From contig CAKPOI010000001.1 of the NCBI GenBank assembly GCA_934169775.1, positions 16,558-80,557 of the forward strand: a DNA stretch of 64,000 bases. Direction: 5' to 3'. Made by a program: the position numbers and the translations under genes. Positions within the stretch are counted from its first letter, which is position 1. Each line of letters begins with the position of its first letter. The stretch comes from an uncultured Clostridia bacterium. Its GTDB lineage: Bacteria > Bacillota > Clostridia > TANB77 > CAG-508. The notes beneath the pieces were generated by a model. It saw only the letters and a list, made by a program, of their open reading frames with translations. It was not told the origin of the DNA and searched no databases. Positions 1 to 64,000 of this stretch are shown piece after piece.

Positions 1-261
1 TATTAGCTTGTTTACTGGGTACATTACATATTTTGATATATATTTGTATATATACATTTCTATTATTATTGTTGCTAATATTCCCACTGCTATAAATATT
101 AAAACACTGGCTTTATTTGTGGCTTTGTAACTTGCTACTCCTGCTAATGTTATTAATATAATTTGTGTGATGCATATTATTGATATTATTTTGGATTGAG
201 TGTTCTTCAACATTTTTCTCTGTTTCCTTTCTTGCTAATAATTAAGATTTATATTTTCTTA

Positions 262-1389
262 TCATTTTGTATTTTTTGTATTTACTAATTGTGTAATTTC
301 TTTATATATTCTATCTTCTGCATCTTTTGTTGCTGCTTTTAGTGCATTTTCTCCCATTTTTTTTGCTTTGTTTCCCTGTAAAATTTGCATTATTGTTTTT
401 TGCAAATTTACTCCTTTTAGTTCATTATCTAATATAATTTTTGCTGCTTCTATTTTTTCTAATACTTGTGCATTATATAATTGATGATTATGGCTTACAT
501 TTGGCAATGGTATTAATATTGATGGTTTTCCTAAATTTGCTATTTCTGTTATAGTCATTGCTCCACTTCTTGCTACTATTAAATCTGCTATATTCATTAT
601 TTCTTCCATGTTATATATGTATGGTACAATTTTTGCATTTTCTATATTGTTTATTGATATCTTGTTTTCTTCTAATTTTTCTTTTACTATTTCATATTGT
701 TTTGGTCCTGTTGCCCACATTATTTGATATTCTTTGTTTTGTTTTTGTTTTATTATTTCTATTATTGCTTCATTTATTTTTTGTGCTCCTTGGCTTCCAC
801 CAAATATCAATACTATTGGTTTTTCATTTTTTAATCCTGCTTTTTTTATTATTTCATTTTTTTCTTCTTTTGTATATTCTCTTTTTTGAGTTTTTACTGG
901 TGTTCCTGTAAATACTATTCTATTTTTGCTTTCTATTCTTGGTATTGCATCCTCAAATGATACCATTATTGTGTTTGTTTTTTTGGCTAACATTTTTACT
1001 GCTTTTCCTGGGAATGCATTGCTTTCATGTAACATTGTTGGTATTTGTAATTTGTTTGCTTCCCATATTGTTGCACCACAAATGTATCCACCTGTTCCTA
1101 TTACTATATCTGGTTTAAATTCTTGTATTATTTTTTTTGCTTCTTTAAATCCTTTTAATGTTTTTATCATTTTTTTTATGTTTTCTATTGTTATTTTTTT
1201 GCTTAATCCATATGCATCTATTGTTTTTAGCTCATAGCCAGCTCTTGGTACTAAATCATTCTCTAGCCCTCTGGTTGTTCCTATAAATATGATTTTTGAA
1301 TCTTTTTCTTCTTTTTTTATTTTGTTTGCTATGGCTAAACCTGGATTGATATGTCCTGCTGTTCCTGCAGCTGCTATTATTACTCTCAT
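262..1389 (-). CDS. murG: MurG, UDP-GlcNAc:lipid I N-acetylglucosaminyltransferase. Start placed at MRVIIAAAGTAGH; the longer ORF-track start runs into the GC-rich repeat.
   Basis: N-terminal MRVIIAAAGTAGHINPGLAIA motif and the GT28 family signature. Last gene of the dcw cluster. Confidence 0.85.
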   Translation of the reverse strand: MRVIIAAAGTAGHINPGLAIANKIKKEEKDSKIIFIGTTRGLENDLVPRAGYELKTIDAYGLSKKITIENIKKMIKTLKGFKEAKKIIQEFKPDIVIGTGGYICGATIWEANKLQIPTMLHESNAFPGKAVKMLAKKTNTIMVSFEDAIPRIESKNRIVFTGTPVKTQKREYTKEEKNEIIKKAGLKNEKPIVLIFGGSQGAQKINEAIIEIIKQKQNKEYQIMWATGPKQYEIVKEKLEENKISINNIENAKIVPYIYNMEEIMNIADLIVARSGAMTITEIANLGKPSILIPLPNVSHNHQLYNAQVLEKIEAAKIILDNELKGVNLQKTIMQILQGNKAKKMGENALKAATKDAEDRIYKEITQLVNTKNTK

Positions 1390-1404
1390 TTTTTTCTTCC
1401 TTTC

Positions 1405-1468
1405 TGATGTTTTTGGGGACGGACTCAAAAAACACTAGTGTTTTTTTGCTCCGTCCCTAAAAACACTA
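1405..1468. repeat. Two inverted copies of the GC-rich intergenic repeat (TTTTGGGGACGGACTCAAAAAACACT / AGTGTTTTTTTGCTCCGTCCCTAAAAACACT) forming an imperfect palindrome.
   Basis: A GC-rich island in AT-rich DNA. Members of the same family occur at 7589, 24677, 42484, 42754, 47526 and 59851. Confidence 0.7.
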
Positions 1469-1475
1469 CTCAATG

Positions 1476-1603
1476 TTAATTGAGAAATAATTAAATTTTG
1501 GCAAGGAAAATTTTATTTAAAAGGCAAGGGCGCATACGTAGTGTATGTAACCGCGTTTTAAATGAAATTTGACGCAGCCAAAATTGTAATTATTTCTCAA
1601 TTC
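1476..1603. repeat. About 128-bp element bounded by 27-bp inverted repeats (TTAATTGAGAAATAATTAAATTTTGGC / GCCAAAATTGTAATTATTTCTCAATTC). It lies between ftsW and murG and abuts the ftsW stop codon.
   Basis: Near-perfect inverted termini seen directly. The TTGAGAAATA ends resemble those of the 34381-34583 element. Confidence 0.5.
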
Positions 1604-2727
1604 TTTGCACTGGCACGCGAAATATTCAGTAATACTCCCATCTGGCATAATAAGATGAATAATGCTGTTCCTCCATAACTAAAGAATGGTAGTGGCATTC
1701 CTGTAGCTGGCATTGAAGATGTAACAACTGCTATATTTATAATTACTTGTATACCAACTAAAGCTGTAATTCCAACAGCTACTAAGCTTCCAAACATGTC
1801 TGGTGCTTTCATTGCAATTAATATTCCTCTCCAAATAAAAATTGCAAATAAAATTATTATTACTGTGCAACCTACAAATCCTAATTCTTCTCCTATTATT
1901 GAAAAGATGAAGTCATTGTGTGGTTCTGGTATGTATAAATATTTTTGTTTGCTATCTCCTAGTCCTACTCCAAAAAGTCCTCCTGATCCTATTGCATACA
2001 AGCTTTGTATAACTTGCCATCCTGTATCTGTTGCATCTTTCCAAGGGTCTAAAAATGATACTACTCTTTTTAATCTATATGGTGATTTTACTATTAATAA
2101 TATTATTGATGGAATTCCTACTCCTCCTCCAACTGCTATGAATTGTGAGAATTTGCATCCTGCTACTATCATCATTATACATACTATTCCTACTATAACT
2201 ATTGAGGCACTAAAGTGTGGCTCTAATATTAATAAAGCTATTAGTGGCGCTACCATACAGATATGTTTTACTAGTCCTTTCCAGAAATATGGTAAATCGT
2301 CTCTATTTTTTACTAATATTCCTGCATAAAATATTATTACCAAAAATTTTACTATTTCTGATGGTTGAAATGATAGTGTTTCTGTTATATATATCCATCT
2401 TTGTGCTCCATTTACTGTTTTTCCTATTAATTTTACTGCTACTAGTAATGCTGCTGATATCCACCAGGCTTGTTTATAGAATTTTTGATAAAATCTATAA
2501 TCTATTTTTGAAATTGCCATCATTGCAATTACTCCTAATACTGCAAATAGTAGTTGTTTATTGAAGTATTTGTAGCTGTCTCCTGTTATTGCTAATGCTG
2601 ATGGTGAACTTGCTGATAATACCATTACTAGCCCTATTCCTATTAGCAATATTATTGTTATTAATAATGTAAAATCAATTGGATTATTTAAAAAGCTTGA
2701 AAATTTTCCTGTTTTTTTCTTTGCCAA
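1597..2727 (-). CDS. ftsW: FtsW/SpoVE (SEDS-family) peptidoglycan glycosyltransferase.
   Basis: Ten-TM SEDS-like sequence (GLGxSxQK-like and PExHTDFIF motifs). Sits in the dcw cluster. Confidence 0.85.
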   Translation of the reverse strand: MAKKKTGKFSSFLNNPIDFTLLITIILLIGIGLVMVLSASSPSALAITGDSYKYFNKQLLFAVLGVIAMMAISKIDYRFYQKFYKQAWWISAALLVAVKLIGKTVNGAQRWIYITETLSFQPSEIVKFLVIIFYAGILVKNRDDLPYFWKGLVKHICMVAPLIALLILEPHFSASIVIVGIVCIMMIVAGCKFSQFIAVGGGVGIPSIILLIVKSPYRLKRVVSFLDPWKDATDTGWQVIQSLYAIGSGGLFGVGLGDSKQKYLYIPEPHNDFIFSIIGEELGFVGCTVIIILFAIFIWRGILIAMKAPDMFGSLVAVGITALVGIQVIINIAVVTSSMPATGMPLPFFSYGGTALFILLCQMGVLLNISRASAKN

Positions 2728-2859
2728 TTTTATCTCATTCCTTTCTTATGTGTGACTTTAGTTTGAAAATAGTTTTATTTTTTCTTATTAAAAATAGTTA
2801 TAAGGTTGGAAAAAATTAAATTTTAGTTATAATATTTTTCAACCTTATTCCTCCTTTTT

Positions 2860-3849
2860 TTATATTATTTTTAATCCAATCATACACACAATTAAAGTTG
2901 TTATACTAAATATTATTACAACTTTATTTTCTTTCCATCCTGATAATTCAAAATGGTGGTGTAATGGTGCCATCTTGAATATTCTTTTTCCTGTTTTCTT
3001 AAAGTATAACACTTGCATTATTACAGATAATGTTTCTATTACTGGTACTAATGCTATTACTAACAATATTAATGGCATTTTTAAATATAGTGCTATTCCT
3101 GATATAACACCTCCTAATAATAATGAACCTGTGTCTCCCATAAATACTTTTGCTGGGTGTAGGTTAAACATTAAAAATCCTAAAACTGAACCTATTACTA
3201 TACTTCCAAATACAGATACTTCTGTTACTCCTCTTAACATTCCTATTACTGTTAAACATGTTATTATTATTGTTGATACACTAGATGATAATCCATCTAT
3301 TCCATCTGTTAAGTTTATTGCATTTGTTGTTGCTAGTATTACACATATTGCTGCTGGTACATATATATATAATGGCAATGTTATATATTGTTTTAATATT
3401 GGTATATATGTGTCTGTTCCTAGTTTTAATCCTTCTATTAGATATAATACATATGCTACTGATATTACTAGTAATCCTAGCATTTTATAACTTGGTTTTA
3501 GTCCTTCTGTGTTTTTTAGTACTAATTTTTTGTAGTCATCTATGAATCCTATTGCTCCAAATCCTATTGTTAGCAACAAAATTGGTATTAGCTTTGCTGA
3601 TAATTCTCCTTCTCCAGTTGCAACTAAATATACTGATGTTGCTACTGTTCCTATTATCATTGTGATTATTATTACTATTCCTCCCATTGTAGGAGTTCCT
3701 TGTTTTTTTAGATGTGATGCTGGACCATCATCTCTTTCTATTTGACCTACTTTTAATTTTCTTAATATTGGTATTGTTATGATTCCTAATATGATTGATA
3801 TTGCAAATGACACTAGCAATACTTCTATTTCAAAACTCACTTTTATCAA
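2860..3849 (-). CDS. mraY: MraY, phospho-N-acetylmuramoyl-pentapeptide transferase.
   Basis: GT4 MraY motifs (NAxNLTDGxDGL, DTGS). dcw context. Confidence 0.9.
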   Translation of the reverse strand: MIKVSFEIEVLLVSFAISIILGIITIPILRKLKVGQIERDDGPASHLKKQGTPTMGGIVIIITMIIGTVATSVYLVATGEGELSAKLIPILLLTIGFGAIGFIDDYKKLVLKNTEGLKPSYKMLGLLVISVAYVLYLIEGLKLGTDTYIPILKQYITLPLYIYVPAAICVILATTNAINLTDGIDGLSSSVSTIIITCLTVIGMLRGVTEVSVFGSIVIGSVLGFLMFNLHPAKVFMGDTGSLLLGGVISGIALYLKMPLILLVIALVPVIETLSVIMQVLYFKKTGKRIFKMAPLHHHFELSGWKENKVVIIFSITTLIVCMIGLKII

Positions 3850-3926
3850 AACCTTTCGTATTTGATTTCTTTGTATATTTTATTCTATGTTTTTATTATT
3901 TATTTATGTTTGTACTATTATTGTAA

Positions 3927-5411
3927 CTATTTTTTATTTTTTTCTAGTTTTTCAATAATTTCGTTTACTATTATTCTTTCGTCAAATGGATATTTTACTC
4001 CATTTATTTCTTGATATGGCTCATGTCCTTTTCCTGCTAATATTATTATGTCTTTTTTGTTTGCCATTTTTATTGCTTTTTCTATTGCTTCTGTTCTGTC
4101 TACTATTACTTCATATTTTCCTTTTGTCTTTTTTATTCCTTCTTCTATTTGATTTACTATTTTTTGTGGTTCTTCTGTTCTTGGATTGTCTGATGTTATT
4201 ATTGTGTAGTCTGCTATTTTTCCAGATATTTCACCCATTATTGGTCTTTTTCCGCTGTCTCTGTCTCCTCCACATCCAAATACTGAGATTACTCTTCCTC
4301 TTGTGTAACTTTTTGCTGCTTGTAATATATTTTGTAAGCTTTCTGGTGAGTGTGCATAGTCTATCATTATTGTTAGCTCTTCTTTGTTGTTTACTAATTC
4401 TGATCTTCCTGGTACTCTTACTTCTAATAATGCTTCTTTTATTATTTCTGGTGATATTCCAAATTTTTGTGCTACACATATTGCTGCTAATGAATTATAT
4501 ACACTAAATCTTCCTGGTATTCCTGTTTTTACTCTTTCATTTCTGTCTGTTATTTTTACTTTGAAGTCTACATATGCATTTGTTATTGTTATGTCTTTTG
4601 CTAATACATTTGCAAAGTTGTCTATTCCATATGTTGTTATATTGCTTTCTGGAAATAGCTTTGGTATTTTTGCTCCATGTAAGTCATCTACATTTACTAT
4701 TCCTGTTTTACACATGTGGAATAATTTTAGTTTTGATTGGAAATAGTCTTCCATGTTTGGATGTTCGTTTGGACTGATGTGGTCTTCTGAAAAGTTTGTG
4801 AATAATACTATATCAAATTTGCATCCGTCTACTCTATGTAATTTTAAGCTTTGTGAAGATACTTCCATTACTACAACTTCTACTCCTTCTTCTACCATTT
4901 GACTGAATAGTTGTTGTAATTCTAAGCTTTCTGGTGTTGTTCTGTCACTGTCTTTTATTTTCTTTCCATTTATATATGTTGCTATTGTTCCTATTAATCC
5001 TACTTTTTTGCCTGCTTTTTCTAGGATTTCTTTTATCATATATGTTGTTGTTGTTTTTCCTTTTGTTCCTGTTACTCCTATTAGTTTTAGCTTTGCTGAT
5101 GGATTTCCGTAAAAGTTTGATGCACTTATTGCTAATCCTTCTCTTGTGTTTGGTGCCATTATTACTGTTATTTCTTCTGGTATTTTTATTCCTTTTATAT
5201 TGCACCCTTCTTCTATCATTATTGCTGTTGCTCCGTTTTCTATTGCGTTTTCAATAAATTGGTGCCCATCTACTGCAAATCCTTTTATTGCTATAAATAG
5301 ATATCCTTCTTTTACTTCTTTTGAGTTTTTTTCTATTCCTTTTATTTCTTTATTTAAGTCTCCTCTTACTTTTAACCCTTCTAGCCCTATTAATATTTTT
5401 TTTAATTCCAT
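3927..5411 (-). CDS. murE: MurE, UDP-MurNAc-L-Ala-D-Glu:meso-DAP ligase (DNPR motif present).
   Basis: Mur ligase fold (GVTGTKGKTTT P-loop) and a DNPR motif near the C-terminus. Confidence 0.85.
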   Translation of the reverse strand: MELKKILIGLEGLKVRGDLNKEIKGIEKNSKEVKEGYLFIAIKGFAVDGHQFIENAIENGATAIMIEEGCNIKGIKIPEEITVIMAPNTREGLAISASNFYGNPSAKLKLIGVTGTKGKTTTTYMIKEILEKAGKKVGLIGTIATYINGKKIKDSDRTTPESLELQQLFSQMVEEGVEVVVMEVSSQSLKLHRVDGCKFDIVLFTNFSEDHISPNEHPNMEDYFQSKLKLFHMCKTGIVNVDDLHGAKIPKLFPESNITTYGIDNFANVLAKDITITNAYVDFKVKITDRNERVKTGIPGRFSVYNSLAAICVAQKFGISPEIIKEALLEVRVPGRSELVNNKEELTIMIDYAHSPESLQNILQAAKSYTRGRVISVFGCGGDRDSGKRPIMGEISGKIADYTIITSDNPRTEEPQKIVNQIEEGIKKTKGKYEVIVDRTEAIEKAIKMANKKDIIILAGKGHEPYQEINGVKYPFDERIIVNEIIEKLEKNKK

Positions 5412-5530
5412 TTAGAATCATCCCTTCGTTTTATTATGTTTTGCTGATAAAGTCTTATCTGCAATTTTTAGTATATTATATATCTATTTTTCTTTTTTGT
5501 ATAGAGTTTTTTTTATTTTTTTGCTATTAT

Positions 5531-5578
5531 GGGAAAAAATATAACTGTATAAATTATATTGCTAAAATTTATACAGTT
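5531..5578 (-). terminator. Rho-independent terminator downstream of the 5586..6815 gene.
   Basis: 13-bp stem AACTGTATAAATT/AATTTATACAGTT followed by a T-run on the minus strand. Confidence 0.45.
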
Positions 5579-5585
5579 TATTTTT

Positions 5586-6815
5586 TTATTTATAAAATGT
5601 ACTTCTGAAGCTAACATTGTTGTAGTTGTGTTTCGTATCATAATTTGAGCGACTAGCGGCTGAAAAACTAGAACCTGTATCATAATAACTGCCTCCTCTA
5701 ATAACACAGCTCTTATCATTGCTAGAATTAGCATATTCTAACGTCCATTCCCATTCATTTCCTGCTAAATCATATATATTCATTTTATTGGTTTCTTCTG
5801 ATGCTCCTGCTGATAATATAATATTACTTGCAGCTTTTGTTCCTGTTATTACTTCCCAAGTTTTGCCAGTATCTGTTGAATGTTTTGCATTTACACTTGA
5901 TATTGTCCTTGTTGTATTACTATAATTTCCCCAACTTGTACTATTGGAATTTATTTCGCCTATTGTTCCTCCACTTTTTATTTCTAAGAATTTGCATACT
6001 ATATCCCATTGAATTCCAAACATTAAACTACTTGTATAATCATTACTTGGTTTCATCTCTTTTGCTAATGCTTGTGCTTCACTACATAATAACCAGTTAT
6101 ATGGTATTGCATCTTTTTGACTTATTGCTTTTGGTGATATTCCAATTACTACATTTGAATGTGATGTTCTAGTTTTTGATGTATCTGTTGTACTTCCTTC
6201 TATTCCTGCTTCATATCTTGCAACCCAAAATCCTCCATAATTATATACACTTTTTAACATTTTTTGATATGCTTCTGTATATTCTTCTGAAGTCATTCCA
6301 CAGCCTTCGTACCATTCATCTTGCCAATTTAATCCTTGACCTGCTTTTCCTTCTCTATACGTTGTTGCATATGCTATTAATTTTTCTTTTATTGCTATAT
6401 AAATTTCAGTTGACATATTATTTGTATCAATTGTAAGTCCTGAAAACACTGTTGTTTTTGGTACTTCTACCCATACCCATTCATTATTATTTTTGTCTTT
6501 TATTACTATTCCTTTATTTGCATCTGATTCTATTACTGTTGAACCAGAAGGCATTGCTCCTGCTGGGTTTGTATTTGATAAATTTATATTATTAAAATTT
6601 GTTGCATTATTTAAAGCGTCTTCCATGTTTGACAATGTTTGTTCTTCTTCTTTTTGTGCTTGGCTAGTCTTTTCTTTTGCTTCTTTTGCTCTTGTTAATA
6701 TTCCATTGTCTCCACTTAAAGCCGCTATTGTCACTCCTGCTAGTATTAGAAGTACGATAGTTGTTATTACTAATGCTATTAATGTTATACCTTTATTTCT
6801 TATTTTGCTTTCCAT
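5586..6815 (-). CDS. Pilin-like N-terminal anchor plus FGE-sulfatase/C-type-lectin-fold domain protein. Paralog of the DGR target at 57048..58361; its C-terminal VR-like region has diverged from the TR.
   Basis: N-terminus KGITLIALVITTIVLLILAGVTIAALSG. C-terminal FGE/SUMF1-type motifs (GFWVARYEAG, AGNEWEWT, RGGSYY). About 75% identity to the 57048..58361 protein. Confidence 0.7.
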   Translation of the reverse strand: MESKIRNKGITLIALVITTIVLLILAGVTIAALSGDNGILTRAKEAKEKTSQAQKEEEQTLSNMEDALNNATNFNNINLSNTNPAGAMPSGSTVIESDANKGIVIKDKNNNEWVWVEVPKTTVFSGLTIDTNNMSTEIYIAIKEKLIAYATTYREGKAGQGLNWQDEWYEGCGMTSEEYTEAYQKMLKSVYNYGGFWVARYEAGIEGSTTDTSKTRTSHSNVVIGISPKAISQKDAIPYNWLLCSEAQALAKEMKPSNDYTSSLMFGIQWDIVCKFLEIKSGGTIGEINSNSTSWGNYSNTTRTISSVNAKHSTDTGKTWEVITGTKAASNIILSAGASEETNKMNIYDLAGNEWEWTLEYANSSNDKSCVIRGGSYYDTGSSFSAASRSNYDTKHNYNNVSFRSTFYK

Positions 6816-7173
6816 CTAAAACTCCATTCCTTTCTCACTTCACTCAATTGCTATATAGTTAATTTTTTTAAATTATTTTGCTTTTTAGTGAAGATATTAA
6901 ATTTTTTTCTTAAGTTTTTATATAAATCTTAAAGTCTTACTATTATATAGTATTTACATTTTTTTATTACTTTATACTTTATACATCGTTCCCCTCCTAT
7001 TCATTTTTATTCTTTTGTATTTTAAATACGAGTTTTGTCAATTTGTATTTTATCAAAAACTTTTTTTAGTGTAAATAGTTTTTTGTAAAAATATCATTTA
7101 TAAATTGTTTTTTATCGTTTATAAAATCATTCTAAAAATTTGCTTAAAAGTTTATATTATATTTATATATTAA

Positions 7174-7521
7174 TTGAAAGTAGGTAATTATATGAAAAAC
7201 ATTGAAATGAACGAACACATAGGAAAAGTTTGTCAAAAATATAGATTAAAAAATAAATTAACTCAAAATGAAGTTGCTGAATTAACTGGCCTAGAGCCTA
7301 GACATATTAGTCAAATTGAAAGAGGCATGTCAAAAGGGAGCATTGATACTTTAATTAAATTGTGTAATGCATATCAAATAACTCCTGATATAATTTTGTT
7401 TGATTTATTAGATAATAATATAAAAAACTCTATCTCTATATATGATGAGAAATTTAAAAAATTGAGTAAGCGTGACAAAGATTCTATTTTACATTTTATT
7501 GATTATTTTTTGTCTAAATAA
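7174..7521 (+). CDS. XRE-family helix-turn-helix transcriptional regulator.
   Basis: LTQNEVAELTGLEPRHISQIERG HTH motif. Confidence 0.75.
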   Translation: MKVGNYMKNIEMNEHIGKVCQKYRLKNKLTQNEVAELTGLEPRHISQIERGMSKGSIDTLIKLCNAYQITPDIILFDLLDNNIKNSISIYDEKFKKLSKRDKDSILHFIDYFLSK

Positions 7522-7541
7522 TTTTTTATTTTATGTTTTAT

Positions 7542-7580
7542 AACTAATGATTTTTCCCGTTTCGAATCATTAGTTTTTTT
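7542..7580 (+). terminator. Rho-independent terminator after the XRE gene.
   Basis: AACTAATGATT...AATCATTAGTT stem followed by T7. Confidence 0.55.
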
Positions 7581-7588
7581 GAATTTTT

Positions 7589-7660
7589 AGTGTTTTTTGA
7601 GTCCGGCCCCAAAAGCATTAGTGTTTTTTTGAGTCCGGCCCCAAAAGCACTAAAAACACT
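7589..7660. repeat. Two tandem copies of the GC-rich repeat (AGTGTTTTTTGAGTCCGGCCCCAAAAGCA) ending in an inverted AAAAACACT.
   Basis: Seen directly. Same family as the 1405, 24677, 42484, 42754, 47526 and 59851 copies. Confidence 0.7.
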
Positions 7661-7936
7661 TTAGATTTTTTTTAAATCTTCTCCGTATTTTATTCCTAAT
7701 GAATAACTAAATGCAAAATAATATTCTTCTGTTTTATAAAATAGTTTTATTATTTCATTAAATTTTTCTTTTTGTTCCCCTTCTAATGAATTGTCTAATT
7801 CTTCTATTAACTTTGATAAATTCATATAATACTTACTAAATTCTTTATTGTTCCCTAAAATATATGACTTGCTTTCTATAAAGTCACTTATATATTTATA
7901 ATCTTTATTTTCAAAAATTTTCATTTCAACTCTCAT
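7661..7936 (-). CDS. Hypothetical small protein (91 aa), convergent with the XRE gene.
   Basis: ORF only. No recognisable motif. Confidence 0.35.
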   Translation of the reverse strand: MRVEMKIFENKDYKYISDFIESKSYILGNNKEFSKYYMNLSKLIEELDNSLEGEQKEKFNEIIKLFYKTEEYYFAFSYSLGIKYGEDLKKI

Positions 7937-8155
7937 TCCCTTCTTTTTGATATTTTAATATAATAATGAATTTTTATTATTTCATACTTATTTTTCTTTT
8001 TTTATTTTGTCCATTTTATTTTTTATAATTCTTTTTATTTTGTTTATTTTATTTTTGTAAAAGATAATTTTTATATTTTTAAAATTTGATACAAAAATAG
8101 CTGTTTTATTAATTCCCAGCTATTTTCTATCGAATATATATACCTCGTTTTCTTT

Positions 8156-10264
8156 CTAATATTTCACAAAAACTTTATTTCCTTTATTTATCTTAATTCT
8201 TTCTGTTGGTGTCTGCTCTTTAATTATTATATTTTCTATATCTAGCCCCTCTTTATTTTCTTCTGTAATTCCCTCAATACTTATTTCTAATCCTACTTCT
8301 TTTAATATTTTCTTTGCTTCTTTTATTGATAATCCTGTTATATTTGGTACACTTACTTCCTCTATTTCTTCAGTTTCATTTCCCTGTACAACTTCTAAAT
8401 ATGGTAATATTTCGCTAAATATCTGACCTCCAACTGGAGCTGCAACTCCCCCTCCTTGGTGTCCTCCTTCTCCTGTTGGATTATATAAAGTAATTAGTAA
8501 AACAACTTGTGGGTCTTCTATTGGTGCTACTCCTAAAAAAGATGTAACATATTTGTTAGTGTTTACACCATCTTCAGAAGTTCCTGTTTTTCCACCAATT
8601 CTATAGCCTGCAACTTTAGCATTTTTTCCTGTTCCTTCAGAAACAACTGATTCCATCATACTTAAAACTTTTTCTGATGTTTCTTTAGAAATTGATTGTG
8701 ATTTTATTTTGACCTCTACATCTCTTTTTTCTCCTGTTTTACTGTCTATTATTTGTTTTACAACTCTAGGTTGAATTAAATTTCCTCCATTTGCAATGCT
8801 TGAAACTGCTGTAACTAATTGAATAGGAGTAATTTCAAACCTTTGGCCAAAACTTATTGTAGCTAATTCTACAGGTCCTGCTTTTTCTTCTTTTAAAAAT
8901 ATGCTTCCTCCTTCTCCTGGTAAGTCTATTCCTGTTTTTTCTAATAATCCGAATTTTTGTAAATAGCTATAATATGTATGAACTCCTAATTTTTGTCCAA
9001 GCCCTATAAATACTGGGTTACATGAGTTCATAAGTCCTTGTCTTAAGCTCTCTGAGCCATGTGGTCTATAATATCTCCAACATTTTATTCTTACTCCAGC
9101 TACTTCTATTCCTCCTGTACAGCAAAATTGTCCTTGTTTATCTATATCTGTAACTAGCCCTTCTTCTATAGATGCTGAGGCTGTTATTGTTTTAAATGTT
9201 GAGCCAGGTTCATATGTGTCTGCAATTGCTCTATTTCTCCAGACTGCTTGTAATTGTTTGGTCTTTTCTCCTTGTTCTAAATTTGGCCATATGCCTTGTA
9301 ATTCTTCTGTATATGCTGAATATGGATCATTTAAATTATATGTTGGATATGTTGCCATTGCCAAAATATCTCCTGTTTTTGGATTCATTGCTACTATGTT
9401 TCCACCATCTGTACACTTATTGTCAATACATGCTTCTTTTAAATATTTTTCTACTATTGATTGAATATTATAATCTATTGATAATACTAAATCATTTCCA
9501 TCTATTGCTGCAATATATTTTTCTCCTTCTTCGCCTATTTCTGCACCTTTAGCATCTGTATGCCTTTTAATCGCTCCTTTGGTTCCTGCTAGTTCTTTTT
9601 CGTATTTTGCTTCTATTCCATCAAGCCCTTGATTGTCACTACCACAAAATCCTATTATTTGTGCAGCTAAGCTGTTATTAGGATAATATCTTTTTGTGTC
9701 TTCATCTATATTTATTCCTGTGGTTATGTTGTTTTGTTCCATCCATTCTCTTAATTGGTCTGTTTTTTCTTTATCTACTTTTTTTACAATTGTTTCTATT
9801 GAACTTCTTTTTGTTACTTTTTTTAATATTTTTTCGTAGTCTAATTCAAATAATTCTGATAATTTTTTGGCTACTAATTCTTTTTTGTCTTTTTCTATAT
9901 TTCCCGGATTTACTGTTACTGTTTCTACTGTACTACTTATTGCTAATATATATTTTCCTGTACTATCATATATTGTTCCTCTTTTTGGATTTATTGCTCT
10001 GTCTAATGTTTGCTGTTCATATGCCATTGATGATAATTCTCCTCCTTGTATTATTTGTATAAATCCTATTCTTCCTATTAAAATTGTAAAAACTAAAAAT
10101 GATGTAAATAATATATTTCTCATTCTTTTTTTGGTAGATATTTCACTTGTTATTGTTTTATTTTTTATTCTTTTTTTTGTTGGTATTTCTCTTGTTTTTT
10201 TGTTTTTTCTTTTTTTGGTAGATACTCTTAATTTTTTGTCTTCTTTTCTTTTATATGTATTCAT
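8156..10264 (-). CDS. Class B penicillin-binding protein (FtsI/PBP2B-like transpeptidase) with a C-terminal PASTA domain.
   Basis: Dimerisation and transpeptidase motifs (STFK, SSN-like, KTGT) plus a PASTA-like C-terminus. Located between ftsL and murE. Has a K-rich N-terminal extension. Confidence 0.85.
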   Translation of the reverse strand: MNTYKRKEDKKLRVSTKKRKNKKTREIPTKKRIKNKTITSEISTKKRMRNILFTSFLVFTILIGRIGFIQIIQGGELSSMAYEQQTLDRAINPKRGTIYDSTGKYILAISSTVETVTVNPGNIEKDKKELVAKKLSELFELDYEKILKKVTKRSSIETIVKKVDKEKTDQLREWMEQNNITTGINIDEDTKRYYPNNSLAAQIIGFCGSDNQGLDGIEAKYEKELAGTKGAIKRHTDAKGAEIGEEGEKYIAAIDGNDLVLSIDYNIQSIVEKYLKEACIDNKCTDGGNIVAMNPKTGDILAMATYPTYNLNDPYSAYTEELQGIWPNLEQGEKTKQLQAVWRNRAIADTYEPGSTFKTITASASIEEGLVTDIDKQGQFCCTGGIEVAGVRIKCWRYYRPHGSESLRQGLMNSCNPVFIGLGQKLGVHTYYSYLQKFGLLEKTGIDLPGEGGSIFLKEEKAGPVELATISFGQRFEITPIQLVTAVSSIANGGNLIQPRVVKQIIDSKTGEKRDVEVKIKSQSISKETSEKVLSMMESVVSEGTGKNAKVAGYRIGGKTGTSEDGVNTNKYVTSFLGVAPIEDPQVVLLITLYNPTGEGGHQGGGVAAPVGGQIFSEILPYLEVVQGNETEEIEEVSVPNITGLSIKEAKKILKEVGLEISIEGITEENKEGLDIENIIIKEQTPTERIKINKGNKVFVKY

Positions 10265-10343
10265 ACAAAAACACCTCTAATAATATCTATTAGAGGCTTG
10301 CTGTTTTCATTACTATGATTTTGTTTGTTGTTTATAATATTTT

Positions 10344-10907
10344 TTATTTATTTGGAAATATCCAATCAGCAATTTTTTGTAACCATGTTTTTTCTTCTTT
10401 TAATACTACTTTTTCAGTTGCTGATTCGACATAATCTTTTTTTGGTAGTGTTACATACACAGTTTGTTTATTAGTTAGTTTTTCCATTCCTAATTTTTCT
10501 TTTGCTTCTTTTTCTATGTTTTTTATATTTAAATTGTTTTCTATATTTATTTCTAATTGTTCATTTTCTTTTTGTATTGTTGCTAATTTTTTCTTTTGTT
10601 CTTGCATTTCATTGAATTTTACTGTTATTTGGGAGTTTTGATAACTAATGGCTAATAAAACTGTAAAAGCTAATAATGCAAACATTGTTAATTTTACATG
10701 TTTTCTTTTTTGTTCTTTTGATACTTTTGGTTGTTGTTTTGGCATTTCTTTTACAACTTTTAACCCAGATTTTTTTCTGCTCTTGTTTTTATTTGGCATT
10801 TGTTCTTCTGTTTGTACTTTTCTTGGGTTAGTATCATATTGATAATAATTTCTTGCCATTATTATTTTTTCCTCCCTTCTTTTGTTTTTATTTTTATAAG
10901 TTTGCAA
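10344..10907 (-). CDS. ftsL: FtsL/DivIC-like septum formation protein.
   Basis: Single TM segment plus coiled coil. Conserved position between rsmH and pbp. Confidence 0.55.
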   Translation of the reverse strand: MQTYKNKNKRREEKIIMARNYYQYDTNPRKVQTEEQMPNKNKSRKKSGLKVVKEMPKQQPKVSKEQKRKHVKLTMFALLAFTVLLAISYQNSQITVKFNEMQEQKKKLATIQKENEQLEINIENNLNIKNIEKEAKEKLGMEKLTNKQTVYVTLPKKDYVESATEKVVLKEEKTWLQKIADWIFPNK

Positions 10908-10985
10908 AGTTTGCGCACAAATACGCAGACTTTAAAATGTTCTAATAAGTGCTAATGTTATTAATGTCCGCTTTTGTTCTTTTCT

Positions 10986-11915
10986 TTAAGCTTTTTCAAA
11001 AATTCTAAGCTTTGCACTTTTACTTCTTGAGTTTTCTTCTTGTTCTTCTTTACTTGCTATTATTGGTTTTTTAGTTATTATTTTTCCCTCTGATTTTGCT
11101 CCACATACACAATATGGTAAATCAGGTGGACATGTGCATTTTCCTTTTGCATCTAACATTGCTTTTTTTACTGCTCTATCTTCTAGTGAATGAAATGTTA
11201 TAACACATAACCTTCCTTGCGAATTTAAACATTTTATGCAATTTAATATGGTACTATATAATGGTTTTATTTCATTATTTACTTCTATTCTAATTGCTTG
11301 AAATGTTCTTTTGGCTGGATGTCCATCATTTTGTTTTGATTTTGGTATTGATTCTTCTATTATTTCTACTAGTTCTTTGGTGGTTTCTATTGGCTTTTCT
11401 TTTCTTTTTTTGCAAATATTATATGCTATTTTTTTAGAAAATCTTTCTTCTCCATATTCGTAAATTATATTACTTAGGTCTTCTTCACTATATTCGTTTA
11501 CTACTTTTTTTGCAGTTAGCTCTTGTGTTTTGTCCATTCTCATATCTAAAATGTTTTCACCTAAATAGCTGAATCCACGATTTCTTTCGTCCAATTGATA
11601 TGATGATACTCCTAAATCTAATAGTATTCCATCTACTCCATCTATATTTTCGTTTTCTAATATACTTATTATATCGTCATGGTTTCCATGTATGTATTTT
11701 ATATTTTTATATTCTTTTAAATTTGCCTTTGCTGCTTGTAGTGCTTCTTGATCCCTGTCTATTCCTATCAATATTCCTGTATTTTTTAAGGCTTTTGCTA
11801 TTTCTTTGCTATGTCCTGCTCCTCCTAATGTTCCATCTACATATATTCCGTTTTGCTTAATTTTTAATCCTTTTATACATTCATCTAACATTACTGGTTT
11901 GTGTTCAAATTTCAA
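10986..11915 (-). CDS. rsmH: RsmH (MraW) 16S rRNA m4C1402 methyltransferase.
   Basis: GTLGGAGHS SAM-binding motif. dcw position. Confidence 0.9.
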   Translation of the reverse strand: MKFEHKPVMLDECIKGLKIKQNGIYVDGTLGGAGHSKEIAKALKNTGILIGIDRDQEALQAAKANLKEYKNIKYIHGNHDDIISILENENIDGVDGILLDLGVSSYQLDERNRGFSYLGENILDMRMDKTQELTAKKVVNEYSEEDLSNIIYEYGEERFSKKIAYNICKKRKEKPIETTKELVEIIEESIPKSKQNDGHPAKRTFQAIRIEVNNEIKPLYSTILNCIKCLNSQGRLCVITFHSLEDRAVKKAMLDAKGKCTCPPDLPYCVCGAKSEGKIITKKPIIASKEEQEENSRSKSAKLRIFEKA

Positions 11916-12261
11916 ATTAATACCTCTTTATTTTTAATTTTTAAGGTCCTCATGCAGCTGGAAATTCCAGCTGCTTTGTCAAAAGTATATTATTAAAACT
12001 TTTGTATTTTTTCGAGTTCTTTTGCAATATCTTCTATTCTTTTGTTTTTTCTTTTGTTGCTTTATCTTTTGTAGTGTATTCTTTAGTTTTATTCTCTTCT
12101 GTAATTTTTTTAATCTTTTGTTTTATTTATCTGATGTGTATTTTTCTTTTGTTTTGATTTCTTTCGTTTTTTTGTCTTTTGCTTAAAATATATATTAATG
12201 AGGATTTGTCTTTTGTCTTTTTTACTTTTTTTCTTTAGTTTTTTATATAAACTTTTTCAAG

Positions 12262-12687
12262 TTATATACCTAAATTTGCCATGTTTTCTGCGATTTCATC
12301 TGCTGATATTTCTTCATCGCATTTTTCCCATGTTTCTTTGTTCCATATTTCTATTCTTGTTCCTACTCCAATTATTATTGCATCTTTTTCTAAGTTTGCT
12401 GCTGTTCTTAAGTTTGTTGGTATTAGGAATCTTCCTTGTTTGTCTATTTCACATTCTGTGGCCCCTGATAAAAAGAATCTTACAAAATTTCTTGCATTTT
12501 TGTCTGATAATGGTAGACTTTTTAGTTTTTCTTCAAAGTTATTCCATTCTGTTTGAGAGAACGCAAATAAGCATCCATCTAAACCTTTTGTTAAGATGAA
12601 CTTGTCCCCGATGTCTTGTCTTAGTTTTGCTGGCATTATTAACCTTCCTTTTGTGTCTAAAGAATGGCTATATTCTCCCATTAACAT
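12262..12687 (-). CDS. mraZ: MraZ transcriptional regulator.
   Basis: Duplicated SpoVT/AbrB-like MraZ domains and the MLMGEY N-terminus. First gene of the dcw cluster. Confidence 0.9.
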
Positions 12688-12702
12688 CTGGTTTCACCTC
12701 TT

Positions 12703-12745
12703 TCCACTTTTCTACCACTTTGTGCCACTTTTTACCACTGCAATT
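12703..12745 (-). promoter_or_regulatory. Putative MraZ operator: four direct AAAGTGG-type repeats at 10-11 bp spacing immediately upstream of the mraZ RBS.
   Basis: Coding strand reads GTGGTAAAAA GTGGCACAAA GTGGTAGAAAA GTGGAAAGAGGTG. CCAC on the plus strand at 12704, 12715, 12725 and 12735. Confidence 0.55.
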
Positions 12746-13065
12746 TTATTGTAATATAACTTTTTTAATTTTGCAAGTGTTTTTCTGAATTTTTATGATT
12801 TTTTTATGTTTTTTTTAAAATTTTTAGCTCTTTACTATTTTTTATCTAAAAAATGCTTTTTTCAATAGAACAAAATTGGACATTAATAACATTCAAATTT
12901 CTAAAATCTCCGTATTTGTTTGTACACGAAATTTGCAAAGCAATTATCGTAGCATTGTTATTTTAATATTTTAGGAAGTTCGAATAGCTTTCCTAGAATA
13001 TTAAAAAGCTCGTAAATTTATGCTTTTATAAAAATATAAATTTGCGAGCTTTATATAACTTATTT

Positions 13066-13833
13066 TTACACTTCTTTTGCTTTTACTATAAATCTTTGCT
13101 TTCCATCATCTGTACATGTTATAAGGGTTATTTCTTTTTTTCCTTTTGTTTTTTGTTCTAAACAACTAATATCTTCTGGCACTACTGTGTATTCATTATA
13201 TATTTCATATGTTACTGCGTTTCCCTCAGTACTTTTTGTATAATCTGTTATTATTATTTTTTCTCCTACTTCAAGTGTTGGAACTTTACTAAAGAATTTT
13301 TGGTTTCTATAGTTGTGTCCTACTATACAGAAATTTCCTTTTTCATTTGGTTCTGGTCCTGCTAATTTGCATGGTGACATTTTTAATAGTTCTTCTGTTT
13401 CTTTTTCTGTTCCTGTTACTCCTTCTATTATTGGATAACTTAAGTTTAATTTTGGGATTTCTATTTTTGCTATTGTATAATAACTATATCCATTTTCTGT
13501 TGTTTCTTTTTTATCTATTAGTGTTTTGTAGTCACTTTCATCTAATGTTTTTACTTTTAAGTCTTCTTGTGCATTGTTTAATACTACTGTTAATACATCG
13601 CTTTGTGCTTTTTCTTTTGCTTTTTCTGCTTCTTCTTGCGTTTCTTTTATATTTGCTAATATTTGTTCAGATACTTGTTCACTTTTATTTCTTTCATAAT
13701 TTGTATATATAAAAATGGTACTTATTATTAATACTAGTATTATTGATATTATAAAATTAATTTTGTATATTTTTTTCTTTCTTTTTAGTTCAGGTGTTAC
13801 ATATAATTTTTCTGTTACTAATATTTGATTCAT
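13066..13833 (-). CDS. Sortase (transpeptidase) with an N-terminal membrane anchor.
   Basis: TLITCTD active-site motif (TLxTC), conserved His, N-terminal TM. Confidence 0.75.
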   Translation of the reverse strand: MNQILVTEKLYVTPELKRKKKIYKINFIISIILVLIISTIFIYTNYERNKSEQVSEQILANIKETQEEAEKAKEKAQSDVLTVVLNNAQEDLKVKTLDESDYKTLIDKKETTENGYSYYTIAKIEIPKLNLSYPIIEGVTGTEKETEELLKMSPCKLAGPEPNEKGNFCIVGHNYRNQKFFSKVPTLEVGEKIIITDYTKSTEGNAVTYEIYNEYTVVPEDISCLEQKTKGKKEITLITCTDDGKQRFIVKAKEV

Positions 13834-13910
13834 TTTAACACCTTCCCTTCTTTTAAATATTATTCTTTCTTTTTTATTATATCATAATAAAAGCTTTTTG
13901 AAAATCTTTT

Positions 13911-14411
13911 TTAAATTAAAATTGATGATATATGAAATACATTAACATTTTCTTTTAAGAATTTTTGTGTTTCTTTTAAAATTTTATGATCATCATCTAG
14001 TAAAATCACTTTATCATATTTGTCTTTTTTTTCTTTCATTTTCTCTGCTTTTACTATATCTCTATTTTCTTTTGAATATTCTTTGTTTTCTTTATTTATT
14101 ATAATCCAATTTTCTTCTTTTATAAATGGTACATATTTTCTTAGCCATTCTTGTTTTTCTTTTAATATTTTTAAACTTTTTGCTAATGTTAATATATATA
14201 AATCTATGTTTGGTATATCATTTATTTCTTTTAATATTTCTATTATGTATTCTATTGGTTCTGCTTTTTGGTATTCTTCTTCCATCTTTTCCTTTACGTT
14301 TCCTTCTGGATAAACTTCATATACAGTTATTGTTCCATCCATATCTATAAACATTGCTACTTTTTTATTTTCTCTGCATATATTTTGTATCTTTTTTATA
14401 AATTTCTTCAT
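13911..14411 (-). CDS. HAD-superfamily hydrolase, likely a 5'(3')-deoxyribonucleotidase-like enzyme.
   Basis: FIDMDGTIT (DxDGT motif I) and LLDDD (motif IV). Confidence 0.5.
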   Translation of the reverse strand: MKKFIKKIQNICRENKKVAMFIDMDGTITVYEVYPEGNVKEKMEEEYQKAEPIEYIIEILKEINDIPNIDLYILTLAKSLKILKEKQEWLRKYVPFIKEENWIIINKENKEYSKENRDIVKAEKMKEKKDKYDKVILLDDDHKILKETQKFLKENVNVFHISSILI

Positions 14412-14469
14412 AACATTCTCCTTTTTTATAAAATGGCACAAAAGTACTAACTTCTGTGCCTTTCTGTTT

Positions 14470-15052
14470 TTATAATGCGTCTGAAATGATTTTATAAATC
14501 ATTTCATTCATTGCTGAGATCTCTAACTCATCTGTTCTTATTAGGCTTTTACGTAAATTTACGTCATTGAAAAAATCACAAAAATACTTGTTGTACTCTT
14601 TTATGTATTCTTCTTTTACGATTTTTCCTTCAGCTCCTCTACGTTTCAAAGCGGTTGTTGGTGAAACTATTAGTCCTAAAAGTAAGTCCGGATTTACATT
14701 TGATAAGCATGTTTTTTTAAAATACTTGTATTCTTCTAAGCTTGCTTTTTTTTTCATAAAAAAACTTCCAAGCATAAAACTTGCTATCGATAATTCCTCT
14801 GTCAATTAGAACCACTTCTGCCTGTGAATAAGTTGCTTTAAATATACCTGCTTGTGTTACAAAGTGCATCCATAAGTTTGCATCAAATGTTCCTTTGGGT
14901 ATTTCGTTTGGCAGCTTTTCAGCGGATTCTTCAAGTATCATTACTGAATGTCCTGCATTTTCAAGCATGTTGGAAACTACTTTGATAGCTGTTGTTTTTC
15001 CAGCTTCTGGTGTTCCCGTAAATTCTACCATAAACGGCTTCTTTTTCCGCAT
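14470..15052 (-). pseudogene. P-loop NTPase (nucleoside/nucleotide kinase-like) split by a -1/+1 frameshift in an A9 homopolymer.
   Basis: Walker A FTGTPEAGKTT. Two overlapping ORFs, 14717..15052 and 14470..14805. Removing one A from the A9 run (plus strand T9 at 14746-14754) gives the continuous reading ...YEKKASLEEYKYF... Confidence 0.5.
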
Positions 15053-15178
15053 AGTTATGCCCTCCTAATTATATATTTTTGTTATTAAAGTATACTATAT
15101 TTTTTAAATTATTGCAATGTTTTTTCTTATTTTTAGAGCTTAGAGCATAACTTTATTTATAGAGTTGCTTTTATTTTT

Positions 15179-15775
15179 TTATATTATTTTCATTTTTACT
15201 TCTTTACCTTTAAATGCAAATACCATTTTTGTTATGTTTGTATATCCTCTTTCTTGTAAATCTTCTTCGTATTTTCTTTCTTCTTTTTTGTCTTGGACAT
15301 CAAAGTCTTTTATAATTTTATCCATTTCTTTTGCTGTTATGCCAAAGTCGTCACTAAATTCGTCATCTAATACTGTATATACATCAAAGTTGTTTGCTCC
15401 ACTAAATATGCTTTCTTTTGCTACTCTTGATACTCCTGTTAATACTGTTTTTTCTAAGCATAGATTATCCTTGAATGTTGTTCCATAAAATATTTTGAAG
15501 AATTTTATGGCTTCTTGATAATATCCTTCTATATATGCATTTTGTAATGGTACATCATATTCGTTTAAAAATAGCATTACTGGCTTATCATAATATCTAT
15601 TTAAATATTTACTTAGTGTTTTTATACTGTTTCTTAATACTATTTCATCTTCTTTATATGATAATATTTCTTTTATTTGTTCTTTTTCAAATGGATATTG
15701 TTTTGTCTATATAATAATTTTTTCTTATCCTTATCCCTCTAAAATCGCTTTCTCCTATTCCTATTCCGTACATTT
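15179..15775 (-). pseudogene. Internally deleted remnant of the AAA-ATPase/PD-(D/E)XK gene found intact at 52951..54627.
   Basis: N- and C-terminal segments are about 85-90% identical in nucleotide sequence to the 52951-54627 copy, with the middle roughly 1.1 kb missing. C-terminal peptide RKYEEDLQERGYTNITKMVFAFKGKEVKM is shared. Confidence 0.7.
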
Positions 15776-15778
15776 ATT

Positions 15779-16696
15779 TCATTTTCCTTTCATTTCATCT
15801 GCAATTTTTGCAAATTCTTCTAAGCTTAGTTCTTCTGGTCTTATATTTTCTTTTATATTTAGATTCTTAAAAACTTTTGCTGCTTGTTCTTTGTTTGTGA
15901 AAATTTTAGTATTCACTAATGAATTTAATAATGTTTTTCTTCTTTGTGTAAAGGCATTTTTTATAATTTTAAACATTGTTTTTTCATCTATGACTTTTAT
16001 TGGTGGTTCTTTTCTTATTTTAAATTGTATTACTTCTGAGGTTACTTCTGGTGCTGGTATAAAGCTTTCTGGTTTTACTTCTAATATTTCTTCCGCTTCT
16101 GCATAGTAGAATACACTATATGTGATTGCTCCTGCTTTTTTGGTTCCTGGTATTGCTGTTAATCTATCTGCTACTTCTTTTTGTACCATTACAGTTATTG
16201 TTTCTAAATCTAATTTTTCTTCTAATAATTTCATTATTATTGGTGTTGTTATATAATAAGGTAAATTTGCTACAATTTTTACTTTTTTTATTTCATTATC
16301 TTTTTGTTTTTCTGTTTCTATTAGATTTTTTAAGTCTACTTTTAAAACATCTTCATGTATTATTTCAAAATTTTTATATAATGCAAATCTTTCTTTTAAA
16401 ATTGTTATCATTCTTGTGTCTAATTCTATACATATTACTTTTTTTGCCTTTTCTAGTAATTCTTTTGTTAGAGTTCCTAGGCCTGGTCCTATTTCTATTA
16501 TTAAATCTTTTTCAGTTATTTGGCTGCTTTCTATTATATTATTTACTGTTTCATCTTCTACTAAAAAGTTTTGTCCTAATCTTTTGTCAGCTTTTATGTT
16601 ATATTTATTCATTATAAATTTTGTTTCTTCTAATATTGTTGGCATAATATTTTTTCCTCCTTTATTGGATGACTTTTTATTGTTTTTCCTTTGCAT
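15779..16696 (-). CDS. rsmA: RsmA/KsgA 16S rRNA dimethyladenosine transferase.
   Basis: LGQNFLVDE and GPGLGTLT motifs. Confidence 0.9.
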   Translation of the reverse strand: MQRKNNKKSSNKGGKNIMPTILEETKFIMNKYNIKADKRLGQNFLVEDETVNNIIESSQITEKDLIIEIGPGLGTLTKELLEKAKKVICIELDTRMITILKERFALYKNFEIIHEDVLKVDLKNLIETEKQKDNEIKKVKIVANLPYYITTPIIMKLLEEKLDLETITVMVQKEVADRLTAIPGTKKAGAITYSVFYYAEAEEILEVKPESFIPAPEVTSEVIQFKIRKEPPIKVIDEKTMFKIIKNAFTQRRKTLLNSLVNTKIFTNKEQAAKVFKNLNIKENIRPEELSLEEFAKIADEMKGK

Positions 16697-16719
16697 ATTA
16701 TACCATGTTATCCTTGATT

Positions 16720-17073
16720 TTACAATATTTGCTTTATATGATTTACTTTTATTTTTCCATTTATTATATATACTTCTATTACATCAAATCTTATGCATTT
16801 TGTTTCTTGTTTTGTTTTATGTATATAATATTTTGCTGTTTGATACATATGTTTTTGTTTGTTTTTGTTTATTGCTTCTATTGGTCTGCCAAATTCTATA
16901 CTGCTTCTTGTTTTTACTTCTATAAATATTATTTCTTTTCCTTGTGTTGCTATTATATCTATTTCTCCTTTTCTTGTATAATAGTTTGTTGTTATTATTT
17001 TATATCCGTTTTTTTCTAAATATTTTTGGGCTATTGCTTCTCCATTCCTTCCTATTTTGTAATTATTTTTCAT
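16720..17073 (-). CDS. yraN: YraN-family (UPF0102) endonuclease-like protein.
   Basis: GEIDIIA...IFIEVKTR motif. Confidence 0.8.
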   Translation of the reverse strand: MKNNYKIGRNGEAIAQKYLEKNGYKIITTNYYTRKGEIDIIATQGKEIIFIEVKTRSSIEFGRPIEAINKNKQKHMYQTAKYYIHKTKQETKCIRFDVIEVYIINGKIKVNHIKQIL

Positions 17074-17095
17074 CTTGCTTTATTCCTTCCTTTTG

Positions 17096-18034
17096 TTAAT
17101 TTCTTACTTGTATTTTTATGTATCTTTGTCCTGGTATTTCTTTGATTTTTCCTTCTAATGTCAACATTGTTATTTCATAATTTATGTCTTGTATGTTCAT
17201 ATTACTTTTTTGTAAAATTTCATCAATATCAAATGGTTCGTCCTTTATATATTTATATATTTTGTATTTACTTTGTTCACTATTTTTTAATTTATACATT
17301 TTATTAAATTTTTCTTCTATTTTATATTCAAATCTTGTTTTCTTTTCTCTTTCTTTTTGGTTAGTTATGCTTTGGATTTTTTCTATAATGTCTTTTTCAC
17401 TTGTTGCAATGTTTTCTCCTTGTTTTATAAGTAAATTTGGTACATATCCTTTTTTACTTTCTAAATTACTTGGTATGCAAAATATTGGTAGTTCTAATTC
17501 TTTTGCTATTTTTGCAGTGTTTCTTGTTCCACTTCTATAATCTCCTTCTACTACTAGTATTCCTCGACTTATTCCTGCTACTATTCTATTTCTTTCAGTA
17601 AATTTTGAACTATCTGCTTCTGTTTCTTCACTATATTCTGTTATTGCTAGCCCTCCATTTTTTATGATTATTTCAAATAATTCTTTATTTTGTTTTGGAT
17701 ATATATTTTTAAATCCGCATGGTAGTACAACTATTGTTTTTGATTTTTCTATCATTGCTCCTTTATGTGCATAGCTGTCTATTCCACTTGCTAATCCACT
17801 AACTATTGTTATTCCTTTTTGACTTAGTTTTTTTGCAAAATTTAATGCCATATTTTTCCCATATTCTGTGTTCTTCCTTGTTCCTACTATTGCTATTTTT
17901 GTGTTTTCTGTTTTTAATAGTTCTATATTTCCTAATACATATATTTGTTTTGGTGGTTTTTTTAGTCTTTTTAAATTTTGTGGGTATTCTTTGTCTTTAT
18001 AATATATTATTTTTTCTTTTTGCAATTTTTTCAC
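17096..18034 (-). CDS. dprA: DprA (Smf) DNA-processing protein A.
   Basis: Rossmann-like DprA core (VGTRKNTEYG...IVSGLASGIDSYAH). Confidence 0.85.
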   Translation of the reverse strand: MKKLQKEKIIYYKDKEYPQNLKRLKKPPKQIYVLGNIELLKTENTKIAIVGTRKNTEYGKNMALNFAKKLSQKGITIVSGLASGIDSYAHKGAMIEKSKTIVVLPCGFKNIYPKQNKELFEIIIKNGGLAITEYSEETEADSSKFTERNRIVAGISRGILVVEGDYRSGTRNTAKIAKELELPIFCIPSNLESKKGYVPNLLIKQGENIATSEKDIIEKIQSITNQKEREKKTRFEYKIEEKFNKMYKLKNSEQSKYKIYKYIKDEPFDIDEILQKSNMNIQDINYEITMLTLEGKIKEIPGQRYIKIQVRN

Positions 18035-18043
18035 ATTCCTTTT

Positions 18044-27700: not shown

Positions 27701-30700
27701 CTTTGTGCCTCTATTTGTGCTTTTGATATTTCAAATGCTTTTGCTACATTTTCTTTATTCTGATATTTTTTAATATTTTCTAATGCAATTTCTTTGCTTT
27801 CTCCTACTGATATTACTAGGTCTAACTCTACTTTTTCTTGTGGTTTTATTTTTATTGTTCTTTTTAATGCAATTATTCCTTCTGTTACTAGTGATATTTT
27901 TTGTGATAGTGGCGTTGAATTTTTTACCATTTCTGGAATTTGTATATTTCCTCTTCCTGTAAATTTTTCTTTGTCTATTTCAAATTCTAGTTGCCCTATT
28001 GTTTCTATTTCTGGTGCAACTAAATTTACTGCTAAATATATCTTTTGCTCGCTTTTTTCTCTTGTTCTTCTTTTTACTAATATACTATTTGTGTTTTCAT
28101 CATAATTGAATTTTAGGAATAAATTGTTGAATACCGGATGTGCATAATCTTGTTCTTTTTTTGAAAGCACTGGTTCAAAATATGCAGTTATTTCTAATAT
28201 TTCTTCTTCTAGCCCCCTGTTTTCTAATGTTACTTTTCTAATTTCAGAATTATCATCAGGAGTGATTATTGTTTGTATTTTTGTCTTTATGTTATCTTGC
28301 TCTATTTCTTGTTCTATTTTGTCTGGCATAAAACTTATTTTGTAATTGTTTGTTTCTTTGTATTGGCATGAACTCCATATATTTTTTGTTTTTATATTTT
28401 TTACGTTAAAAAATATTCCTTGTGGATAATCGTCTGTTTTCTTGAATCTGTTTATATATATATCTTTATATTTGCTTACTCCTTCTCCTTTTTGATTCAT
28501 TGCTATTACATAATTTTCGTTTGATATAACATTTCCACGTATTAGTCTTTCATCTAATTTATTGTATGTTACAACACTATAGTCTTCATAATCTTGATAT
28601 TTAGGCTTTTCTATTTTTTCTTTTGTTTCTTTGGTTATTATTGAGGTTTCTGGCATTCTTTCTTGTAAAAGTATAGATATACTATTTATTTCTGGATTTT
28701 CTATAAACCTTTTTTGTAAGATATTATTGTTAAATAAGTTGTTTATTGCTAATAATATTAATGCTTGATGGTGTGCCATATATGTTTTTACTGGTGTTGC
28801 TTTTTCTACTCTTTCTGGTGTAAAGTCTATAGATTCATAAAATCCAAATTTGCCATTCATTCCATATTTTTCTAATAATTTTAGGTTTTTTATAACTTCT
28901 TGTGGTTCGTCTGGAATTGCTAATATACTTCCATATGTTGATGTTACCATTTCATCTGCTAATCCTCTTTTTAGTCCTAGCCATGGTATTCCAAATGCTT
29001 TATATTGATAGTTTCCTTGTAAATCTTTTAAATTAAATGCCGCTTCTGATATTCCCCATGGTATTTGTAATTTTTTTGCATATTCTTTTTGACTCATTAT
29101 CATAAATTTACATGATTCATCTAATAAACTGCCTTCGTATTTTGGTATATTAATATTTGGCATTAAATATTCAAATGATGTTCCTGACCATGATATTAGT
29201 CCTTTATATTTTCCTAATGTTGTAAGTGTTCTGCTTAATTTGTTCCAATGTTTTGCAGGCACATCTTTTTTTGCAATAGCTATTAAACTTGCTTGTCTAG
29301 CTTCTGATGCTAATAAATCATAATATGAATCAGTTAGTTTGTTTTCTTCTATGTTATATCCTATAGAAAAAATCTGCTTTTCTTTGTCATATAATAATGA
29401 AAAGTCTGTTGCGTTTATCATTTTATTTATACATTCTATATATGTGTTTAATTCTGGCAAATTTAGATTTTCTAAAAATGTTTTTGTCGTATATAAATAT
29501 CCTACAAAGTTTCCACTGTCTACTGTTGAGATATATCTTGGCATTAATGGTGTTTTAGTTATTGTGTCATACCAGTTATATAAATGTCCATTCCATTTTT
29601 CTAGACTTATTATTGTATCTAATATCTTTTTTAATAAATCTATTGCTTTTTCTAAAGTTATAAATCCTAAATCATAGCTTGATATTACTGCTAATAGTGA
29701 AAGTCCTATGTTTGTAGAAGATGTTCTTGATACTGTTTTTTGTTTTCTTCCTTCTTGATAATTGTCTATTATTAAATAATTGTTTTTTTCATTTAGATAT
29801 GTTACAAAAAATTCCCATGTTGATTTTGCAATATTTAATAAATATTTTTTATTTTCTTCATTTAATGTTTCTATTGCTGTTTTCTTTTTGCTTTCTTTAC
29901 TTATTTCACACATTATAAATGGAATTAATATCCACAAGATTCCTAGCAAAACACTACATATGTTTTTAATATTTAGTATTATAACAATTGCTCCTAAGAT
30001 CCAATTTATATACATTTGTTTATAATAAGAAATTATATCTGTTTTTGATTGTCTTTCTGCCTCTTCTGAGGTTACCCATTCTAATAAATGTTTTTTACTT
30101 ATTGTTTTTCTGTATATTGTTTTTATTATTGATTTTAATGAGATATATGCTTTATATGGCAAACATCCTAATGTTATTATCGCCCTAAAAGTTATACCTT
30201 TGATTCCTGATATTTGTGGTGTAAATGTTCTTTGTTTTTGCTCTCCTTCTTTTTTACAAATACATTTATTTAATAATTCTAATATTTGTGAAATTATCAC
30301 TATGAGTGATAATAATATTATTAATCCTTTTACTGATATTTGATAAATATTTCCTATTATTATTGTATAAATTGCTGCAATTATTATTGATATTTCTAAT
30401 ATACTTCTTCTTAAATTATCTAATATTTTATATTTTGAAAGTAAATTTAATTTTGAGTTTTTTAACCATTTGGTTATTTGCCAATCTCCTCTAATCCATC
30501 TTGATAATCTGTTCATAAAACTATTATATTTTGTTGGATATCCATCCATTAACATTATATCTGATGCTAGTCCACATCTTAAATAACATCCTTCTAATAA
30601 ATCATGACTTAATACAGTGTTTTCTGGTATTTCGTTTTTTAAAACTTCTGAAAACACTTTTAAATCATATATTCCTTTTCCTGTAAATATTCCTTCTTTA

Positions 30701-32028
30701 AAGTTATCTTGATATATATCAGATATTGCATTTGTGTAATTGTCTATTCCTCCTGATCCTGCAAATATTTTTGTAAAAGTTGTTTTTAGACTTACATCTA
30801 GGTTTATTCCAACACGTGGCTGCATTATTCCATATCCTTCTACTACTATATTTTTTTGTTTATCTATTATTGGTTCATTTAATATATGTGACATTGCTCC
30901 TATTAATTCTTGCGCTGTATTTAATACTAAATCTGTGTCTGCATCTAGTGTTATTATATATTTTATTTGTGGGATTTTTTCTATACTGTTATATAAAAAT
31001 GGATTGTTTATATTTTTTAGTAAGTATTCATTTAACTGATTTAACATTCCTCTTTTTCTTTCCCATCCCAAGTAGCTTTCTTCTTTTTCATTCCATATTC
31101 TTTTTCTATAAATAAAATTGAAAATTGGTAATTCATCTTCTTGACTGTATTTTTTGTTTAATTTTTCTATTTGCTTTTTTCCTTCTTCTATTACTTCTTT
31201 GTCAAATTCTTCTTCTTCTTTATTACTTTCTGAACAATCTCCTAATAATGTAAAATATAAATTTTCTGATTTATTTGCTATATAATATATTTCTAATTTT
31301 TTCATTAGTTCTTTTACTTTTTCTTTTGTTTTTACTATTGTTGGTATTACTACCATTGTTGCTTGTTCTTTTGGTATTCCATTTTGGTAATCCATTTTTG
31401 GTATTAGTTTTGGTTTTATAGTTTTGCTTAATATATATTGCACTATTTGTGTTACTATTTCGCTACATGGTATTATTAATAGTATTGCTAATATTACATT
31501 TAGAATCGTTCTTGTTATTGTTGATATTTCTGAATTTGTTTTTAATATTTTATAATTAATTACTAATGTTATTGATACTGAAAGTAATACTGTAAGTATA
31601 ACTATTAGTGTTACAAATTGTTTTGCTTTTGTTTTAGTATTTGTGGTCTTTTTGTGTCTGACTTTTAGGTTATCATATAGTTGTTCTATTCCTTTATCTA
31701 TTAAATAGTATCCAATATGTGATTTTTTTCCTTCTTCTTTTTTGGCTATTTCTAATATTTTTCTTGCTATATATATTTCTGATATTTTGGTTTTTTCTGA
31801 TATTTCTTTTATTTTGTTTCTGTAGTATTCCTTTGTTTTCCAATCCATGTTTGGATATACATTACTTGGATCTTGCTTTAGTACATCTTCTACTCCATTT
31901 ATTTTTTCAAATATTTCTAAAAAGTTTATTCTTTGTATTGTTTTTAGACTTGTTATGCTATTTCCCATTAGTACTTTTTGTATTGCTACATCAAAGTGTT
32001 CTTTTTGTATTACTTCTGATACTGTCAT
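24706..32028 (-). CDS. Cyclic beta-1,2-glucan synthase-like giant protein (Cgs/NdvB-like: polytopic membrane region, GT domain, GH94 phosphorylase domain). This is the C-terminal 2440 aa; it is continuous with 31991..32800 after a single-base correction.
   Basis: GT motifs (ITLDADTDL, MQPRVG, RLSRWIRGDWQ). C-terminal GH94 domain (ENGGQYTHASCW). Size and architecture match Cgs. Confidence 0.7.
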   Translation of the reverse strand: MTVSEVIQKEHFDVAIQKVLMGNSITSLKTIQRINFLEIFEKINGVEDVLKQDPSNVYPNMDWKTKEYYRNKIKEISEKTKISEIYIARKILEIAKKEEGKKSHIGYYLIDKGIEQLYDNLKVRHKKTTNTKTKAKQFVTLIVILTVLLSVSITLVINYKILKTNSEISTITRTILNVILAILLIIPCSEIVTQIVQYILSKTIKPKLIPKMDYQNGIPKEQATMVVIPTIVKTKEKVKELMKKLEIYYIANKSENLYFTLLGDCSESNKEEEEFDKEVIEEGKKQIEKLNKKYSQEDELPIFNFIYRKRIWNEKEESYLGWERKRGMLNQLNEYLLKNINNPFLYNSIEKIPQIKYIITLDADTDLVLNTAQELIGAMSHILNEPIIDKQKNIVVEGYGIMQPRVGINLDVSLKTTFTKIFAGSGGIDNYTNAISDIYQDNFKEGIFTGKGIYDLKVFSEVLKNEIPENTVLSHDLLEGCYLRCGLASDIMLMDGYPTKYNSFMNRLSRWIRGDWQITKWLKNSKLNLLSKYKILDNLRRSILEISIIIAAIYTIIIGNIYQISVKGLIILLSLIVIISQILELLNKCICKKEGEQKQRTFTPQISGIKGITFRAIITLGCLPYKAYISLKSIIKTIYRKTISKKHLLEWVTSEEAERQSKTDIISYYKQMYINWILGAIVIILNIKNICSVLLGILWILIPFIMCEISKESKKKTAIETLNEENKKYLLNIAKSTWEFFVTYLNEKNNYLIIDNYQEGRKQKTVSRTSSTNIGLSLLAVISSYDLGFITLEKAIDLLKKILDTIISLEKWNGHLYNWYDTITKTPLMPRYISTVDSGNFVGYLYTTKTFLENLNLPELNTYIECINKMINATDFSLLYDKEKQIFSIGYNIEENKLTDSYYDLLASEARQASLIAIAKKDVPAKHWNKLSRTLTTLGKYKGLISWSGTSFEYLMPNINIPKYEGSLLDESCKFMIMSQKEYAKKLQIPWGISEAAFNLKDLQGNYQYKAFGIPWLGLKRGLADEMVTSTYGSILAIPDEPQEVIKNLKLLEKYGMNGKFGFYESIDFTPERVEKATPVKTYMAHHQALILLAINNLFNNNILQKRFIENPEINSISILLQERMPETSIITKETKEKIEKPKYQDYEDYSVVTYNKLDERLIRGNVISNENYVIAMNQKGEGVSKYKDIYINRFKKTDDYPQGIFFNVKNIKTKNIWSSCQYKETNNYKISFMPDKIEQEIEQDNIKTKIQTIITPDDNSEIRKVTLENRGLEEEILEITAYFEPVLSKKEQDYAHPVFNNLFLKFNYDENTNSILVKRRTREKSEQKIYLAVNLVAPEIETIGQLEFEIDKEKFTGRGNIQIPEMVKNSTPLSQKISLVTEGIIALKRTIKIKPQEKVELDLVISVGESKEIALENIKKYQNKENVAKAFEISKAQIEAQSRYLRIKGKDIEQYQKILSYIIFDNPSKKLQLEKLPKKIYEQSELWKYGISGDLPIILVKVKDLNDSDVIKEILKAYEFFRIKKVEVELVLIDEEKHSYENYVREEMENIVLNSHLAYLKNIRGGIFQLNKNEIDKKDMELLEFVATVIIDSSKGSLKNAINDIEEEYFEKTKIIEDEENSNVIIEEKQEVNNFMKEIDDLKYFNEYGAFSSNGKEYLIKMNKENRLPTVWSHILANKKFGTLVTENMGGYTWYKNSRLNRITSWANMPTYDIPSESIYLKDEETKKVWSLGLNPMPDNNEYDVIYGFGYAKYIHKSNGIEQILEVYVPKEDSVKVQILHLKNTTPNRKKLKIYCYNKLVIGEDEQKITEYIDLKYDKNNNILIAQNLYNSDFKEVAYVASSEKIKSYTGDKKFFFGKGGIGNPDGIRKTMLNNIGSLGKSSCVVYQLEVEIESFGEKEISLLLGAEENILDSKNIAYKYSKIQNCKQELENIKNEWKNKVETLQVYTPIESINIMLNGWVLYQTISSRLLGKTGYYQSGGAYGFRDQLQDTLCLKYVDSEYLKQQIIKHSKHQFEEGDVEHWWHDETQRGIRTRFSDDLLWLVYATLEYIDFTGDNEILNIETPYLKGQILEQGIDERYDKYIESDKTGTIYEHCIKSIEKSLNFGKHGLPKIGSGDWNDGMNEVGNKGKGESVWLGFFLYNILDRFIPIVKQKEEFERAEKYEKIKQELKKALNTSGWDGRWYKRAFTDDGQVLGSMENEECRIDSIAQSWSTISKAGDNDKKYISMESLENHLVDKENGIIKLLDPPFEKGKLEPGYIKAYLPGVRENGGQYTHASCWVTIAEAMLGFGGKAFELYKMINPIEHARTKEMAQKYKVEPYVIPADIYGAGNLAGRGGWTWYTGSSCWYYKAGIEYILGIKIEKGVLKINPGIPKDWKAFSVRYKWKNTLYNILVENPNGYETGISKIFINNIEQTSNEIKLQENAGVMNVEVFLGG

Positions 32029-32800
32029 TCCGTGTTTTTTCTACTATTTCTTCTAATGCTTTTAAATATCTTGTTCCTTTTTTTCCATATCTTTTTAGTG
32101 TGTATGACATGTATTCTATAAATGGATATCTCATATCTTTTAACATTGTTTTGTTGAAATTGTGTGTGTTTTCTTTATATTCTTTGTATATTTGTTCTTG
32201 TCTTGTTTTTCCTTCTACTATTCTTTCTGTTATGCTTTCTACTTTGTATTTTTGTGCTTGATTACTTGCTATTTTTTCACTTATTTGTGAGATGTTATGA
32301 ATTATTGCTATTTGTATAAATGTTCCTATATTCCATATTTCATCCATACTTAGTGTTTTTTTGTTTTGATAACTTTGTAAATATTCTTCTAAATTTTCTT
32401 TTTCTATTTTGTTTTCTGTATATGCTACAATTTCACTTGCTAATACATATATTCTTGCATATCCTGCATATTCTCCATTTGCTATTCCTACAAAGTTTGT
32501 ATATTTTTTTAGTGTTAATTCTTTTTGGATTTGTTTTACTGTTTCTTCTATTATATAAAAATTGTCTAATAACCATTCTCCTGCAGGATGTATGTTTATT
32601 TTTATTCCTACATGTTGGTTTAACATTTGGTATACTTCTTTTATTTTTTCATAGTCTTTTATTAGTTCTGGTACTGGATATGTGTCTTTTTGACTTTTAT
32701 TTGTTATATTATGGCTTGATGCTATTTTTTCTAAGTGTTTTTTTAGTTGTTCTTTTTCTAGCATCGTTCCATTAATTTGTAATTTTTTATTTTCTTTCAA
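31991..32800 (-). CDS. N-terminal 269-aa part of the same Cgs-like gene, separated by a frameshift at about 32029-32040 (T6 run / CGGA context).
   Basis: GEWLLDNFY motif typical of the Cgs N-terminus. Deleting one base in the A6 run or the C of ACGGA yields ...LEEIVEKHG/TGMTVSEVIQ... as one continuous ORF. Confidence 0.65.
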   Translation of the reverse strand: MKENKKLQINGTMLEKEQLKKHLEKIASSHNITNKSQKDTYPVPELIKDYEKIKEVYQMLNQHVGIKINIHPAGEWLLDNFYIIEETVKQIQKELTLKKYTNFVGIANGEYAGYARIYVLASEIVAYTENKIEKENLEEYLQSYQNKKTLSMDEIWNIGTFIQIAIIHNISQISEKIASNQAQKYKVESITERIVEGKTRQEQIYKEYKENTHNFNKTMLKDMRYPFIEYMSYTLKRYGKKGTRYLKALEEIVEKTRNDSIRSNTKRTL

Positions 32801-32929
32801 AAAAATTCCACTCCTTGCACATATGTTCTTTTATACATATTGTTTGCAAAAAGTGGATTTTTATACTATTTATATACTTTTTACTTTATTTTATTTTTTA
32901 AATTTGATTTCTTTATTTTTGCATTTTTT

Positions 32930-33751
32930 CTAAGATAATTCCATTTCTGTGTCTTGTTCTGTTTTTGCACTTAGTTCTTGTACTCTTTTTTCATATGCTT
33001 TTTCTAATGCTTGATAATTTTCTGGGCTTCCTTTTAATTTTACATAATAGTCTGATTCTGTGTATGGATTTTCATATTCGCTTTGCAATATCATTTGTTG
33101 TATTTCTACTGGTACATAGTCTCCATCTATTATTCCCATTCCTGCTATTGTTGTGTGATTTTCTTTGTCTAGTATTGCTATTACTTCTTTTATGTCTTTG
33201 GCTTCTACCCAATCTAATTTTGAGTTGTCTTGTTCTGCACTTCCTGTATGGTTTTGTATATATTTTGTTTGTCCTTCTTCATCTGTTTCTCTATATATGT
33301 TTCCGTCTCCTAAATTTTCTTTTACTATTCCTATATCTTCTTTGCTTATTTCTTCCATTCCTTCTGGTAATTTTTCATTGTATCTTTGTAGTATTTTTTC
33401 TATTACTTCTTGTTTTTCAGTGTCTTCTGTATTTTTATTTGCATTTTGTTGCCCTACTACTTTTATGTCTTCAAAGAATTTTTCTTTTGCTGTTTTTTGT
33501 TCTCTACAATATTCATTTTTATATGCTTCAGATTCTTTTATTATCCTTTCTCCTGCTATATCCATTTGTTTTGTTGTTCTGTTTCCCCAAGCTACTATTC
33601 CTGCTGTTGCTGCTATTGCTGCTAATGATATTTTTCCTACTGTTTTTATCTGTTTTCTTCTCATTTTTTTTTGTTTCTGTGCTGCTCTTTGCATTGTTGC
33701 TTTTTGTCCTTTTAATTTAAATTCTGTTTCTTGATTATTTGCTTTTTCCAT
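32930..33751 (-). CDS. Hypothetical membrane-anchored acidic protein immediately upstream of the Cgs-like gene and on the same strand.
   Basis: N-terminal basic region plus a TM segment (ISLAAIAATAGIVAW). No known motif. Confidence 0.4.
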   Translation of the reverse strand: MEKANNQETEFKLKGQKATMQRAAQKQKKMRRKQIKTVGKISLAAIAATAGIVAWGNRTTKQMDIAGERIIKESEAYKNEYCREQKTAKEKFFEDIKVVGQQNANKNTEDTEKQEVIEKILQRYNEKLPEGMEEISKEDIGIVKENLGDGNIYRETDEEGQTKYIQNHTGSAEQDNSKLDWVEAKDIKEVIAILDKENHTTIAGMGIIDGDYVPVEIQQMILQSEYENPYTESDYYVKLKGSPENYQALEKAYEKRVQELSAKTEQDTEMELS

Positions 33752-33902
33752 AACAATTCCTCCTTTGACTTTTCAATACATCTTTATTATAACACTTTTT
33801 TGCATAAATTACAAATTTTTCATTTTACAACTTTTTTTAACATTTTTCTTCTTTTTTTCATACTATATATTAAATAAACTTTTGTTTATTTAGGAAAGGT
33901 AT

Positions 33903-34367
33903 GTGATTAAAATGGATATGGATTCAAATAAACCTCATTGCCCTATTTTAGATGTTGATGGCGTTATATCAGGAGGTAAACAATTTGATTTAGATATAAT
34001 TTTACAAGAAGATAATCGTGATGTTATATATGGTGTTGTTAAAAATTGTTTTAAAGAACCTGTTTCTAATGCCGTTGTAAAATTAGTTGAAGTTGTATAT
34101 GACTGTGGTAAAGAAGATAGAAGACCTATTGGCCATACTTTTACAGATAAAGATGGTGAATTTGTTTTTGGACCTCTTTGCCCTGGTAGAAAATATGCTA
34201 TTCAAATTTGGGCTAATGATACTAAAAAAATCAAGATTTGTGCAAAATGTTTCCATGAAGGAAAATGTTTAAAAGGTGAAAAACACGATAAATGTGATTG
34301 TTTTTTAAATGATGATAAACATGAAAAATGTGATAAAGACGAAAGATGTTGTGAAGATAAACAATAA
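33903..34367 (+). CDS. Hypothetical small protein with a carboxypeptidase-regulatory/transthyretin-like beta-sandwich motif and a Cys/His/Lys-rich tail.
   Basis: VVKLVEV...TFTDKDGEFVFGPLCPGRKYAIQI, followed by CxKC...KCDC...KCDKDERCC. Confidence 0.3.
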   Translation: MIKMDMDSNKPHCPILDVDGVISGGKQFDLDIILQEDNRDVIYGVVKNCFKEPVSNAVVKLVEVVYDCGKEDRRPIGHTFTDKDGEFVFGPLCPGRKYAIQIWANDTKKIKICAKCFHEGKCLKGEKHDKCDCFLNDDKHEKCDKDERCCEDKQ

Positions 34368-34380
34368 TAATTAATGATTT

Positions 34381-34583
34381 GAGGAGAGATACTTTGTACA
34401 TTGAGAAATATATTTTTTTGTGATTGAAGCAATATTAGAAATTCTTAAATAATTTAATGGAAAGAGTTCACGTCGAGCGAAGCGAGGACTAAGTGGAAGG
34501 GTGCCATTAAATTATTTTAAAATTTCTTAAATTGCGTAATGAACCTAAAAATATATTTCTCAATGTACAAAGTATCTCTCCTC
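34381..34583. repeat. 203-bp element with perfect 35-bp terminal inverted repeats (GAGGAGAGATACTTTGTACATTGAGAAATATATTT) and a GC-rich central core shared with the 42.6 kb element.
   Basis: Left end 34381-34415 is the exact reverse complement of 34549-34583. Core is GGAAAGAGTTCACGTCGAGCGAAGCGAGGACTAAGTGGAAGG. Confidence 0.6.
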
Positions 34584-34765
34584 ATTTTATAATATATATT
34601 GAATTACCAATTGCTTAAAGTTCTCATTACTTTTTTTCCTTTTTTCATTATTCTTTTCTTATTTTTGTTTAACATATCACTTTCTGAATACATCATTAGA
34701 ACTCCTGTTGCAAGTAGACCTCCTATTACTAATCCTTTAGCAAATTTCATATTATCACTCCTTTT

Positions 34766-35158
34766 TTATATTTTACTTTTATTTTTGTCAATTTTTTCTT
34801 TTTTATACTGTTTAATTATGGAATATATTTCATGGGCACTAATTATTAATAAAAATATTCCAAAATATTTTCTTAAAATTTTCATATCTAAATGTATTGA
34901 TAAATTTGCGCCTATTATTGCTCCTAATATGCCATATAGTGATATTATTATTCCTAGTTTTACATTTATATTTTTATTTTTTGCATTTACTATTATTGCT
35001 ATTATTGAAGTTGGTATAAAAAATATTAAATTTGTTGCTTGTGCTATGTGTTGTTCTACATTGCATAAAAATGTCAAAAGGAAAATGAGAATAGTGCCTC
35101 CTCCCATTCCTGTTCCACTTACTATTCCTGAAATGATTCCTATTATTGTTTTAATCAT
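34766..35158 (-). CDS. TSUP (TauE/SafE, DUF81) family permease, half-size (4-TM repeat unit).
   Basis: SGTGMGGGTILIFLL motif. 130 aa. Confidence 0.55.
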   Translation of the reverse strand: MIKTIIGIISGIVSGTGMGGGTILIFLLTFLCNVEQHIAQATNLIFFIPTSIIAIIVNAKNKNINVKLGIIISLYGILGAIIGANLSIHLDMKILRKYFGIFLLIISAHEIYSIIKQYKKEKIDKNKSKI

Positions 35159-35181
35159 TTTCCTTTCTCCTTTTCTTGTTT

Positions 35182-35367
35182 CTAGTTTTTTTGTTGTTCT
35201 GCGATTTCTGTAATTACTTTATCAAATCTATTTAGCTGATAAATTAACTCTTTACGTAGATTTTCTTCTTTTACATTATCTATTAAATCTAGAAACTTTT
35301 GCAACTCAAATAGATATTTTTTGTTTGCAGTTTTCCATATGTGCTGATTTATAGCCTCTTTCATCAT
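35182..35367 (-). CDS. Hypothetical small protein (61 aa) between the two half-TSUP genes.
   Basis: ORF only. Confidence 0.25.
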   Translation of the reverse strand: MMKEAINQHIWKTANKKYLFELQKFLDLIDNVKEENLRKELIYQLNRFDKVITEIAEQQKN

Positions 35368-35570
35368 TTTTCCTTCCTTTCTAAAGGCACAAATCAGGTC
35401 AAAAAAAAATCAACAGTTGATTTTTTTACCCCTTATTCTCCTTCAATCTATTTGGCATCTTATATTATGACATATTTTTAGCTTTTTTTCTCTTTTTCTT
35501 TATGAAAATGTCTTTTTAATTTACAAATCTATTTTTTATATTGTTTATAACCTTAATTGCTCTTTTTGTG

Positions 35571-35927
35571 TTATTTAAATATCATATTATATGCAGCATA
35601 AATAAGGAATATTGTAAATACAATTTTCATCTTTTCTTCTGGTATTTTTCTTAGTATTTTTGCTCCTATATATCCTCCTATTGTTCCTCCTATTGCACAT
35701 AATGCTGCTGTTTTCCATTCTATATAATTGCCTTTATAATAAAAGAAACTACTTGTTATTACCATTGGTAATATGCAAAGTATTGATGTTCCTCTTGCTT
35801 TTTTTGATTCTTCTTTTAGAAGATATATAAATGCTGGTACTAGTATTAGTCCACCACCTGTTGAAAATAATCCACTTATAAATCCTGCTAAAAAACCTAT
35901 TATTATTTTTTTTATAAAATCCTTCAT
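35571..35927 (-). CDS. TSUP (TauE/SafE, DUF81) family permease, half-size.
   Basis: FSTGGGLILVPAF motif. 118 aa. Confidence 0.55.
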   Translation of the reverse strand: MKDFIKKIIIGFLAGFISGLFSTGGGLILVPAFIYLLKEESKKARGTSILCILPMVITSSFFYYKGNYIEWKTAALCAIGGTIGGYIGAKILRKIPEEKMKIVFTIFLIYAAYNMIFK

Positions 35928-35991
35928 TAAAAAACCTACTTTTATTAGTAGGTTTACCTCTTTTTATAAATTTATGCATTTTTCTTCAAAA

Positions 35992-36711
35992 TTATTTTTT
36001 CTTGTTTTGTATTTGTTCTGCTTTTTGTGGATTTATTTTTAATGTGTCATTTTCTCCTGGGATATAATATCTTGTATTTTTTATTTCTTCTGGTAAATAT
36101 TGTTGTTTTACATAGTTTCCTGGATAATCATGTGGATACAAATATCCTTGATTGTATCCTAGTGCTTCCATATTTTTTACTGGTGCATTTCTTATATGCA
36201 TTGGTACTTCCCCAGTTTCTTTGTTTTTTACATCTTCAAGTGCTTGATTTATTCCCATATATGTTGAATTTGATTTTGGCGAATTTGCTACATATACTGC
36301 CGCTTCTGCCAATATTATTCTTGCTTCTGGCATTCCTACCATATGTACTGCTTGCATTGCACTATTTGCTATTACCAATGCTTCTGGATTTGCTAGTCCT
36401 ACATCTTCAGATGCACTTATAACTATTCTTCTCGCTAAAAACATTGGATCTTCTCCTCCTTTAATTGCTCTAGCTAAATAAAATAATGCTGCATCTGCAT
36501 CTGAGCCTCTCATGGATTTTATAAATGCACTTATATTGTCATAGTGTGAATCTCCATTTTTATCAAATACTGCTTTTCTTTCTTGTATACTATTTTTTAT
36601 AACCTCATCAGTAATGTGAATATATCCGTCTGAGTCCATCTTTGTAGTTAATACTGCTACCTCTAATCCATTTAATGCAGTACGGACATCTCCATTACTT
36701 ATTGAGGCCAA
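35992..36711 (-). CDS. rarA: RarA/MgsA replication-associated recombination protein, C-terminal part. Frameshifted relative to 36731..37282.
   Basis: GDVRTALNGLE and MgsA C-terminal motifs. The ORF track used a TTG start; translation is continuous with the upstream part if one base is removed near 36751-36757. Confidence 0.7.
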   Translation of the reverse strand: MASISNGDVRTALNGLEVAVLTTKMDSDGYIHITDEVIKNSIQERKAVFDKNGDSHYDNISAFIKSMRGSDADAALFYLARAIKGGEDPMFLARRIVISASEDVGLANPEALVIANSAMQAVHMVGMPEARIILAEAAVYVANSPKSNSTYMGINQALEDVKNKETGEVPMHIRNAPVKNMEALGYNQGYLYPHDYPGNYVKQQYLPEEIKNTRYYIPGENDTLKINPQKAEQIQNKKK

Positions 36712-36730
36712 TTTTTTTAATGTTTCTTCC

Positions 36731-37282
36731 TCAATTTTTATATTGTATTCTCCGTAAGCCTTCCTTACTTTTTAATGCATTTTTCAAAACTGTGTATATA
36801 TTTTCTGTTGTTAATGGCTCTAATTTTATTACCATTGATCTTGATATTAAAGCTTTATTTACTTCAAAATATGGATTTTCTGTTGTTGCTCCTATTAATA
36901 TTATTGTTCCATTTTCTACATATGGTAATAATGCATCTTGTTGTAATTTATTAAATCTATGAATCTCGTCTATAAATAATATGCTTTTTCCTATTGGATT
37001 TAACATAAAGTTTTTTGTTTCTTCTATTACTCTTTTTATATCTGAAACTCCTGCTGTTACTGCATTTATTTTATAAAATTTATATTTTGTTGTTTCACTT
37101 ATTACTCTTGCTAATGATGTTTTGCCACATCCTGGAGGTCCAAATAATATAATACTTGATAGCCTGTCTGCTTTTATTGTTCTATATAAAAGTTTGCCTT
37201 CTCCTATTACATGTTCTTGTCCTACATATTCTTCTAGTGTTTTTGGTCTAACTCTATATGCTAGCGGCTCATTTGAATTCAT
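36731..37282 (-). CDS. rarA: RarA/MgsA AAA+ ATPase, N-terminal part.
   Basis: GPPGCGKTSLA Walker A, DEIHRFNK, IGATTENP. Confidence 0.75.
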   Translation of the reverse strand: MNSNEPLAYRVRPKTLEEYVGQEHVIGEGKLLYRTIKADRLSSIILFGPPGCGKTSLARVISETTKYKFYKINAVTAGVSDIKRVIEETKNFMLNPIGKSILFIDEIHRFNKLQQDALLPYVENGTIILIGATTENPYFEVNKALISRSMVIKLEPLTTENIYTVLKNALKSKEGLRRIQYKN

Positions 37283-37391
37283 ATTTTTTCTTCCTTTCTA
37301 TGTTGTAAATTTTACACGCGAATAAATTTTCTGGCTTTATGTTATAATTTTAAATGTATTAATGTCCGCTTTTGTTTTTTGAAAGTATTTT

Positions 37392-37994
37392 TTAATTAGC
37401 CAAAATTGTAAGTCCTTTTCTTATTAAATCTTCTGTTGATAAATCTTTTTTGTCTAATTTCATAAATGCTTTTTCTATGTCTTTTTTATTATATCCTAAA
37501 ACTTGTAAAGCTGTTATTGCTTCTTCTACTTTATTGCTGTCTACTACTGCTTCTTTTACTTTTGTATTTTTGGTTTGTGTTACTGATTTTTCTTTTTTCA
37601 TTTTGTCTTTTAATTCTAATATCATTCTTTGTGCTGATTTTGCTCCAATTCCTGGTATTTTTGTTAAATATGATATGTCATCTGATATAACTGCTATTGC
37701 AAATTCTGATGGTTCTGTTACTGCTATTATTGTTAAAGCTGTTTTTGCTCCTACTCCACTTACTGATAATATCAATTCAAACATTCTTAATTCTTCATTT
37801 GTGTTAAATCCAAATATACTTATATCATCTTCTCTGACCCTGTAATATGTATATACTTTTACTTTGTCACCTATGTTGCCTAATTTTTCCATTCCTATTG
37901 CTGACATATATACTTTATATCCTAATCCTCCTACATCAATTACGACATAGTCTGTCATTTTTATTTCTAATGTTCCTTTTATGTATGCTATCAT
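37392..37994 (-). CDS. ruvA: RuvA Holliday-junction DNA helicase subunit.
   Basis: MIAYIKGTL...VIDVGGLGYKV N-terminus and HhH motifs (LTKIPGIGAKSA). Confidence 0.9.
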   Translation of the reverse strand: MIAYIKGTLEIKMTDYVVIDVGGLGYKVYMSAIGMEKLGNIGDKVKVYTYYRVREDDISIFGFNTNEELRMFELILSVSGVGAKTALTIIAVTEPSEFAIAVISDDISYLTKIPGIGAKSAQRMILELKDKMKKEKSVTQTKNTKVKEAVVDSNKVEEAITALQVLGYNKKDIEKAFMKLDKKDLSTEDLIRKGLTILAN

Positions 37995-38022
37995 TTTATC
38001 TTATCCTTTTCTTTTTTATTTG

Positions 38023-38577
38023 TTATATATCATAAAAATATGTTGCTTCTAAGTCTGCTTCATGTACTAATAATGCTAATGGGTATTTTTTGTATGCTAA
38101 TCCTATTGTTGTGTATTGTTCTTTTGGCTCTGTAAATCCCATATGCCATCTTATACAGTATTTCTCTTCTGGAGTTAGTTTCATGTATTCTGTTATCATC
38201 ATTACTGATTTTTCTCCATGTCCATATGGAATTGTGTCATCAATTGTATAATATGGAACCTTTTCCCATACTCCTAATGCGTTTTTGGCATTTCTGTAAT
38301 CTACTTTATAAAAGTTTGCTTTGCACAAATCATGTAATAATGCTATTATTATTAATGATTCTTCAGACACTTTTAATGGTTCTACATTTGTTTGTACTTT
38401 ATGTTTTAATATTTCATATACTTTTAAACTGTGTTCTACTAATCCTCCTTCATAGTCTCCATGAAATCTTGTGCTTGCTGGTGCCTTAAAAAAGTCTGTT
38501 TTTTGTATAAATTCTATTAAATCATTTATTCCTTCCCTATTTACTGTTTTTAATAATTCTAAAAATTGTTCTTTCAT
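38023..38577 (-). CDS. HD-domain phosphohydrolase.
   Basis: H...HD motif (IIALLHDLCK). Confidence 0.55.
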   Translation of the reverse strand: MKEQFLELLKTVNREGINDLIEFIQKTDFFKAPASTRFHGDYEGGLVEHSLKVYEILKHKVQTNVEPLKVSEESLIIIALLHDLCKANFYKVDYRNAKNALGVWEKVPYYTIDDTIPYGHGEKSVMMITEYMKLTPEEKYCIRWHMGFTEPKEQYTTIGLAYKKYPLALLVHEADLEATYFYDI

Positions 38578-39107
38578 TATTTTTCATATTCCTTTCTTTT
38601 TGTGTCATTATATGTTACATTATATAATCCATCTTCCATTTGTTCTAGCATATAGTAATCTGTTCCGTTATATTCTATTTTTTCTCCTGCTATTACTATT
38701 CTTTCTTTTATGTTTATTATATAGTTTCTTTTTACATTTTCTATTCCAAATGTTTCTTTTATGTATTCTGGTGTGCATAATCGACATCCATTTTTTATTT
38801 CTGTTAGTTTTGAACTGTCATTTTGGGCTTTCTTTTGTAATTGCTCTCCAACTTCTGCTGATTCTAATATTAGTTGTTCTTCTGTTCCTAATTCTGTTCC
38901 TATTGTTTTGTTTTCTTTTTCGTATTCCTCTCCTATTTCATTTACTTTTGTTTGCACTAGTTCTAATTCTGTTTTTAATGCTGTATATTTAGATGATTTT
39001 ATGCTATCTTTGCTTACTGCTATTCCTGTTCCTGCAAGTATTATTAATACTGCTATTACTACTGCTAAGCTTATTAGCGTAATTCCGCTTTCTTTTTTCA
39101 TTTTCAT
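38577..39107 (-). CDS. Small pilin-like protein with the same N-terminal anchor type as the DGR target proteins.
   Basis: MKMKKESGITLISLAVVIAVLIILAGTGIAV N-terminus (G-ITLI-A class-III-signal-like). Confidence 0.45.
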   Translation of the reverse strand: MKMKKESGITLISLAVVIAVLIILAGTGIAVSKDSIKSSKYTALKTELELVQTKVNEIGEEYEKENKTIGTELGTEEQLILESAEVGEQLQKKAQNDSSKLTEIKNGCRLCTPEYIKETFGIENVKRNYIINIKERIVIAGEKIEYNGTDYYMLEQMEDGLYNVTYNDTKRKEYEK

Positions 39108-39386
39108 TTGTTTTTGTATGATATTTTTATCATACTCTCCTTTCCTTTATTTTTATGTTTTCATTTTACTATATTATTTTTGAAATTGCAAGGTAATATT
39201 TATGTTTTGATAATATAATATTGATATTTTTCAAATTATTGTTTTGACTTTTAACTATTGACATTTTTTGATTCTGACTCCAAAAATATCAGCTTCAAAA
39301 ACACCTAAAAAATTGTTGACTATTTAGCATTTTTGAGGTATTATATATGTACTTAAATTTATTAAAGAAATGAGGAAAACAAAACT

Positions 39387-41768
39387 ATGTTATGTTCAAA
39401 ATGTAATAAAAATCCTGCCATCTTATTTTTTGAAAAAAATGATGGAAAAGGTAAAAATAAAAAATTAGAAGGATTATGTTATAATTGTGCTAAAAAACAA
39501 GGTATTGATCCTTTAGAAACTTTATATAGACAAAATGATGTTTTGGCTCATGACCCTGTAAGTATGGAAGAAATGAGAAAACAATTTGAAAATATCTTTA
39601 AAGATTTTGCTGAAAATATTTCTTTGGATGATATTAATAAAATTGATGGTGCTTTTACTTTTGGTACAGATGATTTAGATGATGGCGACTTGGATGATGA
39701 GGATAAACCTCATATTGCAGGTGCTGCAATTCCTTTGGGTAGTATTTTTTCTAGTCTTCTTAATGGAGATGATGAAAATTCTGGTTCTCAAGAAGAATTT
39801 GCTTCTCAAAGTAATTCTAGAAAAAAAATAAAAGTTGAAAAAAAGAAAAAACAAAATAAAAAGAAAAAATATCTTGATACTTATGGTACTAACTTGACAA
39901 ATAAAGCTAAAAATGGCGAACTTGATATTGTTATAGGTAGAGATAAAGAAATCCAAAGAATTGTTCAAATTCTAAATAGACGTTCTAAAAACAATCCTTG
40001 TTTAATTGGTGAACCTGGTGTTGGTAAAACAGCTATTGCTCAAGGTTTGGCTATTAAAATTGCTAATCAAAATGTACCTGCTAAATTATTAAATAAAGAA
40101 GTTTATTTGTTAGATATGACTTCTGTTATTGCTGGTACACAGTTTAGAGGTCAATTTGAATCTCGTATGAAAGGTATTATTGATGAATGTAAACAATATG
40201 GAAACATTATTTTAGTAATAGATGAAATTCATAATATAATTGGTGCAGGAGATGGTGAACATTCTATGAATGCTGCAAATATTTTAAAGCCAGCTCTTTC
40301 TAATGGAGAGATTCAATTAATTGGGACTACTACTTTAAAAGAATATCGTAAATATATTGAAAAAGATTCTGCTTTGGAGCGTCGTTTCCAACAAGTTTTA
40401 ATTGAGGAACCTAATACTGATGATTCTATTAAGATTTTGGAAGGTATTAAAAAATATTATGAGGAATATCATAAAGTTAAGATTTCTAATGATGTTATTA
40501 AACAGGCTGTTATTATGTCTGAAAAATATATCCATGATAGATTTTTGCCAGATAAGGCTATTGATATTTTAGATGAAGCATGTTCTCGTATTAATTTGGA
40601 AAATAAAGATTTATATAAATTGGAGATGCTTAAAAAGGAATTAGCTGATGTTCAAGCCGAAAAAGAGGAAGTTGTTGCTGCTGATTCTACAGAAGATTAT
40701 CAAAAAGCTGCCGATTTAAAAACTCGTGAATGTCAATTAATTGAGAAAATTGATAGTTTGAATAAAAAAATGAAATTGAAAAATTTGACTGTTCAAGATA
40801 TTGCTACAGTTATTGAAAGTTGGACAAAAATTCCTGTAAAAAAAATAACTGAGGAAGAAACTCAAAAATTGTTAAATTTGGAAACAAATTTGCATAAAAG
40901 AGTTATTGGTCAAGATCAAGCAGTTAGTGTTGTTTCTAGAGCTATTCGTAGAAATCGTGCTGGATTGCAAAGTACTAAAAGACCACCTTCTTTTATATTT
41001 GTTGGACCTACTGGTGTTGGTAAAACAGAATTGGCTAAAAGTCTTGCTTTTGAGATGTTTGGAAAAGAAGATTCTATGATTAGAATTGATATGTCTGAAT
41101 ATATGGAAAGTCATTCTACAGCTAAATTGATTGGTGCTCCTCCAGGATATGTTGGTTATGATGATGCTGGTCAATTAACTGAAAAAGTTAAGAGAAAACC
41201 TTATTCTATTATTCTTTTAGATGAAATTGAAAAAGCTCATCCAGATGTTTTTAATATTTTGTTACAAGTTTTAGATGATGGTAAATTAACAGATAGTCAA
41301 GGTAATACTGTAAGTTTTGCAAATACTGTTATTATAATGACTTCAAATGCTGGTTCTAATTTAAATACAAATTCTATTGGCTTTGGAAAACAAACTGTTG
41401 ATAAAGGAAAAATTGAAGATACTTTAAAAACTACTTTCCGCCCTGAATTTTTAAATAGAATTGATGAGATTGTTGTTTTTGACTCTTTAACAGAAAAAGA
41501 ATTGATTCAAATTGTTGACTTGATGTTAAAAGATACTCAAAAAGCTTTAAAAGAAAAAGATATGGATTTAGTGGTATCTGATAAAGCTAAACATTTTATT
41601 TTAGAAAAAGGTACAAATATCAAGTTTGGTGCAAGACCTTTAAGAAGGGCTATTCAACGTTATGTAGAAGATGAAATTTCTGAAAAGATTTTAAGAGGAG
41701 ATTTTTCAAATGGTCAAACAATTAGTGTCGATTTTGTAGATGATAATTTGACTTTTGAAGCAAAATAA
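39387..41768 (+). CDS. clpE: ClpE-type ATP-dependent Clp protease ATP-binding subunit (N-terminal zinc ribbon plus two AAA+ modules).
   Basis: N-terminal CSKC...CYNC. D1 region GEPGVGKT. UVR-like middle region. D2 region GPTGVGKTELAK. Confidence 0.8.
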   Translation: MLCSKCNKNPAILFFEKNDGKGKNKKLEGLCYNCAKKQGIDPLETLYRQNDVLAHDPVSMEEMRKQFENIFKDFAENISLDDINKIDGAFTFGTDDLDDGDLDDEDKPHIAGAAIPLGSIFSSLLNGDDENSGSQEEFASQSNSRKKIKVEKKKKQNKKKKYLDTYGTNLTNKAKNGELDIVIGRDKEIQRIVQILNRRSKNNPCLIGEPGVGKTAIAQGLAIKIANQNVPAKLLNKEVYLLDMTSVIAGTQFRGQFESRMKGIIDECKQYGNIILVIDEIHNIIGAGDGEHSMNAANILKPALSNGEIQLIGTTTLKEYRKYIEKDSALERRFQQVLIEEPNTDDSIKILEGIKKYYEEYHKVKISNDVIKQAVIMSEKYIHDRFLPDKAIDILDEACSRINLENKDLYKLEMLKKELADVQAEKEEVVAADSTEDYQKAADLKTRECQLIEKIDSLNKKMKLKNLTVQDIATVIESWTKIPVKKITEEETQKLLNLETNLHKRVIGQDQAVSVVSRAIRRNRAGLQSTKRPPSFIFVGPTGVGKTELAKSLAFEMFGKEDSMIRIDMSEYMESHSTAKLIGAPPGYVGYDDAGQLTEKVKRKPYSIILLDEIEKAHPDVFNILLQVLDDGKLTDSQGNTVSFANTVIIMTSNAGSNLNTNSIGFGKQTVDKGKIEDTLKTTFRPEFLNRIDEIVVFDSLTEKELIQIVDLMLKDTQKALKEKDMDLVVSDKAKHFILEKGTNIKFGARPLRRAIQRYVEDEISEKILRGDFSNGQTISVDFVDDNLTFEAK

Positions 41769-41874
41769 GTTATAAATACTGCAGATTGAAAATTTATACA
41801 TTTTTAATTATATTAAAACTGTTTTCTTTTCAATCTGTTTTAATATAATTTATTGTGAAAGGATGTAATTAAAC

Positions 41875-42480
41875 ATGCAAAAAAATATACAAAAAAATAT
41901 ACCAAATATTCTAACTATTTTTAGATTTATTCTTATACCTATTATTTTATATTTTATTTTTACTAGACATTATTTATTAGGTTTTATATTTTTTACCATC
42001 TCTGGTATTACTGATATTTTAGATGGTGCAATTGCAAGAAAATTTAATCTTGTTACTAATTTTGGAAAATTGATGGATCCATTGGCTGATAAGCTTACTC
42101 AGGTTTCTGTTTTGGCTACTCTTGTTTTTCAAAAGATTATTCCTTTTTGGATTCTTGTAGTTGTTCTTCTTAAGGAACTTTTGATGATTATTGGTGCTTC
42201 TTTCCTTTATGGTAAAGATGTTGTTGTTTATAGCAAATGGTTTGGTAAACTTGCTACTGTTCTTTTCTACCTTGCTATTGTTTGCTCTTTGATTAATAAA
42301 GAATTTGCTCTTACTGGTGTTTGGCAAAATTTAGATTTTATTCTTTATTGTATTGCCGTTATTGCTACTGTCTTTTCTTTTATTATGTATGTTAAATACT
42401 TATATAAAGATGGCTTTATTGATAAAAGTGATTTGAAAAAAGAGAAGCAACCTGTTATTATCAATAAAAAGAATAAGTAG
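41875..42480 (+). CDS. pgsA: CDP-diacylglycerol--glycerol-3-phosphate 3-phosphatidyltransferase (CDP-alcohol phosphatidyltransferase family).
   Basis: DGxxAR...G...D...D motif (DILDGAIARKFN...GKLMDPLADK). Confidence 0.75.
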   Translation: MQKNIQKNIPNILTIFRFILIPIILYFIFTRHYLLGFIFFTISGITDILDGAIARKFNLVTNFGKLMDPLADKLTQVSVLATLVFQKIIPFWILVVVLLKELLMIIGASFLYGKDVVVYSKWFGKLATVLFYLAIVCSLINKEFALTGVWQNLDFILYCIAVIATVFSFIMYVKYLYKDGFIDKSDLKKEKQPVIINKKNK

Positions 42481-42483
42481 CTG

Positions 42484-42784
42484 ATGTTTTTGGGGACGGA
42501 CTCAAAAAACATCACTATTACATATCATTAAAAATAATAAATGTTATATGGTTTAATAATTTTCTCGGTTCAATACACAAACTAAAAATTTCTAAAATAA
42601 AATAATGTAATCCTTCAGCTTAGTCCTCACTTCGTTCGACGTGAAGCTCTTCCATCATTTTATTTAAGAAATTCTAAGATTGTTCCAATCACATTCGAAA
42701 ATTATTCTTCCATATAACATTTATTATTTTTTATATAATTTGAAAAGATATATGGTGTTTTTTGAGTCCGTCCCCAAAAACATC
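42484..42784. mobile_element. MITE-like non-autonomous element. Two inverted copies of the GC-rich repeat (about 30 bp, GATGTTTTTGGGGACGGACTCAAAAAACATC / its reverse complement) flank 240 bp with no ORF that carries the GC-rich core shared with 34381..34583.
   Basis: Inverted termini at 42484-42513 and 42754-42784. The internal CTTAGTCCTCACTTCGTTCGACGTGAAGCTCTT is about 90% identical to the reverse complement of 34454-34486. Confidence 0.5.
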
Positions 42785-43395
42785 TATTCATAATCTTCTA
42801 TTATTTGACTTAAATTTTCTTTACCATATACTTTTAGTCCATTTTTTATTTCAATTTTATCTGTATCTGTTAAATATTCTGTAGAAATGTCAGTCTTTTG
42901 ATATTCCTTTTCTTGCCCATTTTCATCTAATAAATTTACAACTATCTTTCCATCTACATCTCTTAAAATATAATGTTCCCCACATTCGCCATCAGCTTTT
43001 TTTTGCAATACTACATTATTGGACTCAAATTCTTTTACTGTCCATTCTGGATATAGTTCATTTATTTCTCTTTCGTTTTTATTAACTAAATCATTTGTCA
43101 CATTTTTATACTGTTTGGTAACATGTCCACATTTTTCATATTTAATTTCATATATTATACTGCAATTAGGCGATATTCTTACATTTTCTTGACTATTTGC
43201 TTGTATGTCTTTTTGATTTGATGTTTCTATTTCTTTCCATTCTTCTGTACAATCATCTTCTATTGTTTCAGCTAAATCTGTTGTTTTTATTGGCTCTGTT
43301 TCATTATTTTTTTGCATTTCATATATTTTGTTTCCAGCATATATGGCAAATATTATAATTCCTAGGCTTAGTAATATTATAATAATTTTTTTCAT
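42784..43395 (-). CDS. Hypothetical secreted or membrane-anchored protein.
   Basis: N-terminal signal/TM segment MKKIIIILLSLGIIIFAIYA. No known motif. Confidence 0.4.
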   Translation of the reverse strand: MKKIIIILLSLGIIIFAIYAGNKIYEMQKNNETEPIKTTDLAETIEDDCTEEWKEIETSNQKDIQANSQENVRISPNCSIIYEIKYEKCGHVTKQYKNVTNDLVNKNEREINELYPEWTVKEFESNNVVLQKKADGECGEHYILRDVDGKIVVNLLDENGQEKEYQKTDISTEYLTDTDKIEIKNGLKVYGKENLSQIIEDYE

Positions 43396-43420
43396 TTTGA
43401 CTCCATCCTTTCTTATTTTA

Positions 43421-45865
43421 TTATGAACTTATATTAATACTTTTATTCAGTTTTATTGTTATTTCTCCAAATTCATCTGTTCTATATATTTGTATATTCA
43501 TTTCTTTTAATTTTTTTATTGTAATTTCTGATGGATGTCCAAATTTATTATTTTTGCCTACTCCTATTAATGCATATTTAGGATTTACAGCTTTTAAAAA
43601 TTCTGATGTTGTTGATGTTTTAGATCCATGATGTGCTATTTTTAGTATTGTTGATTGTAATTCTTTTGAATATTTTTCTAAAATTTTTTTCTCTGCTTTT
43701 TCTTCTATATCTCCTGTGAATAATACTGAAAACCCTTTATATTTTAACTTAAAAACTAATGAATTGTTGTTTATAGAATTTTCTGTAATTATGTTTTTAG
43801 AATCTGGCCATAAAATATCAAAAATTAGATTTTTTTCTATGTTTATTTTTTCTCCTGCTTCTACAATCTTTACATTTATTTTCTTTGTATTTGCTATCTT
43901 TAGAAATTTTTTATAATTATCACTTGTTTCATATTGTTTGCCTATTATAATTGTTTTTATTTTTATTTTTTGCATTAGATATATAATTCCGTCACAGTGG
44001 TCAAGGTCCATGTGTGTTATTATTGCTAAATCTATTTTGTTGTATCTTCTATCTAAAATATATGGTAATAGTGTGTTTTTTCCGATGTTTGTATAGCTAT
44101 TTCCCCCTCCATCTATTAAAATTGTTTTTCCTTTTGGTGTTATTATAAATGTACTATCCCCTTGATTTACATCTATAAAATGAATTGTTAGATTTTTGGG
44201 GATTATTTGTATTATTAGTAATACTGATATTATTATGATGCTTATAGTTTTAATTCTTGTTTTTTCTTTTTTTGAAATTCTATATTTTATATAAAATTTT
44301 ATCATTGCTATTGTGTTTTTAAATCTTTTTATTGTTGATGTTATATTTTTCGTTTTGTATATATAATAGGTGAAAAAGAAAGTATTTATTGCCAAAAAAT
44401 ATATTACAATTTCAATAATTGTTGGTGTTGGTATGTATATAATTGAATATGGTAATTTTGATATTTTAGATATTAAAAGTAATATTTTTATTGCTATTTG
44501 CAATATTGGAGAAAATATTTTTGAGATTTTTATATTTATTATCAGGCAAATTAAAAATATGAAACTACATATCATTATAGGTCCTATTAGAAATCCGAGA
44601 ATTAAGTTGCTTAAAACGAAATATATATTTAGTGTATTAAATTGTATTATGCTTATTGGTAAAACTATTAATTGTGCTGATATTGTTACAGACAATATTT
44701 CTATTATTTTTTTTGATTTTATTATTTTTTCTAAGAAATTTTTTGAAATAAATTTTTGAAATAAAACTATTCCTATTGTTCCTCCAAATGAGAATTGAAA
44801 GCTTAAATCTAATATTGTGTACTGATTTTGAATTAATAGTATTAATGCTGATATTGATATATTTGTTAATATATCATTGTTTTTATAAAATATTTTTGAG
44901 CTTATTAATATTATTCCCATAATTCCAGCTCTTATTATTGATGGTGAAAATCCTGTTAAAAACATATATAATATTATTAAGATTATTGACATATAATATG
45001 CTTGTTTTTTTCCTGCTATTTTTCCAAATATTTGACTAGAAAATAAAATTAAGTATGACATATGCATTCCAGAAACAGCTAAAATGTGTGACATATTTGC
45101 ATTTCTGAAGTCTTCTGTTATATTTTCTGATATTTCTGATGTATCTCCTAATGTTAAACCTATAAATATGCTAGAGATTTCTTTTGGTAATATATTATCT
45201 GATTTTTGTTTTAATTTTTTGTATAATTCTATGCTTTTAGCCTCTATATATTCTGATGGATTTTTTATTTCATTTCTGATTTTCTTTATATTTGTTGCTT
45301 TTAAGTTTCCTACTACTTTTTTGGTTTTTAAATATAATTTATAGTCAAACCCTTTATAATTTCTGCTTGAGTCTGGTTCTTCAAATTTTCCTATAACTTG
45401 TATTATGTCTCCATATTTTATATTTGTTTTATCATTGTTTTTTTGATGTACATATATACTTTTATTTGCTATTTTTGTTTCTTTTCCTTTTTGTATTATA
45501 GATTTTATTTTTACTTTATATATTTTTTCATAGTCTTTTATTTTTGTTTCTCTTTCTACTTTTCCTTTTATTATTATATTTTCTGTTTTGCTTAGTTCTT
45601 TTTGTATTTTTTGATATTCATTTTCTTGGTATTGTATCAAACTGCATGATATTATTGCTGTTAGTGTTAAAACTATTGCTGCTTTTCTATTTATATATAA
45701 TTTAATGTATCTTTTGTATCTTTGTATTCTCCATATTTTTTTATTTTGTTTTTTTGATAATATTATAGCAATTACAAAAAAGAGAACTATACTTTTTTGT
45801 AAGTATAGTCCCCCTAATATACCTATTATATATCCTATTGCTATAATTAAAATTGGTCTTTTCAA
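43421..45865 (-). CDS. comEC: ComEC/Rec2 DNA internalisation channel (DUF4131, competence domain and metallo-beta-lactamase domain).
   Basis: Competence domain (ILAVSGMHMSYL) and C-terminal MBL domain (FIDVNQGDS...HMDLDHCDG). Confidence 0.85.
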   Translation of the reverse strand: MKRPILIIAIGYIIGILGGLYLQKSIVLFFVIAIILSKKQNKKIWRIQRYKRYIKLYINRKAAIVLTLTAIISCSLIQYQENEYQKIQKELSKTENIIIKGKVERETKIKDYEKIYKVKIKSIIQKGKETKIANKSIYVHQKNNDKTNIKYGDIIQVIGKFEEPDSSRNYKGFDYKLYLKTKKVVGNLKATNIKKIRNEIKNPSEYIEAKSIELYKKLKQKSDNILPKEISSIFIGLTLGDTSEISENITEDFRNANMSHILAVSGMHMSYLILFSSQIFGKIAGKKQAYYMSIILIILYMFLTGFSPSIIRAGIMGIILISSKIFYKNNDILTNISISALILLIQNQYTILDLSFQFSFGGTIGIVLFQKFISKNFLEKIIKSKKIIEILSVTISAQLIVLPISIIQFNTLNIYFVLSNLILGFLIGPIMICSFIFLICLIINIKISKIFSPILQIAIKILLLISKISKLPYSIIYIPTPTIIEIVIYFLAINTFFFTYYIYKTKNITSTIKRFKNTIAMIKFYIKYRISKKEKTRIKTISIIIISVLLIIQIIPKNLTIHFIDVNQGDSTFIITPKGKTILIDGGGNSYTNIGKNTLLPYILDRRYNKIDLAIITHMDLDHCDGIIYLMQKIKIKTIIIGKQYETSDNYKKFLKIANTKKINVKIVEAGEKINIEKNLIFDILWPDSKNIITENSINNNSLVFKLKYKGFSVLFTGDIEEKAEKKILEKYSKELQSTILKIAHHGSKTSTTSEFLKAVNPKYALIGVGKNNKFGHPSEITIKKLKEMNIQIYRTDEFGEITIKLNKSINISS

Positions 45866-45908
45866 TAAAAGTTGCCTCCTTTAATTATATAATTTTTTCT
45901 TGATAATT

Positions 45909-47315
45909 TTATTTTATAATTCTTCTTCCTCCAGAAAATCTGCTTGCTGCTTGGCTTAATGGTACAATACTTACTGTTTTTCCTGGTCTTGGTGAATGTA
46001 TTACATTTCCTCCACCTACATATATTGCAACATGCCCTGAATATATTACTAAATCTCCTGCTTGTAGATTTGCTTTCGTTACAGCTGTTCCTACTCCTGA
46101 TTGACCTCCAGATGTACGTGGTAATGATATTCCAAAGTGTTTGTATACATATGATGTAAATCCTGAACAGTCAAATCCTGTTTTTGGAGATGTTCCCCCA
46201 TATGTGTATTTTGTTCCTATAAATTGTTTTGCATATGCTACTACATTTGCTCCTGTTGTAGTACTTGTTGTAGTCGATTGTTGTGTTGTGCTTGTTGTTT
46301 CTTGTTTTTGTGTGCTTTGTGTTTGCGTGCTTTGTGAATTTTCTGTTGTTGTTTTTGCAGCTGCTGCTATTCTTGATTCACTTGCTCCTCTGGATGTTTC
46401 TTGTTTTGTTGTTGATAGTAATGTTGATAATATATATCCTTCTTTTCCATTTGATTTTACTTTACTCCATCCATTTTCTTCTGATACAACTTCAACTTTT
46501 GTGTTTATTGCTAATTGTACTACTATTGATGATGTTCTATTTGCACTACTTCTTAAATTTACTGTTTCTGTATTTATATACATTGTTTTTGAAGTTTGTT
46601 TTGCTGTTTCTTGTTGTGTAGTTTGTTTATTATTTGTATTATTATTTTCTTGGTTTTCTGTTTTTTGATTTTCTTCTTTTTGAGTACTTTCAGTCTTTTG
46701 TTCTACTTTTTCTAGTTTTTCTAATTTTTCAAATATTACCCATCCTTGTTTTTCTTGTACATTTACATATGCCCAATTATTCATTTTGTCTTGGATTTCT
46801 ACTTCTGTGTCTTTTTTTATTTCTTCTATTTCTAATGCATTTATTAATGGTATTACTTTTAATTTTATATCTTCTTTTGCTTTATATTTTTCTATTGTTT
46901 CGACTGTTGTAGTTTCTATATTTGCTGCTGTTTCTACACTTTCTTCTGTTTTGCTATCTTCTACAACTGTATTTGCTTTTTCTGTGTTATTGTTTGTTGT
47001 TTCTTCTTTTTCTGTTTTTGTTGTTTCATTGTTTAATTGTACTAAATCATTTCTTAAATATCCTGTTATATTTTTGTACTTAACTTTATACCATTCTCCT
47101 TTTGTTTCTAAAACTTCTACGCTTTCTCCTTTGTTTACTAAGTCTAATATTTTAGAGTCTGAGTCTGCTGTTTCCCTAAGGTTTGCTGTGTCTACCGTTA
47201 CTTTTGCAGTGTTTGCTGCTAGACTGGTATTAATAAAAAATAAGCTAATTGTTGTTACTATTATTGCTGCTATCCCTAGTGTTAGCACATTTTTTATATT
47301 AAGTTTTATTTTCAT
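45909..47315 (-). CDS. Secreted NlpC/P60 (C40) cell-wall peptidase with SH3b domains and a Thr/Ser/Gln-rich linker.
   Basis: C-terminal FDCSGFTSYVY...GH (Cys-His) motif. N-terminal SH3-like repeats. Signal peptide present. Confidence 0.8.
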   Translation of the reverse strand: MKIKLNIKNVLTLGIAAIIVTTISLFFINTSLAANTAKVTVDTANLRETADSDSKILDLVNKGESVEVLETKGEWYKVKYKNITGYLRNDLVQLNNETTKTEKEETTNNNTEKANTVVEDSKTEESVETAANIETTTVETIEKYKAKEDIKLKVIPLINALEIEEIKKDTEVEIQDKMNNWAYVNVQEKQGWVIFEKLEKLEKVEQKTESTQKEENQKTENQENNNTNNKQTTQQETAKQTSKTMYINTETVNLRSSANRTSSIVVQLAINTKVEVVSEENGWSKVKSNGKEGYILSTLLSTTKQETSRGASESRIAAAAKTTTENSQSTQTQSTQKQETTSTTQQSTTTSTTTGANVVAYAKQFIGTKYTYGGTSPKTGFDCSGFTSYVYKHFGISLPRTSGGQSGVGTAVTKANLQAGDLVIYSGHVAIYVGGGNVIHSPRPGKTVSIVPLSQAASRFSGGRRIIK

Positions 47316-47525
47316 TTTCTTTCTCCTTATTTTATTATATTCATTTTTTGAAAGTACTTTTCTTAATATATCATATTTTTCTTATTTTGTCAAATTTTTA
47401 CTGAAGTCAAATGTAGAATCGTTTAATGTGAATTGAAAAAATGTAGTAAATTTTCATTCATTTTACTACATTTTTCGATCTTTATTTTTTGTTATTGATT
47501 AACATACTAATATTAATCTTAATAT

Positions 47526-47585
47526 GGTGCTTTTTGAGTCCGGCCCCAAAAGCATTAATCTTATAAGTCCGGTCCCTAAAGCATC
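47526..47585. repeat. Two tandem GC-rich repeat copies (GAGTCCGGCCCCAAAAGCATTA / AAGTCCGGTCCCTAAAGCATC).
   Basis: Seen directly. Intergenic, between the NlpC/P60 gene and ppaC. Confidence 0.65.
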
Positions 47586-47587
47586 TC

Positions 47588-48523
47588 TTATATGTTTTTA
47601 TCAATTTGTGGTAATAGTTGTTTTTTTCTTGAAACAACTCCTTCTAAAAACATCATATTCTCTTTTAATTCTTTTTCAAATGCTTTTTCTACAATATTAC
47701 TTTTTTCTCCTAGTGCAATTATTTGTGAATTACTATTTAATATGTCTGTTATTGCTAAAACAAATAATACCAAATCTTTTTTTTCTATTTCTGCTTTTAT
47801 TGCTTTTTTTAATTCTTCTTTTCTTTTTAAAACATCTTCTATGCTTACTGTGTTTACTTGTGCTATTATGAATTTTTCTCCGTTTTTGTCTAGGCTTTTT
47901 GCATCTAAGTTAATTAGTTCTTCTGCTGAAAAATCATCTAAGTCTGTTCCTGCTTTTAACATTTCTAATCCATATTCTTCTATATTTATATTTGCTTTTT
48001 TTCCTAATTCTTCTAATGCTTTTTTGTCATGTTTAGTTGTCGTAGGTGATTTTAATAATAATGTATCAGATATTATTGCACTTGCCATTAGTATTGCTTC
48101 TGTTCTTTCTATTTTATGATTACGTTGTTTGAATTCTTCAAATAATATTGTTGATGTACAGCCATATGGCTTTGCTGTGTAATATAATGGTTTTGATGTT
48201 TCGAAATTTGATATTCTATGGTGATCTGTTACATCTAATATTTCTGCTTTTTCTATTCCTTCTACACTTTGACCAAATTCATTGTGGTCTACTAATAATA
48301 CTTGTTGTCCTTCTTCTACTTTTTCTAGTAATTCTGGTGCTTTTATTCCTAAATAGTCTAATACATATTGTGTTTCTTTATTTATGTTTCCTAATCTTCT
48401 TGCTTCTACACAATCCCATCCATCTTTATGACTTAATATTTCCTTTACAATACTTGAACAAATTGAATCTGTGTCTGGACTTTTGTGTCCAAAAACTAAT
48501 ACTTTATTTTCCATTCTAATCAT
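47588..48523 (-). CDS. ppaC: Family II (Mn-dependent, DHH-family) inorganic pyrophosphatase.
   Basis: MENKVLVFGHKSPDTDSICS N-terminus, DHH motifs, size about 310 aa. Confidence 0.75.
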   Translation of the reverse strand: MIRMENKVLVFGHKSPDTDSICSSIVKEILSHKDGWDCVEARRLGNINKETQYVLDYLGIKAPELLEKVEEGQQVLLVDHNEFGQSVEGIEKAEILDVTDHHRISNFETSKPLYYTAKPYGCTSTILFEEFKQRNHKIERTEAILMASAIISDTLLLKSPTTTKHDKKALEELGKKANINIEEYGLEMLKAGTDLDDFSAEELINLDAKSLDKNGEKFIIAQVNTVSIEDVLKRKEELKKAIKAEIEKKDLVLFVLAITDILNSNSQIIALGEKSNIVEKAFEKELKENMMFLEGVVSRKKQLLPQIDKNI

Positions 48524-48536
48524 TACTCCTTCTTTT

Positions 48537-49418
48537 TTATACTTCTTTTATTATATTTTCTAATTCTTCTTTTGTAAACATATATTTTTTATTGCAGAAA
48601 TGACATGTTAATTCTGCTTTTTCATCTTCTTTTATAATTTTCTCTAGTTCTATTTTTCCTATTGTTTTTAAGGCTTCTGCCATATGTTCTTTTGAGCAAT
48701 CACATTCATATATTGGTGTTATGTTTTCTTCTAATACTTTTATATCTTTATCTCCTGTTATTTTTTCTGCTATCTCTTTTAATGTTAGATTTTCATCTAG
48801 CATTTTTGATATTGCTCCTGCTTTGAATATGTTTTGTTCTATGTTTGATATATCTTCTTCTGTAGCATCTGGCATTGGTGTTATTATATATCCTCCTGCT
48901 GATTTTACACCTTCTTTATTTACTAATACTCCTAATCCAACTGCTGTGTTTTTTTGCTCTGATTTTGCAAAATATTCTGCAAAATCTTCTGCTATCTCTC
49001 CAGATATTAGTGGACATATTCCTACATATGGTTCTTTTAATCCTATATCTTTTATTACATTTATATATCCTTCTGTTCCAACTGCTCCACTTACATCTAG
49101 TTTTCCAAATTCATTTAATGGTATGTCTACATGTGGTTCTGTTACATATCCTTTTAGCTTTGGATAATTGTTTGCTGTTACTAATATGTTTCCTGCCGGT
49201 CCGTTTCCTTTTATTTGTATTGTTATTTTATCTTTACTTGATTTCATTTCTGATGCCATTATGCTAGTCATTGTAAGTATTCTTCCAAATGCCGCTGTCA
49301 TTACTGGACTTAAGTCATGTATTTTTCTTGCTTCCTCTACTAGCTTTGTTGTACTTGCACATATTACAGATATTCTTCCTTTATATGCTAGCATTTTTAT
49401 TATTTTGTCTTCTTTCAC
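48537..49418 (-). CDS. hslO: Hsp33 (HslO) redox-regulated chaperone.
   Basis: Hsp33 N-domain and a C-terminal CxC...CxxC zinc centre (YECDCS...CHFCNKKY). Confidence 0.85.
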   Translation of the reverse strand: MKEDKIIKMLAYKGRISVICASTTKLVEEARKIHDLSPVMTAAFGRILTMTSIMASEMKSSKDKITIQIKGNGPAGNILVTANNYPKLKGYVTEPHVDIPLNEFGKLDVSGAVGTEGYINVIKDIGLKEPYVGICPLISGEIAEDFAEYFAKSEQKNTAVGLGVLVNKEGVKSAGGYIITPMPDATEEDISNIEQNIFKAGAISKMLDENLTLKEIAEKITGDKDIKVLEENITPIYECDCSKEHMAEALKTIGKIELEKIIKEDEKAELTCHFCNKKYMFTKEELENIIKEV

Positions 49419-49595
49419 ATTTAATGTCTCCTTTCTCTAGATTTTTTCTGCTTTTTAATATAGCATATTATAATTATTTTGTCAAAATTAGTTTGCATAA
49501 TTTATATCATTGCATGCTAAATATTTTTTTATTTCTTGACTATATTTTTTGATTATTGTATAATTTGAGATAGAAATGGTAAATGTTTTTTAATT

Positions 49596-50522
49596 ATGTG
49601 TGCTCTTTTAAAATTGAAAGGAATGAATTTTGATATGTCTAATTTACCGGTTAAATCAAATGGGAATCTTCCTGCAAAAATAAAATCAAATATTAAAAAA
49701 TCAGCTAAAATTTTAGGATATTCTGCTAGTGTTTTGGCTTTAGGGAGTGTTGCTGTATTGGCTCCAGTACTTGCTGTTCCGTCTGTATTAGGTATGTGTT
49801 ATAGTTTGCAAAAAATTTTTAATTCTACTGTTTATAAAAGTTATCCTGATTTAGCTCTTTTGGCTAGACATTCTGGAAAGAATATAAAAATTGTTCAAGA
49901 TGCTTTTAGACCTGATTTATTAAAACATCTTTTGAAATTGCCTAATCGAGAAAAGGCTGGTTTTATGCAATTACAAACTTTAGTAGGGCTTTCTAAAATG
50001 CCTTATTTAGATGAAAATGGAGTGCCTTTTTCTTTTGAAACTGATTCTCATGGTGTTATTAGAAAATCTTTAATGAATTTGCAGAAATTGGGTTATATTC
50101 AAAATTATCAAGAGTCTTTTTTGAAAAATTCGCATTTAATTGCTCCTAAACTTGCTATTGGTAATTTTAAAGGTATAAAAGATACTGTTGAAATGTATCA
50201 TATTAATTTTGATAGAACTGATAAGCCTATTGATTTTTATGATAAAAATTTACAAAAATCTTTTCCTTTAGTTTTTTCTAAAAAATCTGGTTTATTAGCT
50301 AAAAATAATTTTGATTTAATAAAAAATGATGATGGTTCTTTTTCTGTTGATTATAATTCTGAACATAGTTTTATACAACCTGAATCTTCTGTAAAAAATT
50401 CAGATTTTTTAACTGAATTAAAGGAAAATACACCTTCTTATGAGAAGCAATCTGAAATTTCAAAAGATTTTATTGATAAAAGTAATGATATTCAAAAATT
50501 TGTTGATGAAAAAGATAGATAA
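49596..50522 (+). CDS. Hypothetical protein with an N-terminal hydrophobic segment (true start possibly at MNFDMSNL).
   Basis: ORF only. TM/signal-like segment ASVLALGSVAVLAPVLAV. Confidence 0.4.
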   Translation: MCALLKLKGMNFDMSNLPVKSNGNLPAKIKSNIKKSAKILGYSASVLALGSVAVLAPVLAVPSVLGMCYSLQKIFNSTVYKSYPDLALLARHSGKNIKIVQDAFRPDLLKHLLKLPNREKAGFMQLQTLVGLSKMPYLDENGVPFSFETDSHGVIRKSLMNLQKLGYIQNYQESFLKNSHLIAPKLAIGNFKGIKDTVEMYHINFDRTDKPIDFYDKNLQKSFPLVFSKKSGLLAKNNFDLIKNDDGSFSVDYNSEHSFIQPESSVKNSDFLTELKENTPSYEKQSEISKDFIDKSNDIQKFVDEKDR

Positions 50523-50563
50523 AAAAATGACATGATTATGTTTATTTTAATCATGTCATTTTT

Positions 50564-51808
50564 TTATCTATCTTCTTGATGGACTTGGAACATATCTTTA
50601 CTTTCACCACATACTGGGCAAACCCAAGTATCTGGTAAATCTTTGAATTCAGTTCCTGATTTTATTCCTGCTTTTTCGTTTCCTACCTTTGGATTATATA
50701 TATATTTGCATTGTAAACATTCATATGATTCTTTTCCTGTTCTTTCTGGTGCAAAGTTTTTATATCCTGCTACTATTGCAACTATTACTATAAGTAAAAA
50801 TGAAATTGCTTTCCAAATTCCACTATCACATATTATTATTGCGAACATTCCTAATATTGCACTAATTCCATATAATAATATTACTGCTTGTTTTTGGCTG
50901 TATCCTTTTGCTAATAATCTATGGTGTAGATGTCCTTTATCTGCTTTGAATACTGCTTTTATTGATTTGCCTTTTATTATTCTCCTTACTATTGCCATAA
51001 ATGTATCAAATATTGGTAATCCTAATACTATTAATGGTAATACAATTACTGCTGCTGTATAGGTTTTAGCTGATCCTAAGATTGATATTATTGATAACGA
51101 GAATCCTAAAAAGTTTGAACCTGTATCTCCTATAAATGTTTTTGCAGGTGAAAAATTGTATGGCAAAAATCCTACTAATGCGCCTGCTAATGCTGTTATT
51201 AATACTATTGATATCATTGATGAACCATTTAATACAAATATTATTAGTAATGATACTGCTGATATTACTGATATTCCTGATGATAATCCGTCTAATCCGT
51301 CTATCAAATTTATTGCATTTGTTACTATTATTATCCATGCTATTGTTAATATTACTGATGTTACTTCATGTATTTCTGGAAAGTTTACAAATGGTAATGT
51401 TATTCCATCTATTGTTATTCCTGATAGTACAACTACTATTGCTGCTAATAACTGCCCTGTTAGTTTTGTTAATGGTTTTATTGTTTTTGTGTCATCTACT
51501 ATGCAGAAAATTGCTAATATTATTATTGCTATAAAAAATCCTATTAACTTTTTGGCGTATTGCTCTACTCCAAATAGATTTATTGTTTTTTCTAATGACA
51601 TTACTATTAATAAATATATTGTTGATACCAGAAATCCAAGTATTACTGCTGGTCCTCCAAATTTAGGTATTGTTCTTTTGTGTGTTCTTCTTTCATCTTT
51701 TGGTATGTCTTCTGCACCTATTTTTTTTGCTATTTTCATAGTATATGGCGTTGCTACAAATGCTACTACAAATGCAAGTATAAATGCAATGGCTATATCT
51801 CCCCACAT
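50564..51808 (-). CDS. MraY/WecA-family (GT4) undecaprenyl-phosphate HexNAc-1-phosphate transferase fused to a C-terminal rubredoxin-like zinc ribbon.
   Basis: GT4 motifs (NAINLIDGLDGL, DTGS). C-terminal CLQC...CPVCG. Confidence 0.7.
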   Translation of the reverse strand: MWGDIAIAFILAFVVAFVATPYTMKIAKKIGAEDIPKDERRTHKRTIPKFGGPAVILGFLVSTIYLLIVMSLEKTINLFGVEQYAKKLIGFFIAIIILAIFCIVDDTKTIKPLTKLTGQLLAAIVVVLSGITIDGITLPFVNFPEIHEVTSVILTIAWIIIVTNAINLIDGLDGLSSGISVISAVSLLIIFVLNGSSMISIVLITALAGALVGFLPYNFSPAKTFIGDTGSNFLGFSLSIISILGSAKTYTAAVIVLPLIVLGLPIFDTFMAIVRRIIKGKSIKAVFKADKGHLHHRLLAKGYSQKQAVILLYGISAILGMFAIIICDSGIWKAISFLLIVIVAIVAGYKNFAPERTGKESYECLQCKYIYNPKVGNEKAGIKSGTEFKDLPDTWVCPVCGESKDMFQVHQEDR

Positions 51809-51831
51809 ATTAATACCCCCATATCCTATAT

Positions 51832-52287
51832 TTATTTCATATTATTTTTTTCTATTTCTTCTATCATTTTTAGCCTTTCTTGGTATTTTCCACCTTTGAA
51901 TTCTGAGGCTAACCAATTTCTTATTATGCATATTGCTTCATTTTCTGTTAAATAGTCTGCTCCTAATGTTATTACATTTATGTCATCATCTGCTTTTGCA
52001 AATTTGGCTGATTCTTCATTATATATTGCTGCTGCTCTTATTCCTTTGAATTTGTTTGCTGCTACTGTCATTCCAAATCCTGAGCGACATATTAATATTC
52101 CTTTTTCTGCTTCTTTTTGTTGTATTGCTTCTGCTACCTTTTTGGCATATATTGGATAGTCTGTTCTTTCTTCACTGTTTGTTCCATAGTCTTTATATTT
52201 TATTTCTTTTTCTTCTAAATATCTTTTTATTTTTTCTTTTAATTGGTATCCTCCATGGTCGCTTCCGATTGCTATCATTTTTATCAC
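51832..52287 (-). CDS. rpiB: Ribose-5-phosphate isomerase B (RpiB/LacAB family).
   Basis: MIAIGSDHGGYQLK...CRSGFGMTVAANK. Confidence 0.85.
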   Translation of the reverse strand: MIKMIAIGSDHGGYQLKEKIKRYLEEKEIKYKDYGTNSEERTDYPIYAKKVAEAIQQKEAEKGILICRSGFGMTVAANKFKGIRAAAIYNEESAKFAKADDDINVITLGADYLTENEAICIIRNWLASEFKGGKYQERLKMIEEIEKNNMK

Positions 52288-52497
52288 TTCTCCTTGTTTT
52301 TTTTATATATAAATTTATGCTACACAGAATTTTACTGGAAAATCTTTGTTTTTTTAGCTTCCTTATTTCTTTTTTGTAGTTTTATTTTCATTTGTAATGT
52401 TAATCTTGTCCTTTTTTCTTTTCTTCTACAATATATCATACTTGCCTTTACTTTACAAGGAATTTTTTAAATTTCTGTGTAATTTTTCTGTAAACAC

Positions 52498-52526
52498 TTG
52501 CCAAATGTGAAAAAGTATGGTAGAAT
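52498..52526 (+). promoter_or_regulatory. Sigma-A-type promoter for rpsT: TTGCCA, 17-bp spacer, TGn-TAGAAT.
   Basis: -35 TTGCCA at 52498-52503. Extended -10 TGGTAGAAT ends at 52526. RBS AGGAGG upstream of the ATG at 52571. Confidence 0.5.
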
Positions 52527-52570
52527 GTCTAATGTTATAGTGTAATATTGACTAAGAGGAGGTGCTAGAT

Positions 52571-52837
52571 ATGCCAAATATTAAATCAGCAAAAAAGAGA
52601 GTTAAAGTAATTGAGAAAAAAACTTTAAGAAATAATATGATAAAATCTGGATATAAATCAGCTATTAAAAATTTTGAACAAGCTATCGAAGCTGGAAATA
52701 TGGATGAAGCTAAAAAATTATTTTCAGAAGCTACTAAAAAAATTGATCAAGCTTGTACAAAAGGTGTTATTGTTAAAAACACTGCTGCTAGAAAAAAATC
52801 TAGTTTATCAAAAAAATTAAATGCAGCTATGGCTTAA
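52571..52837 (+). CDS. rpsT: 30S ribosomal protein S20.
   Basis: [13 protein letters not shown]... K/A-rich sequence. 88 aa. Confidence 0.9.
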
Positions 52838-52880
52838 GTTTAATTTAAAATAAAGATTATGCATAGTTTTTATTAGAAAA

Positions 52881-52918
52881 AGATTATTGAATTTTGTAAA
52901 TTTCAATAATCTTTTTTG
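52881..52918 (+). terminator. Rho-independent terminator of rpsT.
   Basis: AGATTATTGAA...TTCAATAATCT stem followed by T6. Confidence 0.6.
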
Positions 52919-52950
52919 TTTTATTTAGCTCTAGTGTATTTTATTTTTTA

Positions 52951-54627
52951 TTATATTAATTGCATTTTTACTTCTTTTCCTTTAAATGCAAATACCATTT
53001 TTGTTATGTTTGTATATCCTTTTTCTTGTAGATCTTCTTCATATTTTCTTTCTTCTATTTGCTTTTTGGCATTTTCTATTGTGTCTTCTATATCTTTTTC
53101 TCTGTCCTCTTTGTATACTTTAAATTCCATTATAAAGCTGTTTCCGTTTTTGTCTTTTGGTTCTAACATTATATCGTATCTTCCATATCCTGATTCTCTA
53201 TTGGATTTTACATAGTAGCTGTCTTTTAAGCCTACTAACATTCCTAATACAAATGCATGGTAAAAGTTTTCTGCTGTGTTTTCGCCTACATCCATATAAC
53301 TGAACATTTGAGTTACTAGTACCTTGAATTTTGTTTCAAATTCATCTAAATTTAATGTTATTAAGTCTTTTAATATTGTATTTAAATTGTTTCCTATTAC
53401 TTTATCATTAAACCATTCTCTTATTATGGTTTGAAATAAGAATTTTATTTCATAATTTGGTATTTTTACTTTGTATATTCCTGTTGCTAAATCTACTACT
53501 TCTGTTACTTTTAAATATCCTGTTCCTAATAATAGTCCCCAGATATTTTCTTCGTTTTGCTCTATTCCTACTATTACTGTGTCTAAATTTATTGGTACTT
53601 CTATTTCTTCATCTCGTAATAATTGCTCTATTTTTTCTTTTACTGTTACACTATTTTTTAGTATTAATTTTATTAAGTCATTTGAACTTGTGTTTACCCA
53701 ATATGGCATTAATTTTCTGTCTGTTAAATAGTTTAATATGCTCCATGGATTATATATTCCTTCTGTGTTTCCTATTGTGTATCCATCATACCACTTTTTA
53801 ATTTCGTCTTTTTCGTCTTGTATTTCAAAATCTTGTATAATTTTATCCATTTCTTTTTCTGTTATTCCAAAGTCATCACTGAATTCGTCATCTAATACTG
53901 TATATACTTTAAAGTTATTTGCTCCACTAAATATGCTTTCTTTTGCTACTCTTGATACTCCTGTTAATACTGTTTTTTCTAAATATGGATTGTCCTTAAA
54001 TGTCGTTCCATAAAATATTTTGAAAAATGATATTCCTTTTTCATAATAACTATTTACATATGCTGTTTGTAAAGGTACATCATATTCATCTAAAAATAAC
54101 ATTACTGGTTTATCATAATAGCGTGATAAATATTCGCTCAAATCTTTTACACTATTTTTTAAGGTTACTTCATCTTCTCTAAAATATAATATATCATTTA
54201 TTTTTTCTTTTTCAAATGGATATATCTTATCACTATCTAACAAGTACATATGTTCTTTATATGTATTTAACATTGCTGTTTTCATATTTAGTATCATGTT
54301 TTCATATGTGCTTTCGTTTACATCTTTTAATGTTATGTATATACATGGATAATATCCTAGCTTTGATGTGTATTTTTCATCTTGTTCCATTATTTTTAGG
54401 CCTTCAAATATTTCTTTACTGTCTTTTTTTGTACAGTCAAAATAGTATTTTAACATACTCATGTTTAGCGTTTTTCCGAATCTTCTTGGTCTTGTTACTA
54501 ATATTACTGATGCCTCATTGTCTATTATATCTTTTATATACATGGTTTTGTCTATATAATAGTTTTTTCTTATTCTTAATGCTTTAAAATCACTTTGCCC
54601 TATTCCTATTCCATACATATACCTCAC
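52951..54627 (-). CDS. AAA-ATPase-like / PD-(D/E)XK nuclease family protein (DUF1703-type), 558 aa. Intact copy of the remnant at 15179..15775.
   Basis: N-terminal YGIGIGQSDFKALR...VTRPRRFGKTLNMSML (AAA-ATPase-like). C-terminal nuclease-like region (FDIM...EFKV). Confidence 0.65.
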   Translation of the reverse strand: MRYMYGIGIGQSDFKALRIRKNYYIDKTMYIKDIIDNEASVILVTRPRRFGKTLNMSMLKYYFDCTKKDSKEIFEGLKIMEQDEKYTSKLGYYPCIYITLKDVNESTYENMILNMKTAMLNTYKEHMYLLDSDKIYPFEKEKINDILYFREDEVTLKNSVKDLSEYLSRYYDKPVMLFLDEYDVPLQTAYVNSYYEKGISFFKIFYGTTFKDNPYLEKTVLTGVSRVAKESIFSGANNFKVYTVLDDEFSDDFGITEKEMDKIIQDFEIQDEKDEIKKWYDGYTIGNTEGIYNPWSILNYLTDRKLMPYWVNTSSNDLIKLILKNSVTVKEKIEQLLRDEEIEVPINLDTVIVGIEQNEENIWGLLLGTGYLKVTEVVDLATGIYKVKIPNYEIKFLFQTIIREWFNDKVIGNNLNTILKDLITLNLDEFETKFKVLVTQMFSYMDVGENTAENFYHAFVLGMLVGLKDSYYVKSNRESGYGRYDIMLEPKDKNGNSFIMEFKVYKEDREKDIEDTIENAKKQIEERKYEEDLQEKGYTNITKMVFAFKGKEVKMQLI

Positions 54628-54727
54628 ACTCCTTGGTTTTCATGTTTACATTGTACTATATTTTTTTTATTTTGTCTATGTTTTTATTTCTACATTTTTC
54701 GACAGTCTTATGTTTTTTGAGTTATTT

Positions 54728-54976
54728 TTATTTGCTTTTTACTAGCTCTTTTATAACTATTTGTTTTTCTTCTATTCTTCCTTCTATCCATATTATATCT
54801 TCTTTTTTTAATTTTCTATAGCATTTGTCTGCTATCTCGTTATATCCTATTACTTTTATTTTTGATTTGTTATCTAATTCTATTTCAAATATTATTACTG
54901 CATCTGCATTTCTTATAAATGTAAATTTATATTCTGGTTCTGTTATTATTTTTCCTTTTATAAAACATATATTCAT
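54728..54976 (-). CDS. Hypothetical small protein (82 aa), possibly an OB-fold.
   Basis: ORF only. Confidence 0.3.
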   Translation of the reverse strand: MNICFIKGKIITEPEYKFTFIRNADAVIIFEIELDNKSKIKVIGYNEIADKCYRKLKKEDIIWIEGRIEEKQIVIKELVKSK

Positions 54977-55181
54977 TTCTTTTTCCTTTTTTTATTTACT
55001 TGCGTAAAATAAATACATTCAATTTCTTTACTAATATTTATTTTACTGATTCTTTTTTACCTATTCTTATTATTTTTTCTATTTTTATATATTTAATAAT
55101 TTCGGAAGGAATAAATCTCTTTAATACTAATACCTTTACTGTATATATTCCGTAAAATATATAATCTGAAATTTGTATTAG

Positions 55182-55315
55182 AGTGCTGGACGGAAACTAA
55201 TATTGTTGTTGCTGTTAGTCGTGCTATTGTTATTACGGTTAGAGGCTGGATTATTAGAGCCTGTATTGTTGTAATTGCCTCCCCTGTTGGCACAAGGATT
55301 GCTACTGTTGGAAGT
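55182..55315 (-). other. DGR template repeat (TR), 134 bp, located 68 bp downstream of the RT gene.
   Basis: 134-bp homology to 57061-57194 (VR). All 16 differences lie at TR adenines (sense strand). The TR is rich in AAC/AAT codons. Homology ends at ...AGTGCTGG. Confidence 0.85.
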
Positions 55316-55383
55316 TTTCGATTTATCCCTAATTTTCTTTTTTTGTTTATATTGTAATATTAAATTAAGTTATTTTATATTTT

Positions 55384-56169
55384 TTATTCTATGTAAAATA
55401 ATTTGTTTGTTAAATTGTATACATTTGCTATTTGTATATATCCCATATGTCCTGCTAAATATTTTTTTGCTTCTTGTTTTGTTTTTACAAATATTATGCT
55501 GTCGTCCAAATATCTTTTATAATATTTTATTTTTAACTTATGCTTTATGTATTGGTCTACTTCATTTAAATATATGTTTGCAAACATTTGTGATGTGTAA
55601 TTTCCTATTTCTAATCCTTTTGGTCTTTTCTGTGCATATATTATTTCTTCTAATAACCATATTACATCTTTGTCTTTTATTTTTCTTTTTAATATTTTTA
55701 GTAATGTTTGTTTGTCTATATTATCAAAATATTTTGATATATCCATTTTTAGTATATAATATTCTCCCCATTTAGCTTTACAGTGTTTCATTGTTTTTTG
55801 TGTGTCTAAACATGCTTTATGCATTCCTCTGTTTTTTATACATGCATATGTGGTTTTTATAAATTGTGGTACATATGCTGGTTCTAAAAATTTGTCTACT
55901 ACCCATCTGTGTACTATTCTGTCTATATATCTTGATTTTTCTATTTTTCTTACTTTTGGTTCTGTTACATAAAATTCTGTATATCCTCCATGCCTGTATG
56001 TTTTGGTTTTTAGTTTTTCTAATAGCCACATTATATATTCTTCTTGTTTTAAATTAAATTCTATTATTTCTTTTCTATAGCCTTTTCCTTTTTGTGATTC
56101 TTTATGTGCAAGCATTAGTTTTTCGTATGTTAGGTTTTCTTCATATTTGTTTCGTATCGTTTTTGGCAT
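55384..56169 (-). CDS. Diversity-generating retroelement reverse transcriptase (261 aa; short, thumb region reduced).
   Basis: RT motifs 1-5 with the DGR-specific IGNYTSQ motif 4 ([I/L/V]GxxxSQ instead of QGxxxSP) and a YLDD catalytic box. The N-terminus aligns with Bordetella bRT-like RTs. Confidence 0.8.
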   Translation of the reverse strand: MPKTIRNKYEENLTYEKLMLAHKESQKGKGYRKEIIEFNLKQEEYIMWLLEKLKTKTYRHGGYTEFYVTEPKVRKIEKSRYIDRIVHRWVVDKFLEPAYVPQFIKTTYACIKNRGMHKACLDTQKTMKHCKAKWGEYYILKMDISKYFDNIDKQTLLKILKRKIKDKDVIWLLEEIIYAQKRPKGLEIGNYTSQMFANIYLNEVDQYIKHKLKIKYYKRYLDDSIIFVKTKQEAKKYLAGHMGYIQIANVYNLTNKLFYIE

Positions 56170-56530
56170 AGTATTTTATTAGTCCTCCTAATATTTTTCC
56201 TATTTCATATATTTGCTCCATTGCTATTCTGAATTTCTTTTCATCTATCCATTGGTTCTTTTTCATTATTCTTAAATAAATTCTTTGTGTATTTAGTTCT
56301 GCATCTATATGGTTTAATGTTTCTATTATTTGACTTTTTTCTCCTTTACCTATTTTGTTTATATACATTATTTTTCTTATCATTTGATACATACTTTGTT
56401 TATATTCGTTTCCTATACTAAATTTTTCTATTCTTGGAAGTTTTATTATTACCTGTAATATGTATTCTATATATTTTTCTGCCTTTGGTATTAATTGTAG
56501 TTTATTTTCTTTTTCACTCTTTTTATCCAT
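56141..56530 (-). CDS. avd: Avd-like accessory variability determinant (129-aa basic helical-bundle protein); overlaps the RT start.
   Basis: Size, basic helical character, and its position immediately upstream of and overlapping the DGR RT. Confidence 0.55.
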   Translation of the reverse strand: MDKKSEKENKLQLIPKAEKYIEYILQVIIKLPRIEKFSIGNEYKQSMYQMIRKIMYINKIGKGEKSQIIETLNHIDAELNTQRIYLRIMKKNQWIDEKKFRIAMEQIYEIGKILGGLIKYYAKNDTKQI

Positions 56531-56779
56531 TTAATCGTTTTCCTTTTTATTGCTTCTATATTCTTTTTCTTCTAATTTTTTCATATATGTTTCTATTGAA
56601 TTTACTGGTATTCCTATTTTACATACTTCTGGTTCCATGCATAATAACTTTAACCCTAATATTTCGTTTAATTTTACTGCGTCTTTTCCTCTCGCTAAAT
56701 AAAATGCTCCTGCATTTGTCAATATTATGTATCCTTTATTTTTTTCTTGTAATAATTCTAACATTTTACTAAATCCCAT
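56531..56779 (-). CDS. Small protein resembling MutS mismatch-binding domain I (82 aa); first gene of the avd-RT operon.
   Basis: AGAFYLARGKDAVKLNEILGLKL...IGIPVNSIETYMKKL aligns with MutS domain I ([23 protein letters not shown]...AGIPYHAVENYLAKL). The mismatch-contacting Glu is replaced by Leu. Confidence 0.35.
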   Translation of the reverse strand: MGFSKMLELLQEKNKGYIILTNAGAFYLARGKDAVKLNEILGLKLLCMEPEVCKIGIPVNSIETYMKKLEEKEYRSNKKEND

Positions 56780-56843
56780 TTTCTACCTCCTGCTTTGTTT
56801 TATTTTTAAAGCTGGCGCGGTTCGTTTTTTTGCCTGAAAGCTC

Positions 56844-56880
56844 AAAAAAAACGCTACCGCCAGGTAGCGCTACCTCCAGG
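56844..56880 (-). terminator. Rho-independent terminator about 170 bp downstream of the DGR target gene.
   Basis: Minus strand reads CGCTACC-TGGC-GGTAGCG followed by T8. Confidence 0.55.
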
Positions 56881-57047
56881 TGAAAAATTGTATTTCTGGA
56901 TTTACCAAGAACAAGTTCTTGATAAATTCTGTCCTTCAATTTTCCACCTGCCTCTAGCGTATTTCATTCGCTAGAGGGTACTTATTATTCAATTTACCGG
57001 CTATAAAATGGCTCTCTCGCCTATTTTATAATCACGGGCTTTAGCTT

Positions 57048-64000: not shown

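What the first reader, a model, noticed from the sequence alone, without database searches (positions are those of the whole stretch)
5586..6815. Second, diverged copy of the DGR target gene embedded in the dcw cluster
A 409-aa paralog (about 75% identical, same pilin-like N-terminus and FGE/CLec domain) sits between pbp and murE. Its C-terminal VR-equivalent (5589-5720) is recognisably related to the TR but differs at many non-adenine positions. It is therefore not a faithful current VR of this TR. Possible explanations: a former or remote DGR target that escaped diversification; a target of another TR; or a duplicated cargo gene. Its location inside the essential division/cell-wall operon is striking.
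Basis: seen in the sequence. Interest (0 to 1): 0.6.

Follow-up and report, generated by a model that had tools for sequence, protein, structure and literature searches.

The report
Frozen paralog of a DGR target
The gene between ftsI and murE is an intact but no longer hypermutating relative of the nearby retroelement-diversified surface-protein gene, one of many dispersed copies of a large gut-Clostridia gene family, so it is an ordinary "frozen" paralog and not a hidden mutation target.

Summary
ORF 5586-6815 (-) encodes a 409-aa paralog of the DGR target at 57048-58361 (67% aa, 77% nt identity). It lies between ftsI/PBP and murE. Its last 137 nt (5596-5732) align in register with the TR (55182-55318) but differ at 21/53 adenine and 35/87 non-adenine sites, so there is no A bias. 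The true VR differs at 17/53 and 1/87. The IMH-equivalent is degenerate (11/20).

No cognate TR was found in the window, in seven related TRs, or in 385 kb of related loci. Residues 101-409 are identical in all four protein variants of its 90% cluster (17 contigs), and the DNA is identical across six strains whose flanks are about 1% polymorphic. It is therefore not being diversified.

It is not simply a second copy. The family has more than 7,900 relatives, at least four in this genome, scattered among housekeeping operons.

Fossil signs point to a once-diversified ancestor: NNY codons at 14/16 AAY positions, and family-wide hypervariability at exactly those columns.

Best reading: a frozen, fixed-specificity paralog with its own terminator. 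The window's DGR itself looks degraded, with in-frame deletions in the RT and in the MutS-like gene.

This is a known kind of thing and of low interest.

The parts
5586..6815 (-). T2: intact 409-aa paralog of the DGR variable protein. It has a pilin-like N-terminal hydrophobic helix, a linker, and an FGE-sulfatase/CLec-like domain.
   Evidence: ORF. 67% aa and 77% nt identity to T1. Pfam FGE-sulfatase E = 1.3e-4. SUMF2 E = 3.3e-4. Core dN/dS 0.55. Zero nucleotide differences at 5586-6740 among six strains.
5596..5732 (-). VR-equivalent of T2: homologous to the TR and VR1 but not cognate, and not variable between strains.
   Evidence: In register with TR 55182-55318 (D3). 21/53 A-site and 35/87 non-A mismatches. 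14/16 NNY codons at TR AAY positions, p = 4e-6. dS 1.23 against 0.34 in the core. Identical in 17 contigs.
5534..5586 (-). AT-rich hairpin followed by a U-run just after the T2 stop codon. Terminator-like, so T2 appears to be its own transcription unit upstream of murE.
   Evidence: RNA fold -16.6 kcal/mol, z = -6.5, 0/200 shuffles as stable. Sequence. The consensus terminator scan missed it because the stem has too few G-C pairs.
7174..7521 (+). XRE-type HTH regulator gene, transcribed divergently from T2. Part of the block inserted between ftsI and murE.
   Evidence: NCBIfam RstR-like E = 1e-12, below its cutoff. PHROG transcriptional regulators. HTH_3 in the near-identical contigs L019-L022.
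7661..7936 (-). Small ORF (91 aa here, called as 87 aa in other assemblies) downstream of ftsI. Weak DUF6809 match. Part of the inserted block.
   Evidence: Pfam DUF6809 E = 5.8e-4, below its cutoff. Present in L019-L022.
7574..7631 (.). Tandem copies of a dispersed hairpin repeat lying between the convergent orf91 and HTH genes. Probable bidirectional terminator closing the mraZ-ftsI unit.
   Evidence: Repeat families D8 and D11. Fold -21.1 kcal/mol, z = -3.9.
3927..5411 (-). murE, the downstream dcw neighbour.
   Evidence: Mur_ligase, Mur_ligase_M and Mur_ligase_C domains.
8156..10264 (-). ftsI-type PBP, the upstream dcw neighbour.
   Evidence: PBP_dimer, Transpeptidase and PASTA domains.
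57048..58361 (-). T1: the cognate DGR target (437 aa). VR1 lies at 57061-57197.
   Evidence: 17 mismatches to the TR at TR adenines, plus one non-adenine mismatch at the 3' boundary (55181).
55182..55318 (-). Template repeat (TR) of the window's DGR.
55384..56169 (-). DGR reverse transcriptase, 261 aa, carrying an in-frame 231-nt deletion that removes motifs 6/7 and the thumb.
   Evidence: RVT_1 E = 1.6e-13, profile positions 16-170 of 205. Alignment to relatives of 336-338 aa. The deletion lies between 14-nt direct repeats.
56141..56530 (-). bAvd accessory gene.
   Evidence: Pfam bAvd E = 2.9e-19.
56531..56779 (-). MutS-domain-I-like accessory gene, 82 aa here against 149 aa in close relatives (internal deletion).
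   Evidence: MutS_I E = 2.9e-7. Alignment to L148.

Best explanation
T2 (5586-6815, minus strand) is a functional, non-diversifying ('frozen') member of a large, lineage-specific family in low-GC uncultured gut Clostridia. Family proteins have a pilin-like N-terminal hydrophobic anchor and a C-terminal FGE-sulfatase/C-type-lectin-like ligand-binding domain. One member, T1, is the cognate target of the window's DGR.

T2's last 137 nt are homologous to the VR/TR module but are no longer templated by any TR I could find. They have drifted at non-adenine scaffold positions, they have lost the IMH match needed for retrohoming, and they do not vary between strains.

T2 most likely descends from a DGR-diversified ancestor. 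DGR linkage in this family is older than the T1/T2 split. After duplication and dispersal, one binding-site variant was fixed.

Shown: T2 has its own terminator-like hairpin. Inferred: it is expressed as its own unit, with a promoter region shared with a divergent XRE-type regulator, inserted between ftsI and murE. Inferred: it works as a fixed-specificity surface binding protein or adhesin, not as a hypervariable one.
For: Not a current VR:
- 35/87 non-A against 21/53 A-site mismatches to the TR (Fisher p = 1.0). VR1 has 1/87 and 17/53.
- The IMH-equivalent matches at only 11/20 positions (sequences).

No cognate TR found:
- An 'identical or A' compatibility scan of the window recovers the TR for VR1 at 137/137. 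For VR2 it finds nothing above the A-rich background, at most 119/147.
- TRs of seven related DGR loci mismatch VR2 at about 41% of non-A sites.
- 385 kb of related loci contain no match.

Static:
- The four protein variants of T2's 90% cluster, carried on 17 contigs from several cohorts, are identical over residues 101-409.
- There are 0 nucleotide differences at 5586-6740 among six strains, while flanking DNA is about 1.2% polymorphic.

Functional, not a pseudogene:
- The ORF is intact, and core dN/dS is 0.55.

Once diversified:
- At the 16 TR AAY codon positions, T2 has NNY in 14 cases against a background of 31% (p = 4e-6). 15/16 residues are reachable by A-mutagenesis.
- Across 62 family members, AAY-aligned columns carry 2.85 bits of entropy. 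Scaffold columns carry 1.12 and the rest of the protein 0.62 (p = 5e-8).
- A family member only about 40% identical (L012) sits in the same MSL-Avd-RT-TR cassette with a cognate TR (3/82 non-A mismatches). DGR linkage therefore predates the T1/T2 split.

Ordinary for the family:
- More than 7,900 relatives, and at least seven members on one 1.47-Mb contig.
- At least four members in this genome.
- Other paralogs sit singly among housekeeping genes, with non-cognate VR-equivalents showing 13-47% non-A mismatch.

Own transcription unit:
- Hairpin plus U-run after the stop codon.
Against: The rest of the genome (about 1.4 Mb) was not available, so a second TR elsewhere is not excluded directly.

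The NNY signal is partly forced by amino-acid composition, because Tyr, Asn, Asp, His and Phe have only NNY codons.

Synonymous divergence in the VR-equivalent (dS 1.23) is well above the core (0.34). The region could therefore come from an old lineage that was never a target of this TR lineage.

The fold and the pilin-like anchor rest on sub-threshold sequence hits. The AlphaFold model was unusable (pLDDT 36.8).

SNP-free stretches of similar length also occur in mraY. Invariance shows the absence of hypermutation, not unusual conservation.

Function, localisation and regulation by the HTH gene are inferred only.
Confidence: 0.7

Rival explanations
1. T2 is an active remote target of a second DGR/TR located outside the window, elsewhere in the chromosome or on a phage or plasmid.
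For: Multi-target and remote-target DGRs are known (PMC7517822, read). VR scaffolds resembling T2's occur in other family members such as P0031 and P0112, so several TR lineages probably exist. Only 64 kb of about 1.4 Mb is visible.
Against: The VR-equivalent is identical at protein level in 17 contigs and at DNA level in six strains that differ by about 1% in flanking DNA. No compatible TR was found in the window, in seven related TRs, in 385 kb of related loci, or with a predicted-TR pattern in viral contigs. No RT, Avd or MSL remnant lies near T2.
Confidence: 0.04
2. T2 was never diversified. It belongs to a paralog lineage that has always been static. Its resemblance to the VR/TR reflects only shared ancestry of the CLec binding-site scaffold, and the Tyr/Ser/Asn/Asp-rich positions reflect selection for a binding surface.
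For: There is no A bias at all in mismatches to the TR. dS in this region is near saturation. Much of the NNY enrichment is dictated by amino-acid identity. Non-cognate paralogs are the majority of the family members examined.
Against: Family-wide variability is concentrated at exactly the TR AAY columns. The same DGR cassette type targets a much more distant family member (L012), which makes a diversified common ancestor of T1 and T2 the more parsimonious reading. Four of T2's five Ser codons at AAY positions are AGY, one A-to-G step from AAY.
Confidence: 0.2
3. T2 is a decaying relic or pseudogene of a duplicated DGR cargo gene with no current function.
For: It is unlinked from the DGR, and its VR-equivalent has drifted. 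Other DGR components in the window carry deletions.
Against: The 409-codon ORF is intact in an AT-rich genome. Core dN/dS is 0.55 and N-terminal helix dN/dS is 0.12. The sequence is identical in many strains. It has its own terminator-like hairpin.
Confidence: 0.05

Closest known systems
Non-cognate or 'remnant' paralogs of DGR variable proteins, e.g. Nostoc sp. PCC 7120 all3226 (Vallota-Eastman et al. 2020, PMC7517822)
   Same: A CLec-type paralog dispersed away from the RT. It keeps recognisable but imperfect TR-VR homology at the 3' end of the gene. That paper interprets such genes as dispersal of a target followed by loss of diversification once a variant is fixed.
   Different: Here the host is a small-genome gut Clostridia lineage. 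The N-terminus is a pilin-like anchor, not a kinase or caspase domain. Divergence from the TR is much greater (40% at non-A sites). The copy sits between ftsI and murE.
FGE-sulfatase-type C-type-lectin-fold DGR variable proteins, e.g. Treponema denticola TvpA (from my own knowledge: Le Coq & Ghosh 2011)
   Same: FGE-like domain with the GNxWEW...RGG...FR signature. The variable region lies at the extreme C-terminus and is written from AAY codons of the TR. T1 shows this directly, and T2 is 67% identical to T1.
   Different: T2 itself is not diversified. Its FGE assignment is below Pfam's threshold. The anchor is a pilin-like helix, not a lipoprotein signal.
DGR-diversified pilus adhesins of gut Bacteroides (bioRxiv 10.1101/2024.11.15.621889)
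   Same: A gut commensal DGR acting on putative surface or pilus-associated binding proteins (abstract listed).
   Different: Those are type V pilus components. Here there is only an N-terminal type IV pilin-like helix, with no evidence of pilus assembly. The gene in question is the static paralog.
Type IV pilins and pseudopilins (prepilin N-terminal methylation motif, PF07963)
   Same: A Gly followed by a roughly 20-residue hydrophobic helix (KG|ITLIALVITTIVLLILAGV). 17/64 family members hit N_methyl. There are weak PDB hits to geopilin and MshA N-termini.
   Different: T2 itself gives no N_methyl hit at E <= 0.01. The conserved Glu5 is Ala. No pilus genes were seen next to it.

Membership tests
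Active DGR variable region (VR) of the window's TR | VR-TR mismatches confined to adenines of the TR | tested here: not met
   21/53 A-site and 35/87 non-A mismatches, Fisher p = 1.0. The true VR1 has 17/53 and 1/87.
Active DGR variable region (VR) of the window's TR | IMH at the 3' end of the VR matching the TR's 3' end | tested here: not met
   VR1 and the TR are identical up to 55182, with one C/T difference at 55181. T2's equivalent 20 nt match at only 11 positions.
Active DGR variable region (VR) of the window's TR | Hypervariability of the VR between strains or within populations | tested here: not met
   Identical in the four cluster variants on 17 contigs. 0 nucleotide differences in six strains. 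Read-level variation was not testable.
Active DGR variable region (VR) of the window's TR | Position at the 3' end of a CLec/FGE-type ORF | tested here: met
   The VR-equivalent 5596-5732 ends 8 nt before the stop codon (5586-5588).
Active DGR variable region of some other TR | Existence of a TR compatible with VR2 at all non-A positions | tested here: inconclusive
   None in the window, in seven related TRs, in 385 kb of related loci, or in viral contigs using a predicted-TR pattern. The metagenome scan was uninformative because poly-A satisfied the pattern.
DGR variable-protein family (homologs of a bona fide target) | Full-length homology to a protein whose VR is cognate to a TR | tested here: met
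   67% aa identity to T1 over 407 residues. tblastn E = 1e-170.
FGE-sulfatase / C-type-lectin fold | Significant match to the FGE-sulfatase domain or to a solved FGE/CLec structure | tested here: inconclusive
   Pfam PF03781 E = 1.3e-4, score 22.2 below the gathering score of 23.3. SUMF2 1y4j E = 3.3e-4. 22/64 relatives hit PF03781. The AF2 model had pLDDT 36.8, so no fold search was run.
Type IV pilin-like proteins (prepilin N-terminal methylation motif) | G(-1), hydrophobic N-terminal helix and conserved Glu5; N_methyl profile match | tested here: inconclusive
   The Gly and the helix are present, but position 5 is Ala. No N_methyl hit for T2 at E <= 0.01 and no NCBIfam pilin hit. 17/64 relatives hit N_methyl, best E = 2.8e-4.
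Type IV pilin-like proteins (prepilin N-terminal methylation motif) | Prepilin peptidase and pilus-assembly genes in the genome | not tested
   None noticed in the window. The rest of the genome is unavailable.
Canonical dcw (division / cell-wall) cluster gene | Conserved position and co-transcription within mraZ-rsmH-ftsL-ftsI-murE-mraY... | tested here: not met
   T2, an HTH gene and a small ORF form an insert between ftsI and murE. The insert is bounded by hairpin or terminator-like elements. A relative (L008) has a different arrangement upstream of murE: family gene, then pyrB, pyrI, murE.

The most novel reading that the evidence does not exclude
The family works as a DGR-seeded repertoire. 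One locus (T1) is the 'writing' site where new binding specificities are generated. Duplicates such as T2 are dispersed and archived as fixed specificities under their own regulators. The repertoire outlives the generator, which is visibly decaying in this strain (deletions in the RT and the MutS-like gene). A weaker variant of this reading is that T2 is still rewritten occasionally by an unseen second TR.
Probability: 0.2. Interest if true: 0.5.

Novelty: new member of a known kind. Interest (0 to 1): 0.22.

Why it matters
It shows what to expect when a DGR target belongs to a multigene family. Most copies are static relics whose VR-like tails resemble the TR but fail the adenine-specificity, IMH and population-variability tests. 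They should not be counted as remote targets in DGR surveys.

The locus also gives a small natural series of decay stages:
- an intact cassette in related strains;
- a cognate VR next to a deleted RT in this strain;
- fully unlinked paralogs.

The series could be used to study how DGR-generated variants become fixed. Beyond that it is an ordinary case of a documented phenomenon.

Tried and rejected
1. Metagenome-wide search for a cognate TR with an IUPAC pattern allowing 'VR2 base or A' at each position. The pattern is satisfied by poly-A, and all 3,040 matches were at least 95% A.
2. A predicted-TR pattern, keeping the VR2 scaffold and resetting the variable codons to AAY, run against viral contigs. 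It gave 0 hits. This is weak negative evidence.
3. AlphaFold2 on a 62-sequence family alignment gave mean pLDDT 36.8. The model was unusable, so no fold search was run. The alignment was too shallow, with all members 63-73% identical to T2.
5. Phage origin: there were no PHROG hits for T1 or T2 and no tblastn match in 50,697 phage records. Rejected.
6. L008 (rabbit MAG) as a positional ortholog in the dcw cluster: rejected. It is a 598-aa variant separated from murE by pyrB and pyrI.
7. Gene conversion or mosaicism between T2 and the other paralogs: the high-identity blocks are shared with all three paralogs, so they look like constraint. Only the N-terminal 100 residues differ among T2 alleles.
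8. A conserved 'HTH regulator plus family gene' module: a second family member (P0009) also has a divergent HTH_3 gene upstream, but the two regulators are only 32% identical over 57 aa. Not established.
9. The consensus terminator scan found nothing. The hairpin after T2 is AT-rich and was detected only by folding.
10. Unusual conservation of T2 as a sign of a selective sweep: rejected, because mraY has an SNP-free stretch of similar length.

Full report
**Setting.** The window is low-GC (about 27%) chromosomal DNA. Homologous loci all come from uncultured gut Clostridia MAGs.

A DGR lies on the minus strand at 55-58 kb. Its components are:
- target gene T1 (57048-58361, 437 aa);
- a MutS-domain-I-like gene (56531-56779);
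- bAvd (56141-56530);
- the RT (55384-56169);
- the TR (55182-55318).

VR1 (57061-57197) differs from the TR at 18 positions. Seventeen are TR adenines, and one is a C/T difference at the 3' boundary. T1 is therefore a genuine DGR target.

**Checking the observation.** ORF 5586-6815 (-) is intact and encodes 409 aa. It aligns end to end with T1 at 67% aa and 77% nt identity.

Pfam annotation of the window proteins, and of 99%-identical contigs, gives the order mraZ-rsmH-ftsL-ftsI(PBP)-orf87/91-HTH(opposite strand)-T2-murE-mraY-ftsW-murG. The 'between pbp and murE' description is correct.

The repeat finder places 5593-5732 in ungapped register with the TR and VR1, at 60% identity to the TR.

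**Is it a VR of this TR?** No.
- Over 140 aligned positions, T2 differs from the TR at 21/53 adenines and 35/87 non-adenines (Fisher p = 1.0). VR1 shows 17/53 and 1/87.
- The GC-rich 3' segment shared by VR1 and the TR (AGTTTCCGTCCAGCACT) is AGCTTCAGAAGTACATT in T2, 11/20 identical over the terminal 20 nt.
- From established DGR biology (my own knowledge of the BPP-1 system), retrohoming needs the IMH and flanking homology. This TR should therefore not be able to home into T2.

**Is it a VR of another TR?**
- A scan asking, at each position, for 'the VR base or A' recovers the true TR for VR1 at 137/137. For VR2 it finds nothing beyond A-rich background, at most 119/147.
- TRs from six contigs carrying a 93%-identical full-length RT, and from a more distant cassette (L012), are also non-cognate, with about 41% non-A mismatch.
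- Nothing compatible exists in 385 kb of related loci.
- A predicted-TR pattern gave no hit in viral contigs.
- My metagenome-wide degenerate search was invalid because poly-A satisfies the pattern.
- No RT, Avd or MSL remnant lies near T2.
- The remainder of the genome could not be examined.

**Is it being diversified?**
- T2's 90%-identity cluster has four sequence variants on 17 contigs from several cohorts. They differ only within the first 100 residues. Residues 101-409, including the whole VR-equivalent, are identical.
- At DNA level, 5586-6740 shows 0 differences among the window and five independent contigs. The adjacent 245 nt of murE has 9 polymorphic sites, and the 10-kb neighbourhood averages 1.2% polymorphic columns.
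- A similar SNP-free stretch occurs in mraY. The result means 'no hypermutation', not 'exceptional conservation'.
- Circumstantially, all six contigs shown that carry the intact RT (of 13 read) end at or just after the target's VR, whereas T2 assembles cleanly in contigs of 20-34 kb.

**What it belongs to.**
- T2 is not simply 'the second copy'. The homology search returned 7,981 significant relatives (the candidate cap). Seven of the 120 listed hits lie on one 1.47-Mb contig.
- The source contig (109 kb) carries at least four members: T1, T2, P0017 and P0098. In another assembly a P0098-like gene and P0017 are tandem, next to IS256-type transposase genes.
- In the 1.47-Mb genome, members sit singly beside spoIIIA/recA and near rpoB. 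Elsewhere they form tandem arrays.
- Apart from T1 with its TR and the L012 target with its TR (3/82 non-A mismatches), every paralog tested is non-cognate to every TR tested, with 13-47% non-A mismatch.
- T2's state and its placement among housekeeping genes are therefore typical for the family.

**Domain content.**
- Pfam FGE-sulfatase matches residues 294-404 at E = 1.3e-4, just under the gathering score.
- PDB SUMF2 matches at E = 3.3e-4 through the YDLAGNEWEWT...RGGS signature.
- 22/64 family members hit FGE-sulfatase and 17/64 hit the prepilin N_methyl motif.
- The N-terminus (KG|ITLIALVITTIVLLILAGV) looks pilin-like but has Ala where type IV pilins have Glu5. T2 itself gives no N_methyl or NCBIfam pilin hit.
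- An AlphaFold model was unusable at pLDDT 36.8.
- There is no phage relationship.

**Was it ever diversified?** Three lines suggest so.
1. At the 16 codons that are AAY in the TR, T2 has a pyrimidine in the third position 14 times, against 31% elsewhere in the gene (p = 4e-6). 15/16 residues belong to the set reachable from AAY. Part of this signal is forced by Tyr/Asn/Asp/His/Phe codon structure.
2. Across 62 family members, AAY-aligned columns have 2.85 bits of entropy. Scaffold columns have 1.12 and the rest of the protein 0.62 (p = 5e-8).
3. A target only about 40% identical to T1 and T2 sits in the same MSL-Avd-RT-TR cassette with a cognate TR. DGR linkage is therefore older than the T1/T2 split.

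Against this, synonymous divergence in the VR-equivalent is near saturation (dS 1.23 against 0.34 in the core). The separation from this TR lineage is old, and a never-diversified lineage cannot be excluded.

**Expression unit.**
- Immediately after the stop codon there is a 13-bp-core AT-rich hairpin followed by a U-run (-16.6 kcal/mol, z = -6.5).
- Between the convergent orf91 and HTH genes there are two copies of a dispersed hairpin repeat.
- Promoter-like matches are no more frequent than in shuffled sequence, so promoters are not assigned.
- By inference, the insert splits the dcw cluster into mraZ-ftsI(-orf91), T2, and murE-onward units.
- The core of T2 has dN/dS 0.55 and the N-terminal helix 0.12. 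This is consistent with a working gene.

**State of the DGR itself.**
- The RT is 261 aa. Relatives 91-93% identical are 338 aa.
- The difference is a 231-nt in-frame deletion between two 14-nt direct repeats (AAGAAGCAAAAAAA). It removes the LNKKTQIF (motif 6) and GVNFCGY (motif 7) segments and the thumb.
- The same deletion occurs in a second allele (P0137), so it is not an assembly artefact.
- The MutS-like gene is 82 aa against 149 aa in relatives, through another internal deletion.
- By inference from general RT structure-function knowledge, this cassette is probably inactive. T1 may then be on the same path that T2 has already travelled.

**Comparison with known systems.** Paralogs of DGR variable proteins that lie away from the RT and keep only remnant TR-VR homology have been described in cyanobacteria. 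There they are interpreted as dispersal followed by loss of diversification (PMC7517822). T2 is a further example in a different lineage, with a different N-terminal module.

**Verdict.** The gene is a frozen, non-cognate paralog in a large family. This is a new member of a known kind and of low interest.

Noticed in passing
window 55384-56169 (-): The DGR reverse transcriptase carries an in-frame 231-nt (77-codon) deletion between two 14-nt direct repeats (AAGAAGCAAAAAAA). It removes motifs 6/7 and the thumb. Relatives 91-93% identical are 338 aa. The same deletion is present in a second allele (P0137). The cassette is probably inactive, although VR1 still records adenine-specific mutagenesis.
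   Followed up: partly
window 56531-56779 (-): The MutS-domain-I-like accessory gene is 82 aa here but 149 aa in close relatives (L148, L149) and 167 aa as an ORF in L012. An internal deletion of about 200 nt removes the C-terminal half, including a CxxC motif.
   Followed up: partly
L145-L150 (contigs carrying the intact 338-aa RT): All six contigs shown (of 13 read) break within or just downstream of the target gene's VR. The window's locus, with the deleted RT, assembles straight through. This fits VR heterogeneity only where the RT is intact, though paralog repeats could also break assemblies.
   Followed up: no
window 1391-1468, 7574-7631, 24668-24708, 42468-42525, 47517-47557: A dispersed hairpin-forming repeat of about 40-58 nt (GGGGCCGGACTCAAAAAA / GCTCCGTCCCCAAAAGCA type) sits at gene-cluster boundaries. 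It is tandem at 7574-7631. It may be a terminator or REP-like element.
   Followed up: partly
window 38577-39107 (-): A 176-aa ORF with no Pfam match shares the same pilin-like N-terminus (SGITLISLAVVIAVLIILAG). The anchor is therefore used by other proteins in this genome.
   Followed up: partly
window 15182-15773 (-) and 52951-54627 (-): The AAA-ATPase/PDDEXK_9 gene (558 aa), which lies downstream of the DGR past a small 82-aa ORF, has a second, heavily deleted remnant copy at about 15.2-15.8 kb. Only residues 4-31, 134-284 and 479-558 are matched there.
   Followed up: partly
window 6741-6940: A cluster of about 25 substitutions and indels at the 5' end of T2 and just upstream is specific to the window's strain when compared with five other strains. 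The rest of T2 is identical. Two other T2 alleles (P0122, P0123) have a different N-terminal 100 residues, slightly closer to paralog P0098's N-terminus than to T2's (77 vs 74 of 100). Recombination at the 5' end of the gene may be involved.
   Followed up: partly
window 54728-54976 (-): An 82-aa ORF just downstream of the TR is conserved next to the DGR in related loci (83-85 aa). One source names it a single-stranded DNA-binding protein. It has no Pfam, NCBIfam or PHROG match above threshold. It could be an additional DGR accessory gene.
   Followed up: no
window 56871-56944: The spacer between VR1 and the MutS-like gene has a 74-nt insertion relative to L148. Conserved hairpins lie nearby (56950-56978, and GCGCTACCTGGCGGTAGCG at about 56850-56868).
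   Followed up: no

What the first reader, a model, noticed from the sequence alone, without database searches (positions are those of the whole stretch)
7589..7660. Dispersed family of GC-rich REP/MITE-like intergenic repeats (about 11 copies in 64 kb)
The roughly 25-30 bp core TTTTTGAGTCCG(G/T)CCCCAAAAGCA (and its reverse complement TTTTGGGGACGGACTCAAAAA) recurs at 1407-1467 (inverted pair), 7589-7659 (tandem pair), 24677-24708, 42484-42513, 42754-42784, 47526-47585 (tandem pair) and 59851-59905 (nested palindrome). It always lies in intergenic space, often right after stop codons or between convergent genes, and stands out as GC islands in AT-rich DNA. It may act as terminators/insulators, recombination hotspots, or MITE termini, as seen at 42484-42784.
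Basis: seen in the sequence. Interest (0 to 1): 0.6.

Follow-up and report, generated by a model that had tools for sequence, protein, structure and literature searches.

The report
REP-like hairpin repeats tied to transposase
The GC-rich islands are copies of a short DNA hairpin that related gut Clostridia carry on both sides of a REP-type (RAYT) tyrosine transposase gene, so this is a new Clostridial example of a known kind of small bacterial repeat, not a new kind of element.

Summary
The window holds 9 complete units and 3 partial cores of one repeat, at the stated places, against 0 expected by chance.

Each unit is a hairpin with an AT-rich stem of about 10 bp and a 13-nt loop, GGGGACGG(AGCAA/ACTCA) on one strand. 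In about 145 copies from about 90 low-GC uncultured Clostridia contigs the loop is nearly invariant. The stem differs between genomes but stays complementary.

Single units sit with the G-rich strand in gene sense, a median of 8.5 nt after a stop codon. All 37 inverted doublets have the polarity [G-rich arm][C-rich arm].

In related genomes the same hairpins, in that polarity, flank a 250-aa HUH-Y1 gene. It passes the NCBIfam cutoff for "REP-associated tyrosine transposase", and its best fold match is 4ER8, TnpA-REP. In three pairs of related contigs a doublet or unit lies where the other contig has this gene.

The core resembles the GGGGWSAS motif of TIRYT/TIRtron repeats. The unit lacks the canonical GTAG foot and GC-rich stem of REPs.

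Verdict: a REP/REPIN-like family of the TIRYT (TnpA-Y1 subclass 2.1) type, and a new member of a known kind. Mobility and any RNA-level effect are inferred. No transposase gene lies in the window.

The parts
1404..1437 (-). Full unit. Here 'strand' is the strand on which the unit reads TTTTTGAGTCCGTCCCCAAAA; the G-rich strand GGGGACGGACTC is on +. It is the left arm of an abutting inverted doublet and lies 2 nt upstream of the murG ribosome-binding site.
   Evidence: (44.6 bits)
1436..1468 (+). Full unit with core CCGTCCCT. It is the right arm of the doublet 1404-1468. The doublet folds as one long hairpin (-20.4 kcal/mol as DNA, z -7.9).
   Evidence: (51 bits)
7588..7620 (+). Full unit of the CCGGCCCC subtype, first of a tandem pair. 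On the - strand its G-rich form follows the stop of gene 7661-7936.
   Evidence: (41.3 bits)
7618..7653 (+). Full unit of the CCGGCCCC subtype, second of the tandem pair. Its stem foot lies 8 nt from the stop codon at 7661-7663.
24676..24708 (+). Full single unit. Its stem arm contains the TAA stop (24706-24708) of the 2440-aa gene on the - strand. Units sit at the orthologous site in L010 and L055 and are absent in L081.
   Evidence: (46.5 bits)
42483..42514 (-). Full unit, the left arm of a doublet whose spacer holds a 238-bp insertion. It directly follows the TAG stop of the CDP-alcohol phosphatidyltransferase gene (41875-42480, + strand).
   Evidence: I16; 52.8 bits
42753..42784 (+). Full unit, the right arm of the same doublet. 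It abuts the TAG stop of gene 42784-43395 on the - strand.
   Evidence: I16; 50.6 bits
47525..47557 (+). Full unit of the CCGGCCCC subtype.
   Evidence: 43.5 bits
47558..47585 (+). Degenerate second copy (AAGTCCGGTCCCTAAAGCATC), next to the stop of the DHH-family gene 47588-48523 on the - strand.
59848..59910 (+). Nested palindrome. The central unit is 59865-59893 (GATGATTT / AAATCATC stem, loop TTGCTCCGTCCCC). Its stem is extended by an outer G-rich core (59848-59864) that pairs with an outer C-rich core (59894-59910). It folds at -24.8 kcal/mol as DNA (z -9.0). It lies just after the gatB stop on the - strand, and L065 has a doublet at the orthologous site.

Best explanation
The repeats are non-autonomous REP/REPIN-like elements. 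Each is a short hairpin that presents a conserved GGGGACGG motif in its loop. This hairpin is the cognate DNA substrate of a single-copy, chromosomally resident HUH-Y1 tyrosine transposase of the RAYT family, of the TIRYT / TnpA-Y1 subclass 2.1 type. SHOWN HERE: (1) the hairpin anatomy and the stem covariation; (2) the fixed polarity of doublets; (3) the same hairpins flanking the RAYT gene in the same polarity in related genomes, with stems that match the dispersed copies of that genome; (4) presence/absence differences between related genomes; (5) doublets lying where relatives carry the RAYT gene; (6) whole units replaced at a fixed site between close relatives. INFERRED, by analogy with IS608/ISDra2 TnpA and E. 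coli TnpA-REP: the enzyme binds the folded hairpin on single-stranded DNA, most likely the G-rich strand, which for co-oriented genes is the lagging-strand template. It then cuts and rejoins there, which spreads, replaces and deletes units. Doublets would be the two ends of the transposase locus without the gene. Copies survive mainly just 3' of stop codons. Either the stem itself supplies stop codons (TGATGA, TAATG, TAG), so that insertions at the very end of a gene are tolerated, or a hairpin there is neutral or useful in the mRNA. Any effect on mRNA 3' ends or on translation termination is secondary and untested.
For: REPEAT ANATOMY
- The core is far above chance.
- In 138 distinct units, 86% of stem cells pair, against 71% in shuffles. 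There are 192 double-sided changes against 60, and the covariation score is 0.39 against 0.13 (0 of 500 shuffles reach it; slid controls are at most 0.18).
- The canonical form is a stem of about 10 bp with a 13-nt loop GGGGACGGAGCAA or GGGGACGGACTCA.
- 37 of 37 inverted doublets are [G-rich][C-rich].

TRANSPOSASE LINK
- L050:6482-7252 encodes a 257-aa protein that matches Pfam Y1_Tnp at 1e-14. It scores 83.4 bits against NCBIfam NF047646, 'REP-associated tyrosine transposase', whose cutoff is 80.
- A unit lies upstream of it in G-rich orientation. Another overlaps its stop codon in C-rich orientation. Both have the same CTGTT/AACAG stems as two further units on that contig.
- Homologs in L031 and L100 are arranged in the same way.
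- Of 57 metagenome loci that encode homologs, 28 have GGGRAC within 300 nt upstream and 36 have GTYCCC downstream. Background windows give 4% and 2%. These are inverted hairpins with variable stems and loops that begin GGGGAC. Model R1 hits flank the closest homologs.
- The only PDB sequence hit is 4ER8, TnpA-REP. An AlphaFold model (pLDDT 86) also matches 4ER8 best, then the IS608 and ISDra2 TnpA structures.
- The gene sits in a conserved PRK-RNHCP-RAYT-peptidase U32 neighbourhood.

TURNOVER
- L070 has an empty site where L046 and L039 have a doublet.
- Doublets in L096 and L099, and a unit in L012, lie where L031, L161 and L050 have the RAYT gene.
- One site with flanks about 93% identical carries entirely different stems and a different 3' half of the loop in different genomes.

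LITERATURE
- RAYT-like TIRYT genes are flanked by inverted repeats that share GGGGWSAS. Some are self-complementary and form moderately abundant families with dimers (PMC3733652).
- TIRYT corresponds to subclass 2.1, which is Bertels' Group 1 and is also found in Clostridia (PMC6006769, PMC5581495).
Against: - No RAYT gene lies in the window, so the link for this genome rests on relatives.
- Transposition was not observed. The presence/absence cases involve genomes whose flanks are only 80-94% identical, so element boundaries are fuzzy and no target motif is seen.
- The canonical REP hallmarks, a 5' GTAG/GTGG foot and GC-rich stems, are absent.
- The strong preference for the first few nucleotides after stop codons, with the G-rich strand in sense, is not predicted by transposition alone and could reflect a host function.
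- G.T versus A.C mismatch counts do not settle which strand folds.
Confidence: 0.8

Rival explanations
1. The unit is a host cis-acting RNA element of 3' untranslated regions. In this view a hairpin whose conserved G-rich loop binds a host factor acts right after stop codons, in mRNA stabilisation, processing or control of translation termination. The transposase association would be incidental or secondary.
For: Single units are oriented 32 to 4 with the G-rich strand in gene sense and lie a median of 8.5 nt after the stop, against 114 nt before the next start. Stop codons are often inside the stem. The stems covary while the loop stays invariant. Units occur at orthologous sites after the same genes in different genera: ftsW-murG, gatB and the 2440-aa gene. 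From my own knowledge, E. coli REPs close to stop codons have been reported to affect translation and mRNA decay.
Against: The same hairpins flank a RAYT gene in inverted orientation. Half of all copies are in doublets that place both strands in one transcript. Stems are uniform within a genome and differ between genomes. Units are replaced wholesale at a site whose flanks are about 93% identical, and are present or absent between relatives. There is no Rfam family. The two readings do not exclude each other.
Confidence: 0.12
2. The units are intrinsic (Rho-independent) transcription terminators or insulators of a clade-specific type.
For: They are hairpins downstream of genes, sometimes between convergent genes. 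The flanks are T-rich, as is the whole genome.
Against: The loop is 13 nt, the stems are AT-rich with fewer than 3 G-C pairs, and there is no consistent T tract. None is called in the terminator scan, while canonical terminators do exist in the window. Single units fold weakly, at -2 to -8 kcal/mol as DNA. Copies sit inside the dcw operon between ftsW and murG, directly before the murG ribosome-binding site.
Confidence: 0.04
3. The units are the ends of a conventional DDE-transposase MITE, with terminal inverted repeats and target-site duplications, and are unrelated to the Y1 gene.
For: Doublets are elements of about 80-150 bp with long inverted arms. One doublet encloses a 238-bp segment.
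Against: No target-site duplication is visible at the filled-versus-empty site. Many copies are single hairpins. The only transposase repeatedly flanked by them is the Y1 enzyme. The 238-bp insert is a separate element that also occurs without units.
Confidence: 0.03

Closest known systems
TIRtron / TIRYT-associated repeats (Di Nocera et al. 2013, PMC3733652), corresponding to TnpA-Y1 subclass 2.1 (Quentin et al. 2018, PMC6006769) and RAYT Group 1 (Bertels et al. 2017, PMC5581495)
   Same: A RAYT-like HUH-Y1 gene is flanked by inverted repeats with a GGGG-led motif. The published consensus is GGGGWSAS. This family has GGGGACGG, and the flanks of homologs have GGGGACAC. The G-rich form lies upstream of the gene. 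The repeats are partly self-complementary and are dispersed as singles, dimers and clusters. The protein is about 250 aa with a C-terminal extension beyond the catalytic core. Group 1 has been reported in Clostridia.
   Different: Here the motif sits in the loop of a well-defined, covarying hairpin. Quentin et al. state that neither automatic nor manual searches found REP-like structures near subclass 2.1 genes. In the window the density is REP-like, at 12 cores in 64 kb. The hosts are low-GC uncultured gut Clostridia. The C-terminal domain gave no Pfam HTH hit, so assignment to the subclass is by resemblance and not by phylogeny.
Canonical REP / BIME / REPIN with RAYT (E. coli, Pseudomonas; PMC2817692, PMC3116915, PDB 4ER8)
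   Same: These are short extragenic palindromes, mostly downstream of genes. Inverted doublets fold into long hairpins. The cognate single-copy Y1 transposase is flanked by the repeats in inverted orientation. Inheritance appears vertical, within a conserved neighbourhood. The best sequence and fold match of the protein is TnpA-REP.
   Different: There is no GTAG/GTGG tetranucleotide at the hairpin foot. The stems are AT-rich, not GC-rich. The conserved part is the 13-nt loop, not the stem. The loop is conserved across many genomes, whereas canonical REPs are species-specific.
IS200/IS605 (IS608, ISDra2) subterminal hairpins
   Same: A DNA hairpin is recognised by a HUH-Y1 enzyme, and the strand bias fits action on the lagging-strand template. 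The second-best fold matches are to these transposases.
   Different: The ends of those elements are hairpins on the same strand and are not inverted. The transposase travels with its element and is multicopy. There is no genome-wide population of miniature copies.
Neisseria Correia elements (NEMIS) and other bacterial MITEs (RUP, ERIC, BOX)
   Same: These are small palindromic intergenic elements that are co-transcribed with neighbouring genes. Some doublet spacers here contain -10-like boxes.
   Different: Those elements have DDE-type terminal repeats and target duplications, and none has a Y1 partner. No duplication is seen here.

Membership tests
TIRYT/TIRtron-associated repeats (TnpA-Y1 subclass 2.1) | The partner gene is a RAYT-like HUH-Y1 transposase, with an HuH motif and the class 2 signature Y---NP | tested here: met
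   Pfam Y1_Tnp at 1e-14. NCBIfam REP_Tyr_transpos at 83.4 bits, cutoff 80. H63, H65 and Y124-I-H-x-N128-P129 are invariant in 38 homologs. The best fold match is 4ER8. Tested in related genomes only, because no such gene lies in the window.
TIRYT/TIRtron-associated repeats (TnpA-Y1 subclass 2.1) | The gene is flanked by inverted repeats that share GGGGWSAS, with the G-rich form upstream | tested here: met
   L050, L100 and L117 have the G-rich unit upstream and the C-rich unit downstream. The core GGGGACGG matches 7 of 8 positions, and the flanks of homologs have GGGGACAC, 8 of 8. The motifs are enriched to 49% and 63% of loci, against 4% and 2% in background windows.
TIRYT/TIRtron-associated repeats (TnpA-Y1 subclass 2.1) | A C-terminal HTH-like extension (Bac_DnaA_C, HTH_23 or HTH_28-like) | tested here: inconclusive
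   All 120 listed homologs are about 216-291 aa, mostly 245-260 aa, and the model has a confident helical domain at 189-256. No Pfam HTH family hits at E <= 0.01, and the domain was not compared on its own.
TIRYT/TIRtron-associated repeats (TnpA-Y1 subclass 2.1) | Phylogenetic placement inside subclass 2.1 / Group 1 | not tested
   The reference sequences of those papers were not available to the tools.
Canonical REP/REPIN-RAYT | A GTAG or GTGG tetranucleotide 0-2 nt 5' of the hairpin foot | tested here: not met
   The 10-nt flanks of 147 units show no conserved tetranucleotide.
Canonical REP/REPIN-RAYT | A GC-rich basal stem and a small loop (2-5 nt) | tested here: not met
   The stems are AT-rich (for example GATGATTTT/AAAATCATC), and the loop is 13 nt in 104 of 147 units.
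Canonical REP/REPIN-RAYT | Many dispersed extragenic copies, often as inverted doublets that fold into a long hairpin | tested here: met
   12 cores in 64 kb, all intergenic. 139 of 148 units across loci are intergenic. There are 37 doublets. Doublets fold at -20 to -25 kcal/mol.
Canonical REP/REPIN-RAYT | The transposase cuts and rejoins the repeat, and the repeats are mobile | not testable with these tools
   Only indirect evidence exists: presence/absence between relatives and replacement at fixed sites.
Intrinsic terminator | A GC-rich stem, a short loop and a 3' U tract | tested here: not met
   No unit is called in 41000-60500, a stretch that holds units at four sites (two full units at the 42483-42784 doublet, one full plus one degenerate copy at 47525-47585, and the nested palindrome at 59848-59910).
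Any Rfam family | A match at the gathering score | tested here: not met
   The only window hit is RT-14, elsewhere. Permissive scans of units give generic miRNA-precursor hairpin hits.
DDE-type MITE | Terminal inverted repeats with a target-site duplication | tested here: inconclusive
   No duplication is visible at L070 (empty) against L046 and L039 (filled), but the flanks are only about 86% identical.

The most novel reading that the evidence does not exclude
The hairpins may not be merely parasitic. The TIRYT-type enzyme would read a sequence presented in a hairpin loop (GGGGAC...), not a guide tetranucleotide at the foot, which would be a distinct recognition mode among Y1 transposases. 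The host would keep the system because it places a standard hairpin at the first nucleotides after stop codons of housekeeping genes. There the units would act as exchangeable 3'-end 'punctuation' that affects translation termination or mRNA decay. This would explain the invariant loop across genera, the strict sense orientation, and the re-occupation of the same sites by different subfamilies.
Probability: 0.2. Interest if true: 0.6.

Novelty: new member of a known kind. Interest (0 to 1): 0.4.

Why it matters
REP/RAYT systems are known almost entirely from Proteobacteria. For the largest RAYT group (Group 1, subclass 2.1, TIRYT) the published surveys disagree on whether cognate repeats exist at all.

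This family gives a clear, high-copy example in gut Clostridia that have no cultured representatives. The DNA substrate is well defined: a hairpin with GGGGACGG in the loop. The locus architecture links single units, doublets and the transposase gene. That makes the recognition rule of this transposase group testable with simple oligonucleotides.

For annotation, it explains the GC islands at gene ends in these MAGs. It also warns that the stop codons of many genes lie inside a mobile hairpin.

Tried and rejected
- Rfam at gathering thresholds and at permissive thresholds gave no family, only generic hairpin hits.
- No tRNA or tmRNA relation was found.
- G.U versus A.C counts, used to decide which strand folds or whether the fold is in RNA, were not decisive: 51 against 40 overall, and 19 against 3 in the inner variable pairs.
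- I looked for a conserved target or guide motif next to the hairpin foot and found none.
- I looked for a RAYT in the window and for the PRK/U32 neighbourhood that holds it in relatives. Both are absent.
- The comparison of window 38023 with L026 is not a clean empty site, because the left flanks are not syntenic.
- The terminator reading is rejected.
- Ideas from memory that I did not pursue for lack of support: a DNA uptake sequence, KOPS-like polarity signals, a CsrA site (GGA in the loop), an anti-Shine-Dalgarno mimic, and resemblance to 5S rRNA or the tmRNA 5' end. The transposase association explains the data better than any of them.
- A literature search for the core sequence returned only unrelated primers and small RNAs.
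- A strong IS200 hit in L053 is an ordinary IS200 far from the units and unrelated to them.

Full report
**1. Observation**

The window is AT-rich, about 27% GC, with most genes on the - strand. There are 7 matches to the 24-mer with up to 3 mismatches and 10 matches to the 12-nt core with up to 1 mismatch, against none in 100 shuffles.

A covariance model built later, and run over the whole window without filters, recovers only these sites. The window therefore holds 9 complete units and 3 partial cores. All of them are intergenic.

**2. Anatomy**

About 90 of these are low-GC (24-33%) contigs of uncultured Clostridia, Eubacteriales or 'Clostridium sp.' MAGs from human, chicken and ruminant guts. 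The remaining hits, in GC-rich genomes, are isolated matches.

Listing about 145 copies side by side shows a clear pattern:

- The central 20 nt, TTTTT(T)GCT/GAGT-CCGTCCCC-AAAA, is nearly invariant.
- The 5-8 nt on either side differ from genome to genome but remain complementary. Examples are GATGAT/ATCATC, GGGAT/ATCCC, GTGTT/AACAC, CTGTT/AACAG and TTAAAT/ATTTAA.

The copies were collected by the core alone, so the stem complementarity is not a selection artefact. On 138 distinct units a 10-bp helix scores as follows:

| Measure | Observed | Shuffled |
|---|---|---|
| Cells paired | 86% | 71% |
| Double-sided changes | 192 | 60 |
| Covariation score | 0.39 | 0.13 |

None of 500 shuffles reaches the observed values, and controls with the partner slid by 1-3 columns score at most 0.18. 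Read on the G-rich strand, the canonical unit is a stem of about 10 bp with a 13-nt loop, GGGGACGGAGCAA or GGGGACGGACTCA.

As single-stranded DNA, single units fold weakly, at -2 to -8 kcal/mol. Doublets fold at -20 to -25 kcal/mol with z-scores of -8 to -9. Mismatch types do not say clearly which strand folds: G.T 51 against A.C 40 overall, and 19 against 3 in the inner variable pairs.

**3. Arrangement and context**

Of 148 units, 139 are intergenic. Half of them are in inverted doublets. All 37 doublets have the same polarity, G-rich arm first and then C-rich arm, with none in the opposite arrangement.

Single units in spacers between co-directional genes have the G-rich strand in gene sense 32 times and the C-rich strand 4 times (p = 2e-6). 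They lie a median of 8.5 nt after the upstream stop codon, against 114 nt before the next start. Their position in the spacer departs from uniform at p = 6e-9.

In many copies the stop codon is part of the stem arm, as in gagTGAtgaTTTTGGGGACGG... and ggcTAAtgcTTTTGGGG.... In doublets the C-rich arm often ends a few nucleotides before the ribosome-binding site of the next gene. This holds in the window upstream of murG and at the same place in L021.

No unit resembles an intrinsic terminator, and Rfam has no matching family.

**4. The partner gene**

I searched all ORFs of the fetched loci with IS200 and IS608 TnpA sequences recalled from memory. Besides an ordinary IS200, this gave a weak hit to L050:6482-7252. 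Three results identify that 257-aa protein:

- It matches Pfam Y1_Tnp at 1e-14.
- It passes the curated cutoff of NCBIfam NF047646, 'REP-associated tyrosine transposase', at 83.4 bits against a cutoff of 80.
- Its only sequence relative in the PDB is 4ER8, TnpA-REP bound to a REP hairpin. An AlphaFold model (pLDDT 86) also matches 4ER8 best, followed by IS608 and ISDra2 TnpA.

The gene is flanked by a unit upstream in G-rich orientation and by a unit in C-rich orientation that overlaps its stop codon. Their CTGTT/AACAG stems match two further dispersed units on the same contig. Homologs in L031 and L100 show the same layout.

A metagenome scan with the three proteins found 519 relatives, of which 80 loci were fetched. 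Model R1 hits flank the closest ones. A search for inverted repeats shows that most of the others are flanked by hairpins with their own stems but with loops that begin GGGGAC, for example:

- CCTGTTTTTGGGGACACTTTAAAAAAACAGG
- GTGTCAATGGGGACGGTTCTTTTTGACAC
- GTGCCATTGGGGACGGAGAATTTTGGCAC

GGGRAC lies within 300 nt upstream in 28 of 57 loci, and GTYCCC lies downstream in 36 of 57. Background windows give 4% and 2%.

The protein family is large: 1199 proteins at E <= 1e-10. Most of the listed ones are 245-260 aa and carry only PF01797. One member sits in a conserved neighbourhood, PRK-RNHCP-RAYT-peptidase U32, in several samples. That is the behaviour of a resident single-copy gene, not of an insertion sequence.

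**5. Turnover**

I compared the flanks of unit clusters between loci.

- **Empty against filled site.** L070 has an uninterrupted site where L046 and L039 carry a doublet of about 140 nt. No target duplication is visible.
- **Doublet absent in relatives.** L032 and L089 lack the doublet that follows a gene in L031. In L032 the same gene is followed by an ordinary terminator-like hairpin.
- **Doublet where a relative has the gene.** In three pairs of related contigs, a doublet (L096, L099) or a unit (L012) lies where the relative (L031, L161, L050) carries the RAYT gene between its hairpins. This fits the polarity rule: a doublet looks like the two ends of the transposase locus without the gene.
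- **Whole-unit replacement.** At the site after the gene that ends ...YLGVE*, four contigs have flanks about 93% identical. Two carry a TGATGA-stem unit with loop GGAGCAA, and two carry a GGGAT-stem unit with loop GGACTCA. The unit was exchanged as a whole, not changed base by base.
- **The window against relatives.** Units occupy the orthologous sites ftsW-murG (L021), the gatB 3' end (L065) and the end of the 2440-aa gene (L010, L055). L081 lacks the last one.

**6. Interpretation**

The best-supported reading is a REP/REPIN-like population of hairpins that are the substrate of a RAYT-family Y1 transposase. The anatomy, the association with the gene and the turnover are shown here. The mechanism is inferred from the solved relatives: binding of a folded hairpin on single-stranded DNA, probably the G-rich strand on the lagging-strand template, followed by cleavage and rejoining.

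The clustering at stop codons may have two causes. First, insertions at the extreme 3' end of genes may be tolerated, because the stem arms carry stop codons. Second, the hairpin may have an RNA-level effect. The data cannot separate a bias that follows replication from one that follows transcription, because nearly all genes here are co-oriented.

The rival that the units are primarily a host RNA element keeps some probability (0.12) and does not exclude the main reading. The terminator and DDE-type MITE readings are poorly supported.

**7. Comparison with what is known**

Canonical REPs are defined by a GTAG/GTGG foot, GC-rich stems and small loops (PMC6006769, methods). Each of these features was tested here and is not met. 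I therefore do not file the family as a canonical REP, although it works like one.

The closest description is the TIRtron/TIRYT class of Di Nocera et al. (PMC3733652). These are RAYT-like genes flanked by inverted repeats that share GGGGWSAS. Some are self-complementary, and they form moderately abundant families with dimers and clusters. Quentin et al. (PMC6006769) equate TIRYT with TnpA-Y1 subclass 2.1, which has a C-terminal HTH-like extension and corresponds to Bertels' Group 1. Bertels et al. note that Group 1 occurs in Clostridia (PMC5581495). Quentin et al. also report that no REP-like secondary structures could be found near subclass 2.1 genes.

The present family matches on three counts: the motif (GGGGACGG, with GGGGACAC in relatives), its upstream G-rich orientation, and the protein length. 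It adds a clear hairpin with the motif in the loop, a REP-like copy density, and a Clostridial host range. Subclass placement by phylogeny and the nature of the C-terminal domain remain untested.

No paper in the searchable library contains the core sequence in this context.

**8. Verdict**

It is a new member of a known kind and of moderate interest (0.4). Its main value is a clean entry point to the recognition rule and biology of the least understood RAYT group, plus an annotation aid for gut Clostridia MAGs.

The most novel reading not excluded is loop-based recognition together with a host-maintained 'punctuation' role at stop codons. I give it a probability of about 0.2.

Noticed in passing
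window 55004-58358, and 5586-6812: A diversity-generating retroelement. It comprises a reverse transcriptase (55384-56166, -; Pfam RVT_1), a bAvd accessory gene (56141-56527, -), an Rfam RT-14 RNA (55004-55183, -; 79 bits), a template repeat at 55179-55318 and a variable repeat at 57058-57197 at the 3' end of the target gene 57048-58358. 17 of 18 template-to-variable mismatches fall at template adenines. A paralogous target gene (5586-6812, weak FGE-sulfatase/C-type-lectin-like hit) lies 50 kb away with a more diverged repeat at 5593-5732.
   Followed up: partly
window 42515-42752 and 34367-34597: A second repeat family, unrelated to the first. It is a long palindromic element of about 215-230 bp with a GC-rich centre (CTTAGTCCTCACTTCGTTCGACGTGAAG). 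One copy is inserted in the spacer of the unit doublet at 42483-42784, and the other lies between genes without any unit. It was not found in any fetched locus.
   Followed up: partly
window 5528-8391: Relative to the syntenic dcw cluster in L021, the window has an extra block of about 2.9 kb. It holds the remote DGR target gene, an HTH_3 regulator (7174-7521) and a DUF6809 gene (7661-7936), and ends with the tandem units of the finding. It may be an inserted accessory island.
   Followed up: no
L031:5330-5440, L050:6440-6480, L161 (about 3810-3830): A conserved motif, AAAAATAGGGG(C/T)AAAA, lies about 30-60 nt upstream of the RAYT start in three divergent loci. It may be a promoter or operator, or a further binding site for the enzyme.
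   Followed up: no
L046:5596-5737, L096:1587-1706, L094, L012; window 59848-59910 and 47558-47585: Many doublet arms carry a second, outer, degenerate copy of the core (for example TTGGGGGCGGG-TGATGAT... and GAAGACGGAGC-GATGAT...) just outside the hairpin. The inverted repeat therefore extends about 20 nt beyond the stem. This could mark the cleavage or guide region.
   Followed up: no
L077:1433-1475, L046:5640-5690, L067:2015-2060: Doublet spacers of the GATGAT subfamily share an asymmetric sequence of about 45 nt with extended -10-like boxes (TGATATAAT) facing the C-rich arm, so some doublets may carry an outward promoter.
   Followed up: no
window 7603, 7635, 47540: The window's genome has a subfamily with core CCGGCCCC (GGGGCCGG) in place of the CCGTCCCC that is almost universal elsewhere, always with GTGCT/AGCAY stems.
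   Followed up: no
L161:3830-3860 and 4780-4810: One RAYT homolog is flanked by hairpins with a different loop (GTGGCAAAAGGGCCAGCCTTTTTTACCAC). The orthologous site in L099 has a doublet with the canonical GGGGACGG loop. This suggests the loop motif can shift within the family.
   Followed up: no

What the first reader, a model, noticed from the sequence alone, without database searches (positions are those of the whole stretch)
34381..34583. 203-bp element with perfect 35-bp terminal inverted repeats and a conserved GC-rich core
34381-34415 is the exact reverse complement of 34549-34583, a perfect 35-bp inverted repeat in AT-rich DNA. Nested inner inverted repeats (TTAAATAATTTAATGG / CCATTAAATTATTTTAA) surround a GC-rich core (GAGTTCACGTCGAGCGAAGCGAGGACTAAG). 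That core is about 90% identical to the core of the 42.6 kb MITE, with paired substitutions. The element could be a MITE or a large structured ncRNA/terminator between convergent genes. The TTGAGAAATA sequence near its ends also recurs at the ends of the 1476-1603 element.
Basis: seen in the sequence. Interest (0 to 1): 0.55.

Follow-up and report, generated by a model that had tools for sequence, protein, structure and literature searches.

The report
Palindromic mini-transposon copy that flips
The 203-bp palindrome is a real but fairly ordinary thing: one worn copy of a previously undescribed family of small non-coding mobile DNA repeats (MITEs) found in uncultured human-gut Clostridia, and its middle part is turned around in some strains.

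Summary
34380-34417 is the exact reverse complement of 34547-34584 (38 bp). The whole 34380-34584 stretch folds into one long hairpin with a GC-rich tip.

The window is a bacterial chromosome from an uncultured, 27%-GC human-gut Clostridia species. It is not a phage.

- **Copies.** The GC-rich tip and inner arms recur at 42527-42734 in the window. They also occur about 80 times in about 24 related genomes and more than 120 times in gut metagenomes.
- **Relatives are true MITEs.** They are about 236 or 470 bp long, with terminal repeats GTTACAATTCACAG and 8-bp target duplications.
- **Copy A is a short, degenerate form.** It lacks those ends and has no duplication. It sits where sister species carry a simple terminator hairpin.
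- **Flipping.** The interiors of copies A and B are inverted in some strains of the same species. Linked variants suggest rare recombination between the arms, not a fast switch.
- **Pairing.** The arms covary strongly, and the tip hairpin is kept by isosteric replacements.
- **Known families.** There is no Rfam match.

Verdict: a new member of a known kind. The role of the tip hairpin is unknown.

The parts
34380..34417 (.). Left arm of the perfect 38-bp inverted repeat. It is one crossover site of the in-place inversion. The outermost bases, TGAGGAGAGA, may be a host terminator stem.
   Evidence: Direct reading and blast of the arm against itself. Comparison with the terminator stems of sister species.
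34547..34584 (.). Right arm of the perfect 38-bp inverted repeat. It is followed by TTTTATAAT, a U-run for + strand transcripts.
   Evidence: The inverted alleles carry a 1-nt T insertion in this arm.
34418..34546 (+). Interior segment, found in both orientations among strains. It holds the conserved family module, from GTGATTGAAGCAAT to GCGTAATGAACC.
   Evidence: Window orientation: L001, L003, L006, L007. Inverted: L002, L004, L008, L009. The module is over 90% identical to copies in other species.
34445..34460 (+). Inner stem, 5' half (TTAAATAATTTAATGG). It pairs with 34504-34520.
   Evidence: helix 3, 97.4% of cells paired.
34504..34520 (+). Inner stem, 3' half (CCATTAAATTATTTTAA).
34464..34493 (+). 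GC-rich asymmetric tip of the hairpin. Predicted pairing: TTCAC/GTGGA, then GTC/GAC, then tandem G.A mismatches, then GC/GC closing a GAA loop. GCGAAGC is at 34477-34483.
   Evidence: Structure-preserving variants are seen.
33903..34367 (+). Upstream convergent gene: a 154-aa Cys/His-rich protein with a weak CarboxypepD_reg-like hit. Its stop codon lies 12 nt before the repeat.
34604..34750 (-). Downstream convergent ORF (48 aa), the last ORF of a TauE-like gene string. Its stop codon lies 19 nt after the repeat.
   Evidence: The same ORF is conserved in sister species.
42527..42734 (-). Copy B of the same family, with its tip at 42618-42648. It has its own 38-nt arms (89% complementary), whose sequence differs from the arms of copy A.
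   Evidence: There are 14 B-type copies in the related genome HGM13660.
42483..42514 (.). Left copy of a 32-nt hairpin repeat (loop GGGGACGGACTC). Together with 42753-42784 it brackets copy B and is the crossover site of the inversion at locus B.
   Evidence: (I16, 97% complementary).
42753..42784 (.). Right copy of the 32-nt hairpin repeat, in inverted orientation.

Best explanation
The element is a short, degenerate copy of a non-coding, palindromic miniature transposable element (MITE) family that populates a clade of low-GC uncultured gut Clostridia.

**Shown**
- The conserved inner module and GC-rich tip are dispersed in many copies.
- Full-length relatives carry 14-nt terminal repeats (GTTACAATTCACAG) and 8-bp target-site duplications. 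They were therefore moved by a transposase supplied in trans.
- Copy A is absent from the same intergenic spot in sister species, which carry a plain terminator hairpin there.
- The arms of copies A and B have recombined at least once, so the interior exists in both orientations within the species.

**Inferred**
- The 38-bp perfect arms of copy A are locus-specific. They arose in one of two ways. Either the element inserted into, or next to, the loop of the old terminator hairpin, or the arms were made perfect by arm-to-arm templated repair (quasipalindrome template switching or gene conversion).
- In its present place the giant hairpin followed by TTTT most likely serves as the transcription stop, or as an RNase III-sensitive 3' end, for the convergent genes.
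- The inversion is a by-product of the palindrome and is close to neutral.
- The tip hairpin is kept as a structure. It probably matters for the element in a single-stranded state. What it binds is unknown.
For: **Multicopy**
- The core pattern has 80 hits in about 24 related low-GC genomes, against 8 chance hits in high-GC genomes.

**Transposon ends**
- Elements of about 470 bp share more than 92% identity within a genome and end in GTTACAATTCACAG / CTGTGAATTGTAAC.
- Of 40 non-redundant bounded copies, 10 have 8/8 and 10 have 7/8 identical flanking 8-mers.
- A 115-bp element with an unrelated interior uses the same ends.

**Insertion pattern**
- Copies are never inside ORFs. They occur in tandem, divergent and convergent contexts, in either orientation.
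- Sister species have only 16-90 nt with a simple terminator at the orthologous site of copy A.
- One strain (L007) lacks copy B.

**Inversion**
- Inversion is seen at locus A, at locus B, and between orthologous loci L026 and L062.
- All four inverted A alleles share a 1-nt insertion, and three of the four share a flanking SNP. This points to few inversion events.

**Negative results that fit**
- No Rfam family matches.
- Promoter-like sites are no more frequent than in shuffles.

**Precedent in other MITEs**
- The definition of a MITE, in-place inversion of Correia elements, and repeats inserting into one another are all documented (PMC10969869; PMC2649163).
Against: - Copy A itself has neither the family's terminal repeats (no match with up to 2 mismatches anywhere in the window) nor a target duplication. 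The flanking 8-mers are TAATGATT and TTTTATAA.
- No cognate transposase was found. About 40 window ORFs were scanned and gave no DDE transposase and no serine or tyrosine recombinase. The genome-wide search could not be repeated.
- The tip hairpin is preserved by isosteric changes: tandem G.A replaced by Watson-Crick pairs, and G-C replaced by A-T. G.T mismatches outnumber A.C about 80 to 13 on one strand. Both hint at a strand-specific single-stranded function that a plain cut-and-paste MITE does not need.
- Copy B is older than a species split. It sits at the same site in HGM13660, which is 84% identical in DNA. The repeat can therefore persist for a long time, which could mean the host makes use of it.
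- The terminator role is inferred only from position and shape. The terminator scan found nothing, because the stem exceeds its limits.
Confidence: 0.7

Rival explanations
1. The conserved module is a structured non-coding RNA gene, or an RNA-level cis element, of a new family that has been spread by MITE carriers. The long stem and tip hairpin are kept by selection on the RNA.
For: - 96.7% of cells are paired against 81.5% in shuffles. 31 of 47 pairs show changes on both sides. Slid controls give about 47%.
- G.U cells number about 80 against about 13 A.C on the core-sense strand.
- Tip hairpin variants keep the helix: GAGC-GAA-GCGAG, GAGC-TTTA-GCTC, or a GAGA loop.
- Two blocks are conserved but not complementary: GAATGTGATTGG and GTATTGAACCGAG.
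Against: - There is no Rfam match, even at E = 10.
- Orientation relative to neighbouring genes is not fixed.
- No promoter or terminator signal exceeds chance.
- Both orientations are tolerated at the same locus.
- The tip is deleted in about 7 of 120 copies.
- Paired changes in DNA quasipalindromes arise by template switching without selection (PMC7202029).
- The G.U excess rests on 3-5 positions inherited by subfamilies.
Confidence: 0.12
2. The element is a phase-variation switch (an inverton). A site-specific recombinase flips the segment between the 38-bp repeats to turn a neighbouring function on or off.
For: - Both orientations exist in the species at loci A and B, and they assort independently, with all four combinations seen.
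- The size of the segment (129 bp) and of the repeats resembles known small invertible switches (own knowledge, e.g. the cwpV and flgB switches of C. difficile).
Against: - The repeats at A, at B and at L026/L062 share no sequence, so no single recombinase site is apparent.
- Orientation is linked to neighbouring variants, so flips are few.
- The segment lies at the 3' ends of convergent genes, not upstream of a gene.
- Promoter-like sites do not exceed chance.
- No recombinase was found among about 40 scanned ORFs.
- Both orientations fold equally well.
Confidence: 0.05
3. The element acts as single-stranded DNA. Either it is moved like REPINs or IS200/IS605 elements, by a tyrosine HUH transposase that recognises a hairpin, or its tip (the ultra-stable GCGAAGC DNA mini-hairpin) is a priming or protein-loading signal on the lagging strand.
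For: - d(GCGAAGC) is a known, extraordinarily stable DNA mini-hairpin found at single-strand initiation sites (PMC13037366).
- The whole element is a hairpin.
- There is a strand bias in tolerated mismatches.
- The 32-nt hairpin repeats that flank copy B resemble REPs in their placement.
Against: - Relatives have terminal inverted repeats and 8-bp target duplications. HUH/Y1 transposition does not produce these (own knowledge; REPIN description in PMC3116915).
- The most frequent tip variant in metagenomes (GAGC-TTTA-GCTC) lacks the GNA mini-hairpin.
- No Y1 transposase was seen in the window.
Confidence: 0.08

Closest known systems
Correia repeat-enclosed elements (CREE/NEMIS) of Neisseria
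   Same: - Both are small (about 100-150 bp), non-coding, multicopy and intergenic.
- Both have inverted repeats around a conserved core.
- Both form long RNA hairpins.
- Both can invert in place and sit next to gene ends (PMC2649163; PMC10969869).
   Different: - The sequence and the host phylum are unrelated.
- Correia elements duplicate TA, whereas this family duplicates 8 bp.
- Correia promoters, IHF binding and RNase III cleavage are experimentally shown. Nothing is shown here.
- This family is palindromic over its whole length (up to 470 bp) and has a GC-rich structured tip.
REPINs (REP doublets forming hairpins) mobilised by RAYT transposases
   Same: - Both are long hairpin-forming, non-autonomous repeats that persist in a lineage.
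- In both, pairing is kept by paired changes.
- Both are found at gene ends (PMC3116915, PMC3337134).
   Different: - REPINs have no terminal inverted repeats of the transposon kind and make no target duplication.
- In REPINs the conserved parts are the two flanking REPs, not the tip.
- A single-copy RAYT gene defines the REPIN system, and none was seen here.
Pneumococcal small repeats (BOX, RUP, SPRITE)
   Same: - Both occur in Firmicutes as small, hairpin-forming intergenic repeats.
- They cluster and insert into one another.
- SPRITE looks like a terminator (PMC10969869; PMC3049150).
   Different: There is no sequence relation. RUP duplicates TA, and BOX is modular rather than palindromic.
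Invertible DNA switches (invertons) of gut bacteria
   Same: In both, a short segment bracketed by inverted repeats is found in both orientations in natural populations.
   Different: - Known switches carry a promoter or a leader and are flipped by a dedicated recombinase at conserved sites.
- Here the repeats differ from locus to locus.
- Here the position is a 3' intergenic region.
- Here orientation behaves like an inherited polymorphism.

Membership tests
Prokaryotic MITE (definition in PMC10969869) | Length below about 500 bp with no coding capacity | tested here: met
   Copy A is 205 bp (34380-34584). Relatives are about 236 and 470 bp. Only short spurious ORFs overlap it.
Prokaryotic MITE (definition in PMC10969869) | Terminal inverted repeats shared with other copies (transposase binding ends) | tested here: not met
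   This concerns copy A. Its 38-bp arms are unique to the locus. The family ends GTTACAATTCACAG are absent from the window. The feature is met in relatives.
Prokaryotic MITE (definition in PMC10969869) | Flanking direct repeats (target-site duplication) | tested here: not met
   - **Copy A:** flanks TAATGATT / TTTTATAA, with no duplication.
- **Copy B:** only an imperfect 6-8 bp repeat.
- **Relatives:** 20 of 40 have at least 7/8 identical 8-mers.

The review notes that duplications fade with age.
Prokaryotic MITE (definition in PMC10969869) | Many dispersed copies, AT-rich, in intergenic DNA | tested here: met
Prokaryotic MITE (definition in PMC10969869) | Presence/absence at orthologous sites | tested here: met
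   - **Copy A** is absent in sister species L099-L108.
- **Copy B** is absent in strain L007. This is probably a secondary deletion, because B is present at the same site in HGM13660.
Prokaryotic MITE (definition in PMC10969869) | A related autonomous IS that supplies the transposase | not testable with these tools
   None was found in the window or in the loci held.
REPIN/RAYT | Transposition without target duplication, and an associated Y1 (RAYT) gene | tested here: not met
   8-bp duplications are seen in relatives. No Y1 transposase is present among the scanned window ORFs.
Inverton (phase-variable invertible switch) | Both orientations of a repeat-bracketed segment | tested here: met
Inverton (phase-variable invertible switch) | Frequent reversible switching within a clone, a dedicated recombinase, and a promoter or leader inside | tested here: inconclusive
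   - Orientation is linked to neighbouring variants.
- No recombinase is found in the window.
- Promoter-like sites are at the chance level.
- Read-level data are not available.
Any Rfam RNA family | Covariance-model match | tested here: not met
   - Nothing reaches a gathering score in the window.
- Only noise appears at E up to 10 in 34300-34660.
- Nothing matches in 10 loci of relatives.
Intrinsic (Rho-independent) terminator | Stable hairpin directly followed by a U-run at a gene's 3' end | tested here: inconclusive
   The hairpin ends at 34584 and is followed by TTTTATAAT. Sister species have canonical terminators at this spot. The consensus scan cannot score so long a stem, and there are no transcript data.

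The most novel reading that the evidence does not exclude
The conserved roughly 130-nt module with its structured GC-rich tip may be a functional single-stranded RNA or DNA element of a new class. It would be recognised by an unknown protein and would spread through gut Clostridia by riding inside several different palindromic carriers: the GTTACAATTCACAG-ended MITEs, the B-type ends, and the hairpin doublets. Its in-place flipping would then decide which of two convergent transcripts carries the active strand.
Probability: 0.12. Interest if true: 0.6.

Novelty: new member of a known kind. Interest (0 to 1): 0.33.

Why it matters
- **For annotation.** It shows that long perfect palindromes in these uncultured gut Clostridia belong to a repeat family. 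That family breaks assemblies: many copies sit at contig ends. It replaces ordinary terminators and creates orientation polymorphisms that could be mistaken for phase switches.
- **For mobile-element biology.** It adds a Firmicutes family with three features: whole-length palindromy, a structurally conserved tip, and documented nesting and flipping.
- **If the tip is functional.** If the tip proves to bind a protein or to act as RNA, the family would be a natural set of hundreds of variants for studying that interaction.

Tried and rejected
- **Phage origin.** Rejected: there is no blastn match in the phage collection and no core match in viral contigs. The genes are chromosomal housekeeping genes.
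- **Known RNA family.** Rejected.
- **Promoter or terminator consensus inside the element.** Nothing exceeds chance.
- **A shared recombinase site at the inversion borders of A, B and L026/L062.** The repeats are unrelated in sequence.
- **Fast phase variation.** Not supported by the linked variants.
- **Kinship of copy A's outer arms with another repeat family.** Only chance 13-16-mers were found. The shared TTGAGAAATA with the 1476-1603 element is too weak to count.
- **General targeting of hairpin loops.** True for some insertions (L043, and perhaps A and L012) but not for most.
- **Solo terminal repeats as ends of a transposase gene.** They abut ordinary genes.
- **K-turn or sarcin-ricin reading of the tip.** Considered by eye, but the registers do not fit. 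It was not tested further.

Full report
**What is in the sequence**

The stretch 34380-34417 is the exact reverse complement of 34547-34584. The complementarity continues inward, imperfectly, to 34460/34504. It encloses an asymmetric GC-rich tip at 34464-34493.

Either strand folds into a single long hairpin: -95.6 kcal/mol for the + strand and -87.7 for the - strand, with z about -15 against shuffles.

A second, diverged copy lies at 42527-42734 on the other strand. Its inner arms and tip are 81-90% identical to copy A. Its outer arms differ in sequence but are again self-complementary. The only two substitutions in the tip are the paired change GCGAAGC to ACGAAGT.

**What the window is**

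It is not a phage. The genes are a bacterial cell-division/wall (dcw) cluster, ClpC, ComEC, PgsA, RuvA, GatAB and similar, in 27%-GC DNA.

The exact PgsA protein is encoded on human-gut metagenome contigs. L001 is 100% identical to the window. Nine other strains are 97.5-99.6% identical.

The element lies between the stop codons of two convergent ORFs, 33903-34367 (+) and 34604-34750 (-).

**It is a repeat family**

A scan of one genome per species with the tip pattern CACGTCGANCGAAGNGAGGAC gave 88 hits. Eighty are in about 24 low-GC MAGs labelled uncultured Clostridium or Clostridia (CAG:575, 26_22, 27_14, UMGS1516, HGM13660 and others), with up to 14 copies per genome. Eight are chance hits in high-GC genomes.

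The viral collection and the phage database have none. Rfam has no match in the window, in the element at E up to 10, or in ten loci of relatives.

**Relatives are bona fide MITEs**

- In several genomes the unit is a roughly 470-bp imperfect palindrome, more than 92% identical among copies. It ends in GTTACAATTCACAG...CTGTGAATTGTAAC.
- A form of about 236 bp has the same ends.
- Of 40 non-redundant bounded copies, the 8-mers flanking the ends are identical in 10 and differ at one position in another 10. This is far above chance for AT-rich 8-mers. Insertion therefore duplicates 8 bp.
- A 115-bp element with an unrelated interior uses the same ends, as expected if one transposase serves several passengers.
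- Copies never interrupt long ORFs. They occur between tandem (31), divergent (12) and convergent (6) neighbours, in either orientation.
- These features match the published definition of prokaryotic MITEs (PMC10969869).
- No transposase gene was found in the DNA held.

**Where copy A fits**

Its inner 135 nt are over 90% identical to copies in other species. It lacks the GTTACAATTCACAG ends and has no target duplication. Its outer arms occur nowhere else in the sequences held.

At the orthologous site, sister species have only 16-90 nt, holding an ordinary terminator hairpin:

| Locus | Relation to the window | Intergenic content |
|---|---|---|
| L106-L108 | flanking protein 92% identical | AGGGTATCT-GATT-AGATACCCT |
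| L099/L100 | flanking protein 85% identical | GCGGAGA-N12-TCTCCGC followed by T6 |
| L101, L102, L104 | further relatives | similar terminator hairpins |

.

Copy A is therefore a derived insertion in the lineage of the window. The outermost bases of its arms (GAGGAGAGA / TCTCTCCTC, followed by TTTT) occupy the place of the old terminator stem.

Two routes to the present perfect 38-bp arms are compatible with the data:
- insertion into a terminator loop, which is clearly the case for L043, where the duplicated 8-mer is the loop of AGAGG-CAAACTGC-CCTCT;
A second example is L012, whose flanks are reverse complements for at least 12 nt beyond the transposon ends.

Template switching in quasipalindromes is an established mutational process (PMC7202029).

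**Flipping**

At locus A, the interior 34418-34546 has the window orientation in L001, L003, L006 and L007. It is exactly inverted in L002, L004, L008 and L009.

At locus B, the whole segment between two inverted 32-nt hairpin repeats (42483-42514 and 42753-42784) is inverted in L002, L003, L006 and L009. It is missing in L007.

All four combinations of A and B orientation occur. A third case is the orthologous pair L026/L062, where the inner part is flipped but the outermost roughly 50 nt are not.

The assemblies used k-mers longer than the repeats, so these orientations are read-supported.

However, all four inverted A alleles share a 1-nt insertion in the right arm, and three of them share a flanking SNP. 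The two B orientations differ by several substitutions. The crossover repeats at the three loci have no sequence in common.

This pattern fits rare recombination between the arms followed by inheritance and strain-to-strain recombination. It does not fit a recombinase-driven phase switch. In-place inversion is already documented for Correia elements (PMC10969869).

Copy B sits at the same site in HGM13660, whose DNA is only 84% identical there. B therefore predates that split, and its absence in L007 is most simply a later deletion between the AACATA direct repeats.

**Structure and what it may mean**

In an alignment of 66 distinct copies, 96.7% of cells in the consensus hairpin are standard pairs, against 81.5% in shuffles and about 47% when partners are slid. 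In 31 of 47 pairs both sides have changed.

The tip is kept as a shape rather than as a sequence:
- G-C is swapped for A-T in the mini-hairpin many times, within several subfamilies.
- In the arm-anchored metagenome sample, about 70 copies replace the tandem G.A mismatches and GAA loop by Watson-Crick pairs and a TTTA loop (GAGC-TTTA-GCTC).
- About 40 copies keep the GAA form.
- Seven copies have lost the tip hairpin and cap the lower stem with GAGA or TTTA.

G.T mismatches (about 80 cells) outnumber A.C (about 13) on the core-sense strand, although 3-5 inherited positions carry most of that excess.

Together this argues that a single-stranded form of one strand matters. It does not say whether that form is RNA or DNA. 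d(GCGAAGC) is a known ultra-stable DNA mini-hairpin (PMC13037366), but the commonest variant lacks it. Templated mutation in palindromes can also produce paired changes without selection. I therefore treat a function for the tip as open.

**Most likely working**

- Shown: family membership, mobility of relatives, derived presence at this locus, and inversion by the arms.
- Inferred: in its present place the hairpin plus U-run substitutes for the terminator that sister species have. Its 38-bp perfect duplex would be an RNase III substrate, as in Correia elements (PMC2649163). The inversion would have little consequence, because both orientations fold almost equally well.

**Verdict**

The finding is a real feature, correctly described and correctly suspected to be a MITE. 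It is a new family of a well-known kind. Three points of modest extra interest are the whole-length palindromy with a structurally conserved tip, the repeated nesting at the centre of other palindromes, and the orientation polymorphism.

Noticed in passing
window 55004-58361 (- strand); also 5586-6815: This looks like a diversity-generating retroelement. Its parts are:
- RT-14 RNA (Rfam RF02921, 79 bits) at 55004-55183;
- a reverse transcriptase ORF at 55384-56169;
- a bAvd ORF at 56141-56530;
- a 140-nt repeat pair, 55179-55318 against 57058-57197 (87% identical), at the 3' end of the ORF 57048-58361.

A paralogous ORF, 5586-6815, carries a third and weaker copy at 5593-5732.
   Followed up: partly
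window 1406-1466, 7583-7650, 24671-24706, 42483-42514, 42753-42784, 47520-47555: A family of roughly 32-nt hairpins has an AT-rich stem and a conserved 12-nt loop, GGGGACGG(A/C)C(TC/GC). Most sit right after stop codons, alone or in doublets. The family is also common in HGM13660, where pairs of them bracket 9 of 14 B-type elements. It is not a canonical terminator, because no U-run follows, and it has no Rfam match.
   Followed up: partly
window 1476-1603: This is another long palindromic element, with a different GC-rich tip (GGCAAGGGCGCATACGTAGTGTATGTAACCGCG). A copy that is 94.6% identical occurs in another species (L089:7211-7320), so it represents a separate repeat family.
   Followed up: partly
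window 35992-37282; 18044-19563: The MgsA-like ATPase is split into two ORFs in different frames (36731-37282 and 35992-36711). The split is present in all strains and in some sister species, whereas other sister species have one ORF of 410-414 aa. The ComM/Mg-chelatase-like gene is likewise split, with about 300 nt between the parts.
   Followed up: no
L005 (ERZ28593521 scaffold_4186), whole locus: This contig is a mirror image of itself around the ClpC gene: 8735-15567 equals the reverse complement of 1914-8746. It is most likely a fold-back assembly artefact.
   Followed up: no
window 52951-54627 and 15179-15577: A 558-aa ORF with AAA-ATPase_like and PDDEXK_9 domains has a truncated paralogue that is 83% identical in DNA (15152-15798 against 52924-54643). 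An ORF of the PD-(D/E)XK 'transposase' family (PDDEXK_2) lies at 22077-22715.
   Followed up: no
L109:1948-2243 (GCA_037193195.1), orthologue of the copy A locus: In this sister species the same convergent intergenic spot holds about 296 nt made of three other, unrelated palindromes. The site therefore seems to collect hairpin-forming DNA repeatedly.
   Followed up: no

What the first reader, a model, noticed from the sequence alone, without database searches (positions are those of the whole stretch)
42484..42784. MITE-like element: GC-rich repeat as 30-bp inverted termini flanking a 240-bp non-coding core
Two copies of the GC-rich repeat in inverted orientation (GATGTTTTTGGGGACGGACTCAAAAAACATC at 42484 and TGTTTTTTGAGTCCGTCCCCAAAAACATC at 42754) bracket 240 bp with no ORF. 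The interior carries the GC-rich core CTTAGTCCTCACTTCGTTCGACGTGAAGCTCTT, which is also found (as its reverse complement) in the 34381-34583 element. The structure fits a miniature inverted-repeat transposable element inserted between pgsA and a downstream gene.
Basis: seen in the sequence. Interest (0 to 1): 0.6.

Follow-up and report, generated by a model that had tools for sequence, protein, structure and literature searches.

The report
Nested mobile hairpin repeats between genes
The 300-base non-coding hairpin between two converging genes is a worn copy of a small mobile-DNA family found in uncultured gut Clostridia, sitting between two copies of a second, shorter repeat; the families are new, but the kind is ordinary.

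Summary
At 42483-42784, two 32-nt GC-rich units in inverted orientation (97% complementary) flank about 240 non-coding bp. Its centre recurs at 34381-34583.

The interpretation as one MITE with GC-rich termini is only partly right. Two repeat families are nested.

(1) A long-hairpin (foldback) MITE family. At least 80 copies were found in about 20 Clostridia MAGs. In sister lineages it ends in GTTACAATTCACAG inverted repeats with 8-bp target-site duplications (17 of 34 match at 7/8 or better; control 0.8%). The window copy keeps only a TTACAT/ATATAAT remnant and has no duplication.

(2) A 31-bp REP-like GC-rich unit. It also occurs alone, in tandem and as doublets. It typically starts 0-11 nt after a stop codon.

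Other strains carry the same locus with everything between the units inverted (three contigs), or with the inner 204 bp missing and both units kept (one contig). A species with a 68%-identical neighbouring gene has ordinary terminator-like hairpins there instead.

Arm pairing is maintained at the DNA level. There is no G·U bias and no orientation bias. Centres are flipped and arm changes are mirrored at orthologous loci.

There is no Rfam match, and no transposase was identified. This is a new member of known kinds, of modest interest.

The parts
42483..42514 (+). Left GC-rich REP-like unit (GATGTTTTTGGGGACGGACTCAAAAAACATCA). It starts 2 nt after the pgsA stop codon.
   Evidence: Alone it folds as a 9-bp AT stem with a GC-rich loop (DNA z = -4.5). 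Same-strand stop-codon distance is 2.
42515..42524 (.). Left linker containing TTACAT (42518-42523). This is a remnant of the family terminus GTTACA. It is retained in the short allele.
   Evidence: L007 keeps CATCACTATTATATG. Compared with the GTTACAATTCACAG / GTTACAGG termini of sister lineages.
42525..42728 (+). Inner long hairpin of about 204 bp (foldback-MITE body). It is absent from strain contig L007. It is bounded by the imperfect direct repeat AAAACATA/ATAACATA, read on allele B.
   Evidence: Arms 42527-42564 / 42697-42734 are 89% complementary.
42541..42724 (+). Conserved family core, matched by a profile built from 65 copies.
   Evidence: nhmmer E = 9.7e-46. Alignment A1. RNAalifold gives 34 pairs, 18 of them with double changes.
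42629..42635 (-). Tip heptamer. The bottom strand reads ACGAAGT, a variant of GCGAAGC (34473-34479, + strand, in the second copy). GCGAAGC matches the GCGNAGC DNA mini-hairpin motif.
   Evidence: searches (outer pair G-C in 45 copies, A-T in 19, one mixed copy; GCGTAGC variant) and PMC13037366. Nearest-neighbour folding shows no special stability.
42729..42752 (.). Right linker (TTTTATATAATTTGAAAAGATATATG) containing the ATATAAT terminus remnant. It is homologous between composite copies.
42753..42784 (-). Right GC-rich REP-like unit. It overlaps the stop codon of the convergent 203-aa gene.
   Evidence: distance -1.
34381..34583 (-). Second family copy in the window. It has the same core, its own perfect outer stem (38 consecutive pairs in the predicted fold) and no GC units. 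It lies between convergent genes.
   Evidence: and 46 (E = 3.4e-44). Spacing is unchanged in all strain contigs.
1406..1468 (.). Adjacent inverted doublet of GC units (REPIN-like).
   Evidence: In L234/L235/L239 it directly follows the FtsW stop codon.
7590..7652 (-). Tandem pair of GC units about 10 nt after the stop codon of a 91-aa gene. Strains carry 1 or 2 units.
24678..24708 (-). Solo GC unit overlapping the stop codon of the 2440-aa GH94 gene.
47527..47585 (-). One GC unit plus a degenerate second unit, directly after the stop codon of the DHH-family gene. Copy number varies among strains.
59844..59914 (.). Cluster of variant GC units (GATGATTTGGGGACGG...) forming nested inverted repeats.
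   Evidence: (I6, I19).

Best explanation
The 300 bp are two nested, non-coding palindromic repeats.

The inner ~204-bp hairpin is a decayed, probably immobile copy of a clade-specific foldback MITE family. In sister lineages that family is still bounded by the 14-bp inverted repeats GTTACAATTCACAG and by 8-bp target-site duplications. This implies mobilisation in trans by a DDE-type transposase (inferred; not found).

The two outer 31-bp GC-rich units belong to a separate REP-like family. Its units sit immediately after stop codons and also occur alone, in tandem and as doublets.

In the window's species group, the form [unit-linker-hairpin-linker-unit] exists at several loci. It may have spread as a block by an unknown mechanism that leaves no target-site duplication.

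Because the structure is a long DNA palindrome, its arms recombine with each other. This flips the asymmetric centre, copies changes from one arm to the other, and occasionally deletes the centre.

Any host effect, such as a 3'-end hairpin or terminator for both converging genes, is inferred and not shown.
For: Family and mobility
- The apex pattern finds 80 loci (the cap) in about 20 Clostridia MAGs, with 8-16 copies per MAG.
- Of 34 elements with both TIRs, 8 have 8/8 and 9 have 7/8 identical 8-bp flanks. Unmatched flank pairs reach 7/8 or better in only 0.8%.
- All 50 scored copies are intergenic: 29 tandem, 13 divergent and 8 convergent contexts. Orientation in the tandem contexts is 18 to 11.

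Separate GC units
- They occur without the hairpin at 1406-1468, 7590-7652, 24678-24708, 47527-47585 and 59844-59914.
- 12 of 34 units start -2 to +9 nt from a same-strand stop codon.
- Unit copy number varies among strains.

Same locus elsewhere
- Allele A: the window plus 11 other contigs.
- Allele B: three contigs (L002, L003, L009). Its interior is 98% identical to the reverse complement of A but only 72% to A read directly.
- Allele C: L007, 100 bp, with both units kept and the hairpin absent.
- The species with a 68%-identical neighbouring gene has 135 bp containing two ordinary hairpins, one followed by a T-run, and neither repeat.

DNA-level pairing
- Arm mismatches of G·T type number 166 against 170 of A·C type.
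- 2 of 5 orthologous locus groups have the inner segment flipped, with breakpoints inside the symmetric arm.
- There are 11 mirrored two-arm changes against 33 single changes at orthologous loci.

Other
- The composite recurs with homologous linkers.
- There are no Rfam, plasmid, phage or viral-contig matches.
Against: - No autonomous element or transposase with matching ends was found in the held loci or the window.
- The window copy has no target-site duplication and only a 6-7-nt terminus remnant. Its former mobility is therefore inferred from relatives.
- The recurrence of the whole composite with fixed spacing leaves open that the GC units act as functional ends in this lineage.
- The L007 allele can be read as a palindrome-stimulated deletion between AACATA repeats, or as a never-filled shell.
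- The central ~170 bp is far more conserved than the arms. Among paralogues it is 99% or more against 50-70%. At orthologous loci divergence is 1.7% against about 6-9%, with flanks at 3.2%. Simple decay of junk DNA does not explain this.
- All comparison sequences are metagenome or MAG contigs, which tend to break or misjoin at repeats.
Confidence: 0.7

Rival explanations
1. The whole 300 bp is one MITE, its terminal inverted repeats are the GC-rich units, and it moves as a unit.
For: The same composite, with unit-to-apex spacing of 132-138 nt and homologous linkers, occurs at 6 or more distinct loci in HGM13660 and metagenomes.
Against: - No target-site duplication flanks any composite.
- The units occur alone, in tandem and as doublets.
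- They persist when the hairpin is absent.
- Their position tracks stop codons.
- The 34381 copy and sister subfamilies lack them.
- A remnant of a different terminus lies inside them.
Confidence: 0.15
2. A structured non-coding RNA, or an RNA-level regulatory or terminator element, maintained by selection on RNA pairing.
For: Folding is very strong (z = -14 and -18). Of 34 consensus pairs, 18 show double changes. Neither converging gene has another terminator-like site, whereas the related species has ordinary terminator-like hairpins at this position.
Against: - There is no excess of G·U-compatible mismatches on either strand (166 against 170).
- There is no clear orientation or context preference, and 13 copies sit between divergent genes.
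- The centre is flipped at orthologous loci.
- There is no Rfam match even at E up to 10.
- Stems are near-perfect Watson-Crick, as expected from DNA-level copying.
Confidence: 0.07
3. A programmed invertible switch (inverton): the GC units are recombinase sites and flipping regulates the neighbouring genes.
For: Alleles A and B differ by a clean inversion whose breakpoints lie inside the 27-nt stretch shared by the two GC units. Similar flips are seen at other loci.
Against: - No promoter-like site beyond chance lies inside.
- Both flanks are gene 3' ends.
- No invertase or recombinase was found in the window ORFs examined by Pfam (precomputed hits; scans).
- Orientation travels with other strain-specific differences, as for a fixed polymorphism.
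- At another locus the flip breakpoints lie in hairpin arms that have no GC unit.
Confidence: 0.05
4. The conserved apex encodes an 11-codon peptide (M-E-x-V-H-V-E-R-S-E-D) on the bottom strand.
For: Start and stop codons are kept in most copies. Several variable sites fall at third codon positions: GAG/GAA, AGC/AGT, AGN, GGN.
Against: - There is no Shine-Dalgarno sequence, and the start codon lies inside a stem.
- The two 'synonymous' sites covary as a G-C to A-T base pair.
- In copies collected without conditioning on the apex, L102 has in-frame stops, L103 is frameshifted and L147 has a different sequence.
- L087 is frameshifted.
Confidence: 0.02

Closest known systems
Bacterial MITEs (for example Correia/NEMIS, RUP, ERIC and QMITE2; reviewed in PMC10969869, census in PMC11602168)
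   Same: Small (about 240-480 bp), non-coding, AT-rich, intergenic and multi-copy. Restricted to one clade. Bounded by terminal inverted repeats and short target-site duplications. Transcripts are predicted to fold into one long hairpin.
   Different: The whole element is a near-complete palindrome with a strongly conserved asymmetric centre. No parent IS or transposase has been identified. The window copy has lost its canonical ends and duplication and sits between units of another repeat family.
REP / BIME / REPIN elements (PMC3733652, PMC3116915, PMC2817692)
   Same: For the GC units: about 31-bp palindromic units that are extragenic and lie just downstream of coding regions. They occur singly, in tandem and as inverted doublets that can fold into larger hairpins. 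Copy number varies between strains. No target-site duplication.
   Different: The stem is AT-rich and the conserved GC-rich part is the loop, whereas classical REPs have GC-rich stems. There is no GTAG or CGTC tag at one end. The host is a low-GC Firmicute. No RAYT gene has been identified.
REP dimers nested in long palindromes (Anabaena variabilis GTAG-15 and Halothiobacillus neapolitanus CGTC-1; PMC3733652)
   Same: A short palindromic repeat family is regularly associated with a second, longer palindrome, giving a composite repeat.
   Different: The nesting order is reversed. Here the long palindrome lies inside the doublet of short units.
Long DNA palindromes and inverted repeats with arm-to-arm gene conversion and flip-flop of the centre (for example plastid inverted repeats and Y-chromosome palindromes; from general knowledge)
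   Same: The asymmetric centre is found in both orientations, and changes are mirrored between the arms.
   Different: The scale is 200-500 bp, and the palindromes are dispersed multi-copy elements in a bacterial chromosome.
GCGNAGC DNA mini-hairpin motif (PMC13037366)
   Same: The hairpin tip reads GCGAAGC on one strand. Variants are ACGAAGT, which keeps the outer pair, and GCGTAGC.
   Different: Only a motif match and one covarying pair support this. No function is known here. The cited natural examples are phage and plasmid single-strand priming sites.

Membership tests
MITE | Small, non-coding, multi-copy element | tested here: met
   About 204-bp body with no ORF of 40 aa or more. At least 80 copies in about 20 MAGs. 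Two copies in the window.
MITE | Terminal inverted repeats recognised by a transposase | tested here: inconclusive
   Sister subfamilies end in GTTACAATTCACAG. No such sequence occurs in the window beyond chance. The window copy keeps only TTACAT/ATATAAT.
MITE | Target-site duplication | tested here: inconclusive
   In the family, 17 of 34 elements have 8-bp flanks matching at 7/8 or better, against 0.8% in controls. In the window copy, none flanks the composite. There is only an imperfect AAAACATA/ATAACATA around the segment missing in L007.
MITE | Presence/absence polymorphism at orthologous sites | tested here: met
   L007 lacks the inner 204 bp. The species with a 68%-identical neighbouring gene lacks the whole structure. 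A 78%-identity species has it.
MITE | Cognate autonomous element or transposase with the same ends | tested here: not met
   None was found in the roughly 600 kb of the 80 loci held at that point, nor among the window ORFs examined by Pfam. A PDDEXK_2 'transposase' ORF at 22077-22715 has no flanking inverted repeats. Whole genomes could not be searched.
REP / REPIN | 20-40 bp imperfect palindrome, extragenic, many copies, often in inverted pairs | tested here: met
   31-bp unit with a 9-bp stem. Ten units in 64 kb, arranged as solo, tandem and inverted units.
REP / REPIN | Unpaired GTAG or CGTC tag at one end (PMC3733652) | tested here: not met
   Unit ends read (G/A)(A/G)TG...CA(T/C)(C/T). 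CGTC occurs only inside the loop, on the reverse strand.
REP / REPIN | Associated RAYT (Y1 transposase) gene flanked by the repeats | not testable with these tools
   No Y1_Tnp hit was seen among the window ORFs examined by Pfam (precomputed hits; scans).
Rfam RNA families | Covariance-model match at the gathering score | tested here: not met
   There is no match over the element at the gathering threshold. At E up to 10 there are only chance-level hits.
Inverton (invertible promoter switch) | Segment between inverted repeats found in both orientations, carrying a promoter, with an invertase | tested here: not met
   Both orientations exist among strains. However, there is no promoter beyond chance and no invertase among the window ORFs examined by Pfam.

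The most novel reading that the evidence does not exclude
The central ~170 bp, with two conserved asymmetric internal loops and a GCGAAGC-tipped apex, may be a functional DNA hairpin rather than inert cargo. It would be recognised as a folded single strand or cruciform by a transposon or host protein. The flip-flop of the centre and the mirrored arm changes would then be by-products of a hairpin-based copying or repair mechanism.

This would explain three things:
- The core stays 99% or more identical among paralogues while the adjacent stem diverges to 50-70% yet remains complementary.
- The core diverges more slowly than flanking DNA at orthologous loci.
- One core variant (GGTGTCC) is shared by paralogues within one MAG but not by their orthologues.
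Probability: 0.12. Interest if true: 0.65.

Novelty: new member of a known kind. Interest (0 to 1): 0.3.

Why it matters
Practically, these repeats explain several features of assemblies from this group of uncultured, small-genome gut Clostridia. Contigs break at them, strains differ by local inversions and indels, and gene neighbourhoods change at them (L018, L241). They could also serve as strain markers.

Biologically, they give a clear natural example of how long palindromic repeats evolve in a bacterial chromosome. The arms convert each other, the centres flip, and the centres are occasionally deleted. They also show that a REP-like family hugging stop codons exists in a low-GC Firmicute with no obvious RAYT.

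None of this overturns current understanding. MITEs are reported in more than half of prokaryotic genomes and are mostly genus-specific (PMC11602168).

The open point worth following is why the hairpin core is so much better conserved than its stem.

Tried and rejected
- **Rfam.** The gathering-threshold scan of the whole window found only RT-14 at 55004-55183. The permissive scan of the element gave nothing credible.
- **tRNA/tmRNA.** None.
- **Promoter and terminator scans.** Nothing beyond chance at either copy.
- **RNA-level selection.** Rejected: no G·U excess and no strand bias, and no orientation bias.
- **Micro-ORF in the apex.** This looked attractive because of apparently synonymous changes. 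It was rejected after an apex-independent metagenome scan showed in-frame stops and frameshifts. Most of that scan's 120 hits were chance matches to an unrelated gene.
- **Autonomous element.** No TIR pairs 560-4000 bp apart enclose a gene. There are no inverted repeats around the PDDEXK_2 or AAA-ATPase/PDDEXK_9 genes in the window.
- **Plasmid, phage and viral collections.** No match.
- **Target-site duplications around the GC-unit composites and doublets.** None seen by inspection.
- **Empty sites for GC units.** None found in strain contigs, only changes in copy number.
- **Nearest-neighbour DNA folding of the 45-nt apex.** No stability above shuffles. The mini-hairpin idea therefore rests on the motif match and one covarying pair only.
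- **Literature search for this family.** Nothing specific was found.

Full report
**Observation**

- GATGTTTTTGGGGACGGACTCAAAAAACATCA lies at 42483-42514. Its inverted partner lies at 42753-42784. The arms are 32 nt, 97% complementary and 238 nt apart.
- The GC-rich 12-mer occurs 6 times in the window against 0.07 expected.
- The interior motif occurs twice against 0.00 expected, at 42622-42645(+) and 34467-34490(-).
- The element lies between pgsA (+) and a convergent 203-aa gene. Homologues of that gene are annotated as BofC C-terminal domain proteins.
- The whole 300 nt folds as one long imperfect hairpin, z = -14. The 34381-34583 element does the same, z = -18.

**Source**

Exact-protein look-ups place the window in human-gut metagenome contigs. 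The nearest species-representative genome that carries the same locus is the Clostridia MAG HGM13660. Its contig L088 begins inside the element.

**The inner hairpin belongs to a large family**

A scan of species-representative genomes for the apex pattern returned 80 loci, which is the cap. They come from about 20 MAGs labelled uncultured Clostridium or Clostridia, from human, chicken and sheep gut, with 8-16 copies per MAG. Viral contigs, plasmids and phages gave nothing, and Rfam gave nothing. A profile of 65 copies finds exactly two copies in the window.

About 150-170 nt around the apex is conserved. It contains two asymmetric internal loops, CGGTTCAATAC and CCAATCACATTCG. The outer stem differs by subfamily but is always self-complementary.

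Two subfamilies, of about 236 bp and about 470 bp, end in the inverted repeat GTTACAATTCACAG.
- Of 34 elements with both ends, 8 have identical 8-bp flanks and 9 match at 7 of 8. Unmatched flank pairs reach that level in only 0.8%.
- These are therefore genuine MITEs with terminal inverted repeats and 8-bp target-site duplications.
- A more distant metagenomic lineage ends in GTTACAGG....
- The window's subfamily keeps only TTACAT/ATATAAT at the equivalent position.
- Short derivatives that keep the ends but lack the core also exist.

No autonomous partner was found.

**The GC-rich units are a second family**

In the window they also occur in four other arrangements:
- an adjacent inverted doublet (1406-1468);
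- tandem pairs (7590-7652, 47527-47585);
- a solo unit (24678-24708);
- a variant cluster (59844-59914).

They are confined to the window's species group. A chicken MAG has the same GGGGACGGACTC core with different flanks.

Twelve of 34 units begin -2 to +9 nt from the stop codon of a same-strand ORF, and seven overlap the stop codon. In some strains the 1406 doublet directly follows the FtsW stop. In the window a separate 125-bp element has been inserted between them. Unit copy number varies among strains.

At 42483-42784, each unit abuts the stop codon of the gene on its own side.

In their behaviour these units resemble REP/BIME/REPIN elements (PMC3733652). They lack the GTAG/CGTC tag, and their stem is AT-rich with a GC-rich loop.

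**The composite recurs**

In HGM13660 and in metagenomes, the arrangement unit-linker-hairpin-linker-unit occurs at 6 or more further loci. Spacing is the same and the linkers are homologous. Doublets with a 40-52-bp spacer and no hairpin also exist. No target-site duplication flanks either form.

**The same locus elsewhere**

There are three alleles among strain contigs that encode identical flanking proteins.
- Allele A: the window and 11 other contigs, 304 bp.
- Allele B: three contigs (L002, L003, L009), 305 bp. Its interior is 98% identical to the reverse complement of A and 72% to A read directly. The breakpoints lie inside the 27-nt stretch shared by the two units.
- Allele C: L007, 100 bp. 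Both units and both linkers are present in the B orientation. The inner 204 bp is missing between AACATA repeats.

In other species:
- A species whose neighbouring gene is 78% identical carries the composite. On one contig it is joined to a different gene.
- A 68%-identical species has 135 bp containing two ordinary hairpins and neither repeat.
- A 59%-identical species has an unrelated GC-rich palindrome there.

**How the palindrome is maintained**

- Arm mismatches show no G·U-type excess on either strand, 166 against 170.
- Copies lie in tandem (29), divergent (13) and convergent (8) contexts, with no clear orientation bias.
- Of five orthologous locus groups between MAGs, two have the inner segment flipped. 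In one of them the breakpoints lie in the symmetric part of the arms.
- At unflipped orthologous loci there are 11 mirrored, complementary two-arm changes against 33 single changes. Independent mutation cannot produce this.

The simplest account is recombination and gene conversion between the two arms of each DNA palindrome. Selection on an RNA fold is not needed.

**Unexplained conservation of the core**

- In the 236-bp subfamily, the inner ~170 bp is 99% or more identical among 15 copies from two species. The ~30 bp between it and the ends is only 50-70% identical between copies, yet complementary within each copy.
- At orthologous loci, divergence is 1.7% in the core, about 6-9% in the arms and 3.2% in the flanks.
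- One core variant is shared by paralogues of one MAG but not by their orthologues. This hints at conversion among copies.
- The tip reads GCGAAGC on one strand. Its outer pair covaries to A-T, and one copy has GCGTAGC. This matches the GCGNAGC DNA mini-hairpin motif (PMC13037366). Nearest-neighbour folding gives no signal.
- An apparent 11-codon ORF in the apex was rejected.

**Verdict**

The single-MITE interpretation is partly supported. The structure is a foldback-MITE relic nested between REP-like units, subject to inversion and internal deletion. It is a new member of known kinds and of modest interest. The conserved core is the one feature that deserves follow-up.

Noticed in passing
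window 55004-58361 (- strand): A diversity-generating retroelement. It comprises a bAvd gene (56141-56530), a reverse transcriptase (55384-56169) and Rfam RT-14 RNA (55004-55183, 79 bits). A 437-aa ORF with no Pfam match (57048-58361) lies upstream as a candidate target. An OB-fold/SSB-like 82-aa ORF lies next to it. Template and variable repeats were not looked for.
   Followed up: partly
window 1478-1602: A separate 125-bp MITE-like insertion with inverted ends (GAGAAATAATTACAATTTTGGC...). It is flanked by ATTGAG repeats that include the FtsW stop codon. It is absent from strain contigs L234, L235 and L239, where the GC-unit doublet directly follows FtsW.
   Followed up: partly
window about 47420 (compare L002-L005, L010): Other strains carry a 145-bp GC-rich insertion here (GAACAAAAGCGGAC...CTAGTATAT, with internal hairpins). 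The window lacks it. This looks like a fourth small repeat family.
   Followed up: no
L018 1590-1950; L241 940-1273: On these contigs the hairpin composite next to the 203-aa gene is joined to a different neighbour (an aminotransferase or MinC) instead of pgsA, with extra GC units at the junction. This is either a rearrangement at the repeats or a chimeric assembly.
   Followed up: no
L005 (whole locus): The contig is a perfect inverted duplication of the clpC-pgsA region, joined inside clpC. This is most likely an assembly artefact.
   Followed up: no
window 22077-22715 (-); 52951-54627 (-); 14470-15577 (-): A PDDEXK_2 'nuclease family transposase' ORF, a 558-aa AAA-ATPase_like + PDDEXK_9 gene, and fragments of a second such gene. 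The AAA-ATPase/PDDEXK_9 gene sits at different positions in relatives (L012, L245-L247), which suggests a mobile or multi-copy gene. No flanking inverted repeats were found.
   Followed up: partly
window 35571-37282; 18044-19563: Several conserved genes appear split into two ORFs: MgsA-like AAA (183 + 239 aa), TauE (118 + 61 + 130 aa) and the ComM/Mg-chelatase-like gene (243 + 162 aa). The same splits are seen in all strain contigs for the first two. These may be pseudogenes or programmed features.
   Followed up: no
L245/L246 2120-2260: In a species whose neighbouring gene is 59% identical, the same intergenic position holds a different long palindrome built around AAAAGGGGACGCCCTTTTTTT. This is a possible distant relative of the GC unit.
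   Followed up: no
window 22895, 47469, 54693 (+): The motif CATTTTTCGA(C/T) recurs in intergenic DNA next to minus-strand genes, with 4 matches against 0.85 expected. This is of marginal significance.
   Followed up: no

What the first reader, a model, noticed from the sequence alone, without database searches (positions are those of the whole stretch)
55182..55315. TR-VR pair shows pure adenine-specific mutagenesis (16/16 mismatches at TR adenines)
Aligning 55182-55315 (TR) with 57061-57194 (VR) gives 134 bp with 16 mismatches. Every one falls where the TR sense strand has A, which becomes C, G or T in the VR. Examples: AGCAATCC to AGCCTTCC; GGCAATTAC to GGCCGTTAC; AGCAACAAC to AGCATCTAC. 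The TR is built of AAC/AAT codons (NNSTTNSNNNISF). This is the signature of adenine-selective DGR mutagenic retrohoming. Both flanks of the repeat are identical, which implies recent activity.
Basis: seen in the sequence. Interest (0 to 1): 0.85.

Follow-up and report, generated by a model that had tools for sequence, protein, structure and literature searches.

The report
Crippled diversity-generating retroelement with frozen variable region
The repeat pair is a genuine footprint of a diversity-generating retroelement that rewrote the tip of a surface protein in an uncultured gut Clostridia bacterium, but in this genome the element's reverse transcriptase has lost 75 amino acids, so it is an ordinary, probably dead member of a well-known system.

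Summary
Window 55182-55315 (TR) and 57061-57194 (VR) align without gaps. All 16 mismatches fall on template adenines of the coding (minus) strand (chance 1.6e-8), in 13 of 16 AAY codons, at codon positions 1 and 2 only.

The context is a canonical diversity-generating retroelement (DGR) on the minus strand:
- a pilin-like target gene with the VR at its 3' end
- a MutS-like accessory gene (MSL)
- Avd
- the reverse transcriptase (RT)
- the TR
- Rfam RT-14 RNA
- a small SSB-like gene

About 80 related loci in gut Clostridia metagenome-assembled genomes share this layout.

The claim of "recent activity" is not supported. The RT has a clean 225-nt in-frame deletion between 14-nt direct repeats, which removes motifs 6-7 and most of the thumb. 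The MSL gene is also truncated. The same VR recurs in three samples and, with one A-site change, in strains that lack the whole cassette. Other strains carry different VRs that differ at template A sites, so the element did diversify this gene in the past.

Side findings:
- An 11-bp covarying helix brackets the TR.
- The SSB-like gene is a conserved cassette member.
- Deletions recur in the cassette.

This is a new member of a known kind, of modest interest.

The parts
57048..58361 (-). Target gene, 437 aa. It has an N-terminal prepilin-like hydrophobic segment, a Gly-rich linker and a C-terminal FGE-sulfatase-like domain that ends in the VR.
   Evidence: ORF. Pfam matches are weak: N_methyl in 52 of 54 homologues and FGE-sulfatase in 30 of 54 (best E 2.7e-4). 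Homologues are listed.
57061..57194 (-). Variable region (VR), the last ~45 codons of the target. Homology with the TR extends to 57058-57197.
56780..57047 (-). Structured, GC-enriched 3' UTR of the target. It contains a covarying hairpin (56978..56951), a long hairpin (56945..56882), and a duplicated 13-nt unit that forms an intrinsic terminator (56880..56844). It is retained in the strains that lack the cassette.
   Evidence: No Rfam match.
56531..56779 (-). MSL (MutS domain I-like) accessory gene. It is truncated to 82 aa by a ~220-nt 3' deletion; relatives are 135-156 aa.
   Evidence: Pfam MutS_I E 2.9e-7. ORF lengths. Deletion shown.
56141..56530 (-). Avd accessory protein, 129 aa, intact.
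   Evidence: Pfam bAvd 70 bits (gathering score 40), and NCBIfam DivGenRetAVD E 8e-21. It is 96% identical to the Avd of the intact paralogue.
55384..56169 (-). DGR reverse transcriptase, 261 aa. It carries an in-frame 225-nt (75-aa) internal deletion; the junction lies at 55475..55454.
55320..55330 (-). 5' arm (AGGGATAAATC) of an 11-bp long-range helix. It ends 1 nt before the TR.
55182..55315 (-). Template repeat (TR). It is non-coding, with an in-frame stop after ...RPAL. Homology with the VR extends to 55179-55318.
55004..55183 (-). RT-14 RNA (Rfam RF02921), starting at the last bases of the TR. It contains the 3' arm (GATTTATTCCT, 55117..55107) of the helix that brackets the TR.
   Evidence: 79.4 bits against a gathering score of 48.1, E 2.4e-10. 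Found in 15 of 15 related loci at the same position. Helix.
54728..54976 (-). SSB-like OB-fold gene, 82 aa. It is the last gene of the cassette and is deleted together with it in the cassette-less strains.
   Evidence: Weak Pfam SSB and OB matches. AlphaFold2 model pLDDT 88. The top 50 PDB matches are all bacterial SSBs. Present in 60 of 74 loci. Deletion end-point.

Best explanation
This is a chromosomal diversity-generating retroelement (DGR) of the Avd + MutS-like (MSL) type, in a 27% GC uncultured gut Clostridia genome.

Mechanism, inferred from the Bordetella phage paradigm: an RNA is made that comprises a short 5' motif, the TR and the RT-14 structured RNA. An 11-bp helix between the 5' motif and RT-14 brackets the TR. 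RT-Avd copies the TR into cDNA and misincorporates opposite adenines. The cDNA then replaces the VR, which forms the last ~45 codons of a pilin-like surface protein with an FGE-sulfatase/C-type-lectin-like tip. The 16 (17) A-to-N differences are the trace of the last such event.

In this genome the element is crippled. The RT has lost 75 residues (motifs 6-7 and most of the thumb) through a deletion between 14-nt direct repeats, and the MSL gene is truncated. The VR is therefore most likely a frozen product, not an actively varying sequence. The whole locus is decaying in the species through recurrent deletions between short repeats.
For: Shown:
- The substitution pattern is A-only, with P = 1.6e-8.
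- Avd, RT and MSL are identified.
- The intact paralogue P0126 aligns to bRT (8ub7) over residues 3-329, E 2e-38.
- RT-14 RNA scores above its gathering threshold here and in 15 of 15 relatives, always abutting the TR 3' end.
- The bracketing helix is 99.8% paired, has 4 compensatory pairs, and no shuffle out of 500 reaches its covariation score.
- About 50 related loci have A-specific TR/VR pairs in the same layout.
- The RT deletion lies between exact AAGAAGCAAAAAAA repeats 225 nt apart in the intact paralogue.
- MSL is 82 aa here against 155 aa in L001.
- The deleted RT is present in five independent assemblies.
- Population data: the VR of this window is unchanged in L097 and L102, and differs at one A site in the cassette-less L089, L090, L091 and L096. 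Three other VR alleles occur (L092/L095, L093, L094); for L092 and L093, compared at nucleotide level, the differences from the TR are concentrated at A sites.

Inferred: the priming and cDNA-stop roles of the RNA elements are inferred by analogy with bRT-Avd (PMC6182149; 10.1101/2023.10.23.563531).
Against: - No non-A mismatch has accumulated in the 134-nt core, which argues that the last retrohoming was not ancient.
- The Δ75 RT ORF is still open. Differences between the Δ75 alleles show pN/pS of 0.16-0.18. However, all 17 of those substitutions lie 5' of nt 499, while the deletion-bearing 3' part is identical between strains. This fits a recent deletion spread by recombination.
- Strains sharing the deleted RT carry different VRs, which could mean retrohoming continued after the deletion.
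- A 93%-identical intact paralogous RT exists in the species, with a 96%-identical Avd and nearly identical TR-flanking RNA. It could act in trans.
- Loss of activity in the deleted RT is inferred from homology and has not been measured.
Confidence: 0.75

Rival explanations
1. The element is still diversifying the VR. Either the 261-aa RT keeps enough activity, or an intact paralogous DGR RT-Avd elsewhere in the same genome (the secE-nusG locus type, P0126) uses this locus's TR-RT-14 RNA in trans.
For: - The VR has no non-A mismatch in its core.
- The TR, the bracketing helix, RT-14 and Avd are all intact.
- The TR is identical in the window and L093 although the locus as a whole is 2.4% diverged (P about 0.03).
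- Three VR alleles sit next to the same deleted RT.
- The paralogue's Avd is 96% identical and its TR-flanking RNA is almost identical.
- Genomes of this clade often carry several DGR loci (three target paralogues sit on one 1.47-Mb contig).
Against: - The deleted segment aligns to bRT residues ~229-297, the end of the palm and most of the thumb. In bRT the thumb contacts the template:primer duplex and is wrapped by the 'Thumb Ring' RNA required for cDNA synthesis.
- The window's VR is identical in three samples and nearly so in cassette-less strains, so it is not visibly varying.
- The VR differences between L092 and L093 sit in a block that also includes the diverged flanking intergenic region and MSL, so recombination explains them.
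- No second RT is present in the 64-kb window, and the rest of the genome was not available.
- In the species-representative metagenome-assembled genome, the paralogous locus is itself deleted (L001).
Confidence: 0.2
2. The RT and MSL deletions are assembly artefacts, and the real element is intact.
For: The source is a short-read metagenome assembly. The cassette is repeated at two or three loci per species. One contig (L102) joins this cassette to the flank of a different locus, which could be a chimera.
Against: The same 225-nt deletion with the same junction occurs in at least five independent assemblies from different samples and assemblers (window, L092, L093, L097, L102). It also occurs at the homologous repeat in a 79%-identical element (L098). 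A 14-nt repeat is too short to collapse a de Bruijn assembly. The junction is in frame and flanked by the exact direct repeat expected for a biological deletion.
Confidence: 0.03
3. The two sequences are ordinary paralogous 3' ends, or a duplicated segment, that diverged by random mutation.
For: None beyond the existence of a 134-140-nt repeat.
Against: All 16 differences are at template adenines (P = 1.6e-8) and only at codon positions 1-2 of AAY codons. One copy is non-coding, sits directly 3' of an RT gene and is embedded in a conserved RNA structure. The same pattern recurs in about 50 related loci.
Confidence: 0.01

Closest known systems
Bordetella phage BPP-1 DGR (mtd VR - avd - TR - Sp RNA - brt)
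   Same: - It shows adenine-specific TR-to-VR transfer.
- It has an Avd protein.
- Its RT is homologous to bRT over its full length (intact paralogue against 8ub7, E 2e-38).
- A structured RNA lies immediately 3' of the TR.
- A duplex between sequence 5' of the TR and the 3' RNA brackets the TR, like the avd:Sp 'cPRT Stop' duplex.
   Different: - The gene order is avd-RT-TR, not avd-TR-RT.
- It has additional MSL and SSB-like genes.
- The RNA is Rfam RT-14, not RT-10.
- It is chromosomal, not phage-borne.
- The target is a pilin-like protein with an FGE-sulfatase-like tip, not the Mtd tail fibre.
- The RT in this window lacks 75 residues.
MSL-containing DGRs (Architecture D of Wu et al. 2017, PMC5758913; includes the Legionella DGR)
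   Same: A small MutS domain I-like gene sits next to avd in the cassette. As in that class, no HRDC gene is present.
   Different: MSL here is 82 aa because of a deletion; family members are 135-156 aa, and Wu et al. give 112-283 aa. This family also carries an SSB-like gene that is not among the four accessory classes described there.
Rfam RT-14 RNA (RF02921; Weinberg et al. 2017, PMC5737381)
   Same: The match covers the full model and scores above the gathering threshold, next to an RT gene.
   Different: Weinberg et al. tied only RT-10 to a DGR and speculated about the other RT motifs. Here RT-14 starts within 1-9 nt of the TR 3' end in every locus checked. Its conserved 'unpaired' linker pairs with a motif 5' of the TR. 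The copy in this window has a 37-nt insertion in one loop.
FGE-sulfatase / C-type-lectin-fold DGR targets such as Treponema denticola TvpA (from my own knowledge)
   Same: The VR occupies the C-terminal ~45 residues, is encoded by AAY-rich template codons, and ends in a conserved ...SFRPAL motif. There are weak Pfam FGE-sulfatase matches.
   Different: The N-terminus is prepilin-like rather than a lipoprotein signal. The fold is not confirmed, because the AlphaFold2 model failed with pLDDT 38.

Membership tests
Diversity-generating retroelement (DGR) | A TR/VR near-repeat whose differences fall only at template adenines | tested here: met
   16 of 16 differences are at template A (17 of 18 over the extended repeat), P = 1.6e-8.
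Diversity-generating retroelement (DGR) | An RT of the DGR clade next to the TR | tested here: met
   RVT_1 match. The motif-4 signature IGNYTSQ and YLDD are present. The intact 93%-identical paralogue has bRT (8ub7) as its best PDB match, E 2e-38, over residues 3-329.
Diversity-generating retroelement (DGR) | A complete RT (palm motifs 6-7 and thumb), needed for an autonomous, functional element | tested here: not met
   The RT is 261 aa against 335-341 aa in relatives. The in-frame deletion corresponds to residues 236-310 of P0126, or bRT residues ~229-297.
Diversity-generating retroelement (DGR) | The VR lies at the 3' end of a protein-coding target, and the TR is non-coding | tested here: met
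   The VR forms codons ~389-434 of the 437-aa ORF. The TR read in the same frame ends in a stop, and it lies between the RT and the SSB-like gene.
Diversity-generating retroelement (DGR) | An Avd accessory protein | tested here: met
   Pfam bAvd 70 bits (gathering score 40). NCBIfam DivGenRetAVD 74.3 bits, just under its cut-off of 80.
Diversity-generating retroelement (DGR) | A structured RNA 3' of the TR, plus a duplex that brackets the TR (priming and stop elements in BPP-1) | tested here: met
   RT-14 abuts the TR. The 11-bp helix shows covariation. The priming function itself was not tested.
Diversity-generating retroelement (DGR) | IMH/IMH* asymmetry and a hairpin/cruciform just 3' of the VR (PMC3240598) | tested here: inconclusive
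   The VR and TR share TTTCCGTCCAGCACT and then diverge (CTTTATG against CTCTAAT). A covarying hairpin exists, but it lies ~80 nt downstream of the VR. There is no functional test.
Diversity-generating retroelement (DGR) | A C-type-lectin/FGE-sulfatase (or Ig-like) fold that displays the VR | tested here: inconclusive
   FGE-sulfatase matches are all below the Pfam threshold: E 0.095 here, and 30 of 54 homologues at E<=0.1 with a best of 2.7e-4. The structure model was unusable. A profile search of the PDB found nothing.
Diversity-generating retroelement (DGR) | Evidence of actual diversification | tested here: met
   This holds for the species. Four VR alleles occur among target proteins 92-100% identical overall; for L092 and L093, compared at nucleotide level, the differences from the TR are concentrated at A sites. 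It does not hold for this strain lineage, whose VR is identical in three samples.
MSL-type DGR (Architecture D, Wu et al. 2017) | A small MutS-like gene in the cassette together with avd | tested here: met
   Pfam MutS_I E 2.9e-7. MSL is present in 51 of 67 related loci. The class is described. The copy here is truncated.
Rfam RT-14 RNA (RF02921) | A covariance-model score at or above the curated gathering score | tested here: met
   79.4 bits against 48.1, covering model positions 1-144.
Bacterial SSB (for the 82-aa downstream gene) | An SSB-type OB fold | tested here: met
   AlphaFold2 pLDDT 88. The Foldseek top 50 are all SSBs, with query-normalised TM-scores of 0.74-0.90. The sequence matches are below the Pfam threshold.
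Bacterial SSB (for the 82-aa downstream gene) | A C-terminal acidic protein-interaction tail, and ssDNA binding | not tested
   The protein is only 82 aa and ends right after the OB domain. Binding cannot be tested with these tools.

The most novel reading that the evidence does not exclude
This gut Clostridia family may be a distinct DGR subtype whose functional core has five parts:
- a MutS-domain-I protein
- Avd
- the RT
- a TR clamped by the RT-14 RNA
- a dedicated mini-SSB

In this reading, the SSB-like and MutS-like proteins handle the single-stranded cDNA and the cDNA:VR heteroduplex. The many independent deletions between short repeats would then act as a natural, recurrent switch that locks a useful VR. 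Examples are RT Δ75 in at least two lineages, RT-to-TR, RT-to-SSB and MSL-to-SSB deletions, and loss of the whole cassette. Paralogous cassettes could possibly rescue crippled ones in trans.
Probability: 0.25. Interest if true: 0.55.

Novelty: new member of a known kind. Interest (0 to 1): 0.3.

Why it matters
DGRs are well known and common in gut microbes, so the finding itself adds only one more example. Its value is as a worked natural case with three features.

First, it shows a DGR caught in decay. Several independent deletion alleles occur in one species, alongside variable regions that are frozen or differ between strains. This bears on how long DGR-generated diversity persists and how often the machinery is lost.

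Second, it ties an orphan Rfam motif (RT-14) to the RNA that flanks the TR. The covarying helix brackets the TR exactly as the cDNA-stop duplex does in the Bordetella phage.

Third, it flags a conserved SSB-like gene as a candidate accessory factor. I did not find this gene in the DGR literature I searched.

Tried and rejected
- **Target structure.** The AlphaFold2 model built from 54 homologues gave pLDDT 37.7, so no fold search was run. A profile search of PDB sequences found only a Gly-linker artefact and a weak pilin N-terminus. PHROGs gave nothing useful.
- **Retrohoming after the RT deletion.** I compared L092 and L093, which have near-identical deleted RTs and very different VRs. This cannot prove retrohoming after the deletion, because the adjacent intergenic region and MSL are also diverged, so a recombination tract explains the difference.
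- **Selection on the deleted RT.** The pN/pS of 0.16-0.18 looked like selection on the deleted ORF. However, all substitutions lie 5' of nt 499 and the 3' part is identical, so the signal predates the deletion.
- **Locus-B TR as donor.** The locus-B TR is not the template for this VR: 39 mismatches, 18 of them at non-A positions.
- **Target 3' UTR.** RNAalifold recovered only one hairpin, and I did not build a covariance model.
- **Size limit.** Two Rfam calls failed on the size limit.
- **Second RT or VR.** Neither is present in the window.

Full report
**Observation.**
Over 55182-55315 and 57061-57194 there are 16 mismatches in 134 nt. All 16 are a + strand T in the downstream copy, which is an A on the coding minus strand. 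On the sense strand the changes are A->G 8, A->T 6 and A->C 2. With 49 A in 134 nt, the chance that 16 mismatches all fall on A is 1.6e-8.

In the frame of the 437-aa ORF 58361..57048, the changes lie in 13 of the 16 AAC/AAT codons of the template, at codon positions 1 (10 changes) and 2 (6 changes) and never at position 3. The template copy read in the same frame is N-rich (…NRNNNSTTNSNNNISFRPAL) and ends in a stop, so it is non-coding. The homology runs slightly further than reported, to 55179-55318. This adds a 17th A->G and one non-A change at the extreme 3' edge. There is no further VR-like copy in the window.

**Anatomy.**
Everything lies on the minus strand, in this order:
- **Target gene** (58361..57048), with the VR at its 3' end.
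- **Structured spacer** of 268 nt, GC-enriched, ending in an intrinsic terminator.
- **MutS domain I-like ORF** of 82 aa (Pfam E 2.9e-7).
- **Avd** of 129 aa (Pfam bAvd 70 bits; NCBIfam DivGenRetAVD E 8e-21).
- **RT** of 261 aa, with the DGR-type IGNYTSQ motif and YLDD.
- **TR.**
- **Rfam RT-14 RNA** (55183..55004; 79.4 bits against a gathering score of 48.1).
- **OB-fold gene** of 82 aa.

The flanks are housekeeping genes (gatCAB, rpsT, rpiB), so the element is chromosomal. The MutS-like (MSL) accessory gene is a described class, "Architecture D" of Wu et al. 2017.

**The family.**
A scan of one genome per species found 80 loci, almost all from uncultured gut Clostridia metagenome-assembled genomes.
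- They share the layout target - MSL (135-156 aa) - Avd - RT (335-341 aa) - TR - RT-14 - OB gene.
- About 50 of them have a TR/VR pair with at least 80% of mismatches at template A.
- RT-14 was found in 15 of 15 loci tested, always starting 1-9 nt before the end of the TR/VR homology.
- The OB gene is present in 60 of 74 loci with enough downstream sequence, and MSL in 51 of 67.

**The RNA.**
A conserved motif, AGGGATAAATC, ends 1 nt before the TR (55330..55320). It is complementary to GATTTATTCCT (55117..55107), which lies in the linker that the Rfam RT-14 model treats as unpaired. Across 38 distinct family sequences:
- 99.8% of cells are paired.
- 4 of the 11 pairs show compensatory double changes (UA->CG, AU->GC/UA, CG->GC/UA).
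- No shuffle out of 500 reaches the covariation score.
- Sliding the partner by 1-3 columns drops pairing to 66% or less.

The TR is therefore clamped between this helix and the first RT-14 stem. This matches the Bordetella phage RNP, where Sp RNA pairs with the TR for priming and with the upstream avd segment to form the "cPRT Stop" (10.1101/2023.10.23.563531; PMC6182149). Weinberg et al. linked only RT-10 to a DGR and speculated about the other RT motifs. RT-14 is evidently the equivalent RNA for this family. The priming and stop functions are inferred here, not shown.

**State of the cassette in this window.**
The RT is 75 residues short. Alignment with relatives shows a clean in-frame gap after …KTKQEAK that resumes at KYLAGHMGY…. 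In the closest intact paralogue (P0126, 338 aa, 93% identical), the missing 225 nt are flanked by an exact 14-nt direct repeat, AAGAAGCAAAAAAA, spaced exactly 225 nt apart. The window retains one copy of that repeat.

P0126 aligns to Bordetella bRT (8ub7) over residues 3-329, E 2e-38. The deleted part corresponds to bRT residues ~229-297. By homology with group II intron RTs this is the end of the palm, with motifs 6-7 (my own knowledge), plus most of the thumb. In bRT the thumb contacts the template:primer duplex and is encircled by an RNA "Thumb Ring" that is required for cDNA synthesis. The enzyme is therefore very probably inactive, but this is an inference.

MSL is also truncated, at 82 aa against 155 aa in L001. 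This is another deletion between A-rich short repeats. Avd, the TR, the helix, RT-14 and the OB gene are intact.

**Is the deletion real?**
The same junction occurs in five independent assemblies (window, L092, L093, L097, L102). It also occurs at the homologous repeat in an element only 79% identical (L098). An assembly artefact is therefore unlikely.

**Population picture.**
Target proteins 91-100% identical to the one in this window fall into four VR alleles.
- The window's VR is identical in L097 and L102.
- It differs at a single A site in L089, L090, L091 and L096. In those strains the whole block from MSL to the OB gene (window ~56807..54729) is absent, and the target's 3' UTR runs straight into the AAA-ATPase gene.
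- L092 and L095 share a second VR, L093 has a third and L094 a fourth. For L092 and L093, compared at nucleotide level, the differences from the same TR are concentrated at A positions, though L093 also has a few non-A changes and a 6-nt deletion.

So the DGR did diversify this gene within the species. But every sampled copy of this locus is damaged or gone:
- RT Δ75 with MSL of 82 aa.
- RT Δ75 with MSL of 103 aa and Avd of 83 aa.
- No cassette at all.

A paralogous locus next to secE-nusG has intact alleles (L081-L088), and also an allele deleted from the RT into mid-TR (L001). Cluster mates show RT-to-OB-gene fusions (P0130, P0131). A third locus next to infC carries an MSL::OB fusion on more than 24 contigs.

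**Did retrohoming continue after the deletion?**
I could not show it.
- L092 and L093 have almost identical Δ75 RTs (1 difference in 786 nt) and target backbones (0.6% divergence) but very different VRs. However, the adjacent 3' UTR and MSL are also about 8% diverged, so a recombination tract explains the difference.
- Differences between the window and the L092/L093 RTs give pN/pS of 0.16-0.18 (P about 4e-4 against neutrality). All of them lie in nt 90-498, whereas nt 499-786 (with the junction), the TR and RT-14 are essentially identical. The simplest reading is a recent deletion that spread by recombination onto older, selected sequence.
- Trans-complementation by the paralogous RT-Avd remains possible. 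Its Avd is 96% identical and its TR-flanking RNA nearly identical. The window holds no second RT, and the rest of the genome was not available.
- The paralogue's TR is not the donor of this VR.

**Target.**
The N-terminus (KGITLIALVITIIVLLILAG) weakly matches the prepilin N-methylation motif, and the C-terminal part weakly matches FGE-sulfatase. Both are below the Pfam thresholds but recur across homologues, in 52 and 30 of 54 respectively. The C-terminal motif NIYDFAGNEWEW…RGG…ISFRPAL resembles the FGE-sulfatase/C-type-lectin-type DGR targets (my own knowledge). The structure prediction failed, so the fold is unconfirmed.

**OB gene.**
The AlphaFold2 model is confident (pLDDT 88), and all top 50 PDB matches are bacterial SSB OB domains, with query-normalised TM-scores of 0.74-0.90. 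The gene is conserved in the family and is deleted together with the cassette. SSB is not among the accessory classes of Wu et al., and I found no DGR paper describing it. It is a candidate accessory factor, and its function is untested.

**Verdict.**
The "recent activity" inference is not supported. What is in the window is the footprint of past mutagenic retrohoming next to a cassette whose RT and MSL genes are truncated, in a species where this locus is being lost repeatedly. It is a new member of a known kind. The RT-14/TR helix, the SSB-like gene and the recurrent deletions are modest additions.

Noticed in passing
window 55330..55320 with 55117..55107 (minus strand): An 11-bp long-range helix joins a motif just 5' of the TR to the 'unpaired' linker of Rfam RT-14. 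Covariation across 38 family sequences supports it. It brackets the TR like the cPRT-Stop duplex of the Bordetella phage DGR RNA.
   Followed up: yes
window 54728-54976 (minus strand): An 82-aa gene with a confident SSB-type OB fold sits directly after RT-14 in 60 of 74 related DGR loci and is lost together with the cassette. It is not among the published DGR accessory classes that I could find.
   Followed up: partly
window 56780-57047 (minus strand); hairpin 56978..56951, long hairpin 56945..56882, terminator unit 56880..56844: The ~260-nt spacer after the VR has 40% GC in a 27% GC genome and is conserved across the family. It holds a hairpin with compensatory changes in 6 of 7 pairs, a long AAATTTT-closed hairpin, and a terminator whose loop and 3' arm are duplicated just upstream. 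There is no Rfam match. It stays with the target gene when the cassette is deleted. Its role is unknown; it could serve as an attenuator, in DGR target recognition, or in mRNA stability.
   Followed up: partly
window 55454-55475 and 56542-56572; loci L001, L089-L096, L098-L101; proteins P0130, P0131, P0289, P0291: At least eight different deletion alleles of this DGR family occur in closely related strains. Where the junctions were inspected they lie at short repeats or shared motifs. They include RT Δ75 in two lineages only 79% identical, RT into mid-TR, RT fused to the SSB-like gene, MSL fused to the SSB-like gene, and loss of the whole 2.08-kb cassette. Most cluster around the 3' half of the RT, the TR and RT-14.
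   Followed up: partly
L102 (ERZ28615851) against window 57169..54746: A contig carries the same VR and the same damaged cassette at 99.4% identity, but continues into infC, the flank of a different paralogous DGR locus, and not into the AAA-ATPase gene. This is either recombination between loci or a chimeric assembly.
   Followed up: no
window about 58882: Related strains (L089-L092, L096) carry an extra DUF3990 gene of ~450 nt between the 148-aa ORF and the target gene. It is absent from this window.
   Followed up: no
window 52951-54627 (minus strand): The gene immediately after the cassette encodes a predicted AAA-ATPase fused to a PD-(D/E)XK nuclease domain (Pfam AAA-ATPase_like and PDDEXK_9). 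It is kept in the cassette-less strains, so it is probably unrelated to the DGR.
   Followed up: no
window 24706-32028 (minus strand): A very long ORF of 2440 aa lies elsewhere in the window. It was not examined.
   Followed up: no
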